Shown here: positions 1 to 64,000 of the stretch, in pieces
How the letters are laid out: the number at the start of each line of letters is the position of its first letter
How positions within the stretch are numbered: position 1 is the first letter of the stretch
Position numbers and translations under genes: made by a program
DNA from: Malacoraja senta
Lineage: Eukaryota
Reading direction: 5' to 3'
Assembly: GCA_038087875.1 (NCBI GenBank)
Contig: CM075995.1
Span: 9,734,001-9,798,000 of the forward strand
Length of the DNA: 64,000 nt
The notes under the pieces: model-generated
Database searches by the model: none
Told to the model about the DNA's origin: nothing
What the model saw: only the letters and a program-made list of their open reading frames with translations

Positions 1-3000
1 TTTCCTTTCTGCAGTCCATCAAACGTCTTCTTGTTGATGATCTTCGATTCCAACAACTCGCTGGCAGTAACCTTGTCCCGTAGTCCGGGGAAGAGTAGAT
101 GCTTCTTGGTCTCTGTTTCATCAATGGTGGTAATGATGAATTTAATGATGTGTTCGATGGTGACCTTTCCTGACCTGTACTGATGGATAAGGTCTCGGCG
201 TTGATCATCGGTTATATACTCCGAGTTGATCAACTCCCAGATTGTCACGGTCTTCCCAGAGAATTTTCCAGATGGGACACTCATCACAGCCTTTTGGAAA
301 ACGTCCTTGGTGATCTCCTCAGGGTGAAGGTGCACTCTCTTCACTGCTTCCTCTGTCAGGGGTAACAGGGAAAGGTGGGTCTCAGGGTCACTTCTGCATC
401 TCTGCTTCAGCTGTTGGTAGGTGACATGTTCGTCTGTATTTGGTTCAATGAAACCTTTAGTGTTCTCACTGGGAGTGGTCACCAATTGGTTCATTTCCTC
501 ATCGAACATTCCCCGCTTGTAGGCCACGTCCATGGGCAGCCGATGGCTGGTGTTGGGATCAATGATGCCACCAGATGCCACCTGTGCCTGCAGGAGCTGC
601 ACTCCATGATCTTTGGGTACCAGTTCCTTTCTCATTGCTTCAAACAAGGAGACCTTACGCCCGGTGTAAGGGTCCGTATATCCAGTTACCGCTTTCTCTG
701 CAGCCAGTAGCTTCTCATGGAGTTCAGGCCCAACGAGTCCATCCTTCACTGCCTCATCGACGGTGAGGGTGAGATTCTGCACAGGGTCAATGAGGAAACC
801 TGTTGCTGCCTGAGCTTCCAGTAAGATCTCCGCTGTTCTTGGTCTCAGCAGGTTCTTCTTCATTGCTTCATAGAAGCTCATTGTCTCCTGGGTAGGCTCC
901 ACAAACACTCCAGCAATGCTCTCCGACCCCTGAAGGAATTTCCTCACCGACTCCAACTTGCTCACATCTTCAGGTGTTGCCTTTCCTATCTGCAGTCCAT
1001 CAAACGTCTTCTTGTCGATGATCTTCGATTCCAACAACTCGCTGGCAGGAACCTTCTCCCTTAGTCCAGGGAAGAGCAGCTGTGGTTTTTTCTTTGTTTC
1101 TTTCTCTTCAATCACCGTGATGACAATTCTGATAATCTTTTCCACTGTCACCTTCCCTGACCGATACTGTCGAATCAGATCCTTCCTCTGCTCCTTGGTA
1201 AAGTACTCCGAATTAATAAGCTCCAAGATGCTGACAGTTTTCCCAGAGAAGATGCCAGCTGGAACAGACACTGTTGTCTTACCAAAAGTATCTCTGGTCT
1301 GCTCTTCATCATAAACAGGTTTTGATGATATTGCTTTCTCACTCAACGGCAAAAAGAGCTGACCTGACCCTGCATCCTTTCTGCACCTCTCCTTCAGCTG
1401 TTGGTAGCTGACGCTCTCATCCATGTTTGGATCATAGAAGCCCACCATGTTCTCACTGGGAGTGCTCACCAACAGGTTCATTTCCTCATCAAACATTCCC
1501 CGCTTGTAGGCCACGTCCATGGGCAGCCGATGGCTGGTGTTCGGATCAATTATGCCACCAGATGCCACCTGAGCCTGCAGGAGCTGCACTCCATGGTCTT
1601 TGGGCACCAGTTCCTTTCTCATTGCTTCAAACAAGGAGACCTTACGGCCGGTGTAAGGGTCCGTATATCCAGTTACCGCTTTCTCTGCAGCCAGTAGCTT
1701 CTCGTGGAGTTCTGGCCCAACGAGTCCATCCTTCACTGCCTCATCGACGGTGAGGGTGAGATTCTGCACAGGGTCCACGAGGAACCCTGTTGCTGCCTGA
1801 GCTTCCAGTAAGATCTCCGCTGTTCTTGGTCTCAGCAGGTTCTTCTTCATTGCTTCATAGAAGCTCATTGTCTCCTGGGTGGATTCCACAAACACTCCAG
1901 CGATGCACTCCGACCCCTGAAGGAATTTCCTCACCGAATCCAACTTGCTCACATATTCAGGTGTTGTCTTTCCTTTCTGCAGTCCATCAAACGTCTTCTT
2001 GTTGATGATCTTCGATTTCAACAGCTCGCTGGCAGGAACCTTGTCCCGAAGTCCGGGGAAGAGCAGCTGCTTCTTGGTCTCAGTTTCATCAATGGTGGTA
2101 ATGATGAATTTAATGATGTGTTCGATGGTGACCTTTCCTGACCTGTACTGCCACATTAGGTCCCGGCGTTGATCTTCGGTTATATACTCTGAGTTGATCA
2201 ACTCCCAGATTGTCACGGTTTTCCCAGAGAATTTTCCGGATGGGACACTCACCACAGCCTTTTGGAAAATGTCCTTGGTGACCTCTTCTGGGTGAAGGTC
2301 TACTCTCTTCACTGCTTCCTCAGTCAGGGGTAACAGGGAAAGGTTGGTCTCAGGGTCATTTCTGCATCTCTGCTTCAGCTGTTGGTAGGTGACATGTTCG
2401 TCTGTATTTGGTTCAATGAAACCTTTAGTGTTCTCACTGGGAGTGGTCACCAACTGGTTCATCTCCTCATCAAACATTCCACGCTTGTAGGCCACGTCCA
2501 TGGGCAGCCGATGGCTGGTGTTGGGATCAATGATGCCACCTGCTGCCACCTGTGCCTGCAGGAGCTGCACTCCATGGTCTTTGGGTATCAGTTCCTTTCT
2601 CATTGCTTCAAACAAGGAGACCTTATGCCCGGTGTAAGGGTCCGCATATCCCGTTACCGCTTTCTCCGCAGCCAGTAGCTTCTCATGGAGTTCTGGCCCA
2701 ACGAGTCCATCCTTCACTGCCTCATCGACGGTGAGTGTGCGATTCTGCACAGGGTCCACGAGGAACCCTGTTGCTGCCTGAGCTTCCAGTAAGATCTCTG
2801 CTGTTCTTGGTCTCAGCAGGTTCTTCTTCATTGCTTCATAGAAGCTCATTGTCTCCTGGGTGGGCTCCACAAACACTCCAGCGATGCTCTCCGACCCATG
2901 AAGGAATTTCCTCACTGACTCCAACTTGCTCACATCTTCTGGCATTGTCTTTCCTTTCTGCAGTCCATCAAACGTCTTCTTGTCGATGATTTTCGATTCC

Positions 3001-6000
3001 AACAACTCGCTGGCAGGAACCTTGTCCCGTAGTCCGGGGAAGAGCAGCTGTGGTTTTTTCTTTGTTTCTTTCTCTTCAATAACCGTGATGACAATTCTGA
3101 TGATCTTTTCCACTGTCACCTTCCCTGACCGATACTGTCGAATCAGATCCTTCCTCTGCTCCTCGCTAAAGTACTCCGAATTAATAAGCTCCAAGATGCT
3201 GACAGTTTTTCCAGAGAAGATTCCATCTGGAACAGACACTGTTGTCTTCCCAAACGTATCTCTGGTCTGCTCTTCATCATAAACAGGTTTTGATGATATT
3301 GCTTTCTCACTCAAATGCAACAAGAGCTGACCTGAGCCTGAATCCTTTCTGCACCTCTCCTTCAGCCGTTGGTAGCTGACGCTCTCATCCATGTTTGGGT
3401 CATAGAAGCCCACCGTGTTCTCATTGGGAGTGGTCACCAACTGGTTCATTTCCTCATCAAACATTCCCCGCTTGTAGGCCACGTCCATGGGCAGCCGATG
3501 GCTGGTGTTGGGGTCAATGATGCCACCAGATGCCACCTGTGCCTGCAGGAGCTGCACTCCATAGTCTTTGGGTACAAGTTCCTTTCTCATTGCTATAAAG
3601 AGGGAGACCTTACGCCCGGTGTAAGGGTCCGTATATCCCGTTACCGCTTTCTCTGCAGCCAGTAGCTTCTCATGGAGTTCTGGCCCAACGAGTCCATCCT
3701 TCACTGCCTCATCGACGGTGAGGGTGCGATTCTGCACAGGGTCAACGAGGAACCCTGTTGCTGCCTGAGCTTCCAGTAAGATCTCCGCTGTTCTTGGTCT
3801 CAGTAGGTTCTTCTTCATTGCTTCATAGAAGCTCATTGTCTCCTGGGTGGGCTCGACAAACACTCCAGCGATGCTCTCCGACCCCTGAAGGAATTTCCTC
3901 ACCGACTCCAACTTGCTCACATCTTCAGGTGTTGCCTTTCCTTTCTGCAGTCCATCAAACGTCTTCTTGTTGATGATCTTCGATTCCAACAACTCGCTGG
4001 CAGGAACCTTGTCCCGTAGTCCGGGGAAGAGTAGGCGCTTCTTAGTCTCAGTTTCATCAATGGTGGTAATGATGAATTTAATGATGTGTTCGATGGTGAC
4101 CTTTCCTGACCTGTACTGCCACATAAGGTCCCGGCGTTGATCTTCTGTTATATACTCTGAGTTGATCAACTCCCAGATTGTCACGGTTTTCCCAGAGAAT
4201 TTTCCGGATGGTACACTCAACACAGCTTTTTGGAAAATGTCCTTGGTGACTTCCTCTGGGTGAAGGTCCACTCTCTTAACTGCTTCCTCCGTCAGGGATA
4301 ACAGGGAAAGGTTGGTCTCAGGGTCACTTCTGCATCTCTGCTTCAGCTGTTGGTAGGTGACATGTTCGTCTGTATTTGGTTCAATGAAACCTTTAGTGTT
4401 CTTACTGGGAGTGGTCACCAACTGGTTCATCTCCTCATCAAACATTCCCCGCTTGTAGGCCACGTCCATGGGCAGCCGATGGCTAGTGTTGGGGTCAATG
4501 ATGCCACCAGATGCCACCTGTGCCTGCAGGAGCTGCACTCCATGGTCTTTGGGTACAAGTTCCTTTCTCATTGCTTCAAACAAGGAGACCTTACGCCCGG
4601 TGTAAGGGTCTGTATATCCCGTTACTGCTCTCTCCGCAGCCAGTAGCTTCTCATGGAGTTCTGGCCCAACAAGTCCATCCTTCACTGCCTCATCGACAGT
4701 GAGGGTGAGATTCTGCACAGGGTCAACGAGGAACCCTGTTGCTGCCTGAGCTTCCAGTAAGATCTCCGCTGTTCTTGGTCTCAGCAAGTTCTTCTTCATT
4801 GCTTTGTAGAAGCTCATTGTCTCCTGGGTGGGCTCCACAAACACTCCAGCAATGCTCTCCGACCCCTGAAGGAATTTCCTCACTGACTCCAACTTGCTCA
4901 CATCTTCAGGTGTTGCCTTTCCTTTCTGCAGTCCATCAAACGTCTTCTTGTCGATGATCTTCGATTCCAACAATTCGCTGGCAGGAACCTTGTCCCTTAG
5001 TCCGGGGAAGAGCAGCTGTGGTTTTTTCTTTGTTTCTTTCTCTTCAATCACCGTGATGACAATTCTGATGATCTTTTCCACTGTCACCTTCCCTGACCGA
5101 TACTGTCGAATCAGATCCTTCCTCTGCTCCTCGGTAAAGTACTCCGAATTAATAAGCTCCAAGATGCTGACAGTTTTCCCAGAGAAGATGCCAGCTGGAA
5201 CAGACACTGTTGTCTTCCCAAAAGTATCTCTGGTCTGCTCTTCATCATAAACAGGTTTCGAATATATTGCTTTCTCACTCAAGGGCAACAAGAACTGACC
5301 TGACCCTGCATCCTTTCTGCACCTCTCCTTCAGCCGTTGGTAGCTGACGTTCTCATCCATGTTTGGATCATAGAAGCCCGTGTTCTCACTGGGAGTGGTC
5401 ACCAACTGGTTCATCTCCTCATCAAACATTCCCCGCTTGTAGGCCACGTCCATGGGCAGCCGATGGCTGGTGTTGGGGTCAATGATGCCACCAGATGCCA
5501 CCTGTGCCTGCAGGAGCTGCACTCCATGGTCTTTGGGTACCAGTTCCTTTTTCATTGCTTCAAACAAGGAGACCTTACGCCCGGTGTAAGGGTCCGTATA
5601 TCCTGTTACGGCCTTCTCTGCAGCCAGTAGTTTCTCATGGAGTTCTGGCCCAACGAGTCCATCCTTCACTGCCTCATCGACGGTGAGGGTGCGATTCTGC
5701 ACAGGATCCACGAGGAACCCTGTTGCTGCCTGAGCTTCCAGTAAGATCTCCGCTGTTCTTGGTCTCAGCAGGTTCTTCTTCATTGCATCATAGAAGCTCA
5801 TTGTCTCCTGGGTGGGCTCAACAAACACTCCAGCAATGCTCTCTGACCCCTGAAGGAATTTCCTCACCGACTCCAACTTGCTCACATCTTCAGGTGTTGC
5901 CTTTCCTTTCTGCAGTCCATCAAACGTCTTCTTGTTGATGATTTTCGATTCCAACAACTCGCTGGCAGGAACCTTGTCCCGAAGTCCGGGGAAGAGCAGC

Positions 6001-8951
6001 TGCTTCTTGGTCTCAGTTTCATCAATGGTGGTAATAATGAATTTAATGATGTGTTCAATGGTGACCTTTCCTGACCTGTACTGCCACATAAGGTCCCGGC
6101 GTTGATCTTCTGTTATATACTCTGAGTTGATCAACTCCCAGATTGTCACTGTTTTCCCTGAGAATTTTCCGGATGGGACACTCACCACAGCCTTTTGGAA
6201 AACGTCCTTTGTGACCTCCTCTGGGTGAAGGTCCACTCTCTTCACTGCTTCCTCTGTGAGGGGTAACAGGGAAAGGTTGGTCTCAGGGTCACTTCTGCAT
6301 CTCTGCTTTAGCTGTTGGTAGGTGACATGTTCATCTGTATTTGGTTCAATGAAACCTTTAGTGTTCTCACTGGGAGTGCTCACCAACTGGTTCATTTCCT
6401 CATCAAACATTCCCCGCTTGTATGCCACATCCATCGGCAGCCGATGGCTGGTGTTGGGATCAATGATGCCACCAGATGCCACCTGCGCCTGCAGGAGCTG
6501 CACTCCATGGTCTTTGGGTACCAGTTCCTTTTTCATTGCTTCAAACAAGGAGACCTTACGCCCGGTGTAAGGGTCCGTATATCCCGTTACCGCTTTCTCT
6601 GCAGCCAGTAGCTTCTCATGGAGTTCTGGCCCAACTAGTCCATCCTTCACTGCCTCATCGACGGTGAGGGTGCGATTCTGCACAGGGTCCACGAGGAACC
6701 CTGTTGCTGCCTGAGCTTCCAGTAACATCTCCGCTGTTCTTGGTCTCAGCAGATTCTTCTTCATTGCTTCATAGAAGCTCATTGTCTCCTGGGTGGGCTC
6801 CACAAACACTCCAGCGATGCTCTCCGACCCCTGAAGGAATTTCCTCACTGACTCCAACTTGCTCACATCTTCTGGCATTGTCTTTCCTTTCTGCAGTCCA
6901 TCAAACGTCTTCTTGTCGATGATCTTCGATTCCAACAACTCGCTGGCAGGAACCTTGTCCCTTAGTCCGGGGAAGAGCAGCTGTGGTTTTTTCTTTGTTT
7001 CTTTCTCTTCAATCACCGTGATGACAATTCTGATGATCTTTTCCACTGTCACCTTCCCTGACCGATACTGTCGAATCAGATCCTTCCTCTGCTCCTCGGT
7101 AAAGTACTCCGAATTAATAAGCTCCAAGATGCTGACAGTTTTCCCAGAGAAGATTCCAGCTGGAACAGACAGTGTTGTCTTCCCAAAAGTATCTCTGGTC
7201 TGCTCTTCATCATAAACAGGTTTCGATGATATTGCTTTCTCACTCAAGGGCAACAAGAGCTGACCTGACCCTGCATCCTTTCTGCACCTCTCCTTCAGCT
7301 GTTGGTAGATGACGCTCTCATCCATGTTTGGATCATAGAAGCCCACCGTGTTCTCACTGGGAGTGGTCACCAACTGGTTCATCTCCTCATCAAACATTCC
7401 CCGCTTGTAGGCCACGTCCATGGGCAGCCGATGGCTAGTGTTGGGGTCAATGATGCCACCAGATGCCACCTGAGCCTGCAGGAGCTGCACTCCATGGTCT
7501 TTGGGTACCAGTTCCTTTTTCATTGCTTCAAACAAAGAGACCTTACGCCCGGTGTAAGGGTCTGTAAATCCCGTTACCGCTCTCTCTGCAGCCAGTAGCT
7601 TCTCATGGAGTTCTGGCCCAACGAGTCCATCCTTCACTGCCTCATCGACGGTGAGGGTGAGATTCTGCACAGGGTCAACGAGGAACCCTGTTGCTGCCTG
7701 AGCTTCCAGTAAGATCTCCGCTGTTCTTGGTCTCAGAAGGTTCTTCTTCATTGCTTCATAGAAGCTCATTGTCTCCTGGGTGGGTTCCACAAACACTCCA
7801 GCGATGCTTTCCGACCCCTGAAGGAATTTCCTCACCGATTCCAACTTGCTCACATCTTCAGGTGTTGCCTTTCCTTTCTGCAGTCCATCAAACGTCTTCT
7901 TGTCGATGATCTTCGATTCCAACAACTCGCTGGCAGGAACCTTGTCCCGTAGTCCAGGGAAGAGCAGCTGCTTCTTGGTCTCAGTTTCATCAATGGTGGT
8001 AATGATGAATTTAATGATGTGTTCGATGGTGACCTTTCCTGACCTGTACTGCCACATTAGGTCCCGGCGTTGATCTTCGGTTATATACTCTGAGTTGATC
8101 AACTCCCAGATTGTCACGGTTTTCCCAGAGAATTTTCCTGATGGGACACTCACCACAGCCTTTTGGAAAACGTCCTTGGTGACCTCCTCTGGGTGAAGGT
8201 CAACTCTCTTCACTGCTTCCTCCGTCAGGGATAACAGGGAAAGGTTGGTCTCAGGGTCACTTCTGCATCTCTGCTTCAGCTGTTGGTAGGTGACATGTTC
8301 GTCTGTATTTGGTTCAATGAAACCTTTAGTGTTCTCACTGGGAGTGGTCACCAACTGGTTCATCTCCTCATCAAACATTCCCCGCTTGTAGGCCACGTCC
8401 ATGGGCAGCCGATGGCTGGTGTTGGGGTCAATTATGCCACCAGATGCCACCTGAGCCTGCAGGAGCTGAACTCCATGGTCTTTGGGTACCAGTTCCTTTC
8501 TCATTGCTTCAAACAAGGAGACCTTACGCCCGGTGTAAGGGTCCGTATATCCCGTTACTGCTTTCTCTGCAGCCAGTAGCTTCTCATGGAGTTCTGGCCC
8601 AACGAGTCCATCCTTCACTGCCTCATCGACGGTGAGGGTGCGATTCTGCACAGGATCCACGAGGAACCCTGTTGCTGCTTGAGCTTCCAGTAAGATCTCC
8701 GCTGTTCTTGGTCTTAGCAGGTTCTTCTTCATTGCTTCATAGAAGCTCATTGTCTCCTGGGTGGGTTCCACAAACACTCCAGCAATGCTCTCCGACCCCT
8801 GAAGGAATTTCCTCACCGACTCCAACTTGCTCACATCTTCAGGTGTTGCCATTCCTTTCTGCAGTCCATCAAACGTCTTCTTGTCGATGATCTTCGATTC
8901 CAACAACTCGCTGGCAGGAACCTTGTCCCGTAGTCCAGGGAAGAGCAGCTG
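1..8951 (-). repeat. Coding tandem array of PRD+linker units; unit starts at 8951, 7970, 6983, 6002, 5018, 4037, 3050, 2069, 1082, 101
   Basis: Spacings are 981, 987, 981, 984, 981, 987, 981, 987, 981, all multiples of 3. The same periods appear in the recurring antisense ORFs at 958, 1945, 2926, 3913, 4894, 5878, 6859, 7846, 8827. Confidence 0.96.
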
Positions 8952-10435
8952 CTTCTTGGTCTCAGTTTCATCAATGGTGGTAATGATGAATTTAATGATA
9001 TGTTCGATGGTGATCTTTCCTGACCTGTACTGACGGATAAGGTCCCGGCGTTGCTCTTCAGTGATATACTCTGAGTTGATCAACTCCCAGATTGTCACGT
9101 TTTTTCCAGAGAATTTCCCGACTGGCACAGATACAGTGGCTGTTTTGAAGATGTCGTGTGTCTGTTCCATGGTATATCCTCCCTTTTTTGTCTCTGCTCC
9201 CTCGGTCAATGGCAATAGAAAAAGGCCAGATTCCTGATCCTTCTGACACCTGTCCAGCAGCTGGAGGTACGTTAAGTTCTCCTGTGTGTTGGGGTCAAAG
9301 AATGCCTTGGCATTGTCACTGTCTCCTGCAACTATTGTATTCATGTCCTCTGTGAATATACCCTGTTTGTATGCTTGGGCCAGGGGCATGCGATGGCTGT
9401 TCACTGGATCAATGACACCACCAGTGGCAATCTGTGCCTGCAGCAAACGGATGGCGTAACTTGGGGAGATCAAGTCCTTTTGCATTGCTTGAAATAAGGA
9501 GATCTGGTCGCCAGTGTAGGGGTCCCTGTAACCTGTCACTGCCCTCTCTGCAGAGAGCAGTTTCTCCTGCAGCTCTGGTCCGACCACTCCCTCCCTGATG
9601 GCCTCGTTGACGGGCAGTTTCCTGTTCTTTGCTGGGTCAATGATGAAGCCGGATGCTGCCTGAGCCTCCAGCAACACCGTAGCTGTGGTGGGCTTTAATT
9701 GTCCCCTTTTCATTGCCTGGTAAATGCTGACTTTCTCCTTTGAGGGCTGAATGATCAGGCCAGCAACACAGCTCTTGCCCTGCAGATAGTTCTGAACATC
9801 TTCCTTCTGTGACAGATCCTTGACGGAGACGGATCCTTTCTTCAGTTTGTCCAACTGCTTCTTGCTGAGAATGCCCACCTGATGTAAGCGAGCGGCTGGC
9901 ACTGACTGGCGCAGGCCACTGAAGGAGAACGCAGCCTCGGCACTTTCCTGGGCAGAGTCCACCACATCCCGACCGTTGGCAAGAGCTCCCAGAGTGGGGG
10001 CAGTCGCTGCCTGCACTTTGGCGGTCTCTTTGGATATGACTTCAAGCTTCTGAGCTTTCAGTTGCTCCAGCAATTCCCTGAGTGCTTGGTTCTCATCAGC
10101 CAGCTGCTTCTCTTTCTCCTGTCTCCTCTTCTCCATTTCCTGAAGCTCTCTCTGCTTCTCCTGGACTTGGTCCTCAGCCTCTCTCTGCATCCTGAGTGCT
10201 TCATCCATACTATCCTGAAGTCGGGCCTTGTCGTCCTTGAGTTTCTTCATTTCCATCATCTGTTCATCCTTCAGAGACTTGGATTTCTGCAGCTCATCCT
10301 CATATAGATGCTCCAACTTCTGCTTCTCCGCCTCAATCATCTTCTCTTTCTGATCAGCAGCTCCTTTTCACTGAGAAAGGATTGTTGAAGGACCTGTGTG
10401 GTGTGGACAATTTCTTTCTTTTTCCCTGCCTCCAT
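1..10435 (-). CDS. PLEC: PLEC terminal exon (32-equivalent), partial: rod end plus at least 11 plakin repeat domains; apparent -1 frameshift at ~10353
   Basis: gtgcag|ATG GAG GCA gives [27 protein letters not shown]. After the shift it reads [20 protein letters not shown]...LANGRDVVD...[13 protein letters not shown]. The same codon phase holds at 10352, 8951 and 59, and the ORF track shows no stop-terminated ORF in this frame. Confidence 0.95.
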
Positions 10436-13400
10436 CTGCACATATAAGAACAAGGAACTCATCAGTGATAACAAAGCATGCAACCATCGTCCAGCACCAG
10501 AAGCAGGTGAGCAGTGGCCCTTGTGCCTGCTTTATCATTCATCCAATCTTTTACCAAAGCTTCTGTTCCCAATGCTTTAACCTATAAATATTTATGAATC
10601 TTTGTCTTGAATGTCTTGTCTTGTTTTATTACGTACATTAAAAGATTAAGGAGATAAAGGAAGGAATTAATGCCAAGAGTTAGATGTAGATGAGGTATAA
10701 ATGATTGTTTGCATGTGTATTCACCAAGAAGGACAAAGAGGACAGTGAGATCAATGTGGAGGTGTTGGGGCCTTGACAAGCATTAAAGTGGATAGACTCC
10801 TAGGGCCTGATAGGATCTATCCCAGGTTATTGAGAGGCAAGACAGATTTCAGGGACCTTGATGAAAATGTTTGTATCCGCTTTAGCCATAGGCGAGGTCC
10901 TGGAGTTATGAATGTTGTTCCCTTTGTTTAAGAAGGGAAGTAGAGATAAACCTTAAATTATAGCCGGTGAGCTTGACGTCAATGGTAGAGAAGCTACCCA
11001 TGAATGTTCTTTGGGTAAGATTCTTGCATTTGGAAAATAATGGGATAGGCTTTGTAATTTGAAGGCCATGTTTTACACACGAGTGAGTTGTTTGAAGAGG
11101 TGGGTGGGGAAAGGTAAAGTCAAGGCAGAGCAATAGTGAAAGGAGTCTTGTTAGTTAGGGCACAGACAGGAGATTCTATGCAAGCAAATGGGACTCCGGG
11201 ATGGTGTTGCCTCCCTCGTGCATGACCTCAAAGTTGATAATCTGGATATTCCCTGTGCCACGTGCCAGTGAAGATAGGTGAATGTGTGGTTGAGGAGTTG
11301 GTGCAGGGCAAGTATTCAGATTCTTGGATGATTGGGATCTCTTCTGGGGCCAAGGTGACCTGTACAAGAGGGACAGAGGTTGTAACTGAGCTAAAGGGGG
11401 ACCAAGATCCTGGGAGGAAAATTTGCTTGTACTAACGCCAGCACAGAATGCCACAGGAGATCCTTTTCCCCTATGGCTAGCAAACTGTACAACTCCTGCC
11501 CCTTCTGTCATGGGGTAAACTGACACCCTTTGCCCTCCCTCCATCCCCCTCCCCAATCTTCACACATCCCCAATCCTGGACTTTCACGTGTTTAAGAAGG
11601 AACTGCAGATGCTGAAAAATCAAAAGTAGACAAAAAATGCTGGAGAAACAGCGGGTGAGGCAGCATCTATGGAGAGAAGGAATAGGCGACGTTTCGGTCG
11701 AGATCCTTCTTCAGACTGATGTCGGGAGGGGCAACACCTCCGCTCAGTTCATACTAACAACCCGATTTCCTGGTTGCTCAGCACTTCAACTCCCCTCCCA
11801 CCCCCAATCTGACTTTCTGTCCTGGGCCTCCTCCATTGCCAGAGTGAGGCCCACCGCAAATTGGAGGAACAGCACCTCATATTTCGCTTACGAAGTTTAC
11901 ACCCCAGCGGTATGAACATTGACTTTTCAAATTTTAGATAGCCCTGGCTTCTCCTCCTTCGTCTCCCTTTCCCAGCTTCCAGCTCTCCCACAAGTCTACT
12001 GGCTCCGCCTCTTCCTTCGTTTTCCCGCACCCCACCCCCACCTCCGGACATCAGTCTGAAGAAGGGCCTCGACCCGAAACATCGCCTAATCCTTCTCTCC
12101 ATATATGCTGCCTCACCCGCTGAGTTTCCCCAGCATTATTTGTCTACTCTGGACTTTCCACGTGTCACTTTAATTTCATGTTTCATGTATTTTGTGTTTT
12201 ATGACTGTTGGCAGATCAATTTCCCTCCTGGGATAAATAAAGTTCCATCGTATCATATCATAATTGGGAGGGTTTAAACTAGATTGGTATTTGGGTGGAG
12301 AGGTAGTGGATGATCTCAGGGCGTGGACTGACTTGGGGAACTGGGATATTATTGCTATAACAGAAACATGACTGAGAGAAGGGCAAGACTGGCAGCTCAG
12401 TGTTCCAGGGTATAGGTGCAGGGGGAGAGAAGGAGATGTAGATGTAGAAGGAGAGCAGGGGCTGGGGGCTTTTTGATGAGGGAGGACATTACTACAATGC
12501 TCAGAGAGGATGTTCGTGGGGAATTGTCCAGTCAGGCTACACGGGTACAAATTAGAATTAAGGAGCGGGTGATCACTTTGATGGGACAGGATGATGGACT
12601 TCCCAATAGTGAGTGGAGATTAGAGGATCAGATGTGCAGAGAGATGGCAGAGAGCTGTAAAAACAGGGTGGTACCGGTGGGAGATTTCAACTTCCCTTAT
12701 ATTGACTGTGTCTCCCAAAGTGTAAAAGGCTTGGATGGAATGGAATTTGTTAAGTGTATCCAAAAGGCTTCCTTAATGAATATATAGAGAGCCCTACTAG
12801 AGAGGGACCAACACGGGGTCTCCGCTTGGGTGGAGAGGTAAGGCAGGTGAGTCAGTGGGGGAACATTTTGGGACCAGTGACCATAATTCTAGTCGCCCTA
12901 AAGCAGTAATGGAGAAGGATAGGACTGGTCCACAAGTTAAGGCCCTAAATAGGGGCAAGGCTGATTTTGGAGGCATTGAACGGGAACTTGCAGAGGTCGA
13001 CTGATGGTAACTGGACACCTGGCAAGTCGGAGACTTTAAGTGAGATCACAAACCAGGGACAGCACTATCCAGTTCAGATGAAGAGCAAGTTCTGGCATAT
13101 TTAGGGAAGTTGAACAAGAGTTGAAGAGGCACTTGTCAGGAAAACGAATAATGTTTAGGCTGTTGGGATCAAGCAAATCCCTTGGCAAGTATAAGACTTG
13201 CAGGATTACAGTTAAGGGCATGGTCGTGTATGAATGTTTTTACTTGGGTAGCATGTAAAACAGTTTTTCACAGTGCCTTGGTACACATTGCAATAGCAAG
13301 GAAGAGCAAGAACAAGAGATAAAGGACAATTCCAAGAGACCCTGCAGGTATATTATGAGTAAAGGGGGCTTCGAAGAGAATGGATTCCCTGAGCGATCGG

Positions 13401-16400
13401 CATGGCCAGCCATGTGTGGAGACACGGCACATGGGTGAGATTTTCAATGAATATTTCTAAGCTAATTTGAAAAGAACAGCGCAACACAGAAACAGGGCCA
13501 TTGGCCCAAAATGTCCTTGCCCAACATGATACCAAACTAATCTAATCTTGTCTGCTTGCACGTGATCTATATCCCTCCATTCCATGCACATCCATTTGCC
13601 TACCTTAAACCTTCTTATGCACCCACTATCATATCTGCTTCCACTACCGACCCTGGTAAAACATCGAAGCTGTTAAGGGTCGTGCCATTTACTGTATTCT
13701 TCAATGAACTCTCAAAGTGCACACCAAACACATGCCCGGATCAAACTCCATCTGCCATTTCTCTGCCTATATATGTTGGCGATCTGTATTCCACTTTATC
13801 CTTTATGCCTTCCTCAATGTCAGATGACTCAAATGTTGGTGTCATCTACAAGCCTAATAATCAACACTTATGTCCAAATCATTCATATATATATTATATA
13901 TTATATATTAGTGTGTGTGTGTGTGTGTGTATGTGTGTGTGCGCACATATATATNNNNNNNNNNNNNNNNNNNNNNNNNNNNNNNNNNNNNNNNNNNNNN
14001 NNNNNNNNNNNNNNNNNNNNNNNNNNNNNNNNNNNNNNNNNNNNNNNNNNNNNNNNNNNNNNNNNNNNNNNNNNNNNNNNNNNNNNNNNNNNNNNNNNNN
14101 NNNNNNNNNNNACAGACCTCCAGCCTGAATAATGTTCTTCCATCACAACCCTCTGTCTTCTAACAGTAAACCAGTCTGAATTGAAACAACCAAGTCACCG
14201 TGAATCTCAAGTATCTTAATCTTCTGGATCAGCTACACAAGGGAATGTCTTACTAACATCCATGTAGACAATATCCATTGCCCTATTCTCACTGATCACC
14301 TTTGTCACCTCCTCGAAAACTCAATGAACTTAGTAAAACATGCTAACTGTCCCTAATTAGCCCATTATCTTCCTAATTGGAACAACCTGTCTGGAAGAAT
14401 CCTCTGACATCTTCCTTTGAGGCACACCGGCCATTTTTTTCCTGGATTATCCGCATCTCCCTAGTTTATCTTTATTTCCATTCTTAAACAAGACTTCATC
14501 AATTCCATTGGGCTTTGGGGATTTATCCATCTTAATGCTCTATAAGAGGCCCAATACTACCTTCTACTTGATCTCAAACTGCCCTTGCCTATTACTTTAT
14601 TCCACGCGGATCTCACTGTCCCCCATGTCCTTCTCCTTGGAGAATACCCCAATCGTACATTAAGGTTAGGGTTACTTCAAGTAACCCCTGCATTCCCCTC
14701 TCTCCATCCCTCCGCTTTCCCAGTTCTCCGACAAGTCTGACTGTCTCCGAGTACATTATATCTCTGTTTGCTTTGTTGTTACCTTCTGCTAGCTAACCAT
14801 GATCTATCCTACATTTTCCATGATCTACATCCACCTTTGTCCTGGTTTCACACCTTACACTTCCTTATCTACGTATTTCCCTCTCCCATGACATCAGTCT
14901 GAAGAAGGGTCTCGACCCAAAACATCACCCATTCCTTCGCTCCAGAGATGCTGCCTGTCCGGCTGAGTTACTCCAGCATTCTGTGCCAATCTTCGGTTTA
15001 AACCAGCATCTGCAGTTCCTTCCAACACAACCCCTCATAATATAGGTGTCCCATCCCGTCACCCTCCTCCACTCCAGGATATTATTGCTATTGATGGAGT
15101 GCAGCGTACGTTCACCAGGTTAATTCCCGGGATGGCGGGATTGACGTATGATGAAAGAATGGGTCGACTGGGCTTGTATTCACTGGAATTTAGGATGAGA
15201 GGATATCTTATAGAAATATATAAAATTATTAAGGGATTGGACAGAATGCAGGAAAAAATGTCCCGATGTTGGGGGAGTCCAGAACCAGGGGTCACAGTTT
15301 AAGAATAAGGGGTAGGCCATTTAGAACTGAGATGAGGAAAAACCTTTTAACACGGAGAGTTGTGAATTTGTGGAATTCTCTGCCTCAGACGGCAGTGGAG
15401 GCCAATTCACAGGATGCATTCAAGAGTGAGTTAGATTTAGCTCTTAGGGCTAAGGGAATCAAGGGATATGGGGAGAAGACAGGAGCGTGGTACTGATTGT
15501 GGATGATCAGCCGTTATCACATTGAATGGCGATACTGGCTCGAAGGGCCGAATAGCCTACTCCTGCACCTGTGTTCTATGTATCTATGTAACAGGACCAA
15601 CCTCCCTAATCTCTCCTTGTACCTGAGCTGTCCTTTCTCAACCTGGGTACAATGAGGTCAGGTCAGCAAGGATCAGATCAGGTCAGGACCTACCTCCTTG
15701 GTTTTCTGCTGCAGCAACTCTGCCTCTTTCCTCAGCTTCTCCTTCTCACTCTCCAACTCAGCGATAGCCATCTGCAACTCGCTCGCCTCCTGCTTGCTCT
15801 GCTTCCACTGGTGCTCCAGTCTCTCCACAATGCTGTTCTTTTCCCTGGTGCTCTGCTCAGTTTCATGAAGCCTCAAGCCGATCTGTTTTGCCTCATCCTT
15901 GAACTTCTGAGCCTCTCTCTCTGCCTTGCCCTGGGCATCTGTCAGTTCCGATACCAGGGCCTTCAGCTGATCGGCTTCGTCGCTGATCTCCTGTTGCCGT
16001 CTCCGCTCCTCCTCCAAAGCCTTCTGGAACTCCTCTGCCTCCTCATGGCGACGTTGCTGCATCTCCTGCTTGTCCTTTGACAGTTTCTTGGCCTGCTGCT
16101 GCGCCTTGTCTCTCTGCTTCTGCAGCATCTCAGCCTCGGCCTTTAGCCTGCTCGCCTCCTGGATGGCCTGCATCTTCTCCTTCAGCATCTTGTCGGCCAG
16201 AGCCCGCTGCTGGGCCAGGTCTTCCTCAGCCAGTCTCCTCTGCCGGGCAGCCTCCTGGGCTTCCACGCTAAGGCGGGCCGCCTCCTCTGCCAGCTGCCGC
16301 ATCTTCTTTGCCTCCTCCGCCAGGTGCTTCTGGGTGTTGTCCTTGTCCTTCAGCACCAGCATCTTGTTCTCCTCCTCGATCCTGCCCTTCAGTTTGATCA

Positions 16401-19400
16401 GCTCCTCCATCTGTACCCGCACCTTCAGGAGCTCCCCCTCCGCCTGGTTCTTCTGCTTCATGGACTCGCTCACCTCAGCCTTCAGCCGCTGCAGCTCTTC
16501 GTCCAGCACCTCCTTCTGGTGGTCCGTCTGCTCCAGACGCAGCTTGATCTTGGCCAGCTCCTGCTCCACGCTGGCCTTCTGCCGCAGGGTCTGCTCCGCA
16601 AACTTCTTGTGCTTCTCCATGTCGGCGTCAGCGGCTTGCTTCTGCCTCAGAGCTGCCTGCTCGGCCTGTGCTCTCCGTGCAGCTTCCAGCTCAGCCTCCT
16701 TCCTCTGCTGCTCGGCAGCCTGCTGGGCCTGGGCCTTGAGGCCAGCCTCCTGCTCGGCCTGTTGCTGCAGCCGCTCCGCCTCCTCGGCTTGCTGTCTGCA
16801 CAGGGCGGCCTCGCGCTCTGCCTGCACCCGGGCCTGCTGGGCCTCTTCGGCCAGTCGCCGGGCCTGCTCGGCCTGCTCCCGCAGGCTGCCCAGCGCACTC
16901 TGTTCCTGTAGCCGGCTCTGCAGCAACTCCTCCTCCTTCTGCTGCACGGCTGCCTGGTGCGCCTTCTCCTCGGCCACAAGCCGCTGCTGGGCCGCCTCCT
17001 GGGCAAGGCTGACCTGCCTGTCTGCCTCTTGCTCCGCCACCTCTTTCTGCTTCCACGCCTCCTCCGCCCTCCTCTTCAGCCGCTTCACCTCCTCCAGGGC
17101 TGCCTGCCGCTGTCGCCCTGCCTCCTCCTCTGCCGCCAGGATCTCCTTTACTCTGCGCTCTGCCTCCTGCCTCCTCCTCGCCTCCTCGCCCGCCATCCCT
17201 CGCTGCCTCTCTGCTTCCTCCTCCGCCTCCTGCTTGCTGCGCTGAGTCTCCTCAGCCACCCTCTTCAGCTTGGCCAGCTCGATCTCCAGGTCTGACTTGC
17301 CCTCTGAGGCCTTCTCGAAGTTGAGCTTCAGGACCCTGATCTCCTCCTCCACAATACGCCTCTGCTTCAGGGTCTCCTCCACCACCACCTTCTGCCGCTC
17401 CAGCTCCACATCCGAGCTCTTCCTCAGCTGCAGAATCCTTTTCTCAATGTCCTGCTTATGCTGCATGGCTTGTTCTTCCAGAAGCTTCCGTTGAAAGGCC
17501 TCGTCTTCAGCCAGGCGCCGCAAGCGCTCGTTCTCCGCTTCTTTCTCCTTCAGAACCATCTCAGCCTCCGTCTTCAGACGGGTTCCTTCGTTAATGGCTG
17601 CCAGCTTCTCCTTCAGGATCCTCTCTGCCTCGCTGCGCTGATGCACCACCTCTTCCTCGGCAAGCTGCCTCTGCCGTTTAGCCTCCTCCGCCACAGCCCG
17701 CAGCCTGCCCGCCTCGTCGGCCAGCTGCCTCATCCTCTCCGCCTCCTTCTCCAGGATCTGCTTGGTCTTCTCTGAGGTGGACCTGGTCTCCTCCTCCGTC
17801 TTCACTTTCAGCAGCAGCAAGGCCTCCATCTCGGCCTTCACCCGGGCCAGCTCCTCCTCCAGCAGCTTCCTCTGGTGGAGGACCTGGTTCACCTCATTCT
17901 TCAGTCGGTACAGTTCCTCCTCCAGGAGCAGCCTTTGCTGCTCCCCGTTGTCAGTCTCTGCCCGCAGCCGGATGAGCTCCTGCTCGGCAGCCAGCTTTTG
18001 CCCGGCTGTCTGGTCCGCCAGCCGTCTCTGTTTCTCCAGCTCCTGCTCCGCCATGTCCTTCTGCCGCAGCGCCGACTCCTCCGTCTTTGTCCTGCGCCTC
18101 GCCTCCCGGTCCGCCTCCTCCTTCTGCTTCTCTGCCTCCTCTTGCGCCAGTGATTTCTGGAGAGCCACCTCCTCTGCTTGTAACCGCAGGCGCAGAGCCT
18201 CGTTGGCCTTCTGCCTCCACTTCTCCAGCTCCATCTCCGCGCCCTCCTGCAGCCTCTTCAGCTCGGCCGCCTCCTGCTGCAGCTGGGCCACCGTCTGGTG
18301 CTCCTGCTGCAGGGATATCTCCAGCTGTAGCGTCTTCTCCTCGAAGGACATGCGCTTGCTCTGCAGCTCAGCCGCCGCACTTTTCCGGGCCACCTCTTGG
18401 GTCACCAGCAGTTGCTTCTCTTTTTCAATCTCTGCCTGCTTCATCCTCCGCTCCACCTCCTCCGCCACGTTCTTGAAGTGCTGCAGGTCCTCCAAGGCCT
18501 TCTGCTTCTCCCGAGCTGCGTCCCTCTCCGCCTGGATCTTCACCTTCAGCTGCTCCTCTGCCTGCTTCTTCTTGGACGTCTCATCATTGACCTGCCGGAG
18601 CAGTCTCTCTGCCTCATCCTGCGCCGTCTTCCTCTGCCGGTCTGCCTCATCTGCGCGACTCTTTAGCTGCAGCAGCTCTGATTCTGCCGCCGCTTTCTGC
18701 TTCTGCGCTGTCACCAGCTGGACATGGATAATGCGGATCTCCTCCTCCACCTTGGTACGACTGAGCAGCACCTCCTCCACCATGACAGTCTTTTTCCTGA
18801 TCTCCATCTCGGAGGAGCTTTGCAGCTGCTGGAATTCTTGCTGCACGTTCTGCTTCTGTTGCTCAGCATCCACTGCCACGGCCTCCCTCCTGGTCACCTC
18901 CTTCTCGATCCTCTGCTGCAGCTCCTTGGCCGCTTTCTCTGCCTCCACCTTGGCCTTGGCGTGGGCTGCAGCCAGCTCCTTCTGCCTCTCCAACTGCGCC
19001 TCCACCTCTTCCAGCCGCCGACGTTCCTCCTCCTTCATCTTCTCAGCAGCTTCCTAAAGACCAACACACAAGGGCAGGGTTAGTGAGGGAGCGGTCTCGG
19101 GCAGTGGAAGAGATGAGTGTAGTTGTGCAGACCCCGTTCACCAACACACGAGGGCAAGGTCAGTGAGGGGCAGGGTTAGTGAGGGAGCATTCCCACCCTG
19201 TGGAAGAGATGAGTGTAGGTGTGGAGACCCCGTTCACCAACACACAGGCGCAGGGGCAATGAGGGGCAGGGCCAGTGAGGGGCAGGGCCAGTGAGGGGAA
19301 GGGCCAGTGAGGGGCAGGGCCAGTGAGGGGCAGGGCCAGTGAGGGGCAGGGCCAGTGAGGGGCAGGGCCAGTGAGGGGCAGGGCCAGTGAGGGGCAGGGC

Positions 19401-22400
19401 CAGTGAGGGAGCATTCCCACACTGTGGAAGAGATTACTGTAGTTGTGAAGACCCCGTTCACCATCACACAATGAGCCGGGGCTGGGTCTAGTTCAGCCCC
19501 TCCTCCCACCGGGCGCAGGAACTGCCTGATCACTGTGAGGTCAACACCGCGACTCCCACTGGGGGAGGGGAGGGAACTCTGGATCCCACTGGGAGAGGGG
19601 ATGGAGTTCTGTATCCCACTGGGAGGGGATGGAGTTCTGGATCCCACTGGGAGAGGGGACGGAGCTCTGGAACACTGCGAGAGGGGCAGGAATGTCAGAT
19701 ACCAGCTGGGGGTGAGAATGCTGGGAAATGGCAGGGTGCTTTGGAATACCAGTGGGAAGGGGGGTGGGGGGTGCACAGGGTGCAGTGGGGCACAGGGTGT
19801 GAGGGTGGACAGGATCTCACTGGAAGGAACAGCACAAGACATCAGGATGACAGAAAGCTGCAGAGATGTTGGGAGTGGTGGGCAGGAATACCACAGGGCA
19901 ATATCACCACAGCACAGTGATGGGGGAGGGCATGGACTATCCCGGCAATGAACACTCACACAACCCTGGAGCAGCCGAACCTTGATGGTGACACTTGACC
20001 CCGTCCCCGTCCCCTGTCCCCCTCGACCCATCCCCCCCGGCTACTCCCCGGACCCATCCCCCGACCCGTCCCCTCAAACCACCCGACCCATCCCCCCCAA
20101 TCCCCCAAACCGCCCCCCCCCCTCAATCCCCCGACCCATCCCCCGACACTTCCCACACCCGTCCCCCTCGACCCACCCATCCCCCCCGAGCCAACCCCCC
20201 ATCCCCTCGACCCATCCCGTCCCCCCGACCTCTCCTCCGAACCCATCTCCCCCCCATCCCATCCCCCTCAGCCACTCCCCACCCCCCCCCGACCCATCCC
20301 ACCCAGGGACTGCCGGTCACCTGAGCCATCTCCCCCTACCAGCTCCCAGTCACACAGACCACCGATCCCATGGACAGGGTTCTCGCCCACAGCACCCTGG
20401 ACCCTGAAGACCAGCCTATGCCAGAGGTGAGGGAGTGGATGGGAGACACAGAGCCGCTCTATGGCAAGGGTGGGCGCAGACACAGTGACTGATGGTGCGG
20501 CAGGGACAGCAGTGAGCATGCACAGACAGCAAACAGCAGGGTGACAAAGCGCAATTACCTTCACGGCCGCCAACCAACACACACATTCGCTGTGGCAAGC
20601 GCTGCACGAGAAAGCAGGGAGAAGTGTCAGCCTATAACAGCTCAGCTCAGGCAGCTAGGAAAGGCAGCTCACACTCACACCAACGCTCACACTCACCACC
20701 ACTCATTCACCATCACTCACACCAACGCTCACACTCACCCCTGCTCAATCAATCAGTTTTTATTCATCACATACACAATAAAGTGCAATGAAATGAATTT
20801 GCCAGCAGCTCACACACACCAATGCTCACACTCATCACTGCTCACACTCACACCAATGCTCACACTCACACCAATGCCCACACTCATCGCTGCTCACTCA
20901 CACCAATGCTCACCCTCACACCAATGCAACAGTCAACCACCACTCACAAACAACCCTGCTCACACTCGATCATACTACTGCTCAGTCAACCATCACTCAC
21001 ACACACACAAATGCTCACACTCATTCCCCTGTTCAGTCACACCTCTGCCGAATCACACCGACTCACACACACACAGAATCACACACACACTGACCCACAC
21101 TGTGGAATTCTCTGCCTCAGAGGGCGGTGGAGGCAGGTTCTCTGGATGCTTTCAAGAGAGAGCTAGATAGGGCTCTTAAAGATAGCGGAGTCAGGGGATA
21201 TGGGGAGAAGGCAGGAACGGGGTACTGATTGGGGAAGATCAGCCATGATCACATTGAATGGCCTACTGCACCTATTGTCTATTGTCCCACTGACTCACAC
21301 ACTAACCCACAAACCGCTGACCCACACACACTGACTCACACACTGACCCACACACACACACACACTGACCCCCCACANNNNNNNNNNNNNNNNNNNNNNN
21401 NNNNNNNNNNNNNNNNNNNNNNNNNNNNNNNNNNNNNNNNNNNNNNNNNNNNNNNNNNNNNNNNNNNNNNNNNNNNNNNNNNNNNNNNNNNNNNNNNNNN
21501 NNNNNNNNNNNNNNNNNNNNNNNNNNNNNNNNNNNNNNNNNNNNNNNNNNNNNNNNNNNNNNNNNNNNNNNNNNNNNNNNNNNNNNNNNNNNNNNNNNNN
21601 NNNNNNNNNNNNNNNNNNNNNNNNNACACACACACACTGACCCACACACACACTGACCCACACACACACACACTGACCCACACACACACTGACCCACACA
21701 CACACTGACCCACACACACACTGACCCACACACAAGCACACAGTGACCGCTCACCCTGACCAACCTCTGCAAGTATCCCATCCACATGCCGCACAAGTGA
21801 TCAAAAACCACACCGGCCTCCCCTTGCCCATGCGGTCACACCCCCACACCCTGCCCACCTCTACACACACTGCCCCTGACCACTACATAGTGTCCCTGAC
21901 CACTACCTCAAATTGTGTTTCTGATTTTCTTCTTTTTGGTGTTTTTGGAAGGAATTCTGTCCCTGATTTATGTATTGGTCTTTATAACCTTTTTTTTTTT
22001 TAAATTCTGATTATATGTTTTCTATAAATCTCTGTATGGTGTCCTTGAGACCTCGGTATAAGGCGCCCGTAAATAAAATCCATTATTATTATTATTACAC
22101 ACACTGCCAGTGACCACTACACACACTGCGGTGACCACTACACAGACTGCCAATGACCACTACATAATGTCCCTGACCACTACACAGACTGCCAGTGACC
22201 ACTACACACACTGCGGTGACCACTACACAGACTGCCAGTGACCACTACATAGTGTCCCTGACCACTACACAGACTGCCAGTGACCACTACACAGACTGCC
22301 AGTGACCACTACACAGACTGCCAGTGACCACTACACAGACTGCCAGTGACCACCACACACACTGCCAGTGACCACTACACAGACTGCCAGTGACCACTAC

Positions 22401-23457
22401 ACACACTGCCAATGGCCACTACGCAGACTGCCAGTGACCACTACACACACTGCCTCTGCCCCCAACTGCCGTAGCCTCACCTCCTCGTTCTCCAGCCGAT
22501 GCAGGGTGACAGTGATGAACTTCAGGTACTGGCTGGACAGTGTCATCAGCTCAATGTAGCGACTCCTCAGATCCACAACCTGCAACGAGAGCACAAAACA
22601 GGCTGAGTCTAGACAGCACAGAACAGGCTGAGTATAGAGAGCGCAGAGCAGGCTGGGTGCATAGAGCACAGAACAGGCTGGGTGTAGAGAGCACAGAACA
22701 GGCTGGGTGTAGAGAGCGCAAAACAGGCTCGGTGTAGAGAGCGCAGTACAGGCTGGGGGTAGAGAGCGCAGAACAGGCTGGGTGTAGAGAGCGCAGAACA
22801 GGCTGGGTGTAGACAGCACAGAACAGGCTGGGGGTAGAGAGCACCGAACGACCCAGGTGTAGAGAGCACAGAACAGGCTGGGGGTAGAGAGCACCGAACA
22901 GGCTGGGTGTAGAGAGCGCAGAACAGACTGGGTGTAGAGCATAGAACAGGCTGGGGGTAGAGCGTGCAGAATGTGCTGGAGTAGAGCTCGCACTGGCCAT
23001 GTGCTGTGGTTGGGCTCCGCAGAAATGATGGGAGATATTTGGTGGATGGGTTGGAGGGAGATGGGGAATAAATGCCATCCACCCAAGTGTGTTATTTGTC
23101 CATAACTCATTGGTTGGTGGAAGTCCGAAACAACGACACCTTCATGAATCCTGGGTGAAGTCACAGTCCTAGTGCAGCGTAGGCACAGACCCTTTGGCCC
23201 AACCAGTCAATGCTGTTCACTCCCATAAGGAGGGGGTGGGGGACATGTCACTGGATGTGTGGGAAGTTCTCCAGGGGAGAGAGATGTTGGTGACTGGATT
23301 CCCACCTCCTGAATGACGTTGTCTGATGCTGAGACCAGCTTCTGCTTCTTCACAGGAGACGCCACAGGTTCACTCTGGACTTTGTATGTCACCAACTGGA
23401 GCTCATAGTCCTGAAATGCAGAGACAGTCGGTGAGGATCCACGGTGTGGGTGTGTGG

Positions 23458-23491
<34 letters not shown>

Positions 23492-26400
23492 CGCTGCATG
23501 TGTGCGTGTGAGCACATGTGCATCTGCGTGCGTGTGTCTGATTGCGTGCACGTCTCCGTGCGAGCCAGTGTGCGTGTGTGTGCAAGTGTCAGTGTGCGTG
23601 TGTGCGCGTCAGTATAAGTGCGTGCGTATGTGTCAGTGTGCGTGTGTGTGTGTCAAGTGTAAGTGCGTGCGTATGTGTCAGTGTGCATGTGTGAGTGAAT
23701 GCGGGCGTGTCAGTGTGCGTGTGTGCTTCAGTGTGAGTGCGTGTGTGTGCATCAGTGGGAGTGCGTGCGTATGTGTCAGTGTGCGCGTGAGTGTAAGTGT
23801 GTGTGTATGTGTCAGTGTGTGTGTGTTTGCATCAGGGTGCATGAGTGTCAGTGTGCATCAGCGTGCATCAGCGTGCGTGCGTGAGAGTGCATGCGTGTCA
23901 GTGTGAGCGCATGCGTATGTGTCAGTGTGCGGGTGTGTGCGTCAGAGGGCGTGCGTGTCAGTATGCATCAGCATGAGTGCGTACATCAGCGTGCATGTGT
24001 CAGCGTACGTGTGTGCGTCAGTGTGCATGCGTGTGTGCATCAGGGTGCGTGCGTCTGTGCATCAGGGTGCGTGCGTCTGTGCATCAGTGTGCGTGCGGCA
24101 GTGTGCGTGCGTGCGTCAGGGGGTGTGCGTGTGCGTCAGTGTGCATGCATCAGGGTGCGTGCGTCAGTGTGCGTCAGGGTATGTGCATGTGTGCATCAGT
24201 GTGTGTGTGCATGCGTTTGTGCATCAGGGTTCGTTCGTGTGCCTGCGTGTGCATCAGTGTGTGTGTGCATCAGTGTGCGTGTGTGCGTGCATGTGTCCAT
24301 CAGTGTGCGTGCGAGTGTGCATCAGTGTGCGTGCGTCAGTGTGCGTGCGTGCATGCACACGTGTGCGTCAGTGTGCATGTGTGTCAGTGTTTGTGGCATC
24401 AGAGTGCGTGCGGGTGTGTCAGTGTGCATCAGCGTGCGTGCGTGCATCAGCTTTGCAGTTGTGTGCATGTATGTGCGCGTGCATGCATGAAGCCAATGCG
24501 TGTGTGTGAGTGTGAGAGGCCGGTGTGTGCTCATCTTTTTCCTCATCTCTGTCCTAAATGGCCTACCCCTTATTCTTAAACTGTGACCCCTGGTTCTGGA
24601 CTCCACCAAAATCGGGAACAGTTTTCCTGCATCTTGACTGTCCAATCCCTTGAGAATTTTATATGTTGCTATGATCCCCTTTGATCCTTCTAAATTCCAG
24701 TAAATACAAGCCCAGTCAACCCATTCTTTCATCATGTCAGTCCTGCCATCCTGGAAATTAATCTGGTGAACCTACGCTGCACTCCCTCAATAGCAAGAAT
24801 GTCCTTCCTCAAATTAGGAGACCAAAACTGCACACAATACTCCAGGTGTGGTCTCACCAGGGCCCTGTACAACTGCCGCAGGATATCCTTGCTCCTAAAC
24901 TCAAATCCTCTCGCAATGAAGCCCAACATCCCATTAGCTTTCTTCACTGCCTGCTGTACCTGCATGCTTACTTTCAGTGACTGATGTACAAGCACACCCA
25001 GGTCTCGTTGCACCACCCCTTTTCCTAATCTGACACCATTCAGATAATAATCTGCCTTCCTGTGCTTGCCACCAAAATGGATAACCACGCATTTATCCAC
25101 ATTATACTGCATCTGTCAAGCATTTGCTCACTCACCCAACCTATGCAAGTCACCCTGCAACCTCATAGCATCCTCATCGCAGCTCACACTGCCACCCAGC
25201 TTTTTGTCATCCGCAAACTTGGAGATGTTACATTTAATTCCCTCGTCTAAATCGTTAATATATATTGTAAATAACTGGGGTCCCAGCACCAAGCCTTGCG
25301 GCACCCCAGTAGTCACTGCCTGCCATTCTGAAAAGGACCCATTAATTCCTACTTTTTGCTTCCTGTCTGCCAACCAGTTCTCTATCCATGTCAATACCCT
25401 ACCCCCAATACCACGTGCTCTAATTTTGCACCCTGATCTCTTGAGTGGGACCTTGTCAAAGGCTTTTTGAAAGTCCAGATACACCACATCCACTGGCTCT
25501 CCCTTATCCATTCTACTTGTTACATCACCAAAAAATGCCAGAAGATTAGTCCAGAATAATTTCCCCTTCATAAATCCATGCTGACTTTGACTGATCCTGT
25601 CACTGCCTTCCGAATACGCTGCTATAACAACGTAATTAATCGACTCAAGCATCTTCTCCATTACAGATGTAATAGGCCTGTCCCACTTAGGCGGCTTTTT
25701 AGGTGACTGCATGAGACTATGCAGTCGCCACATGGTCGCCACATGTTCGCGGGTGGTTGCCGGGGAGTCGCCTTCATGGTCGCGAGGAGTTCCTGCGTTC
25801 TGGGAACTGGTCGCGGCCTCATTATGGTCGCCGCACATTTTTCACCATGTTGAAAGATTTGTGGCAACGAGAATGAAGCCGCCATGGAGAGTAGCGAGAA
25901 TTCTCGTGCCATAGGAGGGTCGCCAGGAGGTCCTAATGGATTGTCAGGAGGTCGAAGGTTCTCGTAAGTTGGAGCCGGTGCTGACCGGTGAATTTCATTT
26001 ACTCATTGGGGTAAAAAAAGGTAAGCAGTCGTTTTCAGAACCAAGGATACCCGACCGGTAACGTCAAATGTCGTTAAATGTAACGTTAAATGTCGAACTT
26101 CACAGCCGTGTATCTCTGGCTTCTTAAAAGTTATCTCCACTCCTTCTCCCCCCCTTTTTAAAAGGACTTACTATACACTGTGCTTTAGCTGTCTTAATTA
26201 CAGCGCCAACCTTCCTGTTCATCGCGGTGTGTGTCTGTATCACCTTGGCTTTGCACAATCTGAATTTTTTAGACAGTGCTCCGCCTGCTTGCCCTGTCCC
26301 CTGCCTGCATAACGGGCTGGTGAAGGAAGCGATGCGTTTGTGTGTGTTCCACTCTGACAGTCGCCGTTCCAGTTGCCAGTTTTTCAGGCGACTTGACAGT

Positions 26401-26661
26401 CACCGGCAGTCCGCTGAAAAATCACCTAAGTGGGACAGGCCCATAAGGCTAACTGGTCTATAATTCCCCGTCTTCTCTCTCCCTCCTTTCTTAAAAAGTG
26501 AAGTTACATTGGCTACCCTCCAGTCCACAGGAACTGATCCAGAGTCGAGAGAACATTGGAAAATGATCACCAATGATTAGTCAAGCATGATTTCCCCTTC
26601 ATAAATCCATGCTGACTTTGACCGATCCTGTCACTGCTTTCCAAATGTGCTGCTATAACGA

Positions 26662-26744
<83 letters not shown>

Positions 26745-29700
26745 TTACCTTGATGGCATTGATGTACTGCTTGGCAAATTTCTCACACTCGTCCACCTTC
26801 TCTCTGTTCTTCTCAACCTCCTGCAAGATTTTCTACAAAAGCACAACACTTGGATTAGAGCAGTCCGTGCAACAGGTGGTCACAGTCAGCTCAACCCCCT
26901 GGGATCTGGTCTGTGGTGCCCAAGTGGAGCTTCTCCACACCCTCCCCCCGCCCAACATCCCTAGTCCATGCCCGACCCTCTCTGCGGTCCACACCTGCTC
27001 CCTCTCCCCCACTGTCCCCCCTCTCCCCCACTGTCCCCCCTCTCCCTCCCATTGTCTCCCCTCTCCCCTAGTGTCCCCTCTCTCCCCCAGTCCCCCACTG
27101 TCCCCCCTCTCCCCTAGTGTCCCCCTCTCCCCCACTGCCCCCCTCTCCCTCCCACTGCCCCCCCTCTCCCTCCCACTGCCCCCCCTCTCCCTCCCACTGC
27201 CCCTCCCACTGCCCCCCCCCCTGGTCCACACCTGCTCCTGCTGCAGCTGCTGCCTCAGTGCACCACTGTCCCTGATGGGCACTGCCTGCAGCTTTTCCTG
27301 CCGCTCCTTGGCACCCTGCATCCAGTGCAGTAGCCAGTCATGGGCCTGGCGGTAGTAGTGGAGCTGGCGTCCGAGCTGCTCCAACTCTCGGGCACGGCTG
27401 TCGATCTGGCCCAGGACAGCCTGCCAGTGGTCGCGGAGCTGCTGCACGGACTCCCGGTACCGGTCCAGGTCCACGTCTCTCTCACTGTGGCTCTGCAACA
27501 TCCGCTCGCTCACTGCACGCGCACTGCCCAGCTCCCCTTCCAGGCTGTCAAAGAGAGGCCGGTGTCCCTGCACCTCCGCACGCATGCCCTGGACAAAGGC
27601 AGCAACACCAGCGGTCAGCCATGCTCAGCTGTGGTCAGTGTGGGGTACGTTAGGGAGGGGGTACGTTGGGGTTGGGGTGTACAAAAGAACTGCAATGCTG
27701 GTTTAAATCAAAAGTTCACACAAAATGCTGGAGTAACTCAGCGGGACAGGCAGCATCTCCGGAGACAAGGAATGGGTGACGTTTCGGGTCGAAAACCTTC
27801 TTCAGACTGAGATATCTCTGTCCCGCCCACTCCTCAGTCCACCTGGCCAATCAATCAAGATCCTGCTGCAATCTTTCACAACCATCTTCACTGTCTGCAA
27901 AACCACTCACTTATGTATCAGCAAACTTATTAATCTTGCCCTGTATGTTCTCATCCAAATCATTGATGTAGATGACAAACATAAACGGGCCCAGCACCGA
28001 ACCCTGAGGCACACCACTAGTCACAGGCCTCCAGTCCAAGAATCAACCTTCCACCATCACCCTCTCCTTCCTTCCATGGAGCCACTTTGCTATCCATTCA
28101 GCTATCTCTCCTTGGATCCCACGCGATCTAACCTTCCAGAGCAGCCTACCATACGCAACCTTGTCGAACGCTTTGCTGAAATCCATGTACACATCTACAG
28201 CTCTGCCCTCATCAACCTTTTTGGTCACGTCTTCAAATCAGATTTGTGAGACACGACCTCCCACGTACAAAACCATGCTGACGATCCCTAATCAGCCCAT
28301 CCAAATGCCTGTATATCCCATCCCTCAGAATACTCTCCAGTAACTTTCCAACTACAGGTGTTAAGCTCACCGGCCTATAGTTCCCAGCATTTTCCCTCAG
28401 CCCTTCTTGAATAGAGGCAGAACATTTGCCACCCTCCAGTCTTCCGGCACCTCTCCTGTATTTCAAGACAACTCGTAAATTTAAACCAGGGCTACAGCAA
28501 TGTCCTCTCTAGTTTCCCACAATGTCCTCGGATATAACTGATCAGGCCCTGGAGATTTGTCTACCTTCATACACGACAGTACCTTCAGCACCTCGTCGAC
28601 CATTACACTGACTGCTCTCAAGACATTTCCATTGACTGCCCCGTTCCTCCGTCTTCCTGCCTTTCTCCTCGGTAAATACAGAGGAGAAATACTCATTGAG
28701 GACCTTGCCCATCTCCTGTGGCTCCACACAGAGGTTCCTGAGGGGTCACTCTCTCTTTCTAGTTACTCTTTTCCCCCTTATGTATTTATAAAATCTCTGG
28801 GGATTGCTACTAATGCTATTTGCCAGAGCTGTCTCCTGGCCCCTTTATGCCTTTCTGATGTCCTTTTTCACATAGTTCCTGAAACTCCTCCAGGGATACA
28901 CTTGATCCCAGCTGCCTATACCTGTCCCATGCGTCCTTTTTTATTCTTAACCAATGCCTCTATTTCTCTCGTCAGCCAACCTTCCTGACGTTTGCCTGCT
29001 TTGCCCTTCACTCTAACGGGGATGTACATATCCTGAGCTTTTGTCAGTACACTTTTAAAATCATCCCACTTGGCTGATGTTCCTTTCCCCTCAAATAACC
29101 TGCTCCAGTCAACTTGAGCGAGACCTTATCTTATACCCTCAAAGTTGGCCTTACCCCAATTTAGCATTTAACACGTGGACCCTCTCTGTCCCTATCCATA
29201 ACTATCTTAAACCAAATCGAACAGTGGTCACTGGTCCCAAACATTAGGGTGGGGGTACGTTGGGGAGGGAGTACTTTTGGCAGCGTAGGGTACGTTGGGG
29301 TGGGGGTACGTTGGGCAGCGTAGGGTACGTTGGAGAGGGGGTACGTTGGGCAGCGTAGGGTACGTTGGGGTGGCGTTACGTTCAGCAGCGTAGGGTACGT
29401 GGGGGGGGGAGGTACGTTGGGCAGCGTAGGGTACGTTGGGGAGGGGGTACGTTGGGCTGGGGGTACGTTGGGCAGCTTAGGGTACGTTGGGGGGGAGGTA
29501 CGTTGGGCAGCGTAGGGTACGTTGGGGTGGGGGTACGTTGGGGTGGGGGTACGTTGGAGAGAGGGTACACCTGCCACTGCCAGGCATGCCCTCCGGACTC
29601 AGTCATTCTTACCGCTTCCTGTCTGCCAGATTAGACTAATGTAGAACCCACAATCTCACTCACATATCAAACTTTATATAATTATATCAAAATTTATCAA

Positions 29701-32700
29701 AGTCATTTGCAAGAGCCAAAAGCACCACTTTGCTAATCTGTTTGGTTAGTTGTACACTGTCAGTAAACCCTGGGACTGATGCTACCTACTGTCGCCTTGT
29801 TTACGACGACTCCTTGCAGCATCTGGGTGACCACTCCATCATCTCCCATTATCCTTCTCAAACCCTGGCCTGACATCAGGGGAACAGGAGCCAGTTACTG
29901 AGCAGGACCAGAAAGGTTGTCATTGGATTACTGCTCCAGCCCGTGTGTCCATGATGGCTGAGGATGGTGCAGGGGGTGGCTTAAGGCTCCCTGCATCACT
30001 GGAGATGATCAAACGTTGTGTGGGTACAGTCCAGGAACAATCAGGTTGTGGCTGATTACAGATCACTGCACAGTGAACAGGAGATGGAGGAACAGATGTG
30101 GCAGCAGCTATCAAAGACCAACCAGGGAAGATTACTGGGTCAAATCTTGAGGGGAGAGGAACACAGCGAGTCAGCCAGCATCCTGTCACTTCCGAGGTGG
30201 CTGCTTGCTTGTGACATGATGTTGTACACACTCCCACACACACCCACCTTCAGCTGTTGTTTGTAAGACTCCAGAGATGTGCTATCAGCGGGAACACTGT
30301 TCACATCTTTCAGCTGCTTCTCGTACTTCTTCACCAGGTCTTCAGCCTCTTGCGTGACGCGAATCACAACCTCGATGGTCTTCAGCCTGCAGAGGGGGCA
30401 AGATCCTCAGTGACACAGGGACACTTTCAGCTGCACTGCATACTGACGCAGGGACCATTCCTGTCATGATGATCAAGTGCAACAGGCAATGTCAGCTTTG
30501 ATGGTGGGTGCACATGCACACGTGAGGATCCACGGTGAGGGTGCACACGCACACGTGAGGATTGATGTAAGTTAATGTGAGCCAATGTACCTCCACTTTT
30601 TAAGAAAGGAGGTAGAGAGAAAATGGGGAATTATAGACCAGTTAGCCTAGCATCGGTTGTGGGGAAGATGTAGGGGAAGATGTAGGGGAAGCATCGGTTG
30701 TGGGGAAGAGTCAATTATTAAAGATGTAATAACAGCACATTTGGAAAGCAGTGACAGAATCGGTCAAAGTCAGCATGGATTTATGAAGGGGAAATCATGC
30801 TTGATTAATCTACTGGAATTTTTTGAGGATGTAGAAAGTAGAATGTATAAGGGAGAGCCAGTGGATGTGGTGTATCTGGACTTTCAAAAAGCCTTTGACA
30901 AGGTCCCACACAAGAGATTAGTGCAAAATTAGAGCACATGGTATTGGGGGTAGGGTATTGACATGGATAGAGAACTGGTTGGCAGACAGGAAGCAAAGAG
31001 TAGGAATTAACGGGTCATTTTCAGAATGGCAGGCAGTAACTAGTGGGGCGCCACAAGGCTCGGTGCAGGGACCCCAGTTATTTACAATATATATTAACGA
31101 TTTAGACGAGGGAATTAAATGTGGCACCTCCAAGTTTGCGGATGACACAAAGCTGGGTGGCAGTGTGAGCTGCGATGAGGATGCTGTGAGGCTACAGGGT
31201 GACATGGATAGGTTGGGTGTGTGGGCAGAAGCATGGCAGATGCAGTATAATGTGGATAAATGTGAGGTTATCCACTCTGGTGGGAAGAACAGGAAGGCAA
31301 ATTATTATCTGAATGGTGTCAGATTAGGAAAAGGGAGGGTGCAACAAGACCTGGGTGTGCTTATACATCAGTCACTGAAAGTAAGCATGCAGGTACAGCA
31401 GGCAGTGAAGAAAGCTAATGGCATGTTGGCCTAAATTGCTAGAGGATTTGAGTACAGGGGCAAAGAGTTCCTACTGCAGTTGTACAGGGCCCTGGTGAAA
31501 GCGCACCTGGAGTATTGTGTGCAATTTTGGTCTCCTAAATTGAGGAAGAACATTCTTGCTATTGAGGGAGTGCAGCATAGGTTCACCAAGTTAATTCCCG
31601 GGATGGCGGGTGTGACATATGATGAAAGAATGGGTCTAATGGGCTTATAGGGCCGAATGGCTCGGTGCCAAATGGCCTACTCCGGCACCTATTTTCTATG
31701 TTGAATGGTGACGGTGCACTTGAGGTGTGACAGTACACGTGGATACGTGAGGTGAGACGTGACAGTGCACGCGGACACGTGAGGTGTGACGGTACACGCG
31801 GACACGTGAGGTGGGACGGTGCACGCGGACACGTGAGGTGTGACAGTACACGCGGACACGTGAGGTGTGACAGTGCACGCGGACACGTGAGGTGTGACGG
31901 TGCACGCGGACACGTGAGGTGGGACGGTGACAGTGCACGCGGACACGTGAGGTGTGACAGAGCACGCGGACACGCGAGGAGTGACGGTACACGTGGACAT
32001 GTGAGGTGTGACGGTACACGTGGACACGTGAGGTGTGACGGTGACGATACACGTGGACACGGGAGGTGTGACGGTACACGTGGACACGTGAGGTGTGACG
32101 GTGACGATACACGTGGACACGTGAGGTGTGACGGTGACGATACACATGGACACGTGAGGTGTGACGGTACACGTGGACACGTGAGGTGTGACGGTGACGA
32201 TACACGTGGACACGTGAGGTGTGACGGTACACATGGACACGTGAGGTGTGACGGTGACGATACACGTGGATGTGAGGTGTGACAGTACACGCGAGGTGAT
32301 GGTGACAGAGCACGCGGACACGTGTGGTGTGATGGTGACAGTGCACACGGACACGTGAGGTGTGACGGTGACAGTGCACGCGGACACGTGAGGTGTGACA
32401 GTGACAGTGCACGCGAACACGTGAGGTGTGACGGTGACAGTGCACGCGGACACGTGAGGTGTGACAGTACACGCGGACACGTGAGGTGTGACGGTGACGG
32501 TACACGCGGACACGTGAGGTGTGACGGTGACGGTACACGCAGACACGTGAGGTGTGACAGTGACGGTACACGCGGACACGTGAGGTGTGACAGTACACGC
32601 GGACACGTGAGGTGTGACGGTGACGGTACACGCGGACACGTGAGGTGTGACGGTGACGGTACACGCGGACACGTGAGGTGTGACAGTGACGGTACACGCG

Positions 32701-35700
32701 GACACGTGAGGTGTGACAGTACACGCGGACACGTGAGGTGTGACGGTGACGGTACACGCGGACACGTGAGGTGTGACAGTACACGTGGACACGTGAGGTG
32801 TGACGGTGACGGTACACGCGGACACGTGAGGTGTGACAGTACACGCGGACACGTGAGGTGTGACGGTGACGGTACACGCGGACACGTGAGGTGTGACAGT
32901 ACACGTGGACACGTGAGGTGTGACGGTGACGGTACACGCGGACACGTGAGGTGTGACGGTGACGGTACACGTGGACACGTGAGGTGTGACGGTGACGGTA
33001 CACGTGAGGTGTGACGGTGACAGTACACGTGAGGTGTGACGGTGACGGTACACGTGGACAGTGAGGTGTGACGGACAGTGCACGTGGACACGCGAGGTGT
33101 GACGGTGACAGTACACGCGAGGTGTGACGGTGATGGTACACGTGGACACGTGAGGTGTGACGGTGACGGTACACGCGGACACGTGAGGTGTGACGGTGAC
33201 AGTACACGTGAGGTGTGACGGTGCACATGGACACGTGAGGTGTGACCGTACACGCGGACACGCGAGCACATAGTCTGGACTATGCATGAGGCTTGATGCC
33301 ATATTTGACAAGGCAGTGGTGCATGGGAAACGATGACATTGTCAGAGTGGTGGGCAGCAGGAACTGGAGCAAGCGTGAACCACCACACAACACGTTGGCA
33401 GTACCTGAGCCTGCCTCTCCACCACTTCTGGCTTGGACGGTTCCCAGTGGTGGAGGAGCAACNNNNNNNNNNNNNNNNNNNNNNNNNNNNNNNNNNNNNN
33501 NNNNNNNNNNNNNNNNNNNNNNNNNNNNNNNNNNNNNNNNNNNNNNNNNNNNNNNNNNNNNNNNNNNNNNNNNNNNNNNNNNNNNNNNNNNNNNNNNNNN
33601 NNNNNNNNNNNNNNNNNNNNNNNNNNNNNNNNNNNNNNNNNNNNNNNNNNNNNNNNNNNNNNTGGTGGTAGAGGGGGGTCTAGAGCGAACATGTGGAGTC
33701 CCTTGTGTGATGTTACAGTAATGCCCCCTCCCCCACCTGTTGGTCTCTCAGCCGCTGCCCACAGTCCAGCAGTGCGTCGCGGCCCAGTGGCTGCCGGATC
33801 TTGTGGACGGTTCTATCTTCGCACCGCTCCAGCTGCAGCCGGATGTCCTTCAGCTGTGTCACAAATGTCTTGCAGCTCTGCTCCACCTCCTCACCTGCAG
33901 TGGTGACCACGACACAGTTATAGCCCACCCCCAACATCTGCCCGTCCCACCCCAACATCTGTCCTTCCCCCCCAACATCTGCCCATCCCACCCCAACATC
34001 GCCCATCCCACCCCCCACACCTGCCCCTCACCCCCAACATCTGCCCGTCTCACCCCCAACATCTGCCCGTCCCACCCCAACATCTGTCCCTCCCCCCAAC
34101 ATCTGTCCTTCCCACCCCCACATCTGCCCCTCAGCCCCCACACCTGCCACTCACATCTGTCCTTCTCACCGCCCACATCTGCCCATCCCACCCCCCACAT
34201 CTGCCCGTCCCACCCCCCACACCTGCCCCTCACCCCCCACATCTGCTCTTCCCACCCCCCACATCTGCCCGTCTCACCCCCACATCTGCTCGTCTCAACC
34301 CCAACATCTCTCCCTCCCCCAACATCTGTCTGTCTCACCCCCAACATCTCATCCCCCTGTAGCTGACCCTTGACCCGCCTTGCACGATGTACGTGTGGTG
34401 CGTCATGTGACCCCTGCCCTGCCCACCCCGTGTACATGACTCACCGCCCCGTGTACGTGCCCCCGCCCCGTGTACATGACCCCCCCGCCCCGTGTACATG
34501 ACCCCCCGCCCCGTGTACATGACCCCCCGCCCCGTGTACATGACCCCCCCGCCCCGTGTACATGACCCCCCGCCCCGTGTACATGACCCCCCGCCCCGTG
34601 TACATGACCCCCCGCCCCGTGTACATGACCCCCCGCCCCGTGTACATGACCCCCCGCCCCGTGTACATGACTCCCCGCCCTGTGTACATGACACCCCGCC
34701 CCGTGTACATGACTCCCCGCCCCGTGTACGTGCCCCCGCCCCGTGTACATGACCCCCCGCCCCGTGTACATGACTCCCCGCCCCGTGTACGTGCCCCCGC
34801 CCCCTGCCCACCCACCTTTCTCCAGGCTGTGAAGCAGCTTGTCGTAGTGCTGTGTAGTCAGGCGATATTCCCTCTCGATCTGCAGCCGGTCGTCTGGACC
34901 AAACACGTGCGAGTCCTGGCTCAGCCGCAGGAAGTCCTGATAATGCAGCTCCAGTGAGGACAGCAGACGCTGGTACTCCTCAGTGTCCAGGCTCCGGAAC
35001 TGTTGGGGGCACAAGACACCGTCAGCGGGAAACAGGGGCCCACCACCAGCAGGACCCACGAGGGCACCAGGGCTGAGGGAGGGAGAGAGAGGGGGTGAGG
35101 GGCTGAGTGGGTGGGGAGGCAGAGGGAGGGGATGACAAAGTGGGTGGGGTGAGGGAGTGAGAGGGGAGGGTTGACTCACCAGGAGCAAGGTCCATGAGCG
35201 TACGAGGTGCATGTCACGGTTGAGGCAAAGCCAGGGCAGGAGGGAGTGGGGGTGAAGGTGAGGGGGGGGGGGGGTGGGGGCGATGAAGGGTTTGGGAGGG
35301 TGAGGGGACAGGGGGGGGTGAGGGGGCGGGGGTGATGGACGGGGGGGGCGAGAGGGGCCAGGGGGGGAGGGAGAGGGGACAGGGGGGGGAGGGGAGAGGG
35401 GACAGGGGGGGAGGGGAGAGGGGACGGGGGGGGAGGGGAGAGGGGACGGGGGGGGAGAGGGGAAGAGGGGACAGGGGGGGGAGAGGAGACAGGGGGAGGG
35501 AGAGGGGACAGGGGGGGAGAGGGGACAGCGGGGTGAGGGGACGGGGGGGTGAGGGGACGGGGGGGTGAGGGGACGGGGGGGTGAGGGGACGGGGGGGTGA
35601 GAGGGGACAGGGGGGGTGAGGGGACAGGGGGGGGGGAGAGGGGACAGGGGGGGGGAGAGGGGACAGGGGGGGAGGTGGGGAAGAGGGGATGGGGGGGAAA

Positions 35701-38700
35701 GGGGACGGGGGGAGAGGGGACGGGGGGGGAGAGGAGACAGGGGGGGGGAGAGGAGACAGGGGGGGGAGAGGGGACAGGGGGGGGGTGAGGGGACAGGGGG
35801 GGGTGAGGGGACAGGGGGGGGTGAGGGGACAGGGGGGGGTGAGGGGGACAGGGGGGGGTGAGGGGACGGGGGGGTGAGGGACAGGGGGGAGAGGGGAAGA
35901 GGGGACGGGGGGGAGAGGAGACAGGGGGGGAGAGGAGACAGGGGGGGGAGAGGAGACAGGGGGGGGGAGACAGGGGGGGGAGAGGGGACAGGGGGGGAGA
36001 GGGGACAGGGGGGGGAGAGGGGACAGGGTGCGGGGAGAGGGGACAGGGGGGGGACAGGGGACAGGGGGGGGGAGAGGGGACAGGGGGCGAGAGGGGACAG
36101 GGGGGGGAGAGGGACGGGGGGGGAGAGGGGACAGGGGGGGGGAGAGGGGACAGGGGGGGGAGTGGGGGACAGGGGGGGAGAGGGGACGGGGGGGGAGGGG
36201 ACAGGGGGGGAGAGGGGACAGGGGGGGAGAGGGGAAGAGGGGACAGGGGGAGGAGAGGAGACAGGGGGGGAGAGGACAGGGGGCGGGAGAGGGGACAGGG
36301 GGGGAGAGGGGACAGGGGGGGGGAGAGGGACAGGGGGGGGGAGAGGGGACAGGGGGGGAGAGGGGACAGGGGGGGGGGAGAGGGGACAGGGGGGGAGAGG
36401 GGACAGGGGGGAGAGGGGACAGGGGGGGGAGAGGGGACAGGGGGGGGAGAGGGGACAGGGGGGGGGAGAGGGGACAGGGGGGGGGAGAGGGGACAGGGGG
36501 GGAGAGGGGACAGGGGGGGGAGAGGGACAGGGGGAGAGGGGACGGGGGGGAGAGGGGCCAGGGGGGGGGAGAGGGGACAGGGGGGGGAGAGGGGACGAGG
36601 GACAGGGGGGGAGAGGGGACAGGGGGGGAGAGGGGACAGGGGGGGAGAGGGACAGGGGGGGGAGAGGGGACAGGGGGGGAGAGGGACAGGGGGGGGGAGA
36701 GGGGACAGGGGGGAGAGGGGAAGAGGGGACGGGGGGGAGAGGGAAGAGGGGACGGGGGGGAGAGGGGACGGGGGGGAGAGGGGACGGGGGGGGAGAGGGG
36801 ACGGGGGGGGAGAGGGGACGGGGGGGGAGAGGGGACGGGGGGGGAGAGGGACAGGGGGGGAGAGGGGACAGGGGGGGGAGAGGGGACAGGGGGGGTGAGG
36901 GGGGACGGGGGGGGGGGAGAGGGGACGGGGGGGGGAGAGGGGACGGGGGGGGGGAGAGGGGACGGGGGGGGGGAGAGTGGACGGGGGGGAGGAGAGGGGA
37001 CGGGGGGGGGAGAGGGGACAGGGGGGGTGAGGGGACAGGGGGGGGAGAGGGAGACAGGGGGGGAGAGGGGACAGGGGGGGAGAGGGGACAGGGTGGGGGA
37101 GAGGGGACAGGGGGGGGGAGAGGGGACAGGGGGGAGAGGGACAGGGGGGGGAGAGGGGACAGGGGGGGGAGAGGGGACAGGGGGGAGAGGGGACGGGGGG
37201 TGAGAGGGGACAGGGGGGAGAGGGGACAGGGGGGGAGAGGGGAAGAGGGGACAGGGGGAGGAGAGGAGACAGGGGGGGGGAGAGGGGACAGGGGGCGGGA
37301 GAGGGGACAGGGGGGGGAGAGGGGACAGGGGGGGAGAGGGGACAGGGGGGGGAGAGGGGACAGGGGGGGGAGAGGGGACAGGGGGGGGAGAGGGACAGGG
37401 GGGGAGAGGGGACAGGGGGGGAGAGGGGACAGGGGGGGGAGAGGGGACAGGGGGGGAGAGGGACAGGGGGGGAGAGGGACAGGGGGGGGGAGAGGGACAG
37501 GGGGGGGAGAGGGGACAGGGGGGAGGAGAGGGGACAGGGCGGGAGAGGGGACAGGGGGGGGAGAGGGGACAGGGGGGGAGAGGGGGACAGGGGGGGAGGA
37601 GGGGACAGGGGGGGGAGAGGGGACAGGGGGGGAGAGGGGACAGGGGGGGAGAGGGGACAGGGGGGGAGAGGGGACAGGGGGGGGAGAGGGGACAGGGGGG
37701 GGAGAGGGGACAGGGGGGAAGAGGGGACAGGGGGGAGAGGGACAGGGGGGGAGAGGGGAAGAGGGGACGGGGGGAGGGGAGAGGGGACGGGGGGAGAGGG
37801 GACGGGGGGGGAGAGGGGACGGGGGGGAGAGGGGACGGGGGGGGAGAGAGGGGACGGGGGGGGAGAGGGGACGGGGGGAGGGGACGGGGGGGAGAGGGAC
37901 AGGGGGGGAGAGGGGACAGGGGGGGGAGAGGGGGACAGGGGGGGTGAGGGGGTCGGGGGGGGGAGAGGGGACGGGGGGGGGAGAGGGGACGGGGGGGGGG
38001 AGAGTGGACGGGGGGGGGGAGAGGGGACGGGGGGGGGGGAGAGGGGACAGGGGGGGTGAGGGGACAGGGGGGGGGAGAGGGGACAGGGGGGGGAGAGGGG
38101 ACAGGGGGGGAGAGGGGACAGGGTGGGGAGAGGGGACAGGGGGGGGAGAGGGGACAGGGGGGGGAGAGGGACAGGGGGGGAGAGGGGACAGGGGGGGGAG
38201 AGGGGACAGGGGGGGAGAGGGGACGGGGGGGTGAGAGGGACAGGGGGGGAGAGGGGACAGGGGGGGAGAGGGGATGAGGGGACAGGGGGAGGAGAGGAGA
38301 CAGGGGGGGGAGAGGGGACAGGGGGCGGGGAGAGGGGACAGGGGGGGGAGAGGGGACAGGGGGGGGAGAGGGGACAGGGGGGGGAGAGGGGACAGGGGGG
38401 GGAGAGGGGACAGGGGGGGGGAGAGGGGACAGGGGGGGGAGAGGGGACAGGGGGGGAGAGGGGACAGGGGGGGGGGAGAGGGGACAGGGGGGGGAGAGGG
38501 GACAGGGGGGGGAGAGGGGACAGGGGGGGGAGAGGGGACAGGGGGGGAGAGGGGACAGGGGGGGGAGAGGGGACAGGGGGGGGAGGGAGAGGGGACAGGG
38601 GCGGGAGAGGGGACAGGGGGGGAGAGGGGACAGGGGGGGGAGAGGGGACAGGGGGGGGAGAGGGGACAGGGGGGGGGAGAGGGGACAGGGGGGGAGAGGG

Positions 38701-41700
38701 GACAGGGGGGGGGAGAGGGGACAGGGGGGGGGAGAGGGGACAGGGGGGGGGAGAGGGGACAGGGGGGGAGAGGGGACAGGGGGGAGAGGGGACAGGGGGG
38801 GGAGAGGGGACAGGGTGGGGAGAGGGGACAGGGGGGGGGAGAGGGGACAGGGGGGGGAGAGGGGACAGGGGGGTGAGAGGGGACAGGGGGGGAGAGGGGA
38901 CAGGGGGGGAGAGGGGACAGGGGGGGGAGAGGGGACAGGGGGGGGAGAGGAGACAGGGGGGGGAGAGGAGACAGGGGGGGGAGAGGGGACAAGGGGGGGA
39001 GAGGGGACAAGGGGGGTGAGGGGACGGGGGGGGTGAGGGGACAGGGGGGGGTGAGGGGACAGGGGGGGGGAGGGAGACAGGGGGGGAGAGGAGACAGGGG
39101 GGGAGAGGAGACAGGGGGGGGAGAGGAGACAGGGGGGGAGAGGGGACAAGGGGGGGAGAGGGGACAAGGGGGGGAGAGGGGACAAGGGGGGTGAGGGACA
39201 AGGGGGGTGAGGGGACAAGGGGTGGTGAGGGGACAAGGGGGGTGAGGGGACAGGGGGGGTGAGGGGACAGGGGGGGTGAGGGGACAGGGGGGGAGAGGGG
39301 ACAAGGGGGGTGAGGGGACAGGGGGGGTGAGGGGACAGGGGGGGTGAGGGGACAGGGGGGGGGAGAGGGGGACAAGGGGGGTGTGAGGGGACAGGGGGGG
39401 TGAGGGGTCAAGGGGGTGAGGGGATGGGGGGTGTGAGGGGACGGGGGGGAGAGGAGACAGGGGGGGGAGAGGGGACAGGGGGGGGAGAGGGGACAAGGGG
39501 GGGGGAGAGGGGACAAGGGGGGGGAGAGGGGACAAGGGGGGTGAGGGGACAGGGGGGGAGAGGGGACAGGGGGGGGAGAGGGACAAGGGGGGTGAGGGGA
39601 CAGGGGGGGGACAGGGGACAGGGGGGGTGAGGGGACAGGGGGGGGAGAGGGGACAAGGGGGGTGAGGGGACGGGGGGGGGGTGAGGGAAGGGGGGGGAGA
39701 GGAGACAGGGGGGAGAGGGGACAGGGGGGGAGAGGGGACAAGGGGGGAGAGGGGACAGGGGGGGAGAGGAGACGGGGGGGAGAGGGGACAGGGGGGGAGA
39801 GGGGACAGGGGGGGGAGAGGGGACAAGGGGGGGAGAGGGGACAAGGGGGGTGAGGGGACAGGGGGGGTGAGGGGACAGGGGGGGTGAGGGGACAGGGGGT
39901 GGAGAGGGACAAGGGGGGTGAGGGGACAGGGGGGGTGAGGGGACAGGGGGGGTGAGGGGACAGGGGGGGGAGAGGAGACAGGGGGGGGAGAGGAGACAGG
40001 GGGGGGAGAGAGGACAAGGGGGGGGAGAGGGGACAAGGGGGGTGAGGGGACGGGGGGGGGTGAGGGGACAGGGGGGGTGGGGGACAGGGGGGAGGGACAG
40101 GGGGGGGGGAGGAGACAGGGGGGAGAGGAGACAGGGGGGGAGAGGAGACAGGGGGGGAGAGGGACAGGGGGGGGAGAGGGGACAAGGGGGGGAGAGGGGA
40201 CAAGGGGGGGAGAGGGGACAAGGGGGGTGAGGGGACAGGGGGGTGAGGGGACAAGGGGGGTGAGGGGACAGGGGGGGTGAGGGGACAGGGGGGGTGAGGG
40301 GACAGGGGGGGAGAGGGGACAAGGGGGGTGAGGGGACAGGGGGGTGAGGGACAGGGGGGGGAGAGGGACAAGGGGGGTGAGGGGACAGGGGGGGTGAGGG
40401 GACAGGGGGGTGAGGGGTCAAGGGGGGTGAGGGATGGGGGGTGTGAGGGGACGGGGGGGGAGAGGAGACAGGGGGGGAGAGGGGACAGGGGGGGGAGAGG
40501 GGACAAGGGGGGGAGAGGGGACAGGGGGGGGGAGAGGGGACAAGGGGGGTGAGGGGACAGGGGGGGGAGAGGGGACAAGGGGGGGGAGAGGGGACAGGGG
40601 GGTGAGGGGACAGGGGGGGACAGGGGACAGGGGGGTGAGGGGACAGGGGGGGAGAGGGGACAAGGGGGGTGAGGGGACGGGGGGGGTGAGGGGACGGGGG
40701 GGAGAGGAGACAGGGGGGGAGAGGGACAGGGGGGGAGAGGGGACAAGGGGGGGAGAGGGGACAGGGGGGGGAGAGGAGACAGGGGGGGGGAGAGGGGACA
40801 GGGGGGGGGAGAGGGGACAGGGGGGGGAGAGGGGACAAGGGGGGGAGAGGGGACAAGGGGGGTGAGGGGACAGGGGGGTGAGGGGACAGGGGGGTGAGGG
40901 GACAGGGGGTGGAGAGGGGACAAGGGGGGTGAGGGGACAGGGGGGGTGAGGGGACAGGGGGGGTGAGGGACAGGGGGGGAGAGGAGACAGGGGGGGTGAG
41001 GGGACAAGGGGGGGGAGAGGGGACAAGGGGGGTGAGGGGACAAGGGGGGTGAGGGGACGGGGGGTGAGGGGACAGGGGGGGGAGAGGAGACAGGGGGGAG
41101 AGGGGACAAGGGGGGTGAGGGGACAGGGGGGGGAGAGGGGACAAGGGGGGTGAGGGGACGGGGGGGGTGAGGGGACGGGGGGGGGTGAGGGGACAGGGGG
41201 GGGAGAGGGGACAGGGGGGGAGAGGGGACAAGGGGGGTGAGGGGACAGGGGGGGGTGAGGGGACAGGGGGGGAGAGGGGACAGGGGGGTGAGGGACGGGG
41301 GGTGAGGGGACGGGGGGTGACGGGACATGGGGGGTGAGGGGGTGCGGGGGTGATTGGGTGGGGGGGTGATTGGGTGGGGGGTGATTGGGTGGGGGGGTGC
41401 GGGTAGACTCACCAGCAGCAGGGTCCATGACCGTATGAGGTGCATGTCACGGTTGAGGCAGAGCCAGGGCAGGAGGCTCTGTAGGTCAGTGTGCTGCTGA
41501 TGCCACTGATTGATGATGGACTGGGTGGCTGCTCTCCAATCTGTAACACACAGCGGTCACAGGCGTGACGTGCAATGCTGCTCTCCAATCTGTAACACAC
41601 AGCGGTCACAGGCGTGACGTGCAATATATCAGCGTGCCCGGGTGTGTGGGTGTGAGTGTGAGTGCGTGGGTGCAATACAGCCCAGGTGTGCGAGTGTGAG

Positions 41701-44700
41701 TGTCTGTGTACGAGTGTGTGGGTGTAATACTGCCAGGGTGTGAGTGTGTATGAGTGTGTGGGTGCATTATTGCCCAGGTGTGAGCATGTGTGAGTGTGCA
41801 AGTGAATGTGTGTGTCTCTGCAAGTGTGTGGGTGCAATAAGGCCCGGGTGCGTGTGCGTGTGGGTGTGACTGCATATGTGCGAGTGTGTGGGTGCAACAC
41901 TGCCCGGGTATGAGTGTGAGTGTGCGTGCGCGAGTGTACATGTGAGCGATTGTGTGTTCGGGTTATTGAGAGTGTGCCTGTGTGTGTGAGTGAGTGTGTG
42001 CGTGGGTTTGTGGGTGCAATACTTCCCGGGTGTGAATGTGAGTGCCCTTGCACGAGTGTGCATGTGAGTGTTCAGGTGAGTGAGAATGTGTGAGAATGTG
42101 CGAGTGTGTGCTAGTGTGCATGTGTGAATGAGTGTGCATGTGTGTGCGAGTGTGTGCATGTGTGAATGAGTGTGCATGTGTGTGCGAGTGTGTGCATGTG
42201 TGAATGAGTGTGCATGTGCGAGTGCATGTGAAGTGTGCGCGGGTGAATGAGACCGAGTGTGCATGTGTGAGTGTGCGGGTGAGTGAGAGTGTGTGTGAGT
42301 GTGCGAGTGAGTGTGAGGCTGACCTGTGGGCTGCGTCGAGAGCCTCCTTGTTGGTGGGTGGGACGATGAAGCAGACGGACGGGACCAGGGCCTCGCTGCC
42401 CGAACCACTCACCACCTTCCAGCGGCTCGGCTGGCTGTTGTTCACTAGCACATACTCATCCCCCTTGTTCACCGTGATCTGGGGCAGAGAGCGGCAGCTG
42501 TAAACATCACTGCTCTGTCCCCCACCTCCCCTCACCCTCACCCCTCTTCAACCCTCCCCCACCCTCCCTCTCCCCTGAACACTTCAACACCCCCCATCAC
42601 TGTACCCCCCTCACCTTCCTCCCGTTACACTTTCCCCTTCTGTTCTCCCCTCCCCCACGGCCCCCTCACCTCCATCTGCTTGTAGTCACACACGGCGTGG
42701 AGGGGCATCTTGCCGCGCACGTGCTGGGCTGGGCTGCGGGGCTTCAGCTGGACGATGGTGGTGGCTCGCTTGCTCAGCCCACTCAGGTGGGCCTTGTAGT
42801 CAGACAGCTGCTCCTTCTCCCCCTGAGGGAAGATACACTGCATCACCACCAGGCCACGGGGGGTAGGGTGAGGGAGAGGAGGTGGAAGAGAGGGGAGGGG
42901 AGAGGAGGGCAGAGGAGGTGGAGGAGGGGGGGAGAGAGAGAGAAGGGATGGGGGGTGGGGGAGAGGGTGTGGGGGGTGGGTGATGGGGGTGGGGGAGAGC
43001 AGGTGGGGAGAGGGGCACGATAGTGGGGAGGGTGAAGCATGAGGGAGATGGAGGCGAGCAGTTCGTGCGAGGCATGTGTAGACTGGGGAGAGCGCGAGGT
43101 CATGGGGAGAGTGCGGGGTGTGGGGAGAGGGCGGGGTGTGGGAGAGGGCGGGGTGTGGGGAGAGTGCGGGGTGTGGGGAGAGGGCGGGGTGTGGGGAGAG
43201 TGCGGGGTGTGGGGAGAGTGCGGGGTGAGTGTGGGGAGAGTGCGGGGTGAGTGTGGGGAGAGGGCGGGGTGTGGGGGGAGAGGGCGGGGTGTGGGGGGAG
43301 GGCGGGGTGAGTGTGGGGAGAGTGCGGGGTGAGTGTGGGGAGAGTGCGGGGTGAGTGTGGGGAGAGTGCGGGGTGTGTGTGGGGAGAGTGCGGGGTGTGG
43401 GGGGAGAGTGCGGGGTGTGGGGGGAGAGTGCGGGGTGTGGGGGGAGAGTGCGGGGTGTGGGGAGAGTGCGGGGTGTGGGGGGGGCGGGGTGAGTGTGGGG
43501 AGAGTGCGGGGTGAGTGTGGGGAGAGTGCGGGGTGTGGGGAGAGTGGTGTGGGGAGAGTGCGGGGTGTGGGGGGAGGGCGGGGTGTGGGGAGGTGCGGGG
43601 TGTGGGGGGAGAGTGCGGGGTGAGTGTGGGGAGAGTGCGGGGTGAGTGTGGGGTGAGTGTGGGGAGAGTGTGGGGAGAGTGCGGGGTGAGTGTGGGGAGA
43701 GTGCGGGGTGTGGGGGGAGAGTGCGGGGTGTGGGGAGAGTGCAGGGTGTGGGGGGAGGGCGGGGTGAGTGTGGGGAGAGTGCGGGGTGTGGGGAGAGTGC
43801 GGGGTGTGGGGAGAGGGCGGGGTGTGGGGAGAGGGCGGGGTGTGGGGAGAGTGCGGGGTGTGGGGAGAGGGCGGGGTGTGGGGAGAGTGCGGGGTGTGGG
43901 GAGAGTGCGGGGTGTGGGGAGAGGGCGGGGTGTGGGGAGAGTGCGGGGTGTGGGGAGAGTGCGGGGTGTGGGGAGAGTGCAGGGTGTGGGGAGAGTGCGG
44001 GGTGTGGGGAGAGTGCGGGGTGTGGGGAGAGTGCGGGGTGTGGGGAGAGTGCAGGGTGTGGGGAGAGTGCAGGGGGCAGTAACAGCCACTTACAATGGAG
44101 TCCTGCAGCAGATCTTCCAGCCTGGTCACGGTCATCGATCGGTCACACGTGTATTTCCTCCTCATGGACTCTTGCAACTTCTTGAGGAAATTCTCTGCAT
44201 CCTTCACATCTGCAAAGTACTGGAGGCAGAGCAGAGGGAGTTAAATGGGAACCATTTACCTTTTACCATTTACCCTGTTACCCTCTCCCTGGCCAGATTC
44301 ATCACCTTTCCTCCTTATTCTTCCCGAGCCTGTCAGTCATCCTGCCATCCTTCCCACATATCTGTGTATGTCCCCTGATCCCTCTTCCTTCTGACCACAA
44401 CAGCCTTGTCCCATCACCGATCTTCATCTCCACATTCGCTGGGTTGTAATGGTGCTATCAAATTTTAGTCAGGCGTGCAGAGCACAATACTCCAACAGAG
44501 GCCTCAACACACTCCTGTAAAGCTGCATCATGACTTCATGATTCTTATACTCTGTGCCACTACCCATGAAAGCAAGCATACCATCTGCCTTCTCCATCAC
44601 ACTATCGACTGTGTTGCTACTTTCACGGAGCTATGGATTTGGACCCCAAGATCCTTCTGTACATCAATTCTGTTAAGGGTTTTCCCATTAACTATACTTT

Positions 44701-47700
44701 TCCCTTACATTTGACCTAAAACACAACACCTTACACCTGCTCAAATTAAACCACATCTGCCATTTCTCCGCCATCTCTGTAACTGATCGACATCCTACTG
44801 ACTTCGACACCCTGCCTCACAGTCTCCAAACTTACTAACCAACCCGTCCAAGTCACTTATACTCCATAATGTTTGGGACAAAGACCCATCATTTGTTTAT
44901 TTGTCTCTGTACTCCACAATTTGAGATTTGTAATAGAAAAAAATCACATGTGATTAAAGTGCACATTGTCAGATTTTATCAAAGGCCATTTTTATACTAC
45001 CGTCGCCTCCGCCTCACAGCGTACTTCCATGGGAAGGAGACCACGCCCCCTATTGATGATCCCTTTTCCCGTCTCCAACGCACCTCTTCCTCATGGCCCT
45101 CCGGCTTTAGAACTTTTTATCCAAAACTGCCGTCGCGACATCAACCGCCTCAACTTCTCCACTCCCCTGTCTCACTCCAATCTCTCCCCCCCTGAACGTA
45201 CAGCCCTCCACTCACTCTGCAACAACCCAGACTGGGTTATCAAACCAGCCGACAAGGGAGGTGCCGTGGTAGTCTGGCGCGCCGATCTCTACAAAGCTGA
45301 GGCCACGCGCCAACTCTTGGACACCTCCTCCTACTTACCCCTGGACCATGACCCCACTGACGAGCACCAGGCCACCATCTCCAGCACCATCACCGACTTC
45401 ATCAACTCCCACGCCCTGCCCGACCGAGCCTCCAACCTCATCGTTCCCCAGACCCGCACAGCCCGATTTTACCTTCTCCCCAAAATCCACAAACCTGACT
45501 GTCCCGGCAGACCCATTGTCTCTGCCTGTTCGTGCCCCACCGAACTCATTTCCACCTACCTTGACTCCATCCTATCCCCCCTGGTTAAATCCGTCCCTAC
45601 CTAAGTTCAAGACACCTCAGACACTCTGTCGTCTCCGCGCATTCCATTCTCTAGGCCCTCCCCGACCTCTACCTCCGCTACATCAACGACTGCTTTGGTG
45701 CCACCTCCTGCACCCACACACAACTGACTGACTTCATCCGCTTCACCACCAACTTCCATCCGGCACTCAAATACACCTGGACCATTTCCGACATTTCCCT
45801 ACCATTCCTTGACCTCACTATCTCCATCGCAGGTGATAGACTTCTGACCGACATTAACTATAAACCTACTGACTCCCATGGCTATCTGGACCACAGTTCT
45901 TCCCACCCTGCTTCCTGTAAGGACTCCATCCCCTACTCCCAATTCCTCCGTCTACGCCGCATCTGCTCCCAGGATGAGGCGCTCCACACCAGGGCATCTG
46001 AAATGTCCTCATTCTTCAGGGAATGGGGGTTCCCCTCCTCCACCATAGACGAGGCTCGCACCAGGGTCTCTTCCATACCCCTCAACACTGCTCTCTCTCC
46101 CCATCCCTCCACTCGCAACAAGGGCAGAGTCCCCCTAGTCCTCACCTTTCACCTCACCAGCCGTCACATACAACAAGTGATCCTCCGTCAGTTTCGCCAC
46201 CTCCAACGTGACCCCACCACTCGCCACATCTTCCCATCTCCCCCTATGTCTGCCTTGCGCAAAGACCGCTCCCTCCGTAACTCCCTTGTCAATTCTTCCC
46301 TTCCCTCCCATACTACCCCCTCCCCTGGCACCTTCCCTTGCAACCGCAAGAGATGCTACACTTATCCCTTCACCTCCCCCCTCGACTCCATTCAAGGACC
46401 CAAGCAGTCGTTCCAGGTGCGACAGAGGTTCACCTGCATGTCCTCCAACCTCATCTATTGCATCTGCTGCTCTAGATGTCAGCTGATCTACATCGGTGAG
46501 ACCAAGCGAAGGCTTGGCGATTGTTTCGCCGAACACCTCCGCTCGGTCGGCAAAAACCAACCTGACCTCCCGGTGGCTCAGCACTTCAACTCCCCCTCCC
46601 AGTCCGTATCCGACCTCTCTGTCCTGGGTCTCCTCCATGGCCAGAGCGAGCAACACCGGAAATTGGAGGAACAGCACCTCATATTCCGCTTGGGGAGTCT
46701 GCATCCTGGGGGCATGACCATTGAATTCTCCCTATTTTGTTACCCCTGCTGTCTCCTCCCCTTCCTATCTCTCCCTCAGCCCTCGGGCTCCTCCTCCTTT
46801 TTCCATTTTTCTCCCCGCCCCCCCTTCCCCCCCACCCCCTATCAGTCTGAAGAAGGGTTTCGGCCCGAAACGTTGCCTATTTCCTTCGCTCCATAGATGC
46901 TGCTGCACCCGCTGAGTTTCTCCAGCATTTGTGTACCTTCGATTTTCCAGCATCTGCAGTTCCTTCTTAGACACCATTTTTATACATATTGGTTTCACCA
47001 TGTAGAAATTACAGCTGTGTTTATACATAGTCCCCCCATTTCAGGGCACCATAATGTTTGGGACACATGGCTTCACAGGTGTTTGTAATTGCTCAGGTGT
47101 GTTTAAATGCCTCCTTAATGCAGGTATAAGAGAGCTCTCAGCAGCTAGTCTTTCCTCCAGTCTTTCCATCACCTTTGGAAACTTTTATTGTTGTTTATCA
47201 ACCTGAGGACCAAAGTTGTGTCAATGAAAGTCAAAGAAGCCATTATGAGACTGAGAAACAAGAATAAAACTGTTAGAGACATCAGCCAAAGCTTAGGCTT
47301 ACCAAAATAAACTGTTTGGAACATCATTAAGAAGAAAGAGAACACTGATGAGCTTATTAATCGCAAAGGGACTGGCAGGCTAAGGAAGACATCCACAGCT
47401 GATGAGAGAAGAATTCTCTCTATAATAAAGAAAAAAATTCCCAAACACCTGTCCGACAGATCAGAATCACTCTTCAGGAGTTAAGTGTGGATTTGTCAAT
47501 GTCTGCAGAAGACTTCATGAACAGAAATACAGAGGCTACACTGCAAGATGCAAACCAGTGGTTAGCTGTAAAAATAGGATGGCCGGGTTACAGTTTGCCA
47601 AGAAGTACTTAAAAGAGCAACCACAGTTCTAGAAAAAGGTCTTGTGGATAGATGAGACTAAGATTAACTTATATCAGAGTGATGGCAAGAGCAAAGTATG

Positions 47701-50700
47701 GAGGAGAGAAAGAACTGCCCAAGATCCAAAGCATACCACCTCATCTGTGAAACAGTGGTGGGGGTGTCATGGCCTGGGCATGTATGGTTGCTGAAGGAAC
47801 TAGCTCACTTATCTTCATTGATGATACAACTGCTGATGGTAGTAGCATAATGAATTCTGAAGTGTATAGACACATCCTATCTGCTCAAGTTCAAACAAAT
47901 GCCTCAAAACTCATTGTCCGGTGGTTCATTCTACAGCAAAACAATGATCCCAAACATACTGCTAAAGCAACAAAGGGGTTTTTCAAAGCTAAAAAATGGT
48001 CAGTTCTTGAGTGGCCAAGTCAATCACCCGATCTGAACCCAATTGAGCATGCCTTTTATATGCTGAAGAGAAAACTGAAGGGGACTAGCCCCCAAAACAA
48101 GCATAAGCTAAAGATGGCTGCAATACAGGCCTGGCAGAGCATCGCCAGAGAAGACACCCAGCAACTGGTGATGTCCATGAATCGCAGACTTCAAGCAGTT
48201 ATTGCATGCAAAGGATATGCAACAAAATACTAAACATGACTACTTTAATTTACATGACATTGCTGTGTCCCAAACATTATGGTGCCCTGAAATGGGGGGA
48301 CTATGTATAATCACTGCTGTAATTTCTACATGGTGAAACGGAAATGTACAAAAATGGCCTTTATTAAAATCTGACAATGCGCTCTTTAACCACATATGAT
48401 TTTTTCTATTACTAATCTCAAATTGTGGAGTACAGAGTACAAATAAATAAATGATGGGTCTTTGTCCTAAACATTATGGAAGGCACTGTATATAACAAAC
48501 AGTCGAGGTCCCAGCACAGATCTAGGTAGAGCTCCACTAGTCACAGACTTCAGCTTGAATAACACTTCCACCACAACCGTCTTAGAGTCATAGAGTGATA
48601 CAGTGTGGAAACAGGCCCTTCGGCCCAACTTGCCCACACCGGCCAACATGACCCAACTACACTCGACCCACCTGCTCGCGTTTGGTCCATATCCCTACAA
48701 ACCTGTCCCATTCCAGAGCAGCCTACCATGAGGAACCTTGTCGAATGCTTTGCTTTTCTTCTTTGAATAGGCCAGTTCTGAATGCAGACCACTGTGGATC
48801 CAATGCATCCTCACCCAACCCATCACCCTCGCCCCTAACCATCACTCTCGCCTTCCCCTCGCCCATCAGTCTCTCCCTCACCACCCTCCCCCTCCCCCCC
48901 TCATCCCTGGTCATTCGCCTGTGACTCTCTCCCCACAGACTCTGGGTTGAACTGTGCCCTGGATGTACCTGAAAGTAGGCCGTGTTCTCCTTCAAATGCG
49001 CCTCGATGCAGCAACACAGCTGAAGGATCCACCTCCACTGGGTCTGCAGGGCAGCCATGAAGGCCTAACAACACAAGAGAGTGCGTGAGAGAGGCTTCTC
49101 AATGACAGGAGCAAGGTGGCGGGGGACTGGAATGGCCTGCTGCAGGTGGCACTGGAGGCAGACAGTGGTGTTTAAGAGGCACATGGATGTAAAGAGAATG
49201 GAGAGATATGGATGACATGCAGGCAGAGGAGATTAGTGTAACCCAGCAGCATGGTTGGCCTGCTCCAACACTCAGCTGCTCAGTGTGGTACATGGGATCT
49301 ACATGGAGCTCAGGGAAGCTAGTCCCTGGATCAGATCAGCCATTTACCAGTGAGAAGAGCAGAGGTTTCCTCACTCCGAGGGCGAATCGTTGGGGTTCTG
49401 TGTGACAGAAGCAAGATGGAAAGATTCTGGAGAAGGGGGGGAGATGCTGGGGGGGGGGGGGGGAGAGGGGGGAGATGAGGTGGAGACAGTGGGAGATCAG
49501 TGATGACCTGGTTGAGCAGCGGGCAGGTGGAAGCAAAATACCCTCCATCGGAGCCAGACCCTGTCAGAGGTGTCGCTACTCGGCCAGGGGGGGTGGCTCC
49601 TGGGGAAGGGGTCCGGGGACAATGGCTCAAGGGGAGGGGAGGGTGTGGTGGAGGGAGGGAGGGAGGGAGGGAGGGAGGAGCTTACGTCGACCGTCTGCTT
49701 GGCTGCGTGTCCATCTCGAAGCAACTTCTCTCCGGTGTTCTGGATGGAGTTGACCTTCTTCTCCTTGGACTCCAGCTCCTTCATCAACCCCTGTAACACA
49801 CATGGATTAGTGGGAACACACATGGATTAGTGTGAACACACATTGATTAGTGTGAACACACATGGACCAGTGTGAACACACGTGGATTAGTGTGAACACA
49901 CGTGGATTAGTGTGAACACACGTGGATTAGTGTGAACACACGTGGATTAGTGTGAACACGTGTGGAATAGTGTGAACACACGTGGATTAGTGGGAACACA
50001 CTTGGACCAGTGTGAACACACGTGGATTAGTGTGAACACACATGGATTAGTGTGAACACACATGGATTAGTGTGAACACACATGGATTAGTGTGAACACA
50101 CGCGGATCAGTGCAAAGATGTACAGATAAGTGCAGCACATTTGGATTAGTGTACACGCACTATGATTACTGCAAGCATACTATTGGTGTAACACTCTGCT
50201 TAGCACAGGCACAGACACACACAGATTAGTGTAAATATACACAAATTCGTGTAAACACGCTATGATCACTACGAACACGCGCACATTAGTGTAAACACAC
50301 TCAGACCCGTGTAAACACGTGCAGGGTCGTGTAAACACGCAGATTAGTGTAAAGGTAGACACAAAATGTTGGAGTAACTCAGTGGGACAGGCAGTGTCAC
50401 TGGAGAGAAGGAATGGGTGATGTTTCAGGTCGAGATCCTTCTTCAGACATTAATGCAAAGATCAATGTAAACACGTGCGGATTCGTGCAACAAATTCTAA
50501 TCAATGTAAACACACTGATTAGTGTAAACACACTCAGATGAGTGTAAATGTGCTCATTTACACCATTAAACATGCACAGGTTAGTGCCAGCATGCTCAGT
50601 TTAATGTAAACACATTCAGATTAGTGTAAACACATTCAGATTAGTGGTACACACAGATTGGTGTTAACACTCAGATTAGTGTTAACACACGCAGATTAGC

Positions 50701-53700
50701 TTCTACACAAACTGATTGGTCACACTTCCCAACAGCATACATCCGGAGTTCACACTCACACACTGGGGAGGTCACACACATCCACACTCAGATCCCACTC
50801 TCCCCAGAGCCCTCTCCTCCACCTCTCTCGCCCTCTCCGTCTCATCTTGCCATCTACCCCCTCGCCCCCTCTCTGCTCCGACCCTCTGCCCTCCCCGACT
50901 ACCTCCTCTCACCCATTCTTGCCCTCTCTGCTCCAACCCTCTATCCTCTCCCCTTGCCCCCTCTCACCGAGTAGTTGTCCTTCTTGGCTGCCACATTGGT
51001 GTTCCTCTCGCTCCAGTCATAATTCACCTCCTCCTCCTCCTTGTCGTTCAACCACATCAACTCCTTCGTTGCCATGGAAACAAACGTGTTGAGGCTCTCC
51101 AGGTTACGCAGACGGGACTTGGAGGAGTTCTGCACAGAAAGGTCAAGAGTCAGAGGTCAGGGAGTGGAGGGTCAGAGGTCAGGGAGTGGTGGTGGAGGGT
51201 AAGAGGTCAGGGTTTTGGATGGACATGAGCTGATTAAGGGGAGGGGTGAGGTCACTCCTGGTGCCCTGGTCTCCCGTGGTTCCCATCTGACCATTAGTCT
51301 CGCCGCTGGTCTGGGCCCCGGTCTGCACCCATCCCCCGTTTGACCCCCATGGTGTCTCCAGTCTGACCCCTGTTCCGACCCCGTTATGCCCTCCCCCAGT
51401 CTGCCCACTGGTCTGGGCCCACCCGCATATGGACACTCACCAGAAGCTTGGCGTACTGGAGGTCCAGCTTGCTGAGGTAATCGCGATAGGCACCGTGACT
51501 CCCTGGCGAGAGGTGAGGCTGCAAGGAGAAACCATGTTATTTCACAGAGGCTGACGGTAGACAGAGACTGGCCTCAACACCTCCTCTCAAGTTCACCGTC
51601 CCCTCCACCACCGCTCACACACGGGTGTGTAAGGCAGTGGTAGAGTATGTGTGTGACGTGTATGATAATGGGTGGTGCATGTGTGCTTATGTGTATGTGT
51701 GCGTGAGAATTCCATGTGCATGTGTGCTGTGCAACTGTTCACGTGTCCATATGTATGTGTGAATGATGAGGGTGCTTGTGCGTGCATTTAAACTTGTGTG
51801 TGTGCCCCTGTGCATGCATGTGTGCCTGTGTGAGCGTGTGTGCTCGTGCCCATGTGTGTACGCCCGAGTGTGTGTGCCCCTGCACGTGTGCCCGTGCGAC
51901 CCAGTGTATGTGCGTGCCGCTGTGTGCGAGGCCTCACCTCATCTGCACGGGCCCTCTCGATCTTGGGCCGGAAGTCCTCGATGGCCTGGTGCAGGCCGCG
52001 GTGGCTGCCCAGCTGAGACTGGACAGTGGGCAGGTCCTCACCCCACTCAGCCACATCAATGGCTCGCTGGTTCTCCTCCACCCACTGCACCAGGTCCTGG
52101 ATGTAGTTCAGTGCCGCACTGTCTGAGCCCAGGCGCACCTTGGTCGTCGACAGTGTGCTGGTCTGCACGGCCGTCTGTGTGGCCGCCTGCACCCCAGACC
52201 TGAACCGCAGTGAGTAGTCTGTGCGAGTGGCCACCAAGAACTCGTGTAGACGGAATACCCTGCCAGAGCAAGAGTGTCACTGGCACAACAATGATCACAT
52301 AGAAACATAGAAAATAGGTGCAGGAGTAGGCCATTCGGCCCTTCGAGCCTGCACCGCCATTCAATATGATCATGGCTGATCATCCAACTCAGTATCCTGT
52401 ACCTGCTTTTTCTCCATACCCCCTGATCCCTTTAGCCACAAGGGCCACATCTAACTCCCTCTTAAATATAGCCAATGAACCGGCCTCAACTACATTCTGT
52501 GGCAGAGAATTCCAGAGATTCACCACTCTGTGTGTAAAAAATGTTTTTCTCATCTCAGTCCTAAAAGATGTCCCCTTTATCCTTAAACTGTGACCCCTTG
52601 TTCTGGACTTCCCCAACATCGGGAACAATCTTCCTGCATCTAGCCTGTCCAACCCCTTAAGAATTTTGTAAGTTTCTATAAGATCCCCCCCTCAGTCTTC
52701 TAAATTCCAGCGAGTGCAAGCCGAGTCTATCCAGTCTTTCCTCATATGAAAGTCCTGACATCCCAGGAATCAGTCTGGTGAACCTTTTCTGTACTCCCTC
52801 TATGGCAAGAATGTCCTTCCTCAGATTAGGAGACCTAAACTGTACGCAATACTCCAGGTGTGGTCTCACCAAGACCCTGTACAACTGCAGTAGAACCTCC
52901 CTGCTCCTATACTCAAATCCTTTTGCTATGAATGCTAACATACCATTCGCTTTCTTCACTGCCTGCTGCACCTGCACGCCCACTTTCAATGACTGGTGTA
53001 CCATGACACCCAGGTCTCGTTGCATCTCCCCTTTTCCTAATCGGCCACCATTCAGGTAATAGTCTACTTTCCTGTTTTTGCCACCAAAGTGGATAAGCTC
53101 ACATGTATCCACATTATACTGCATCTGCCATGCATTTGCCCACTCACCCAGCCTATCCATCATCTTGCAGCCTCCTAGCACCCTCCTCACAGCTAACACT
53201 GCCCCCCAGCTTCGTGTCATCCGCAGACTTGGAGATGTTGCATTCAATTCCCTCGTACAGATCATTAATATATATTGTAAAGAGCTGAGGTCCCAGCACT
53301 GAGCCTTGCGGTACCCCACTAGTCACTGCCTGCCATTCTGAAAAGGACCCGTTTACTTCTACTCTTTGCTTCCTGTCTGCCAGCCAGTTCTCTATCCACA
53401 TCAATACTGAACTCCCAATACCGTGTGCTTTAAGTTTGTATATTAATCTCTTATGTGGGACCTTGTCGAAAGCCTTCTGAAAGTCCAGATATAACACATC
53501 CACTGGTTCTCCCTTATCCACTCTACTAGTTACATCCTTGAAAAATTCTATAAGATTCGTCAGACATGATTTACCTTTCATAAATCCATGCTGACTTTGT
53601 CCAATGATTTCACCACTTTCCAAATGTGTTGCTATCCCATCTTTAATAACTGATTCTAGCAGTTTCCCCACTACCGATGTTAGACTAACTGGTCTGTAAT

Positions 53701-56700
53701 TCCCCGTTTTCTCTCTCCCTCCCTTTTTAAAAAGTGGGGTTACATTAGCTACCATCCAATCATCAGGAACGACTCCAGAATCTAAAGAGTTTTGAAAAAT
53801 TATCACTAATGCATCCACTATTTCTGGGGCTACTTCCTTAAGTACTCTGGGATGCAGCCTATCTGGCCCTGGGGATTTATCACAGCTCACAGCAACCCCG
53901 ATACAACATCCTGCACAAGCCCCGACACAACAGCCCGCACAAGCCCCGACACAACTCCCCGTTTTAACCCTGACTAAATTGGACCAGCTAGGACGCAAAA
54001 TGGGGTTAAGTTTCAGGGTTGCTGGGAGATTTGGTCAAATTGGAATTACTCTCTGCAGAGCTGGGACAAGCTGCGAGAGGTGCCAGAGTGTCTGGAGCTT
54101 AGATACAATTTGCAAGCAAGGAATGGGAAGTTCTGCAAACCCTGTCAATCTGGTGCAAAAAGCATAGAATGGATTGGATGGCTGCAAACCAGACATATAC
54201 CTTGTAAATAGCTTGTAAATAATGTTGCAGAGTTTGACTTTGCTAAGTGTTGCTTGGATGAGGTGTTGAGCCTTGTCTGGGTTTTCTGTTAATCAGGGTA
54301 AATGTTTCCAAGTTGACTTCATCTCGAGTCCGTTGTGAATACAATGTATTGAACTGTTGTATTATTGGGTTAGGGAAATGCCCGTAAAGTATGGGGTTAA
54401 TCAATATCTGTAATTGGGTTAATTGATATCTGTAATTGGGTTAATTGATATCTGTAATTGGGTTATTGAGAGACCATCCCCGTGTGGTTCGGCCCCTCGA
54501 AGTCCCGGGACATATAAAAGTCCATAATCACGAGGCTCAGCGTCGATCTTCTGGAAGAGCGATCAGGACCGCGCAAACGTCTGGAGTGCCTCTGTCTGAG
54601 CGAGGCCTAGAGGGCTTGAACGGGCAAGGATCGAACCCGCGGTGGGATAGGTACAGTGTGTGATCTGTGACGCGCTTTTGGTAAAATAAAAATTTAGTTG
54701 ATTCAAGTGCTTGATTCAAGTGCTTGAGTCAGTGTTTTTACTGAAACTAGACTGGGGGGAAGCTTAGAAATGAGCAATTATCACCCCCACAAGCCCCGAC
54801 ACAACGCCCCACACAAGACCGACACAAGCCCCGACACAACACCCCACACAAGCCCCGACACACGCCACGACACAACACCCCGCACAAGACCGACACAAGG
54901 CCCGACACAACGCCCCACACAAGACCGACACAACACCCCACACAAGCCCCGACACAAGACCGACACAACGCCCCCACACAACTCCGACACACAACTCCAA
55001 CACACAACACCCAGTGTAACTGTGGCACAACTATTCTGGACAGGGGCAAAAACAATTGAGGCACAATGCTGGGTGTTCACGTTGCCCTCACTGTTATCCC
55101 CATTGCCCTCCATGTTGACCCCGTTATCTTCGTTGTTAACCCCCCCCGTTGCCCCCATGTTACCCCCGCTGCCCCACCTGCGGTACATGGTCTCAGCCTG
55201 GGGGTGTCGGCCATCCTTCAGGGTCTGCACGTCGTTGAAGAGGCTGCGGATCAGTGACTCCGCCGTGTCCAGATCGTGCTCCAGCACCGGCCCACTCACC
55301 GGCGGCTTGCCCCCCTTCACCAGCCGCACATCCTGTGGGGAGACCACATGTCAATGTCAACATCCAGTCACCCCTGACCTTCCCCATCACTCAGTCCCCC
55401 CCCACATCATTCCCCATCACTCGTCCCCCCCACATCATTCCCCATCACTCGTCCCCCCCACATCATTCCCCATCACGCGTCCCCCCCCACATCGTTCCCC
55501 ATCACTTTCCCCCCCCCACATCATTCCCCATCACTCGTCCCCCCACATCATTCCCCATCACTCGTCCCCCCCACATCGTTCCCCATCACTCGTCCCCCCC
55601 ACATCGTTCCCCATCACTCCCCCCCCCCCCAATCATTCCCCTTCCGCCCCCCCCTCACTCCAGAGTCCCCTGTCCACACATCACTGCCCACTGCTCTGAC
55701 TACATAACAAGAGTCGTCGAGTATAGGAGCAAAGAGGTCCTTCTGCAGTTGTACAGGGCCCTAGTGAGACCACACCTGGAGTATTGTGTACAGTTTTGGT
55801 CTCCAAATTTGAGGAAGGACATTCTTGCTATTGAGGGAGTGCAGCGTAGGTTTACAAGGTTAATTCCCGGGATGGCGGGACTGTCATGTGCTGAGAGAAT
55901 GGAGCGACTGGGCTTGTATACTCTGGAGTTTAGAAGGATGAGAGGATATCTTATTGAAACATATAAGATTATTTAGGGTTTGGACATACTAGAGGCGGGA
56001 AACATGTTCCCGATGTTGGGGGAGTCCAGAACCAGGGGCCACACTTTAAGAATAAGGGTAAGCCATTTAGAACGGAGACGAGGAAACACTTTTTCACAGA
56101 GCTGTGAATCTGTGGAATTCTCAGCCTCAGAGGGCGGTGGAGGGCCGGTTCTCTGGATACTTTTAAGAGAGAGCTGGATAGGGCTCTTAAAGATAGCGGA
56201 GACGGGGGATATGGGGAGAAGGCAGTCACAGGGTACTGATTGGGGATGATCAGCCATGATCACATTGAATGGCAGTGCTGGCTCAAAGGGCCGAATGGTC
56301 TACTCCTGCACCTATTGTCTATTGACTCACAGCTTTCAGCAAGACGTCCGCACGTTTCAGCTGCTCCTCACAGACGCTGGATTCCTGCTCAATCTTCAGG
56401 ATGATCCTCTGAAATCGCTCCGACCTGTGATGGGGGGAGAGAGTCAGCGAGGGGAGACAGCGGGGAGACTGCATGGCCGGGTCTGTCTACACATGGAGAC
56501 AGCGGGCAGACTGCATGGTTGGGTCTGTCTACACAGGGAGACAGCTGGCCGGGTCTGTCTACACAGGGAGATGGTGGGGAGACAGTGGACCAGGTCTGTC
56601 TACACACGGAGACAGTGGGGAGACGGTGGCCGATCACGGGCCGGGCCTGGATATATCTTTGCAGCCTGACCTAGAACACAGCGGGAGCCAGGGAAGGTAT

Positions 56701-58932
56701 TGCAGGATAGATACAAAAAGCTGGAGTAACTCAGCAGGACAGGCAGCATCTCTGGGGAGAAGGAATGGGTGACGTTTCGGTTCGAGACCCTTCTTCAGAC
56801 TGGTTTGGGATAAGGGAAATGAGAGATATAGACAGTGATGTGGAGAAATAAAGAAAAATGAATGAAAGATATGCAAAAAAGTAACGATGATAAAGGGAAC
56901 AGGCCATTGTAAGCTGTTTGTTGGGTGAAAATGAGAAGCTAGTGCAACTTGGGTGGGGGAGGGATAAAGAGAGGGAATGCCGGGTCTACCTGAAGTGAGA
57001 GAAATCAATATTCATACCACTGGGCTGTAAGCTGCCCAAGCAAAATATGAGATGCTGTTCCTCCAATTTGCGTTTAGCCTCACTCTGACAATGGAGGAGA
57101 CCGAGGACAGAAAGGTCTGTGTAGGAATGGGAAGGAGAATTAAAGTGTCCGGCAACCGGGAGATCAGGTTGGTTCACTCGGGCTGAGCGAAGGTGTTCTG
57201 CACAACGATCGCTTGGTCTCACCGATGTATAAAAGTCCACATCTTGAATAACGGATACAGTAGATGGGGTTGGAGGAGGTGCAAGTGAACCTCTGCCTAA
57301 TCTGAAAGGACTGTTGGGGTCCGTGGACAGAGTCGAGGGGAGGAGGTATAGGGACAGGAGTGAGATTAAGGCCTGGTGATCGTCTGTGGGCTCATAGTCC
57401 AAGGATAAGTAGGAGGAGGTGTCTGAGAGTTGTCGCCTGGCCTCAGCCCGGTAGGGGTCAGCGCGCCAGACATCCACAGCACCTCCCTTGATTATAATGC
57501 CAGGGTTGCTGCACAGTGGAGTGGAGAGCTGTACGTTCAGAGGGGGTGAGGTTAGAGTAGGTGAGGGGACTGGAAAAGTTGAGACGGTTGATGTCACGCC
57601 GGCAGTTAAAAATAAAGAGGTCTAGAGAGGGTAGAAAGTCGTTCTGGGGAGTCGTTGAGGTGGGGGCGGAGGGAACGAAGGTGAAGCCTCTGTTGAGGAC
57701 AGACCGTTCCGTATCAGAATGGGGGAAGTCAGGGGGGATGGTGAAGGCCGAGGCGAGATCTGGTGGGGGTGGTGGGTGTTCAGAGAGATGGGGGGGGGGG
57801 GGGGGGGAGGGGCATGAGGACTATTGTATGTGGGGAGAAATTGCAGGAGCCCTGGCTGGATGTATGTCTAATTGTTGGACAGGTGAGGTGCCGGAGGGCT
57901 GACTGCTGCCCCTTTATGTAAGAAGGGCTGCAAGGATGCACCCAGTGAGCCTGTCAGAGGCAGTGCAAACATTACCAGAGGGGGTTCTGCAAAAGGGGGC
58001 AACTCCGTTGGGAATGGGAGACTTGATGGGGGGGGGGGGGGGTAGTCAACATGGCTGTGTCTGGTACGTTGGGACAGTGCCGGGTCCAGTTCTATTCATT
58101 ATATTAACAATTTGGGCAAGAATGTCGGTGGCACCGTTAGTAAGTTTGCAGATACCATGAACGTTGGTAGTATTGGTTTTCCAAGATTACAACAGGATCT
58201 TGATCAACTGGCAGATTGATGTGAGGTGTGGAGTGTTGACAGGACCTGCGCAGTAATGTCAGAGCCCTGGGGAATGTTGTTGGACAGAGAGACTCGGGAA
58301 TGCAGGGAAGTGGTGAAACCACACTTGCAACTACATTTCACACTTCTGGTCTCCCAGCTCCAGGAAGGATGTCATTAAACTGGGAAGAGTGCAAAAAGAT
58401 TCACACGGAGCTGACCGGGTGTGGAGAGAAGTTGGATAGGCTGGGACTCGCATTCCTGGAGCGTACATGAGGGGTGACTCTTTGAGAGGTGTAGAAGATC
58501 ATGAGGGCCACAGAGGAGATGGATGGCCACGGGCTTGAAACTAGAGGGCATGAGTTTCAGACGAGAGAGAGAGATTCACAAGAGCCCCGAGGGACACATG
58601 TTTCTGACCCGAGGGAGGTGGTTATGTGGAACGAGGCCCCCAGAGGAAGTAGCTGAGGGGGCTACAAACTTTAACTGACATTTGGACAGGTGCATGGATT
58701 GGAAGGTTTAGAGGGATGTGGGTCAAATGTGGGCACAAGCCTCTGGGTCAGCAAGAAGAGATGGGCCGAAAGGCCTGCTTCCATGCAGTCTGACGATGAC
58801 AAACCTCTCAAATTCGGTACGTAGCACTCTCTCCCTCTCCAAGATTGAAACGTGAAGCTTGCCCCACTCCTTCTCCACATCAAAGGGGTGATAGCCAGGG
58901 GCGACCTTCAGCTGGCCCTCTTGTACAGCACC
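1..58932 (-). CDS. PLEC: Plectin gene, partial multi-exon model (exon 11-32 equivalents); 5' exons and 3' end lie outside the window
   Basis: Spliced translation is collinear with plectin as I recall it: [66 protein letters not shown]3 [37 protein letters not shown], rod [33 protein letters not shown]. All introns are GT-AG. Phases chain correctly except at the defects listed under findings. Confidence 0.97.
9207..9923 (-). other. PRD1, first (non-homogenised) plakin repeat domain
   Basis: [58 protein letters not shown]-like motifs; clearly divergent at the nucleotide level from the downstream units. Confidence 0.9.
10650..11420 (+). mobile_element. Old, degraded CR1-like LINE fragments
   Basis: Remnants of KSPGPD (cctagggcctgataggatctatccc), PLFKKG and NYRPVSLTS motifs. 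Confidence 0.6.
11591..12148 (+). mobile_element. Penelope-like fragment with inverted pseudo-LTR at its 5' end
   Basis: The EN-tail remnant ([19 protein letters not shown]) matches 46570-46690. 11625-11725 is the reverse complement of ~12045-12147. Flanks are imperfect direct repeats ctggacttt(c)cacgtg. Confidence 0.8.
12265..13460 (+). mobile_element. Degraded CR1-like LINE (AP-endonuclease region)
   Basis: DIIAITETW remnant, [19 protein letters not shown] motifs. Confidence 0.75.
13475..14680 (-). mobile_element. Degraded CR1-like LINE fragments interrupted by (GT)n/(TA)n and an N gap (13955-14111)
   Basis: Similarity to the RT and 3' segments of other CR1 copies in the window. Confidence 0.55.
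14680..15025 (+). mobile_element. Penelope-like 3' pseudo-LTR fragment
   Basis: cagtctgaagaagggtctcgaccc...gatgctgcc...ccagcatctgcagttcct, the same family terminus as 46841-46970. Confidence 0.75.
15078..15590 (+). mobile_element. CR1-like LINE 3' end
   Basis: [50 protein letters not shown]; tail gggccgaat..ctactcctgcacct..tctatg. Confidence 0.9.
15694..19053 (-). CDS. PLEC: PLEC exon 31-equivalent, coiled-coil rod (3360 bp, 1120 aa, phase 0-0)
   Basis: ORF 15673..19038; tctttag|GAA GCT GCT GAG ... AAG GAG|gtag; collinear with the plectin rod; branch-point-like CACTAAC at 19078-19084. Confidence 0.97.
19061..19470. repeat. Compound repeat upstream of the rod-exon acceptor: three ~80-95-bp blocks plus a 16-bp minisatellite (gtgaggggcagggcca)
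   Basis: Recurring gtggaagagat..gaccccgttcacca(a/t)cacac blocks; 16-mer tandem at ~19260-19408. Confidence 0.85.
19995..21740. repeat. C-rich and CA-rich low-complexity/minisatellite tracts with a CR1 3' end (21100-21285, +) and an N gap (21378-21625)
   Basis: Direct inspection: cactcacaccaatgct and actgacccacacac units; gtggaattctctgcctcag...cctattgtctattg. Confidence 0.75.
21910..22097 (+). mobile_element. Probable LINE/SINE 3' tail ending in AATAAA and (ATT)n
   Basis: AT-rich island gtccttgag..aaggcgcc.taaataaaatccattattattattatt interrupting a minisatellite. Confidence 0.45.
22098..22455. repeat. ~21-bp minisatellite (actgccagtgaccactacacag-like)
   Basis: Direct tandem copies just downstream of the exon 30 donor. 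Confidence 0.9.
22481..22579 (-). CDS. PLEC: PLEC exon 30-equivalent (99 bp), [33 protein letters not shown]
   Basis: ttgcag|GTT ... GAG|gtgagg. Confidence 0.95.
22588..22990. repeat. 24-bp minisatellite (agagcgcagaacaggctgggtgtag-like)
   Basis: Direct tandem copies abutting the exon 30 acceptor. Confidence 0.9.
23306..23410 (-). CDS. PLEC: PLEC exon 29-equivalent (105 bp), [35 protein letters not shown]
   Basis: atttcag|GAC ... GAG|gtggg. Confidence 0.95.
23445..24530. repeat. Degenerate GT-rich microsatellite field
   Basis: (GT)n and gtgtgcatcagtgtgc units. Confidence 0.9.
24530..26660 (-). mobile_element. CR1-like LINE (RT region), interrupted by a MITE
   Basis: [62 protein letters not shown]. 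Confidence 0.93.
25673..26443. mobile_element. Non-autonomous DNA transposon (MITE), PIF/Harbinger-like
   Basis: TIRs t(a/g)ggcctgtcccacttagg / cctaagtgggacaggccca; TAA duplication at 25670-25672 and 26444-26446; the empty site gatgtaaggctaact is seen in the CR1 copy at ~61216. Confidence 0.85.
26749..26832 (-). CDS. PLEC: PLEC exon 28-equivalent (84 bp), [28 protein letters not shown]
   Basis: ttttgtag|AAA ... AAG|gtaaac. Confidence 0.95.
27232..27588 (-). CDS. PLEC: PLEC exon 27-equivalent (357 bp), [14 protein letters not shown]...[14 protein letters not shown]...QQEQ
   Basis: tttgtccag|GGC ... CAG|gtgtgg. Confidence 0.95.
27686..27812 (-). mobile_element. Solo Penelope-like pseudo-LTR fragment
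   Basis: aagaactgc..aaaatgctggagtaactcagcggg..gacgtttcgggtcga..ttcttcagactga. Confidence 0.8.
27830..29243 (-). mobile_element. Degraded CR1-like LINE
   Basis: [50 protein letters not shown]. Confidence 0.9.
29245..29570. repeat. Minisatellite (gggtacgttgggcagcgta / gggtacgttgggg)
   Basis: Tandem copies; the same motif recurs at 27642-27680. Confidence 0.85.
30248..30386 (-). CDS. PLEC: PLEC exon 26-equivalent (139 bp), [46 protein letters not shown]
   Basis: ctgcag|G CTG ... AAG|gtggg; begins in phase 2. Confidence 0.93.
30570..31700 (+). mobile_element. CR1-like LINE (RT to 3' end, internally deleted)
   Basis: ORFs 30657..30932 and 30958..31434 with [23 protein letters not shown]. Confidence 0.93.
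31705..33265. repeat. CpG-rich 27/33-bp minisatellite (ggacacgtgaggtgtgac[ggtgac]ggtacacgc)
   Basis: Roughly 50 tandem units by length. Confidence 0.95.
33737..33894 (-). CDS. PLEC: PLEC exon 24-equivalent (158 bp), [36 protein letters not shown]...RDQQ
   Basis: ctgcag|GT GAG ... CAG|gtggg. Confidence 0.93.
33920..34800. repeat. Two adjacent minisatellites: ccccaacatctgcc.. (33920-34350) and 21-bp cgccccgtgtacatgaccccc (34425-34800)
   Basis: Direct inspection. Confidence 0.9.
34816..34999 (-). CDS. PLEC: PLEC exon 23-equivalent (184 bp), [30 protein letters not shown]...LHSLEK
   Basis: caacag|TTC ... AAA G|gtggg. Confidence 0.94.
35180..35243 (-). pseudogene. Duplicated 3' half of exon 22 ([21 protein letters not shown]) with intact donor and no acceptor
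   Basis: 63 coding nt match 41413-41475 with 5 differences, followed by gtgagtcaaccc versus gtgagtctaccc in the parent. Confidence 0.85.
35250..41400. repeat. 6.1-kb G-rich purine minisatellite (G5-9 AGAGGGGACA, ~16-18-bp unit)
   Basis: Direct inspection; source of the spurious Pro-rich and Gly-rich ORFs. Confidence 0.97.
41413..41540 (-). CDS. PLEC: PLEC exon 22-equivalent, [42 protein letters not shown]; carries an apparent +1 frameshift at 41523-41525
   Basis: gttacag|A TTG ... CTG|gtgagt. The exon is 128 bp where flanking phases need 3n+1 (127). Removing one C from CACCCAG restores the plectin-like translation. Confidence 0.88.
41640..42320. repeat. GT-rich degenerate repeat
   Basis: gtgtgagtgtg and gggtgcaata units. 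Confidence 0.8.
42324..42478 (-). CDS. PLEC: PLEC exon 21-equivalent (155 bp), SH3: [11 protein letters not shown]...[21 protein letters not shown]
   Basis: ccccag|ATC ... CAC AG|gtcag. Confidence 0.95.
42670..42822 (-). CDS. PLEC: PLEC exon 20-equivalent (153 bp), [13 protein letters not shown]...[11 protein letters not shown] (start of SH3)
   Basis: ccctcag|GGG ... GAG|gtgagg. Confidence 0.95.
43100..44075. repeat. ~18-bp G-rich minisatellite (gtggggagagtgcggggt)
   Basis: Direct tandem copies just downstream of the exon 19 donor. Confidence 0.93.
44094..44219 (-). CDS. PLEC: PLEC exon 19-equivalent (126 bp), [42 protein letters not shown]
   Basis: ctccag|TAC ... ATT|gtaag. Confidence 0.95.
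44862..48488 (+). mobile_element. Tc1/mariner transposon, IR/DR type, defective
   Basis: ~200-bp TIRs, each with two direct repeats ccataatgtttgggaca; right end ggcactg|TA. Broken transposase at ~47205-48233 with [15 protein letters not shown] and [12 protein letters not shown]. The left terminal cagtgcc is missing. Confidence 0.93.
44998..46973 (+). mobile_element. Penelope-like retroelement (Neptune-type), 5'-truncated and internally deleted, nested in the Tc1 left TIR
   Basis: RT N-terminus [12 protein letters not shown] and [19 protein letters not shown]; Cys-rich linker; GIY-YIG nuclease [23 protein letters not shown]; 12-bp duplication ccatttttatac at 44986-44997 and 46974-46985. Confidence 0.93.
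48969..49064 (-). CDS. PLEC: PLEC exon 18-equivalent (96 bp), [32 protein letters not shown]
   Basis: tgttag|GCC ... CAG|gtac. Confidence 0.95.
49686..49790 (-). CDS. PLEC: PLEC exon 17-equivalent (105 bp), [35 protein letters not shown]
   Basis: gttacag|GGG ... GAC|gtaag. Confidence 0.94.
49793..50110. repeat. 20-bp minisatellite (acacatggattagtgtgaac); degenerate copies continue to ~50700
   Basis: About 15 tandem copies abutting the exon 17 acceptor. Confidence 0.92.
50352..50449 (-). mobile_element. Penelope-like pseudo-LTR fragment
   Basis: aaggtagacacaaaatgttggagtaactcag...ccttcttcagac. Confidence 0.75.
50968..51129 (-). CDS. PLEC: PLEC exon 16-equivalent (162 bp), [13 protein letters not shown]...[16 protein letters not shown]
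   Basis: gtgcag|AAC ... TCG|gtgag. Confidence 0.95.
51441..51518 (-). CDS. PLEC: PLEC exon 15-equivalent (78 bp), [26 protein letters not shown]
   Basis: ttctccttgcag|CCT ... CTG|gtgagt. Confidence 0.93.
51938..52259 (-). CDS. PLEC: PLEC exon 14-equivalent (322 bp), [15 protein letters not shown]...[25 protein letters not shown]
   Basis: tggcag|G GTA ... GAG|gtgagg. Confidence 0.94.
52297..53880 (-). mobile_element. CR1-like LINE, 5'-truncated, relatively young
   Basis: ORFs 53153..53998, 52657..53319 and 52389..52652 with RT motifs; (ttctatgt)n-type tail at 52297-52315. Confidence 0.95.
53960..54783 (+). mobile_element. Probable solo LTR inserted into a minisatellite
   Basis: AT-richer ~820-bp island splitting a cacaagccccgacacaac array; 22-bp triple repeat at ~54400-54467; TATAAAA at 54513; AATAAA at 54685; ends in ..atCA. 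The 5' TG is not intact. Confidence 0.45.
54784..55010. repeat. Minisatellite cacaag(cc)ccgacacaac (also at 53890-53955)
   Basis: Direct inspection. Confidence 0.85.
55178..55332 (-). CDS. PLEC: PLEC exon 13-equivalent (155 bp), DVRLVKGGK...[21 protein letters not shown]
   Basis: ccacag|GAT ... CGC AG|gtggg. Confidence 0.94.
55380..55640. repeat. ~27-bp minisatellite ccccccacatcattccccatcactcgt
   Basis: Direct inspection. Confidence 0.85.
55700..56324 (+). mobile_element. CR1-like LINE 3' end
   Basis: [29 protein letters not shown]...; tail cctattgtctattg. Confidence 0.93.
56331..56424 (-). CDS. PLEC: PLEC exon 12-equivalent (94 bp), [31 protein letters not shown]
   Basis: tcacag|G TCG ... 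GCT|gtgagt; phase 2 to 0; aligns with plectin LECLQRIVTKLQMEAGLCEEQLNQADALLQS. Confidence 0.9.
56450..56625. repeat. Short minisatellite gggtctgtctacacagggagacag
   Basis: Four copies upstream of the exon 12 acceptor. Confidence 0.75.
56705..57790 (-). mobile_element. Penelope-like retroelement, internally deleted
   Basis: ORF 56986..57597: [45 protein letters not shown]; pseudo-LTR at 56705-56805. Confidence 0.88.
57890..58790 (+). mobile_element. Old degraded CR1-like LINE
   Basis: Remnants of SKFAD (agtaagtttgcaga), FWSP..RKDVIKL..VQKRFT, TRGH and the 3' gggccgaaaggcctg motif. Confidence 0.6.
58805..58932 (-). CDS. PLEC: PLEC exon 11-equivalent (128 bp), [43 protein letters not shown]
   Basis: tatttcag|GGT ... 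GAG AG|gttt; phase 0 to 2. Confidence 0.93.
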
Positions 58933-59119
58933 CTGAAATAGTGGCACACAGGACGGGTCAACGGCATCAACACCCTGACCATTCCCTGAACACAGCATGG
59001 GGCGGGCAATGGCAATGAGACCCTGACCTTGAACACAAGACAACGGGATCAAGATCCTGACCGTTACCCAAAACACCCGGGGAGTCAACGGGCATTGAAA
59101 TCAAATCATTCAGAGGGGA

Positions 59120-62100
59120 GGTCATAAGAGATAGGAGTAGAATTAGACCATTCAGCCCATCTAGTCTACTCCGCCATTCAATCATGGCTGATCTATCTCT
59201 CCCTCCTAACCCCATTCTCCTGCCTTCTCCCCATAACCTCAGACACCCGCACTAATCAAGAATCTATCTATCTCTGCCTCAAATATATCCACTGATGGCC
59301 TCCGCAACCTTCTGTGGTAAACAATTTCATAGATTCACCACCCTCTGACTGAAGAAATTTCCCTCATCTCCTTCCTAAAAGAACGTCCTTTAATTCTGAG
59401 GCTATGACCTCTAGTCCTCGACTCTCCCATTAGTGGAAACATCCTCTCCACATCCACTATATCCAAGCCTTTCACTATTCTCTATGTCTCAATGAGGTCC
59501 CCCCTCATTCTTCTAAATCCAGCGAGTACAGGCCCAGTGCCGACAACACTCACCATAGGTTAATCTACTCATTCCTGGGATCATTCTTGTAAACCTCCTC
59601 TGGACCCTCTCCAGAGCCAGCACATCCTTCCTCAATATTTCAAATGTGGCCTTACCAGTGCCTTATAGAGCTTCAGCATTACATCCCTGTTTTTGTATAC
59701 AAGCCCTCTTGAAATAAAAGCTAACATTGAGTTTGCTTTCTTTACTACTGATTCGACTTGCAGATTAACTTTTTGGGATTAGAAACATAGAAAATAGGTG
59801 TAGGAGTTAGCACCGCCATTCAATATGATCATGGCTGATCATCCAAAAGCTTTTCCTGCTTTTTCCCATATCCTTTTATTCCCTTAGCACTAAGAGCTAA
59901 ATCTAACTCTCTCTTGAAAACATCCAGTGAATTGGCCTCCACTGCCTTCAGTGGCAGAGATTCCACAGATTCGCAACTCTCTGGGTGAAAAAGTGTTTCC
60001 TCATCTCAGTCCTAAATGGCCTACCCCTTATTCTTAATCTGTGACCCCTGGTTCTGGACTCACCCAACATCGGGGACATTTTTCCTGCATCTACCCTTGT
60101 CCAATCCTTTAAAAGTTTTAAATGTTTCTAAAAGATCCCATCTCATCCTTCTAAATTCCAACAAATACAAGCCCAGTCAACCCATTCTTTCATCATACGT
60201 CAGTCCCGCCATCCCGGGAATTAACCTGGTGAACCTACGCTGCATGTACACAAAAATAAATAATGTCCTTCCTCAATTAGGAGACTGAAATTGCACACAA
60301 TACTCCAGGTGCACCTAACACAAATCCTCTCGCTAAGAAGGCCAACATAGCACATACTTTCTTCACTGCCTGCTGTACATGCATGCTTACTTTCAGTGAC
60401 TGATGTACAAGCACACACAAGTCTCTTTGCACCTCCCCTTTTCCTAATCTGACACCATTCAGATAATTCAGTCTGAAGAAGGGTTTCGACCCGAAACGTT
60501 GCCTATTTCCTTCGCTCCATAGATGCTGCCTCACCCGCTGAGTTTCTCCAGCATTTTTGTCTACCTTCGATTTTCCAGCATCTGCAGTTCCATTCAGATA
60601 ATAATCTGTCTTCCTGTTCTTGCCACCAAAGTGGATAACCTCACATTTATCAACATTATATTGCATCTGCCAAGCATCTGCCCACTCACCAACCTATCCA
60701 GTCACCCTGCAGCCTCATAGCATCCTCCTCACAACTCACACTTCCACACAGCTTTGTGTCATCCGCAAACTTAGAGATGTTACATTTAATTCCCTCGTCT
60801 AAATCGTTAATAATATATTGTAAATAACTGGGGTCCCAACACCGAGCCTTGCGGCACCCCTCTAGTCACTGCCTGCCATTCTGAAAAGGACCCGTTAATT
60901 CCTACTCTTTGCTTTCTGTCTGCCAACTAGTTCTCTATCCATGTCAATACCCTACCCCCAATACCATGTGCTCTAATTTTGCACACTAATCTTTTGTGGG
61001 ACCTTATCAAAGGCTTTTTGAAAGTCCAGATACACCACATCCACTGGCTCTCCCTTATCCATTCTACTTGTTCCATCCTCAAAAAATTCCAGAAGATTAG
61101 TCAAGCATGATTTCCCCTTCATAAATCTATGCTGACTTTGACCGATCCTGTCACTGCTTTCCAAATGTGCTGCTATTAAATCTTTAATTTCGACTCAAGC
61201 ATCTTCCCCACTACCGATGTAAGGCTAACTGGTCTATAATTCTGTTTTCTCTCTCTCCTTTCTTAAATAGCGGAGTTACATTAGCTACCCTCCAGACCAC
61301 TGGAACTGATCCAGTCTATAGAACATTGGAAAATGATCACCAATGCATCCACAGTAGACAAAAATGCTGGAGAAACTCAGCGATTGAGGCAGCATGTATG
61401 GAGCGAAGGAAATAGGCAACGTTTCAAGTCAAGACCCTTCCTCAGACTCAGATCCTTCCTCTTCCAGCATCTGTAGTTCCCTCTTAACCAATGCATCCAC
61501 GATTTCTAGGGCCACTTCCTTGAGTACTCTGGGATGCAGACCATCAGGCCCTGGGGATTTATCTGCCTTCAGTCCCATCAGTTTACCTAACACCATTTCC
61601 TGACTAACGTGGATTCCCTTCAGTTCCTTCTTCCCACTGGATCCACGGTCCCCTAGTATTTCTGGGAGATTGTTTGTGTCTTCCTTAGTGAAGACAGAAC
61701 CAAAATACTTGTTTAACTGTTCTTCCATGTCCTTGTTTCCCATATAAATTCCACCTGTCTCCGATTGTAAGGGACCTACATTTGTCTTCACTAATCGTTT
61801 CCTTTTTACATATCTGAAGAAGCTTTCACATTACCCGCAAGCTTTCTTTCATGCCCTTTTCCCCCCCTCTTAATTAACCCCTTTGTCCTCCTCTGTTGAG
61901 TTCTAAATTTCTCCCAGTCCTCTGGTTTGCCGCTTCTTCTGGCCAATTTATATGCCTCTTCCTTGGATTTAATACTATCCTTGATTTCCCTCGTTGAACC
62001 ACCTTACCAGTTATATTTTTTCACCAGACAGGGATGAACAATTTCTGGAGTTCATCCATGCGGTCTTTAAATCTTCACCATTGCATCTCCACTGTCAACC

Positions 62101-63600
62101 CTTTATACTTAAATTTGCCAATCTATCCTAGCCAATTCCCATCTCATACCTTCGAAGTCTCCTTTCTTTAAGTTCAGGACCGTCGTCTCTGAATTAACTG
62201 TGTCACTCTCCATCCTAATGCAGAATTCCACCATATTATGGTCACTGTTGACCAAGGGGTTTTTGCACAACAAGATCGCTAACTAATCCTTCCTCCATTA
62301 CACAATACCCTGTCTAGGGTGGCATGTCCTCTAGTCAGTTCTTCTACATATTGGTTTAAAAAAACATCCCGTATACATCCCAGGAAATCCTCCTCCACTG
62401 TTACCAATTTCGTTGGCCCAATCTATATGTAGATTAAAGTCACCCTTGATAACTGCTGTACCTTTGCTGCACACATCCCTAATTTCCTGCTTGGTGCTAA
62501 CCCCAACCTCCCTACTGCTGTTTGGTGGTCTGCACCATCACTTTGCATCTCCGATTTCTGGATTCTCTCCCTATTTAAAAAATAGTCTCCGCCTTTATTC
62601 CTACGACCAAAATGCATAACTCCACACTTTGCTACTCTATATTCCATCTATCAATTCTCTGCCCACTCTCTCAACCTGTCCAAGTCCTTCTGCAGAGTCC
62701 CTGCTGCCTCCACACTACCTGCCCTTCCATCTATTTTCGTATCATCCGCAAACTTGGCCTCAAAGCCTTTAATCCCCTCGTCCAAATCATAAAGTTACAA
62801 CGTGAAGAGCAGTGGCCCCAGCACTTAGCCCTGCGGAACTCCGCTAGTCACTGGCAGCCAACCAGAAAAGCCCCCTTTATTGCCACTCTTTTCCTTCTGT
62901 CATCCAGCCAACCTGATATCCATGCTAGTATCTGCCCTTTGATACCATGGGCTCTCATCTTCCTGAGCAGCCTCACGTGTGACACCTTATCAAAGGCTTT
63001 TGAAAATCTAAGTAAACAACATCTACTGACTCTCCTTTGCCTGTCGTGCTATTTACTTCTTCAAAGAATTCCAGCAAATTTGTCAAGCAAGACCTCCCCT
63101 TCACATAGCCTTGCTGACTTCAGCCTATTTTATAGTGAACTTCTAAGTACTCTGCAACCTCATCCTTTATAATGAACTCTAAAATATTACCAACCACTGA
63201 AGTCAGACTAACCAGCCTAAACTTCCCTTTATTCTGCTTTGCTCCCTTCTTGTGCATGGGTAATATTGGCTATTTTCCAATCATCTGTGACCTGTCCTGA
63301 AATATCACCATTAATTCCTCCACAATCTCTAAAACCACCTCTTTCACCCTTGTGTGCAGTCCATCCGGTCCAGGTGACGTATCCATCTTCAGCCCTTTCA
63401 GCTTCCCAAGCTTCCCTTCTCCCTAGTAATAGCCACCCCCTGACTCGCTTGAATTTCAGGCGTGTTGTTGGTGTCTTGCACCATGAAGACTGATGCAAAA
63501 AAGTTATTCAACCCCTCTGCCATTTCTTTATTCCCCATTTTCACTTCTCCTGCATCATTCTCCAGCGGAACACACTTGCCTCTTTCTTACACTTTATATA
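59120..63600 (-). mobile_element. Cluster of at least three CR1-like LINE pieces (59120-59775, 59780-62530, 62530-63600) with two nested Penelope termini
   Basis: RT/EN motifs ([29 protein letters not shown]). Nested inserts: 60468-60589 (duplication ccattcagataat) and 61353-61486 (duplication accaatgcatccac). Confidence 0.9.
60468..60504 (+). ncRNA. Minimal hammerhead-ribozyme-like motif in a Penelope pseudo-LTR (best-conserved stem II of 9 copies)
   Basis: CUGAAGA-A-GGGU(UUCG)ACCC-GAAA-CGUU; minimal hammerheads are a known feature of Penelope-like elements; stem I is only ~2 bp. Confidence 0.6.
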
Positions 63601-64000
63601 ACTGATGCTGGGGACAATGTCTCTGTCCCAGGAGGATGTGTGCGTGGGACGTGGGGGGAGTGTGTGTGTGTGTGTGTGTGGGGGGGGGGGGGGGAGGGAA
63701 GCCTGTGGGGAAGGGGGGGGAGTGTGTGTGTGTGTGGGGGGGAGGGAAGCCTGTGGGGAAGGGGGGGAAGTGTGGGAGGGGGGGGTAGTGTGTGTGTGGG
63801 AGGGGGGGTAGTGTGTGGTGTGTGTGTGGGAGGGGGGGGTAGNNNNNNNNNNNNNNNNNNNNNNNNNNNNNNNNNNNNNNNNNNNNNNNNNNNNNNNNNN
63901 NNNNNNNNNNNNNNNNNNNNNNNNNNNNNNNNNNNNNNNNNNNNNNNNNNNNNNNNNNNNNNNNNNNNNNNNGTTTCCCCGCAAGGCTATGGACCATACT

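Follow-up and report, generated by a model that had tools for sequence, protein, structure and literature searches.

To our knowledge, reviews describe the tail of plectin as a fixed set of six plakin repeat domains (PRDs), and arrays of PRDs which are variable and homogenised are known from epiplakin only. The locus described here, a window of 64,000 nucleotides from the skate Malacoraja senta (contig CM075995.1), raises the question of whether plectin itself may carry an array of this kind and, if so, where it would come from. Our answer, which we hold with considerable confidence, is that the window contains a skate plectin with an expanded, in-frame array of B-type PRDs of two types, a and b, derived from the B2 region of plectin itself, and that its tail would be multivalent.

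The plectin gene and its terminal exon

About two thirds of a plectin gene, from its 3' side, are found in the window, and the skate is close to Amblyraja radiata. The plakin-domain exons, the rod exon and the terminal exon are found on one strand and in this order:

22454..58938, minus strand: about 19 small plakin-domain exons (spectrin repeats and SH3), from a tblastn exon map with residues 356-1364 of Hemitrygon plectin
42311-42481 and 42667-42822, minus strand: examples of plakin-domain exons, SH3
34814-34999, 33737-33895 and 44094-44225, minus strand: other examples of plakin-domain exons
15694..19053, minus strand: rod exon, 1120 coiled-coil codons in one exon, from the open reading frame and splice sites
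3..10435, minus strand: plectin terminal exon, with the rod end, PRD B1 and the a/b array; it leaves the window at position 1

Pfam detects SH3_10 (56 bits), Spectrin_2 (72), SR_plectin_7 (57) and Spectrin_3 (64) in the plakin-domain exons. The rod exon is bounded by an acceptor (tttag/GAAGCT, 19054/19053) and a donor (AAGGAG/gtaggt, 15694/15693), and the rod is 97.5% identical to that of A. radiata, 95.9% to Rhinoraja, 83% to Hemitrygon and 77% to Stegostoma. The best match is the "plectin isoform X1" of Amblyraja radiata (98%). This match, together with the presence of the three kinds of exon on one strand, supports the identification as plectin made in the initial annotation. Desmoplakin, dystonin and epiplakin were also considered as the identity of the gene, they were rejected because of the similarity of the rod to plectin rods (77-97.5%), the GSR tail of the orthologues and the tree described below. 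Residues 1-355 of Hemitrygon plectin have no match inside the 64-kb window; the complete orthologues carry PF00307, which corresponds to the two N-terminal, actin-binding CH domains, and in M. senta this part of the gene would be located past position 64000.

In its general structure, the gene resembles plectin (PLEC) of bony vertebrates, with SH3-bearing plakin exons, a giant exon for the rod and a giant terminal exon coding for all PRDs. B1, B4, B5 and C are clearly orthologous, and a GSR tail is found in the orthologues.

The terminal exon starts at a splice acceptor (tgcag/ATGGAG) located at 10436/10435, and not at 10367. The exon aligns with the A. radiata plectin model (P0001) from residue 1845 on. 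On the minus strand, translation from 10367 to 3 gives 3455 codons without a stop, in agreement with the open frame of about 3450 codons to the window edge reported previously. The stop at 10368-10370 is an assembly artefact, because the assembly misses one base at 10346/10347. Full-depth contigs contain an extra base at this position (38.9/38.9 in run X1, 3.57/3.57 in run X2), and when it is restored the translation agrees with the A. radiata model.

Pfam finds 31 Plectin-repeat stretches in the open frame, with an E-value of 0 for the whole protein. Weak matches over the whole frame to PT-TG, ZNF598 PAH, NADH_4Fe-4S and Corona_NS2A have been dismissed: No single stretch passes alone, and these scores appear because they are summed over ten repeats. 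TRF, whose longest period is 500 nt, does not report any tandem repeat between positions 1 and 12000, because the period of the array exceeds this limit.

Two alternating types of array unit

Anchor motifs return every 327 or 329 amino acids along the frame. With unit borders set by motif spacing and HMM, the frame divides into a divergent first unit, nine complete ones and a partial one, the complete units having 327-329 amino acids. The features of the terminal exon are as follows:

9930..10435, minus strand: last 168 coiled-coil rod codons (approximately) and the segment ahead of the first PRD, from the translation, aligned to residues 1845-2014 of P0001
10346..10347, minus strand: 1-base assembly deletion within an A-run, which breaks the frame between 10435 and 10367
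8949..9929, minus strand: U1, PRD B1 and linker, 327 amino acids, a divergent first unit (54-58% identity to the other units)
99..8948, minus strand: U2-U10, nine complete array units, from identity tables
7968-8948, 6000-6980, 4035-5015, 2067-3047 and 99-1079, minus strand: a-type units U2, U4, U6, U8 and U10 (327 amino acids)
6981-7967, 5016-5999, 3048-4034 and 1080-2066, minus strand: b-type units U3, U5, U7 and U9 (328-329 amino acids)
3..98, minus strand: start of U11, first 32 codons of an eleventh unit, with core sequence which is alike in a and b

U1 is 99.1% identical to unit 1 of A. radiata, and in the tree it is found within the B1 clade, alongside B1 of coelacanth, opossum, newt and bichir. 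Units are built from a PRD of 245 amino acids followed by a linker of 82-84 amino acids, with three or four Plectin stretches per unit according to Pfam. They measure 981, 984 or 987 nt, each value being divisible by three, as had been stated before.

A characteristic feature of the array is the alternation of its units. Copies of the same type have 94-98% identity in protein and 94.5-96.6% in DNA. When a and b units are compared the identity is 80-84%, and the true period of the array is 1965-1968 bp. In the skate, a and b units share 96-97% identity in the PRD core, and only about 60% in the linker and the last part of the PRD. The U11 fragment fits type a or type b equally, because cores match between types.

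The initial annotation described nine complete units and a partial one, all of them near-identical and 327-329 amino acids long. The counts and lengths are correct, the single family is not: The alternation of a and b had been overlooked, as well as the contrasting behaviour of cores and linkers. The identities between copies of the same type agree with two other statements made there, that the array has the near-identity of epiplakin and that each copy carries private substitutions.

The array is genuine, in frame and under purifying selection. The DNA divergence between copies is 3.5-5.5% and mostly synonymous; dS among copies is 0.11-0.18, with a dN/dS of 0.13 in a units and 0.20 in b units. 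The word depth of the array in two DNA runs is 6-22 times that of single-copy sequence. For example, the depth over U2 is 136-849, as compared with 38.9 for single copy, in run X1 (which may be the assembled sample), and 16-55 as compared with 3.6 in run X2; these figures are summed contig word depths, not copy numbers. Divergence, dN/dS and depth all agree with the previous suggestion that the copies are not assembly duplicates.

Plectin has many isoforms, some of them rodless, and in principle the array could be present in the genome and largely missing from the mature protein, either through unannotated splicing inside the exon or because the main isoforms end earlier. We consider this improbable. 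An open frame of 3455 codons and the low dN/dS found in every copy require translation, and the gene models of nine species retain the array in the coding sequence. In runs from related skates, which are only guessed to be RNA, contigs cover the array, including a unit-to-unit junction, at a depth at least five times that of the downstream unique contig. A contig of 4113 nt in the guessed-RNA runs exits the array downstream. A hole over PRD1 is also observed in these runs from relatives, probably a filter effect.

It is very improbable that the copy number is an assembly artefact, in which an array of 4-5 units would have been inflated by mis-joined long reads or tandem haplotypes. The divergence between copies, mostly synonymous, is unlike that of duplicated reads or alleles, and the unique parts differ by only 1-2.5% in protein from another species. 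The raised depth appears in two runs which correspond to different samples, and an exact a-type contig of 127 nt has 5.6 times the single-copy depth, yet it is found only once in the window. It is true that the assembly holds errors, the 1-base deletion mentioned above and four N gaps, and that the A. radiata model has fewer array units (7 plus a'); on the other hand, the independent Rhinoraja assembly has 10 array units.

Origin of the array and its distribution in cartilaginous fishes

In a tree of 95 units, the a and b units belong to the plectin clade (SH-aLRT 97), where they are placed with B1 and B2 of plectin. Epiplakin units are found in other clades: The PRDs of the epiplakins of Narcine, zebrafish, a tortoise and paddlefish group separately. 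Narcine also has a separate epiplakin gene model, and the chromosome-scale contig on which it is found carries the plectin of this species as well. As shown by these comparisons, the array arose within plectin, not from epiplakin. It is formed by B-type PRDs expanded from plectin's own B2 region, located after the rod end and PRD B1.

Epiplakin is typified by tandem PRDs which are nearly identical, most of the matches to the array are epiplakins, EPPK1 is found near PLEC in many vertebrates (PMC8782857), and some automatic models fuse both genes, such as Prochilodus P0122, in which a C-type PRD is followed by epiplakin-like units; nevertheless, it is scarcely credible that the array is EPPK1, or a piece of EPPK1 joined to plectin by mis-assembly or ectopic recombination, since it is read in the same open frame as the rod tail and B1, the arrays of the orthologues lie upstream of B3, B4, B5 and C, not behind them, the array units cluster with plectin B1 and B2, apart from epiplakin PRDs, and Narcine has its own epiplakin model on the contig of plectin.

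The plectin array is similar to epiplakin in several aspects. Both have long tandem arrays of B-type PRDs with linkers, whose copies are nearly identical inside one species and whose number changes from one species to another, and multivalent binding to intermediate filaments is presumed. Epiplakin is different in being a separate gene with neither plakin domain nor rod, while the skate array shares its frame with the rod tail; its PRDs belong to separate clades, and the skate repeat is a two-unit module with anciently different linkers, set between unique plectin PRDs. A study on copy-number variation of epiplakin in mouse, to judge by its title, is among the references of PMC8782857.

The same gene, with the same a/b array, is found in the gene models of A. 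radiata ("plectin isoform X1"), Rhinoraja longicauda, Narcine, Hemitrygon, Stegostoma and Heterodontus, as well as in the "plectin-like" model of Mustelus; they differ from M. senta in the number and order of units. In automatic gene models of nine chondrichthyans, whose assemblies are of unequal quality, we count 7 PRDs in chimaera and white shark, 9-10 in other sharks and a stingray (10 in two sharks and a stingray), 12 in Narcine and A. radiata, and 15 in Rhinoraja. The order of units is (a-b)x4.5 or more in M. senta, as compared with a-b-b-a-b-a-a' in the model of A. radiata and (a-b-a)x3-a' in that of Rhinoraja. Within a species, the coding VNTR proposed in the initial annotation is a possibility; as far as the available models indicate, even close skates differ in the number and order of their units. 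The tails of the two B2-like units of chimaera share 79% identity, and when they are compared with a and b tails the values are 62-71% for both types.

The initial annotation considered the expansion to be lineage-specific, a suggestion which does not agree with the models of nine chondrichthyans with 7-15 PRDs. It also mentioned that its interpretation would be refuted if the expansion had already been reported as standard for chondrichthyan plectin. This is half the case, because of these same nine gene models: The architecture is standard in databases, but it appears in no paper found. In the literature outside subscription journals, our search has retrieved no account of plectin with additional PRDs, and no discussion of chondrichthyan plectin gene models has been found in searchable papers.

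Among bony vertebrates, plectin has 6 PRDs in coelacanth, bichir, newt and opossum, as compared with 10 full PRDs and the start of an eleventh up to the window edge in the skate. The B2 position is occupied in the skate by the alternating a/b array, with homogenised cores, and in array-bearing plectin the core of B3 is overwritten by array sequence.

Cores and tails behave differently. The identity between a and b cores inside one species is 86-97.5%, while a cores of the skate are 78-86% identical to a cores of sharks or rays. On the other hand, a and b tails are 59-67% identical everywhere, and tails of the same type are 73-84% identical across species. The comparison of tails shows that the two linker types go back at least to the divergence of sharks and rays. 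In each species the PRD cores are kept alike, a pattern consistent with gene conversion or unequal crossing-over. The unit found after the array has a B3-like tail and an array-like core, and homogenisation also extends into the core of the neighbouring B3. Because of this mixed nature, the placement of B3 is unstable, it is basal in one tree and inside the array clade in another, and its position in the tree alone therefore supports no claim.

A more ambitious interpretation, which we find rather doubtful, is that the array of elasmobranch plectin might be a selected coding macrosatellite of variable copy number. The a-b module would be reshuffled even between close skates, gene conversion would be confined to the cores, so that every filament-binding surface stays alike and the two ancient linkers remain intact, and the number of units would tune the reach and valency of the tail towards intermediate filaments. 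If this is true, the locus would provide a natural allelic series relating PRD valency to cytolinker function.

Predicted tail and filament binding

Up to five further units (a', B3, B4, B5 and C) are found after the array in skate orthologues. Orthologues finish with B4, B5, the filament-binding linker, a C-type PRD and a GSR tail, as seen in the closest ones, P0001 and P0121. By homology, the array of M. senta would continue beyond the window edge and would be followed by a', B3, B4, B5, the C-type PRD and the GSR tail. A total of at least 15 PRDs is expected, in agreement with the previous estimate of 12 or more, and a protein of roughly 7,200-7,500 amino acids; beyond the window, the count and the C-terminal end are taken from other species.

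The array PRDs have the B-type fold (4.5 plectin repeats, similar to desmoplakin PRD-B) according to Pfam, phmmer and Foldseek. Residues 3-245 of U2 match desmoplakin PRD-B (1LM7) with an E-value of 5e-83 in phmmer. The AlphaFold model, in which the linker is also predicted to be folded, has a pLDDT of 86; when compared with 1lm7_A by Foldseek, it gives a TM of 0.97, an rmsd of 1.2 A and 56% identity. Desmoplakin PRD-B (PDB 1LM7, 5DZZ) is the closest solved structure to the skate array PRD. Desmoplakin itself is different, it has three PRDs (A, B and C) and a very short link between A and B, as compared with the skate linkers of 82-84 amino acids, which are predicted to be folded.

The main filament-binding site of mammalian plectin is the linker between B5 and C. 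In envoplakin, vimentin binding needs the groove residues R1895, K1901, R1914, R1952 and K1994 (PMC4782060). At the corresponding positions, four out of five residues are K or R in all units from U2 to U10; the fifth is Q, as compared with L in desmoplakin PRD-B. PRD-B grooves are only moderately basic (PMC4782060). Each added PRD may keep a basic groove and bind intermediate filaments, which would give the array a multivalent filament-binding function. Compared with the tail of bony vertebrates and its six PRDs, the skate tail would be a longer filament binder of higher valency. It might work like an epiplakin array, but anchored to the rod, plakin domain and actin-binding end of plectin.

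In summary, this is a variant of a well-known protein family, whose sequences are already found in public gene models. Giant PRD exons are readily collapsed or frame-broken in assemblies, as in the case of 10346/10347, and therefore the counts obtained from gene models need long-read checks. The locus is a good natural case for the study of gene conversion whose tracts end sharply within a coding exon. Plectin itself can bear a PRD array of this kind, and among cartilaginous fishes its PRDs number from 7 to 15 or more; the locus is also useful for asking whether the number of PRDs matters to intermediate-filament binding.

Structure of the plectin gene and its repeat array

A frame scan of the window reveals 3455 codons without a stop on the minus strand, from 10367 to 3; within the first 12 kb the remaining frames are open for 134 codons at most. 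This frame contains 31 Plectin-repeat stretches (Pfam), and its anchor motifs are spaced by 327 or 329 residues. Cutting by motif spacing gives the following units (U1 to U11), each formed by a plakin repeat domain (PRD) and its linker.

8949-9929, minus: U1
below U1 down to 99, minus: U2 to U10. U2, 4, 6, 8 and 10 are type a (327 aa each); U3, 5, 7 and 9 are type b (328-329 aa each)
3-98, minus: first 32 codons of U11

U1 is only 54-58% identical to the remaining units. Within each type, identity among U2-U10 is 94-98% at the protein level and 94.5-96.6% at the DNA level; whole a and b units share 80-84%. The initial annotation described near-identical PRDs expanded in the terminal exon of plectin. 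The open frame, the Pfam repeats and the unit table confirm the expansion and the recurrence every 327-329 aa, but the units are of two alternating types, so the true period is about 1968 bp.

The apparent start of the frame at 10367 is due to an assembly error. The acceptor site of the terminal exon (tgcag followed by ATGGAG) is at 10436/10435, minus strand. Translation from this site agrees with the Amblyraja radiata protein until a frame slip in the A-run at 10346/10347. Contigs from two DNA runs of the same organism (X1 and X2) both insert one base there at full depth: The assembly is short of one base of the run, which creates a false stop at 10368-10370. With this base restored, the exon is open from 10435 on.

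Other exons of the gene are found upstream.

19053-15694, minus: coiled-coil rod, a single exon of 1120 codons with canonical splice sites
between 22454 and 58938, minus: about 19 small exons, collinear with residues 356-1364 of complete stingray plectin

The small exons match Pfam SH3_10, Spectrin_2, SR_plectin_7 and Spectrin_3. In mammalian PLEC one giant rod exon is followed by one giant PRD exon, and the skate gene has the same layout. The top database match is "plectin isoform X1" of A. radiata (P0001). Identity to this protein is 97.5% for the rod and 99.1% for the first PRD (B1), so the window comes from another skate near that species. Orthologues end with B4, B5, the C-type PRD and a GSR-rich tail, as is typical of plectin. 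Both the actin-binding domain and the C-terminal end fall beyond the window. The rod exon, the plakin-domain exons on the same strand and the best match all agree with the gene being plectin, as annotated initially.

Copies of the same type differ by 3.5-5.5% in DNA. These differences are mostly synonymous (dS 0.11-0.18), with a dN/dS of 0.13 in type a and 0.20 in type b, a pattern that reads or alleles in duplicate would not give. In each of X1 and X2 one contig crosses from exon to intron unbroken, therefore both runs are DNA. Word depth in the single-copy flank is 38.9 in X1 and 3.6 in X2. An a-type contig of 127 nt, with one exact match in the window, has a depth 5.6 times that of single copy; other a copies in the window have 1-3 mismatches to it, so it takes in only part of their words. 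Over U2 the word depths add up to 136-849 (X1) and 16-55 (X2). Such sums of contig depth cannot be read as copy numbers, and X1 is possibly the assembled sample. These figures thus support only two statements: The array has not been over-assembled, and it probably extends past the window edge. Sequence differences, low dN/dS and raised depth in two DNA runs show that the copies are not assembly duplicates.

Runs from related skates, guessed to be RNA, have contigs over the array at high depth, including one unit-unit junction and one 4113-nt contig which exits the array downstream. In the runs X3, X16, X17 and X20, 40-47% of the words sampled from the PRD1 region (9073-10435) are indexed, with zero mapped depth. 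This gap probably reflects a filter dropping records similar to human DNA, and we draw no inference from it.

Distribution and origin of the array

PRDs in public plectin models, counted with an HMM built from the units in the window
PRDs: Species
6: coelacanth, bichir, newt, opossum
7: Callorhinchus, Carcharodon
9: Mustelus
10: Stegostoma, Heterodontus, Hemitrygon
12: Narcine, A. radiata
15: Rhinoraja

In both other skates (A. radiata and Rhinoraja) the array is closed by the units a', B3, B4, B5 and C. The window contains ten full units plus the first codons of an eleventh ahead of any of these, therefore we expect a total of at least 15 PRDs, where 12 or more had been anticipated. The protein should have roughly 7,200-7,500 aa if the upstream part is given about 2,480 residues, as numbered in Hemitrygon, and the downstream part 1,250-1,580, as numbered in A. 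radiata.

The expansion had been proposed to be lineage-specific, which it is not. It is a graded trait of chondrichthyan plectin (7-15 PRDs), with the highest known numbers in skates, and is already present in automatic gene models. The interpretation of the gene as plectin with an expanded, epiplakin-like array is nevertheless right in kind. Unit order differs among three close skates: a-b repeated in the window, a-b-b-a-b-a-a' in A. radiata and (a-b-a)x3-a' in Rhinoraja (P0121). These may be true rearrangements or faults of the other assemblies.

Some very long "plectin" models, found among P0122 (Prochilodus), P0127 (Oncorhynchus mykiss) and P0195-P0216 (gar, many birds), are read-through fusions, so protein length alone is no guide to PRD number. 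The unit HMM finds epiplakin-like units after the plectin C-type PRD in P0122 and P0127. Other long bony-fish and bird models have GAS2 and EF-hand in precomputed Pfam, which fits MACF1CTL, the gene neighbouring plectin (PMC8782857).

A full-text search of literature outside subscription journals found no description of extra PRDs in any cartilaginous-fish plectin. The closest paper is a study of epiplakin, which assigns PLEC of the thorny skate to a separate scaffold and is silent on PRD number (PMC8782857).

A tree of 126 units resolves B1, B4, B5 and C as clean orthologue groups covering all jawed vertebrates sampled, and places every a and b unit in one chondrichthyan clade beside B1 and B2. 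An epiplakin origin is very unlikely: When epiplakin PRDs of four species are added, they form separate clades and a/b stay in plectin. The array therefore grew out of plectin's own B2 region.

With residue 200 as the dividing point, we have split each unit into core and tail (the last 45 PRD residues plus the linker). In the core, a and b share 96-97% identity in skates and 86-92.5% in sharks and rays, but same-type cores of the window and of sharks or rays share only 78-86%. Tails of a and b are 59-67% identical in every species, with saturated dS, and pair by type across sharks and rays (73-84%). Both linker types are thus older than the shark-ray split, and the cores have been homogenised lineage by lineage. 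This pattern is what gene conversion or unequal crossing-over would leave if the tracts ended near codon 200. The unit after the array, B3, has a B3-like tail and an array-like core, 92.5% identical to the a core of the window in A. radiata. Elasmobranch B3 is such a mosaic, its core being 82-92% identical to array cores (P0001 4640-4972, P0069 4612-4944, P0059 4617-4949). Homogenisation has therefore reached B3 as well, and its mosaic nature explains why B3 shifts place between the two trees.

Repeats and mobile elements in the introns

The introns contain several repeated sequences.

35294-41341: G-rich minisatellite of 6 kb in a plakin-domain intron, with a unit of 17-18 nt in about 340 copies
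31717-33266: minisatellite, neighbouring intron, periods 33/60/93 nt
33924-34349: minisatellite, neighbouring intron, period 22 nt
34422-34803: minisatellite, neighbouring intron, period 21 nt
43084-44074: minisatellite, neighbouring intron, period 18 nt
24732-25838, 28233-28729, 30657-31434, 52657-53998, 60277-60666; 44966-46896; 47769-48233: mobile-element fragments, called from ORF translations alone

The G-rich tract has a GC content of 70-78% and a GC skew of about +0.85. The last 18 codons of exon 41413-41523 recur at 35180-35233, so the tract is flanked by a duplicated exon end. The other four minisatellites contain several long spurious ORFs (450-2000 aa) on both strands. Mobile-element fragments include pieces of reverse transcriptase (both strands), an element in which a reverse-transcriptase start precedes a GIY-YIG-like nuclease motif, and one Tc1-like transposase piece. 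In X1 the summed word depth over segment 11208-12000 rises to about 4 million (39 for single copy), with numerous contig variants and loose ends, which marks the segment as a very abundant interspersed repeat in the skate genome.

Predicted structure and function of the array

Residues 3-245 of U2 match desmoplakin PRD-B (1LM7) with an E value of 5e-83. Modelled with AlphaFold, an a-b pair has a mean pLDDT of 86, with zero residues below 50. Each modelled PRD fits 1LM7 with a TM of 0.97 and an rmsd of 1.2 A, the same predicted fold; how the two PRDs are oriented to each other is uncertain (pTM 0.46). For the 82-84-aa linker the model predicts a folded state with a hairpin and helices, not disorder (pLDDT about 68-86).

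Vimentin binding by envoplakin requires five basic groove residues (PMC4782060). We have placed these positions in the skate units via the 4QMD alignment: Four of the five carry K or R throughout U2-U10, the fifth carries Q. Such a composition fits the "moderately basic groove" of B-type PRDs (PMC4782060). We infer that each array unit is able to bind intermediate filaments. The array would thus lengthen the plectin tail and raise its valency. Multivalent binding is the presumed mode of action of the epiplakin array, and the skate plectin tail may act likewise.

Follow-up and report, generated by a model that had tools for sequence, protein, structure and literature searches.

Conflicting core and tail histories in the plakin repeat array of skate plectin point to exchange in two registers

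A plectin locus with a tandem plakin repeat array

Examination of the window, namely, the 64,000 nucleotides of Malacoraja senta contig CM075995.1 analyzed here (positions 9,734,001 to 9,798,000), revealed the plectin gene of a rajid skate on the minus strand (Table 1). The giant last exon, 98% identical to Amblyraja radiata plectin X1, begins at the acceptor cag/ATGGAG at 10435 and holds a single stop-free frame of 3455 codons that runs from 10367 to 3 and continues past the window edge. A Pfam profile search with the last-exon protein identified 10 stretches of PF00681 (Plectin repeat) within 1129 aa (E 3e-150). Directly upstream of this exon, as expected of a PLEC orthologue, lies the coiled-coil rod exon, bounded by the acceptor tttag/GAAGCT and the donor AAGGAG/gtaggt and 97.5% identical to residues 726-1846 of Amblyraja plectin. 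Further upstream, tblastn searches using the N-terminal regions of plectin from Amblyraja and Hemitrygon yielded some 25 collinear exon matches between 22.4 and 58.9 kb, as expected if the N-terminal actin-binding and plakin-domain exons belong to this gene; the first exons of the gene lie beyond the window. Epiplakin, a protein comprising plakin repeat domains (PRDs) only and encoded by one exon, was rejected as the identity of this gene, given the rod and upstream plectin exons found in the same gene. The 3' end of the giant exon is likewise outside the window; the proteins closest to this one, from Amblyraja, Leucoraja, and Rhinoraja, include PRD4, PRD5, a basic linker, a C-type PRD6, and a GSR-rich tail.

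Near the start of the last exon, the frame encoding ...ELLIRK ends and the long frame takes over, whereas Amblyraja and Leucoraja read through uninterrupted. As judged from this comparison, the one-base discrepancy near 10347 is probably an assembly indel.

Table 1. Features of the Malacoraja senta plectin gene in the window
Feature	Position	Strand	Remarks
Upstream plectin exons (plakin domain and others), with repeat-rich introns between	22454..58938	minus	tblastn
Rod (coiled-coil) exon	15694..19053	minus	1126-aa open frame
Giant last exon	3..10435	minus	Rod end, PRD1, and A/B unit array; runs off the window start
One-base frame discrepancy versus orthologous proteins	10340..10355	minus	Comparison with Amblyraja and Leucoraja
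PRD1 unit, 325 aa	8949..9923	minus	Own core and own tail type; hmmsearch match aa 149-473
Last 175 nt of PRD1 tail (linker module)	8949..9123	minus	Belongs with the 3' ends of all A tails in one sequence family
U1, type A, 981 bp	7968..8948	minus	Core 8326-8948, tail 7968-8325
U2, type B, 987 bp	6981..7967	minus	Core 7345-7967, tail 6981-7344
U3, type A, 981 bp	6000..6980	minus	
U4, type B, 984 bp	5016..5999	minus	One codon fewer: TGFYDPN, not TVGFYDPN
U5, type A, 981 bp	4035..5015	minus	
U6, type B, 987 bp	3048..4034	minus	
U7, type A, 981 bp	2067..3047	minus	
U8, type B, 987 bp	1080..2066	minus	
U9, type A, 981 bp	99..1079	minus	
Tenth unit, first 32 codons	3..98	minus	Cut by the window edge; tail outside the window

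PRD1 is followed by nine complete units and a tenth that is cut by the window edge, each opening with the motif LLFPGLR at its upper coordinate in Table 1 (nt 8948 for the first, nt 98 for the tenth). These starts agree with the span of 101-8951 that an earlier, sequence-only reading had assigned to the array, and the peptide strings quoted there were found in the translated units. For comparison, each unit was divided into a core (alignment columns 1-623) and a tail (columns 624-987; 364 bp). The tails are of two types, A and B, which alternate strictly over the nine complete units; the part of the tenth unit that marks its type falls outside the window, as does the remainder of the array.

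PRD1 stands apart from these units. Its core groups in the core tree as the orthologue of PRD1 of all vertebrates and shares only about 52-58% identity with the cores of the array. At the nucleotide level, the linker module that closes its tail is 90-91% identical to A tail ends and 66% identical to B tail ends, whereas the 77 nt upstream of this module reach only about 50% identity. In a protein tree of the second part of the tail, PRD1 and internal A modules cluster by species.

Each unit corresponds to a plakin repeat domain of 4.5 repeats of ~38 residues with the fold of PDB 1LM7 and 5DZZ. Unit residues 2-245 align to desmoplakin PRD-B (E 5e-83), and the AlphaFold model of the unit (mean pLDDT 86) contains hairpin-helix-helix repeats. 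The break between core and tail falls inside this fold, at unit residue 207/208 and before the last half-repeat, rather than at a core/linker boundary as had been supposed. As such, the segment earlier called a linker, while indeed present as two alternating types, includes the last ~36 residues of the folded domain.

Core and tail divergence in the window and across cartilaginous fish

Across the nine units, core identity is 95.4-96.1% at each lag from 1 to 8 with 0 fixed A/B nucleotide differences, whereas tails separated by an even lag are 94-96% identical, falling to 61-62% for odd lags, with 107 fixed differences. In an exact permutation of the type labels, tails were 95.7% identical within types versus 61.3% between types (1/126), while the corresponding values for cores were 95.6% versus 95.2% (3/126), a faint residual type signal of 0.4 points. 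The cores had been described as nearly identical; they are alike in every copy, yet copies differ at 4-5% of nucleotides. Core dS is 0.13-0.15 for A-A, B-B, and A-B pairs alike. Within-type tails give dS of 0.08-0.16, and A-B tails a dN of 0.34 with dS saturated. Values of dN/dS among copies span 0.12-0.29 (cores 0.12-0.16; tails 0.14-0.29). In the window DNA, homogenisation thus reaches synonymous sites, with an A-B core dS of 0.14 as against saturation in A-B tails, which argues for DNA exchange rather than selection.

Private differences mark each of the nine units, amounting to 60 singleton core sites. Variants shared between A and B units occur at 17 of 25 informative core sites, leaving 8 type-restricted versus 7.2 expected without a type effect. 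The four-gamete test was failed by 149 of 300 core site pairs, and three sites over 145 bp are common to the U2B and U5A cores. CpG transitions, possibly recurrent, account for 10 of 28 informative sites. A PHI-like test on the cores was marginal (p 0.05), and a Sawyer-type permutation test detected no significant conversion tract among the nine window cores (global p > 0.7). With this result and a dS of about 0.14, core exchange looks old and episodic rather than visibly ongoing.

Cores and tails were also considered in nine elasmobranch proteins. This evidence is at the protein level and draws on automatic gene models, three flagged low quality, in which the order of repeat units can be mis-assembled. 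Separate core and tail trees, a check set in advance, conflict. Tails cluster by type (A clade, 97-99 support; B clade, 90-99) and cores by lineage (skates, 95; batoids, 97). AU tests rejected all-A and all-B core clades (p 9e-80 and 2e-7) as well as a single skate tail clade (p 9e-11). In cores, although not in tails, paralogues within a lineage are closer than orthologues between lineages. This pattern is not visible within Rajidae, where cores are no more alike within than between species, indicating that exchange since that radiation has been slight.

The erasure of A/B differences from cores is graded. Fixed A/B core differences number 0 in the three skates, 9 in Narcine, 13 in Hemitrygon, and 12-25 in the four sharks. 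The sharks have in common diagnostic core residues at unit positions 152, 154, 155, and 161, at three of which batoids are A-like. Lineage-specific residues are found across unit types: Q71 and L192 in 10 of 10 units and PRD3 of Rhinoraja, T150 in six of seven units and PRD3 of Amblyraja, and 18 core sites, spread over unit types, between the window and Narcine. In skates, the PRD3 core is 93-94% identical to A/B cores, as compared with 64-68% between PRD2 and PRD3 cores in bony vertebrates. Partial core homogenisation is seen independently in sharks, rays, and chimaera, and the boundary of the homogenised tract varies among lineages.

All sharks, rays, and skates examined have both tail types, which are also recognisable in chimaera, where the ~20-residue stretch that follows the last half-repeat is still type-specific. 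Skate and shark tails are 75-81% conserved, equal to the folded cores. The number of PRDs per protein ranges from 7 to 15 across the cartilaginous fish examined. Together with the tree conflict, the AU tests, the diagnostic core patch that sharks retain and batoids have lost, and the dS contrast, these observations bear out two earlier propositions, namely, that an ancient A/B pair was amplified and that A/B core differences were erased while the tails were spared. By contrast, the parallel once drawn between A/B tails and tetrapod linkers 1 and 2 is weak. In the tail tree, A and B are sister types within cartilaginous fish, with low support (81), and their identities to bony-vertebrate linkers 1, 2, and 3 scarcely discriminate.

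Explanations for the conflict between cores and tails

The evolutionary part of the sequence-only reading is hence largely supported, and we consider it likely that exchange in two registers, graded by lineage, overwrote the cores of the elasmobranch plectin array while the A and B tails survived. Extra PRDs would have been inserted between PRD1 and PRD3 in cartilaginous fish, with two old tail types, each tail starting with the last PRD half-repeat and continuing through a short variable stretch into a folded linker module. Growth of the array by unequal crossing-over in a two-unit (1968-bp) register would by itself yield A-B alternation. Between units of different type, core exchange in a one-unit (~984-bp) register, be it by gene conversion or by unequal crossover, would repeatedly have overwritten the first ~620 bp, partially in sharks, more so in rays, and completely in skates, including the PRD3 core. 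The tails, at ~60% identity, may have diverged too far to recombine with one another, with purifying selection on each tail as a possible further contribution to their escape. The last round of homogenisation and amplification in the skate would be old, given the star-like divergence, with at most low-level exchange thereafter. Adjacent units of the same type would reflect one-unit-register events, while the match between internal A and PRD1 linker modules is consistent with unequal crossover between the linker modules of PRD1 and a terminal A unit. The anatomy of the array, the conflict between core and tail trees, and the gradation among lineages are thus observed, whereas the modes of recombination, the reason for the escape of the tails, and any effect on function are inferred.

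An alternative that we regard as unlikely is that conversion or crossover in a skate ancestor created one A-B dimer with identical cores and that only this dimer was amplified, its A and B cores having evolved without further exchange. Core divergence that is star-like, flat, and equal to that of within-type tails (dS about 0.14), the lack of significant conversion tracts among the window cores, and the small within-type excess of core similarity all agree with such a founder. However, core variants shared by A and B units, such as those of U2B and U5A, are as common as in the absence of type structure, and the Rhinoraja-specific and Amblyraja-specific residues extend over A, B, and PRD3 cores. 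Moreover, B-B and A-A adjacencies call for later one-unit-register events, and the partial homogenisation seen independently in sharks, rays, and chimaera likewise speaks against a single founder.

Less probable still is the strong form of the original proposal, in which core conversion is ongoing and selection maintains strict A-B alternation for function. In line with it, the nine window units alternate strictly, all cartilaginous fish examined have retained both tail types, the ~20-residue stretch is type-specific even in chimaera, and tail conservation between skate and shark matches that of the folded cores, with dN/dS values of 0.14-0.29. Yet the order of units is not strict in three other skates: it reads A B B A... 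in Amblyraja and Leucoraja, which have the B-B adjacency in common, and A B A A B A A B A, with A-A adjacencies, in Rhinoraja. Given these departures, and since amplification in a dimer register alone would yield alternation, the claim that linker alternation matters functionally is not supported. The absence of detectable recent conversion tracts among the window cores and the lineage differences in tract boundary also count against this form.

An assembly artefact, in which a mis-assembled repeat gave rise to the array or made its cores look the same, is very unlikely. Repeats of ~1 kb at 95% identity are admittedly difficult to assemble, the frame discrepancy near 10347 indicates that the sequence is not error-free, and public short-read contigs matching 3047-8948 are fragments of 50-975 nt that do not confirm long-range order. 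Nonetheless, each of the nine units carries private differences within one uninterrupted 3455-codon frame, the same A/B units appear in independent assemblies of Amblyraja, Leucoraja, Rhinoraja, and six other elasmobranchs, and independent runs contain pieces 97-100% identical, including a 975-nt contig that spans an A tail into the next core. Finally, that purifying or convergent selection alone made the cores alike, in line with their low dN/dS and conserved groove residues, is highly implausible, being contradicted by the dS contrast within the same units, by the divergence of bony-vertebrate PRD2 and PRD3 cores under the same kind of constraint, and by the lineage-specific residues common to different unit types.

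Comparison with known repeat arrays and implications for filament binding

In epiplakin, the last 5-8 repeats are near-identical and, as far as is known, the whole PRD-plus-linker unit is homogenised, whereas in the skate only the first 623 of ~984 bp are homogenised, across two old tail types. Skate plectin resembles epiplakin in having one giant exon with many tandem PRDs and linkers, although epiplakin lacks the plakin domain and rod that the exons upstream supply here. The single giant exon of epiplakin (EPPK1) encodes many tandem type-B PRDs and linkers, with copy number varying between and within species (PMC8782857). Its blocks of near-identical repeats have been interpreted as the product of recent duplication or homogenisation (PMC8782857, with Ueo 2021, Takeo 2003, and Spazierer 2003 cited there).

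Canonical vertebrate plectin, which has six PRDs (five B-type, one C-type), is the same gene, with an orthologous exon order, rod, PRD1, and PRD3-PRD6 as well as an orthologous GSRRGS tail at the C-terminus. In bony-vertebrate plectin, however, unit periods are 326, 331, 339, 240, and 396 and PRD2 and PRD3 cores evolve as orthologues, whereas cartilaginous-fish plectin has 7-15 or more PRDs and PRD2-to-PRD3 cores that evolve in concert. In tandem families with partial gene conversion, such as globins, opsins, and rDNA (coding versus spacer), tracts are bounded by diverged flanks. There, as here, one part is homogenised while the adjoining part escapes, and conflict between segment trees is diagnostic. 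The skate segments differ in lying within one coding exon and one fold, with the escaped part comprising two types on a two-unit register. Domain arrays such as the nebulin super-repeats can also expand by several domains at once, giving a higher-order period, as described in a study of duplication patterns (Bjorklund et al. 2006, PMC1553488); the skate array shares this multi-domain expansion, yet adds a second, shorter exchange register that overwrites part of each unit.

The array is thus a clean, although not unprecedented, case of concerted evolution of only part of a repeat. The class of mechanism is familiar, and the case does not open a long-standing question. What it offers, within one exon and one protein fold, is a tandem array probably shaped by two registers of recombination, graded from sharks (partial) to skates (complete). 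This series is a convenient natural system in which to ask whether sequence divergence or selection stops conversion tracts. No description of the expanded PRD array of cartilaginous-fish plectin was found in the literature searched.

Six basic groove residues have been named in envoplakin, and mutating two of them disrupted filament localisation in cells (PMC4782060). Four of the six, including both localisation-disrupting ones, are kept in each skate core, with K123, K/R129, K142, and R180 of the unit aligning with envoplakin R1895, K1901, R1914, and R1952. On the basis of these conserved residues, skate plectin likely carries extra filament-binding modules, as in epiplakin. It is tempting, if improbable, to view the A and B tails as two selected, functionally distinct connector states that space or orient otherwise interchangeable filament-binding cores, making elasmobranch plectin a tunable, epiplakin-like multivalent crosslinker of intermediate filaments. 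The ~20-residue type-specific stretch would then have been kept since before the chimaera-elasmobranch split, and valency would, just as doubtfully, be set by dimer-register changes in copy number. Plectin, usually viewed as having a fixed six-domain tail, has in cartilaginous fish 7 to 15 or more filament-binding domains, which is of relevance to the comparison of plectin with epiplakin.

A plectin gene carrying a two-scale repeat array

The sole long ORF in the first 12 kb of the window lies on the minus strand and continues past the window edge. The Pfam plectin repeat PF00681 matches this frame (E 3e-150), and among database proteins the thorny skate (Amblyraja radiata) plectin isoform X1 is the best hit, at 98% identity. 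Given this giant frame, together with a rod exon and some 25 further collinear plectin exon matches between 22 and 59 kb, the window contains most of the plectin gene. Unique parts of the protein share 97.3-98.3% identity with Amblyraja as well as with Leucoraja erinacea, and 93.6-95.9% with Rhinoraja; the animal is a rajid skate distinct from A. radiata and L. erinacea. The last plectin exon begins at 10435 (minus strand), upstream of a frame shift that most likely stems from an assembly indel, given the uninterrupted frame of 3455 codons beyond it. Minisatellites found in plectin introns are included in the table.

Features of the plectin region and of the aligned array units
Feature	Position	Strand	Details
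Long ORF	10367 to 3	-	3455 codons
Frame discrepancy near 10347	10340-10355	-	One base, relative to Amblyraja and Leucoraja proteins
Plectin rod exon	15694-19053	-	97.5% identity to Amblyraja residues 726-1846; normal splice sites
PRD1	8949-9923	-	Directly before the array
PRD1 tail, last 175 nt	8949-9123		90-91% identity to A tail ends (e.g., 7968-8142), 66% to B
Core	Alignment columns 1-623		0 fixed A/B differences; identity 95.4-96.1% at each lag 1-8
Tail	Alignment columns 624-987		107 fixed A/B differences; identity 94-96% at even lags, 61-62% at odd lags
Intronic minisatellite	35294-41341		6 kb, G-rich; 17/18-nt repeat GGGGGGGAGAGGGGACAG, about 340 copies; GC 0.75-0.78, GC skew +0.85
Other intronic minisatellites	22096-22962, 31717-33266, 43084-44074

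Within the array of plakin repeat domains (PRDs) that follows PRD1, the motif LLFPGLR marks the unit starts (nt 8948, 7967, 6980, 5999, 5015, 4034, 3047, 2066, 1079, and 98), giving successive unit lengths of 981, 987, 981, 984, 981, 987, 981, 987, and 981 bp. Each of the nine complete units (U1-U9) was divided into a core and a tail of type A or B, with identities being considered by lag, namely, the distance in units, where even lags pair tails of the same type and odd lags pair opposite types. The two-scale pattern of alike cores and alternating linkers described in the sequence-only reading is correct, as all fixed differences between the types lie in the tails. A faint type signal does persist in the cores (95.6% identity within vs. 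95.2% between types; 3/126 by exact label permutation), mostly at sites in the first 132 bp. In core columns 1-132 of U1-U9, seven of 10 informative sites are type-restricted, as compared to one of 15 in the 480 bp that follow, so that linkage to type is absent from the 3' end of the core. Contigs from public runs that fall on 3047-8948 place this sequence in independent runs, some apparently RNA, yet are short fragments only, too short to confirm long-range unit order or transcription.

Conflicting histories of cores and tails

The array was compared with plectins from nine further cartilaginous fish and numerous bony vertebrates obtained in two database searches; the comparison is thus of protein sequences, which derive from automatic gene models, including three flagged as low quality. 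A unit profile search revealed six PRDs in bony vertebrates (periods of 326, 331, 339, 240, and 396), a number exceeded in cartilaginous fish, with seven in Callorhinchus and Carcharodon, nine in Mustelus, 10 in Stegostoma, Heterodontus, and Hemitrygon, 12 in Narcine and Amblyraja, 14 in Leucoraja, and 15 in Rhinoraja. Elsewhere, a marsupial model (Antechinus flavipes plectin X13) contains a duplicated PRD4-PRD5 (periods of 240, 337, and 240), and a model from the teleost Prochilodus magdalenae, with 15 PRDs over 7094 aa, may represent plectin and epiplakin fused into one model.

A and B tails are recognisable in every elasmobranch of the set. In the tail tree (residues 206-327), A tails form one clade (support 97-99) and B tails another (90-99), and a constraint joining all skate tails was rejected (AU p 9e-11). 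By contrast, the core tree (residues 1-205), built after the A and B groups had been fixed from the tails, is grouped by lineage (skates 95, batoids 97), with all-A and all-B core clades being rejected (AU p 9e-80 and 2e-7, respectively). This conflict between separate trees bears out the earlier claim that cores were homogenised while the tail types were spared.

The extent of core homogenisation was expressed as the number of core residues at which A and B units of a given species show a fixed difference, which came to 0 in three skates, 9 in Narcine, 13 in Hemitrygon, and 12-25 in four sharks. In nearly all species, no fixed A/B differences occur in the first 110-150 or so core residues. 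Type-diagnostic core residues common to sharks are found at positions 152, 154, 155, and 161, at three of which A and B cores are both A-like in batoids. Lineage-specific residues likewise cross unit types, with 18 such positions distinguishing the window from Narcine. Indeed, such residues can reach the core of PRD3, a later domain in the plectin tail, as is the case for Q71 and L192 of Rhinoraja, present in 10 of 10 units and in PRD3, and for T150 of Amblyraja, present in six of seven units and in PRD3. Set against the A and B cores, the PRD3 core reaches 93-94% identity in skates and 76% in the chimaera, with sharks and the stingray in between at 83-92%, whereas PRD2 and PRD3 of bony vertebrates are only 64-68% identical. 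Lineage-specific residues on all unit types and the likeness of the PRD3 core thus show core homogenisation across tail types to be a recurrent feature of cartilaginous-fish plectin, one that is complete in skates.

Selection on the protein does not account for this likeness. Although all segments compared are constrained (dN/dS of 0.12-0.29), core dS is 0.13-0.15 for A-A, B-B, and A-B pairs alike, and tails of the same type show a dS of 0.08-0.16, while A-B tails show a dN of 0.34 and saturated dS. Because A-B silent divergence is low in the cores yet saturated in the tails, the contrast is one that protein-level selection cannot produce.

As to whether exchange is ongoing, there are signs that the types mixed in the past: 17 of 25 informative core sites are common to A and B units, the eight type-restricted sites compare with 7.2 expected were type irrelevant, and half of all core site pairs fail the four-gamete test. 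A PHI-like test on the cores was marginal. A GENECONV-type check, as called for in the sequence-only reading, was run as a Sawyer/GENECONV-type permutation test and detected no significant conversion tract among the nine cores. Moreover, core divergence is star-like, CpG transitions make up 10 of 28 informative core sites, and in Rajidae, cores are as alike between species as within species. Taken together, the lack of a significant tract, the star-like divergence, the CpG sites, and the lack of a within-species excess mean that core exchange looks old and episodic. Given the homology requirements of recombination in general, tails probably escape exchange because their identity of approximately 60% would prevent pairing.

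Array growth and unit order

In trees of the final 65 residues, internal A tails cluster with the PRD1 linker module from their own species, and the terminal A unit (A') of every array ends differently from internal A units. In the window, identity between the PRD1 tail and A tails drops sharply to about 50% in the 77 nt upstream of the last 175 nt; this shared end constitutes a third, older exchange domain marking the upstream edge of the array. These likenesses are consistent with unequal crossover between the linker modules of PRD1 and the terminal A unit, giving a duplicated two-unit block, with growth in a two-unit register rendering A-B alternation automatic. Alternatively, later conversion between these two modules may have occurred instead of unequal crossover.

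Read from the first unit after PRD1, unit order is A B A B A B A B A ... in the window, A B B A B A A' in Amblyraja, A B B A B A B A A' in Leucoraja, and A B A A B A A B A A' in Rhinoraja. From the A B B and A B A A orders of the other skates, it is evident that crossovers also take place in the one-unit register and that alternation is not strictly kept. As such, the evolutionary part of the sequence-only reading was largely right, while its proposal that linker alternation matters functionally finds no support, given how Amblyraja, Leucoraja, and Rhinoraja all break the pattern. In the Rhinoraja longicauda plectin-like protein (residues 2503-6116), the order suggests a three-unit higher-order period, unlike the two-unit period of the window, and core identity is marginally higher at lag 3 (0.9735 vs. 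0.968-0.971).

Both tails are under purifying selection, with skate-shark conservation (75-81%) equal to that of the cores, and a stretch of about 20 residues after the last half-repeat is type-specific in the chimaera as well. It is possible that A and B differ in function; a requirement for their alternation is unlikely. In terms of origin, trees of two tail sub-regions place A and B tails as sisters (support 81), and of tetrapod linkers 1 and 2, the A tail is slightly nearer linker 1 (0.53 vs. 0.43), with B being equidistant. Either B or the terminal A matches the PRD2 tail by position, trees and identities not settling which.

Epiplakin is known to contain likewise variable and highly similar PRD arrays (PMC8782857). 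Duplication of several domains at once is also a general pattern (PMC1553488). Literature searches on plakin-repeat concerted evolution, plectin gene conversion, and cartilaginous-fish plectin found no description of the present array and no account of expanded or partly homogenised plectin arrays.

The break within the repeat fold and filament binding

Unit residues 2-245 align with desmoplakin PRD-B (PDB 1LM7 and 5DZZ), such that the core/tail break at residue 207/208, just before the last half-repeat of the PRD, falls within the fold. The tail comprises, in order, the last half-repeat, a short variable stretch, and a segment predicted by AlphaFold to fold as a hairpin with two or three helices (pLDDT 60-84). 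The earlier division into core and linker is thus loosely worded, since the tail includes part of the PRD and a predicted folded segment. In the model of 6252-8948 (minus strand), the inter-PRD linker appears as a folded hairpin-plus-helices module at model residues 265-326 and 592-652, predicted in both A and B tails to end in a long helix entering the next PRD; with a pTM of 0.37, the model is usable for secondary structure and confidence, and not for contacts between tails and neighbouring cores.

Of the six basic groove residues named for envoplakin, four are K or R in every one of the nine cores, including the equivalents of envoplakin K1901 and R1914, mutation of which disrupted filament localisation in cells (PMC4782060). 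Given this conservation, the extra units probably add filament-binding sites.
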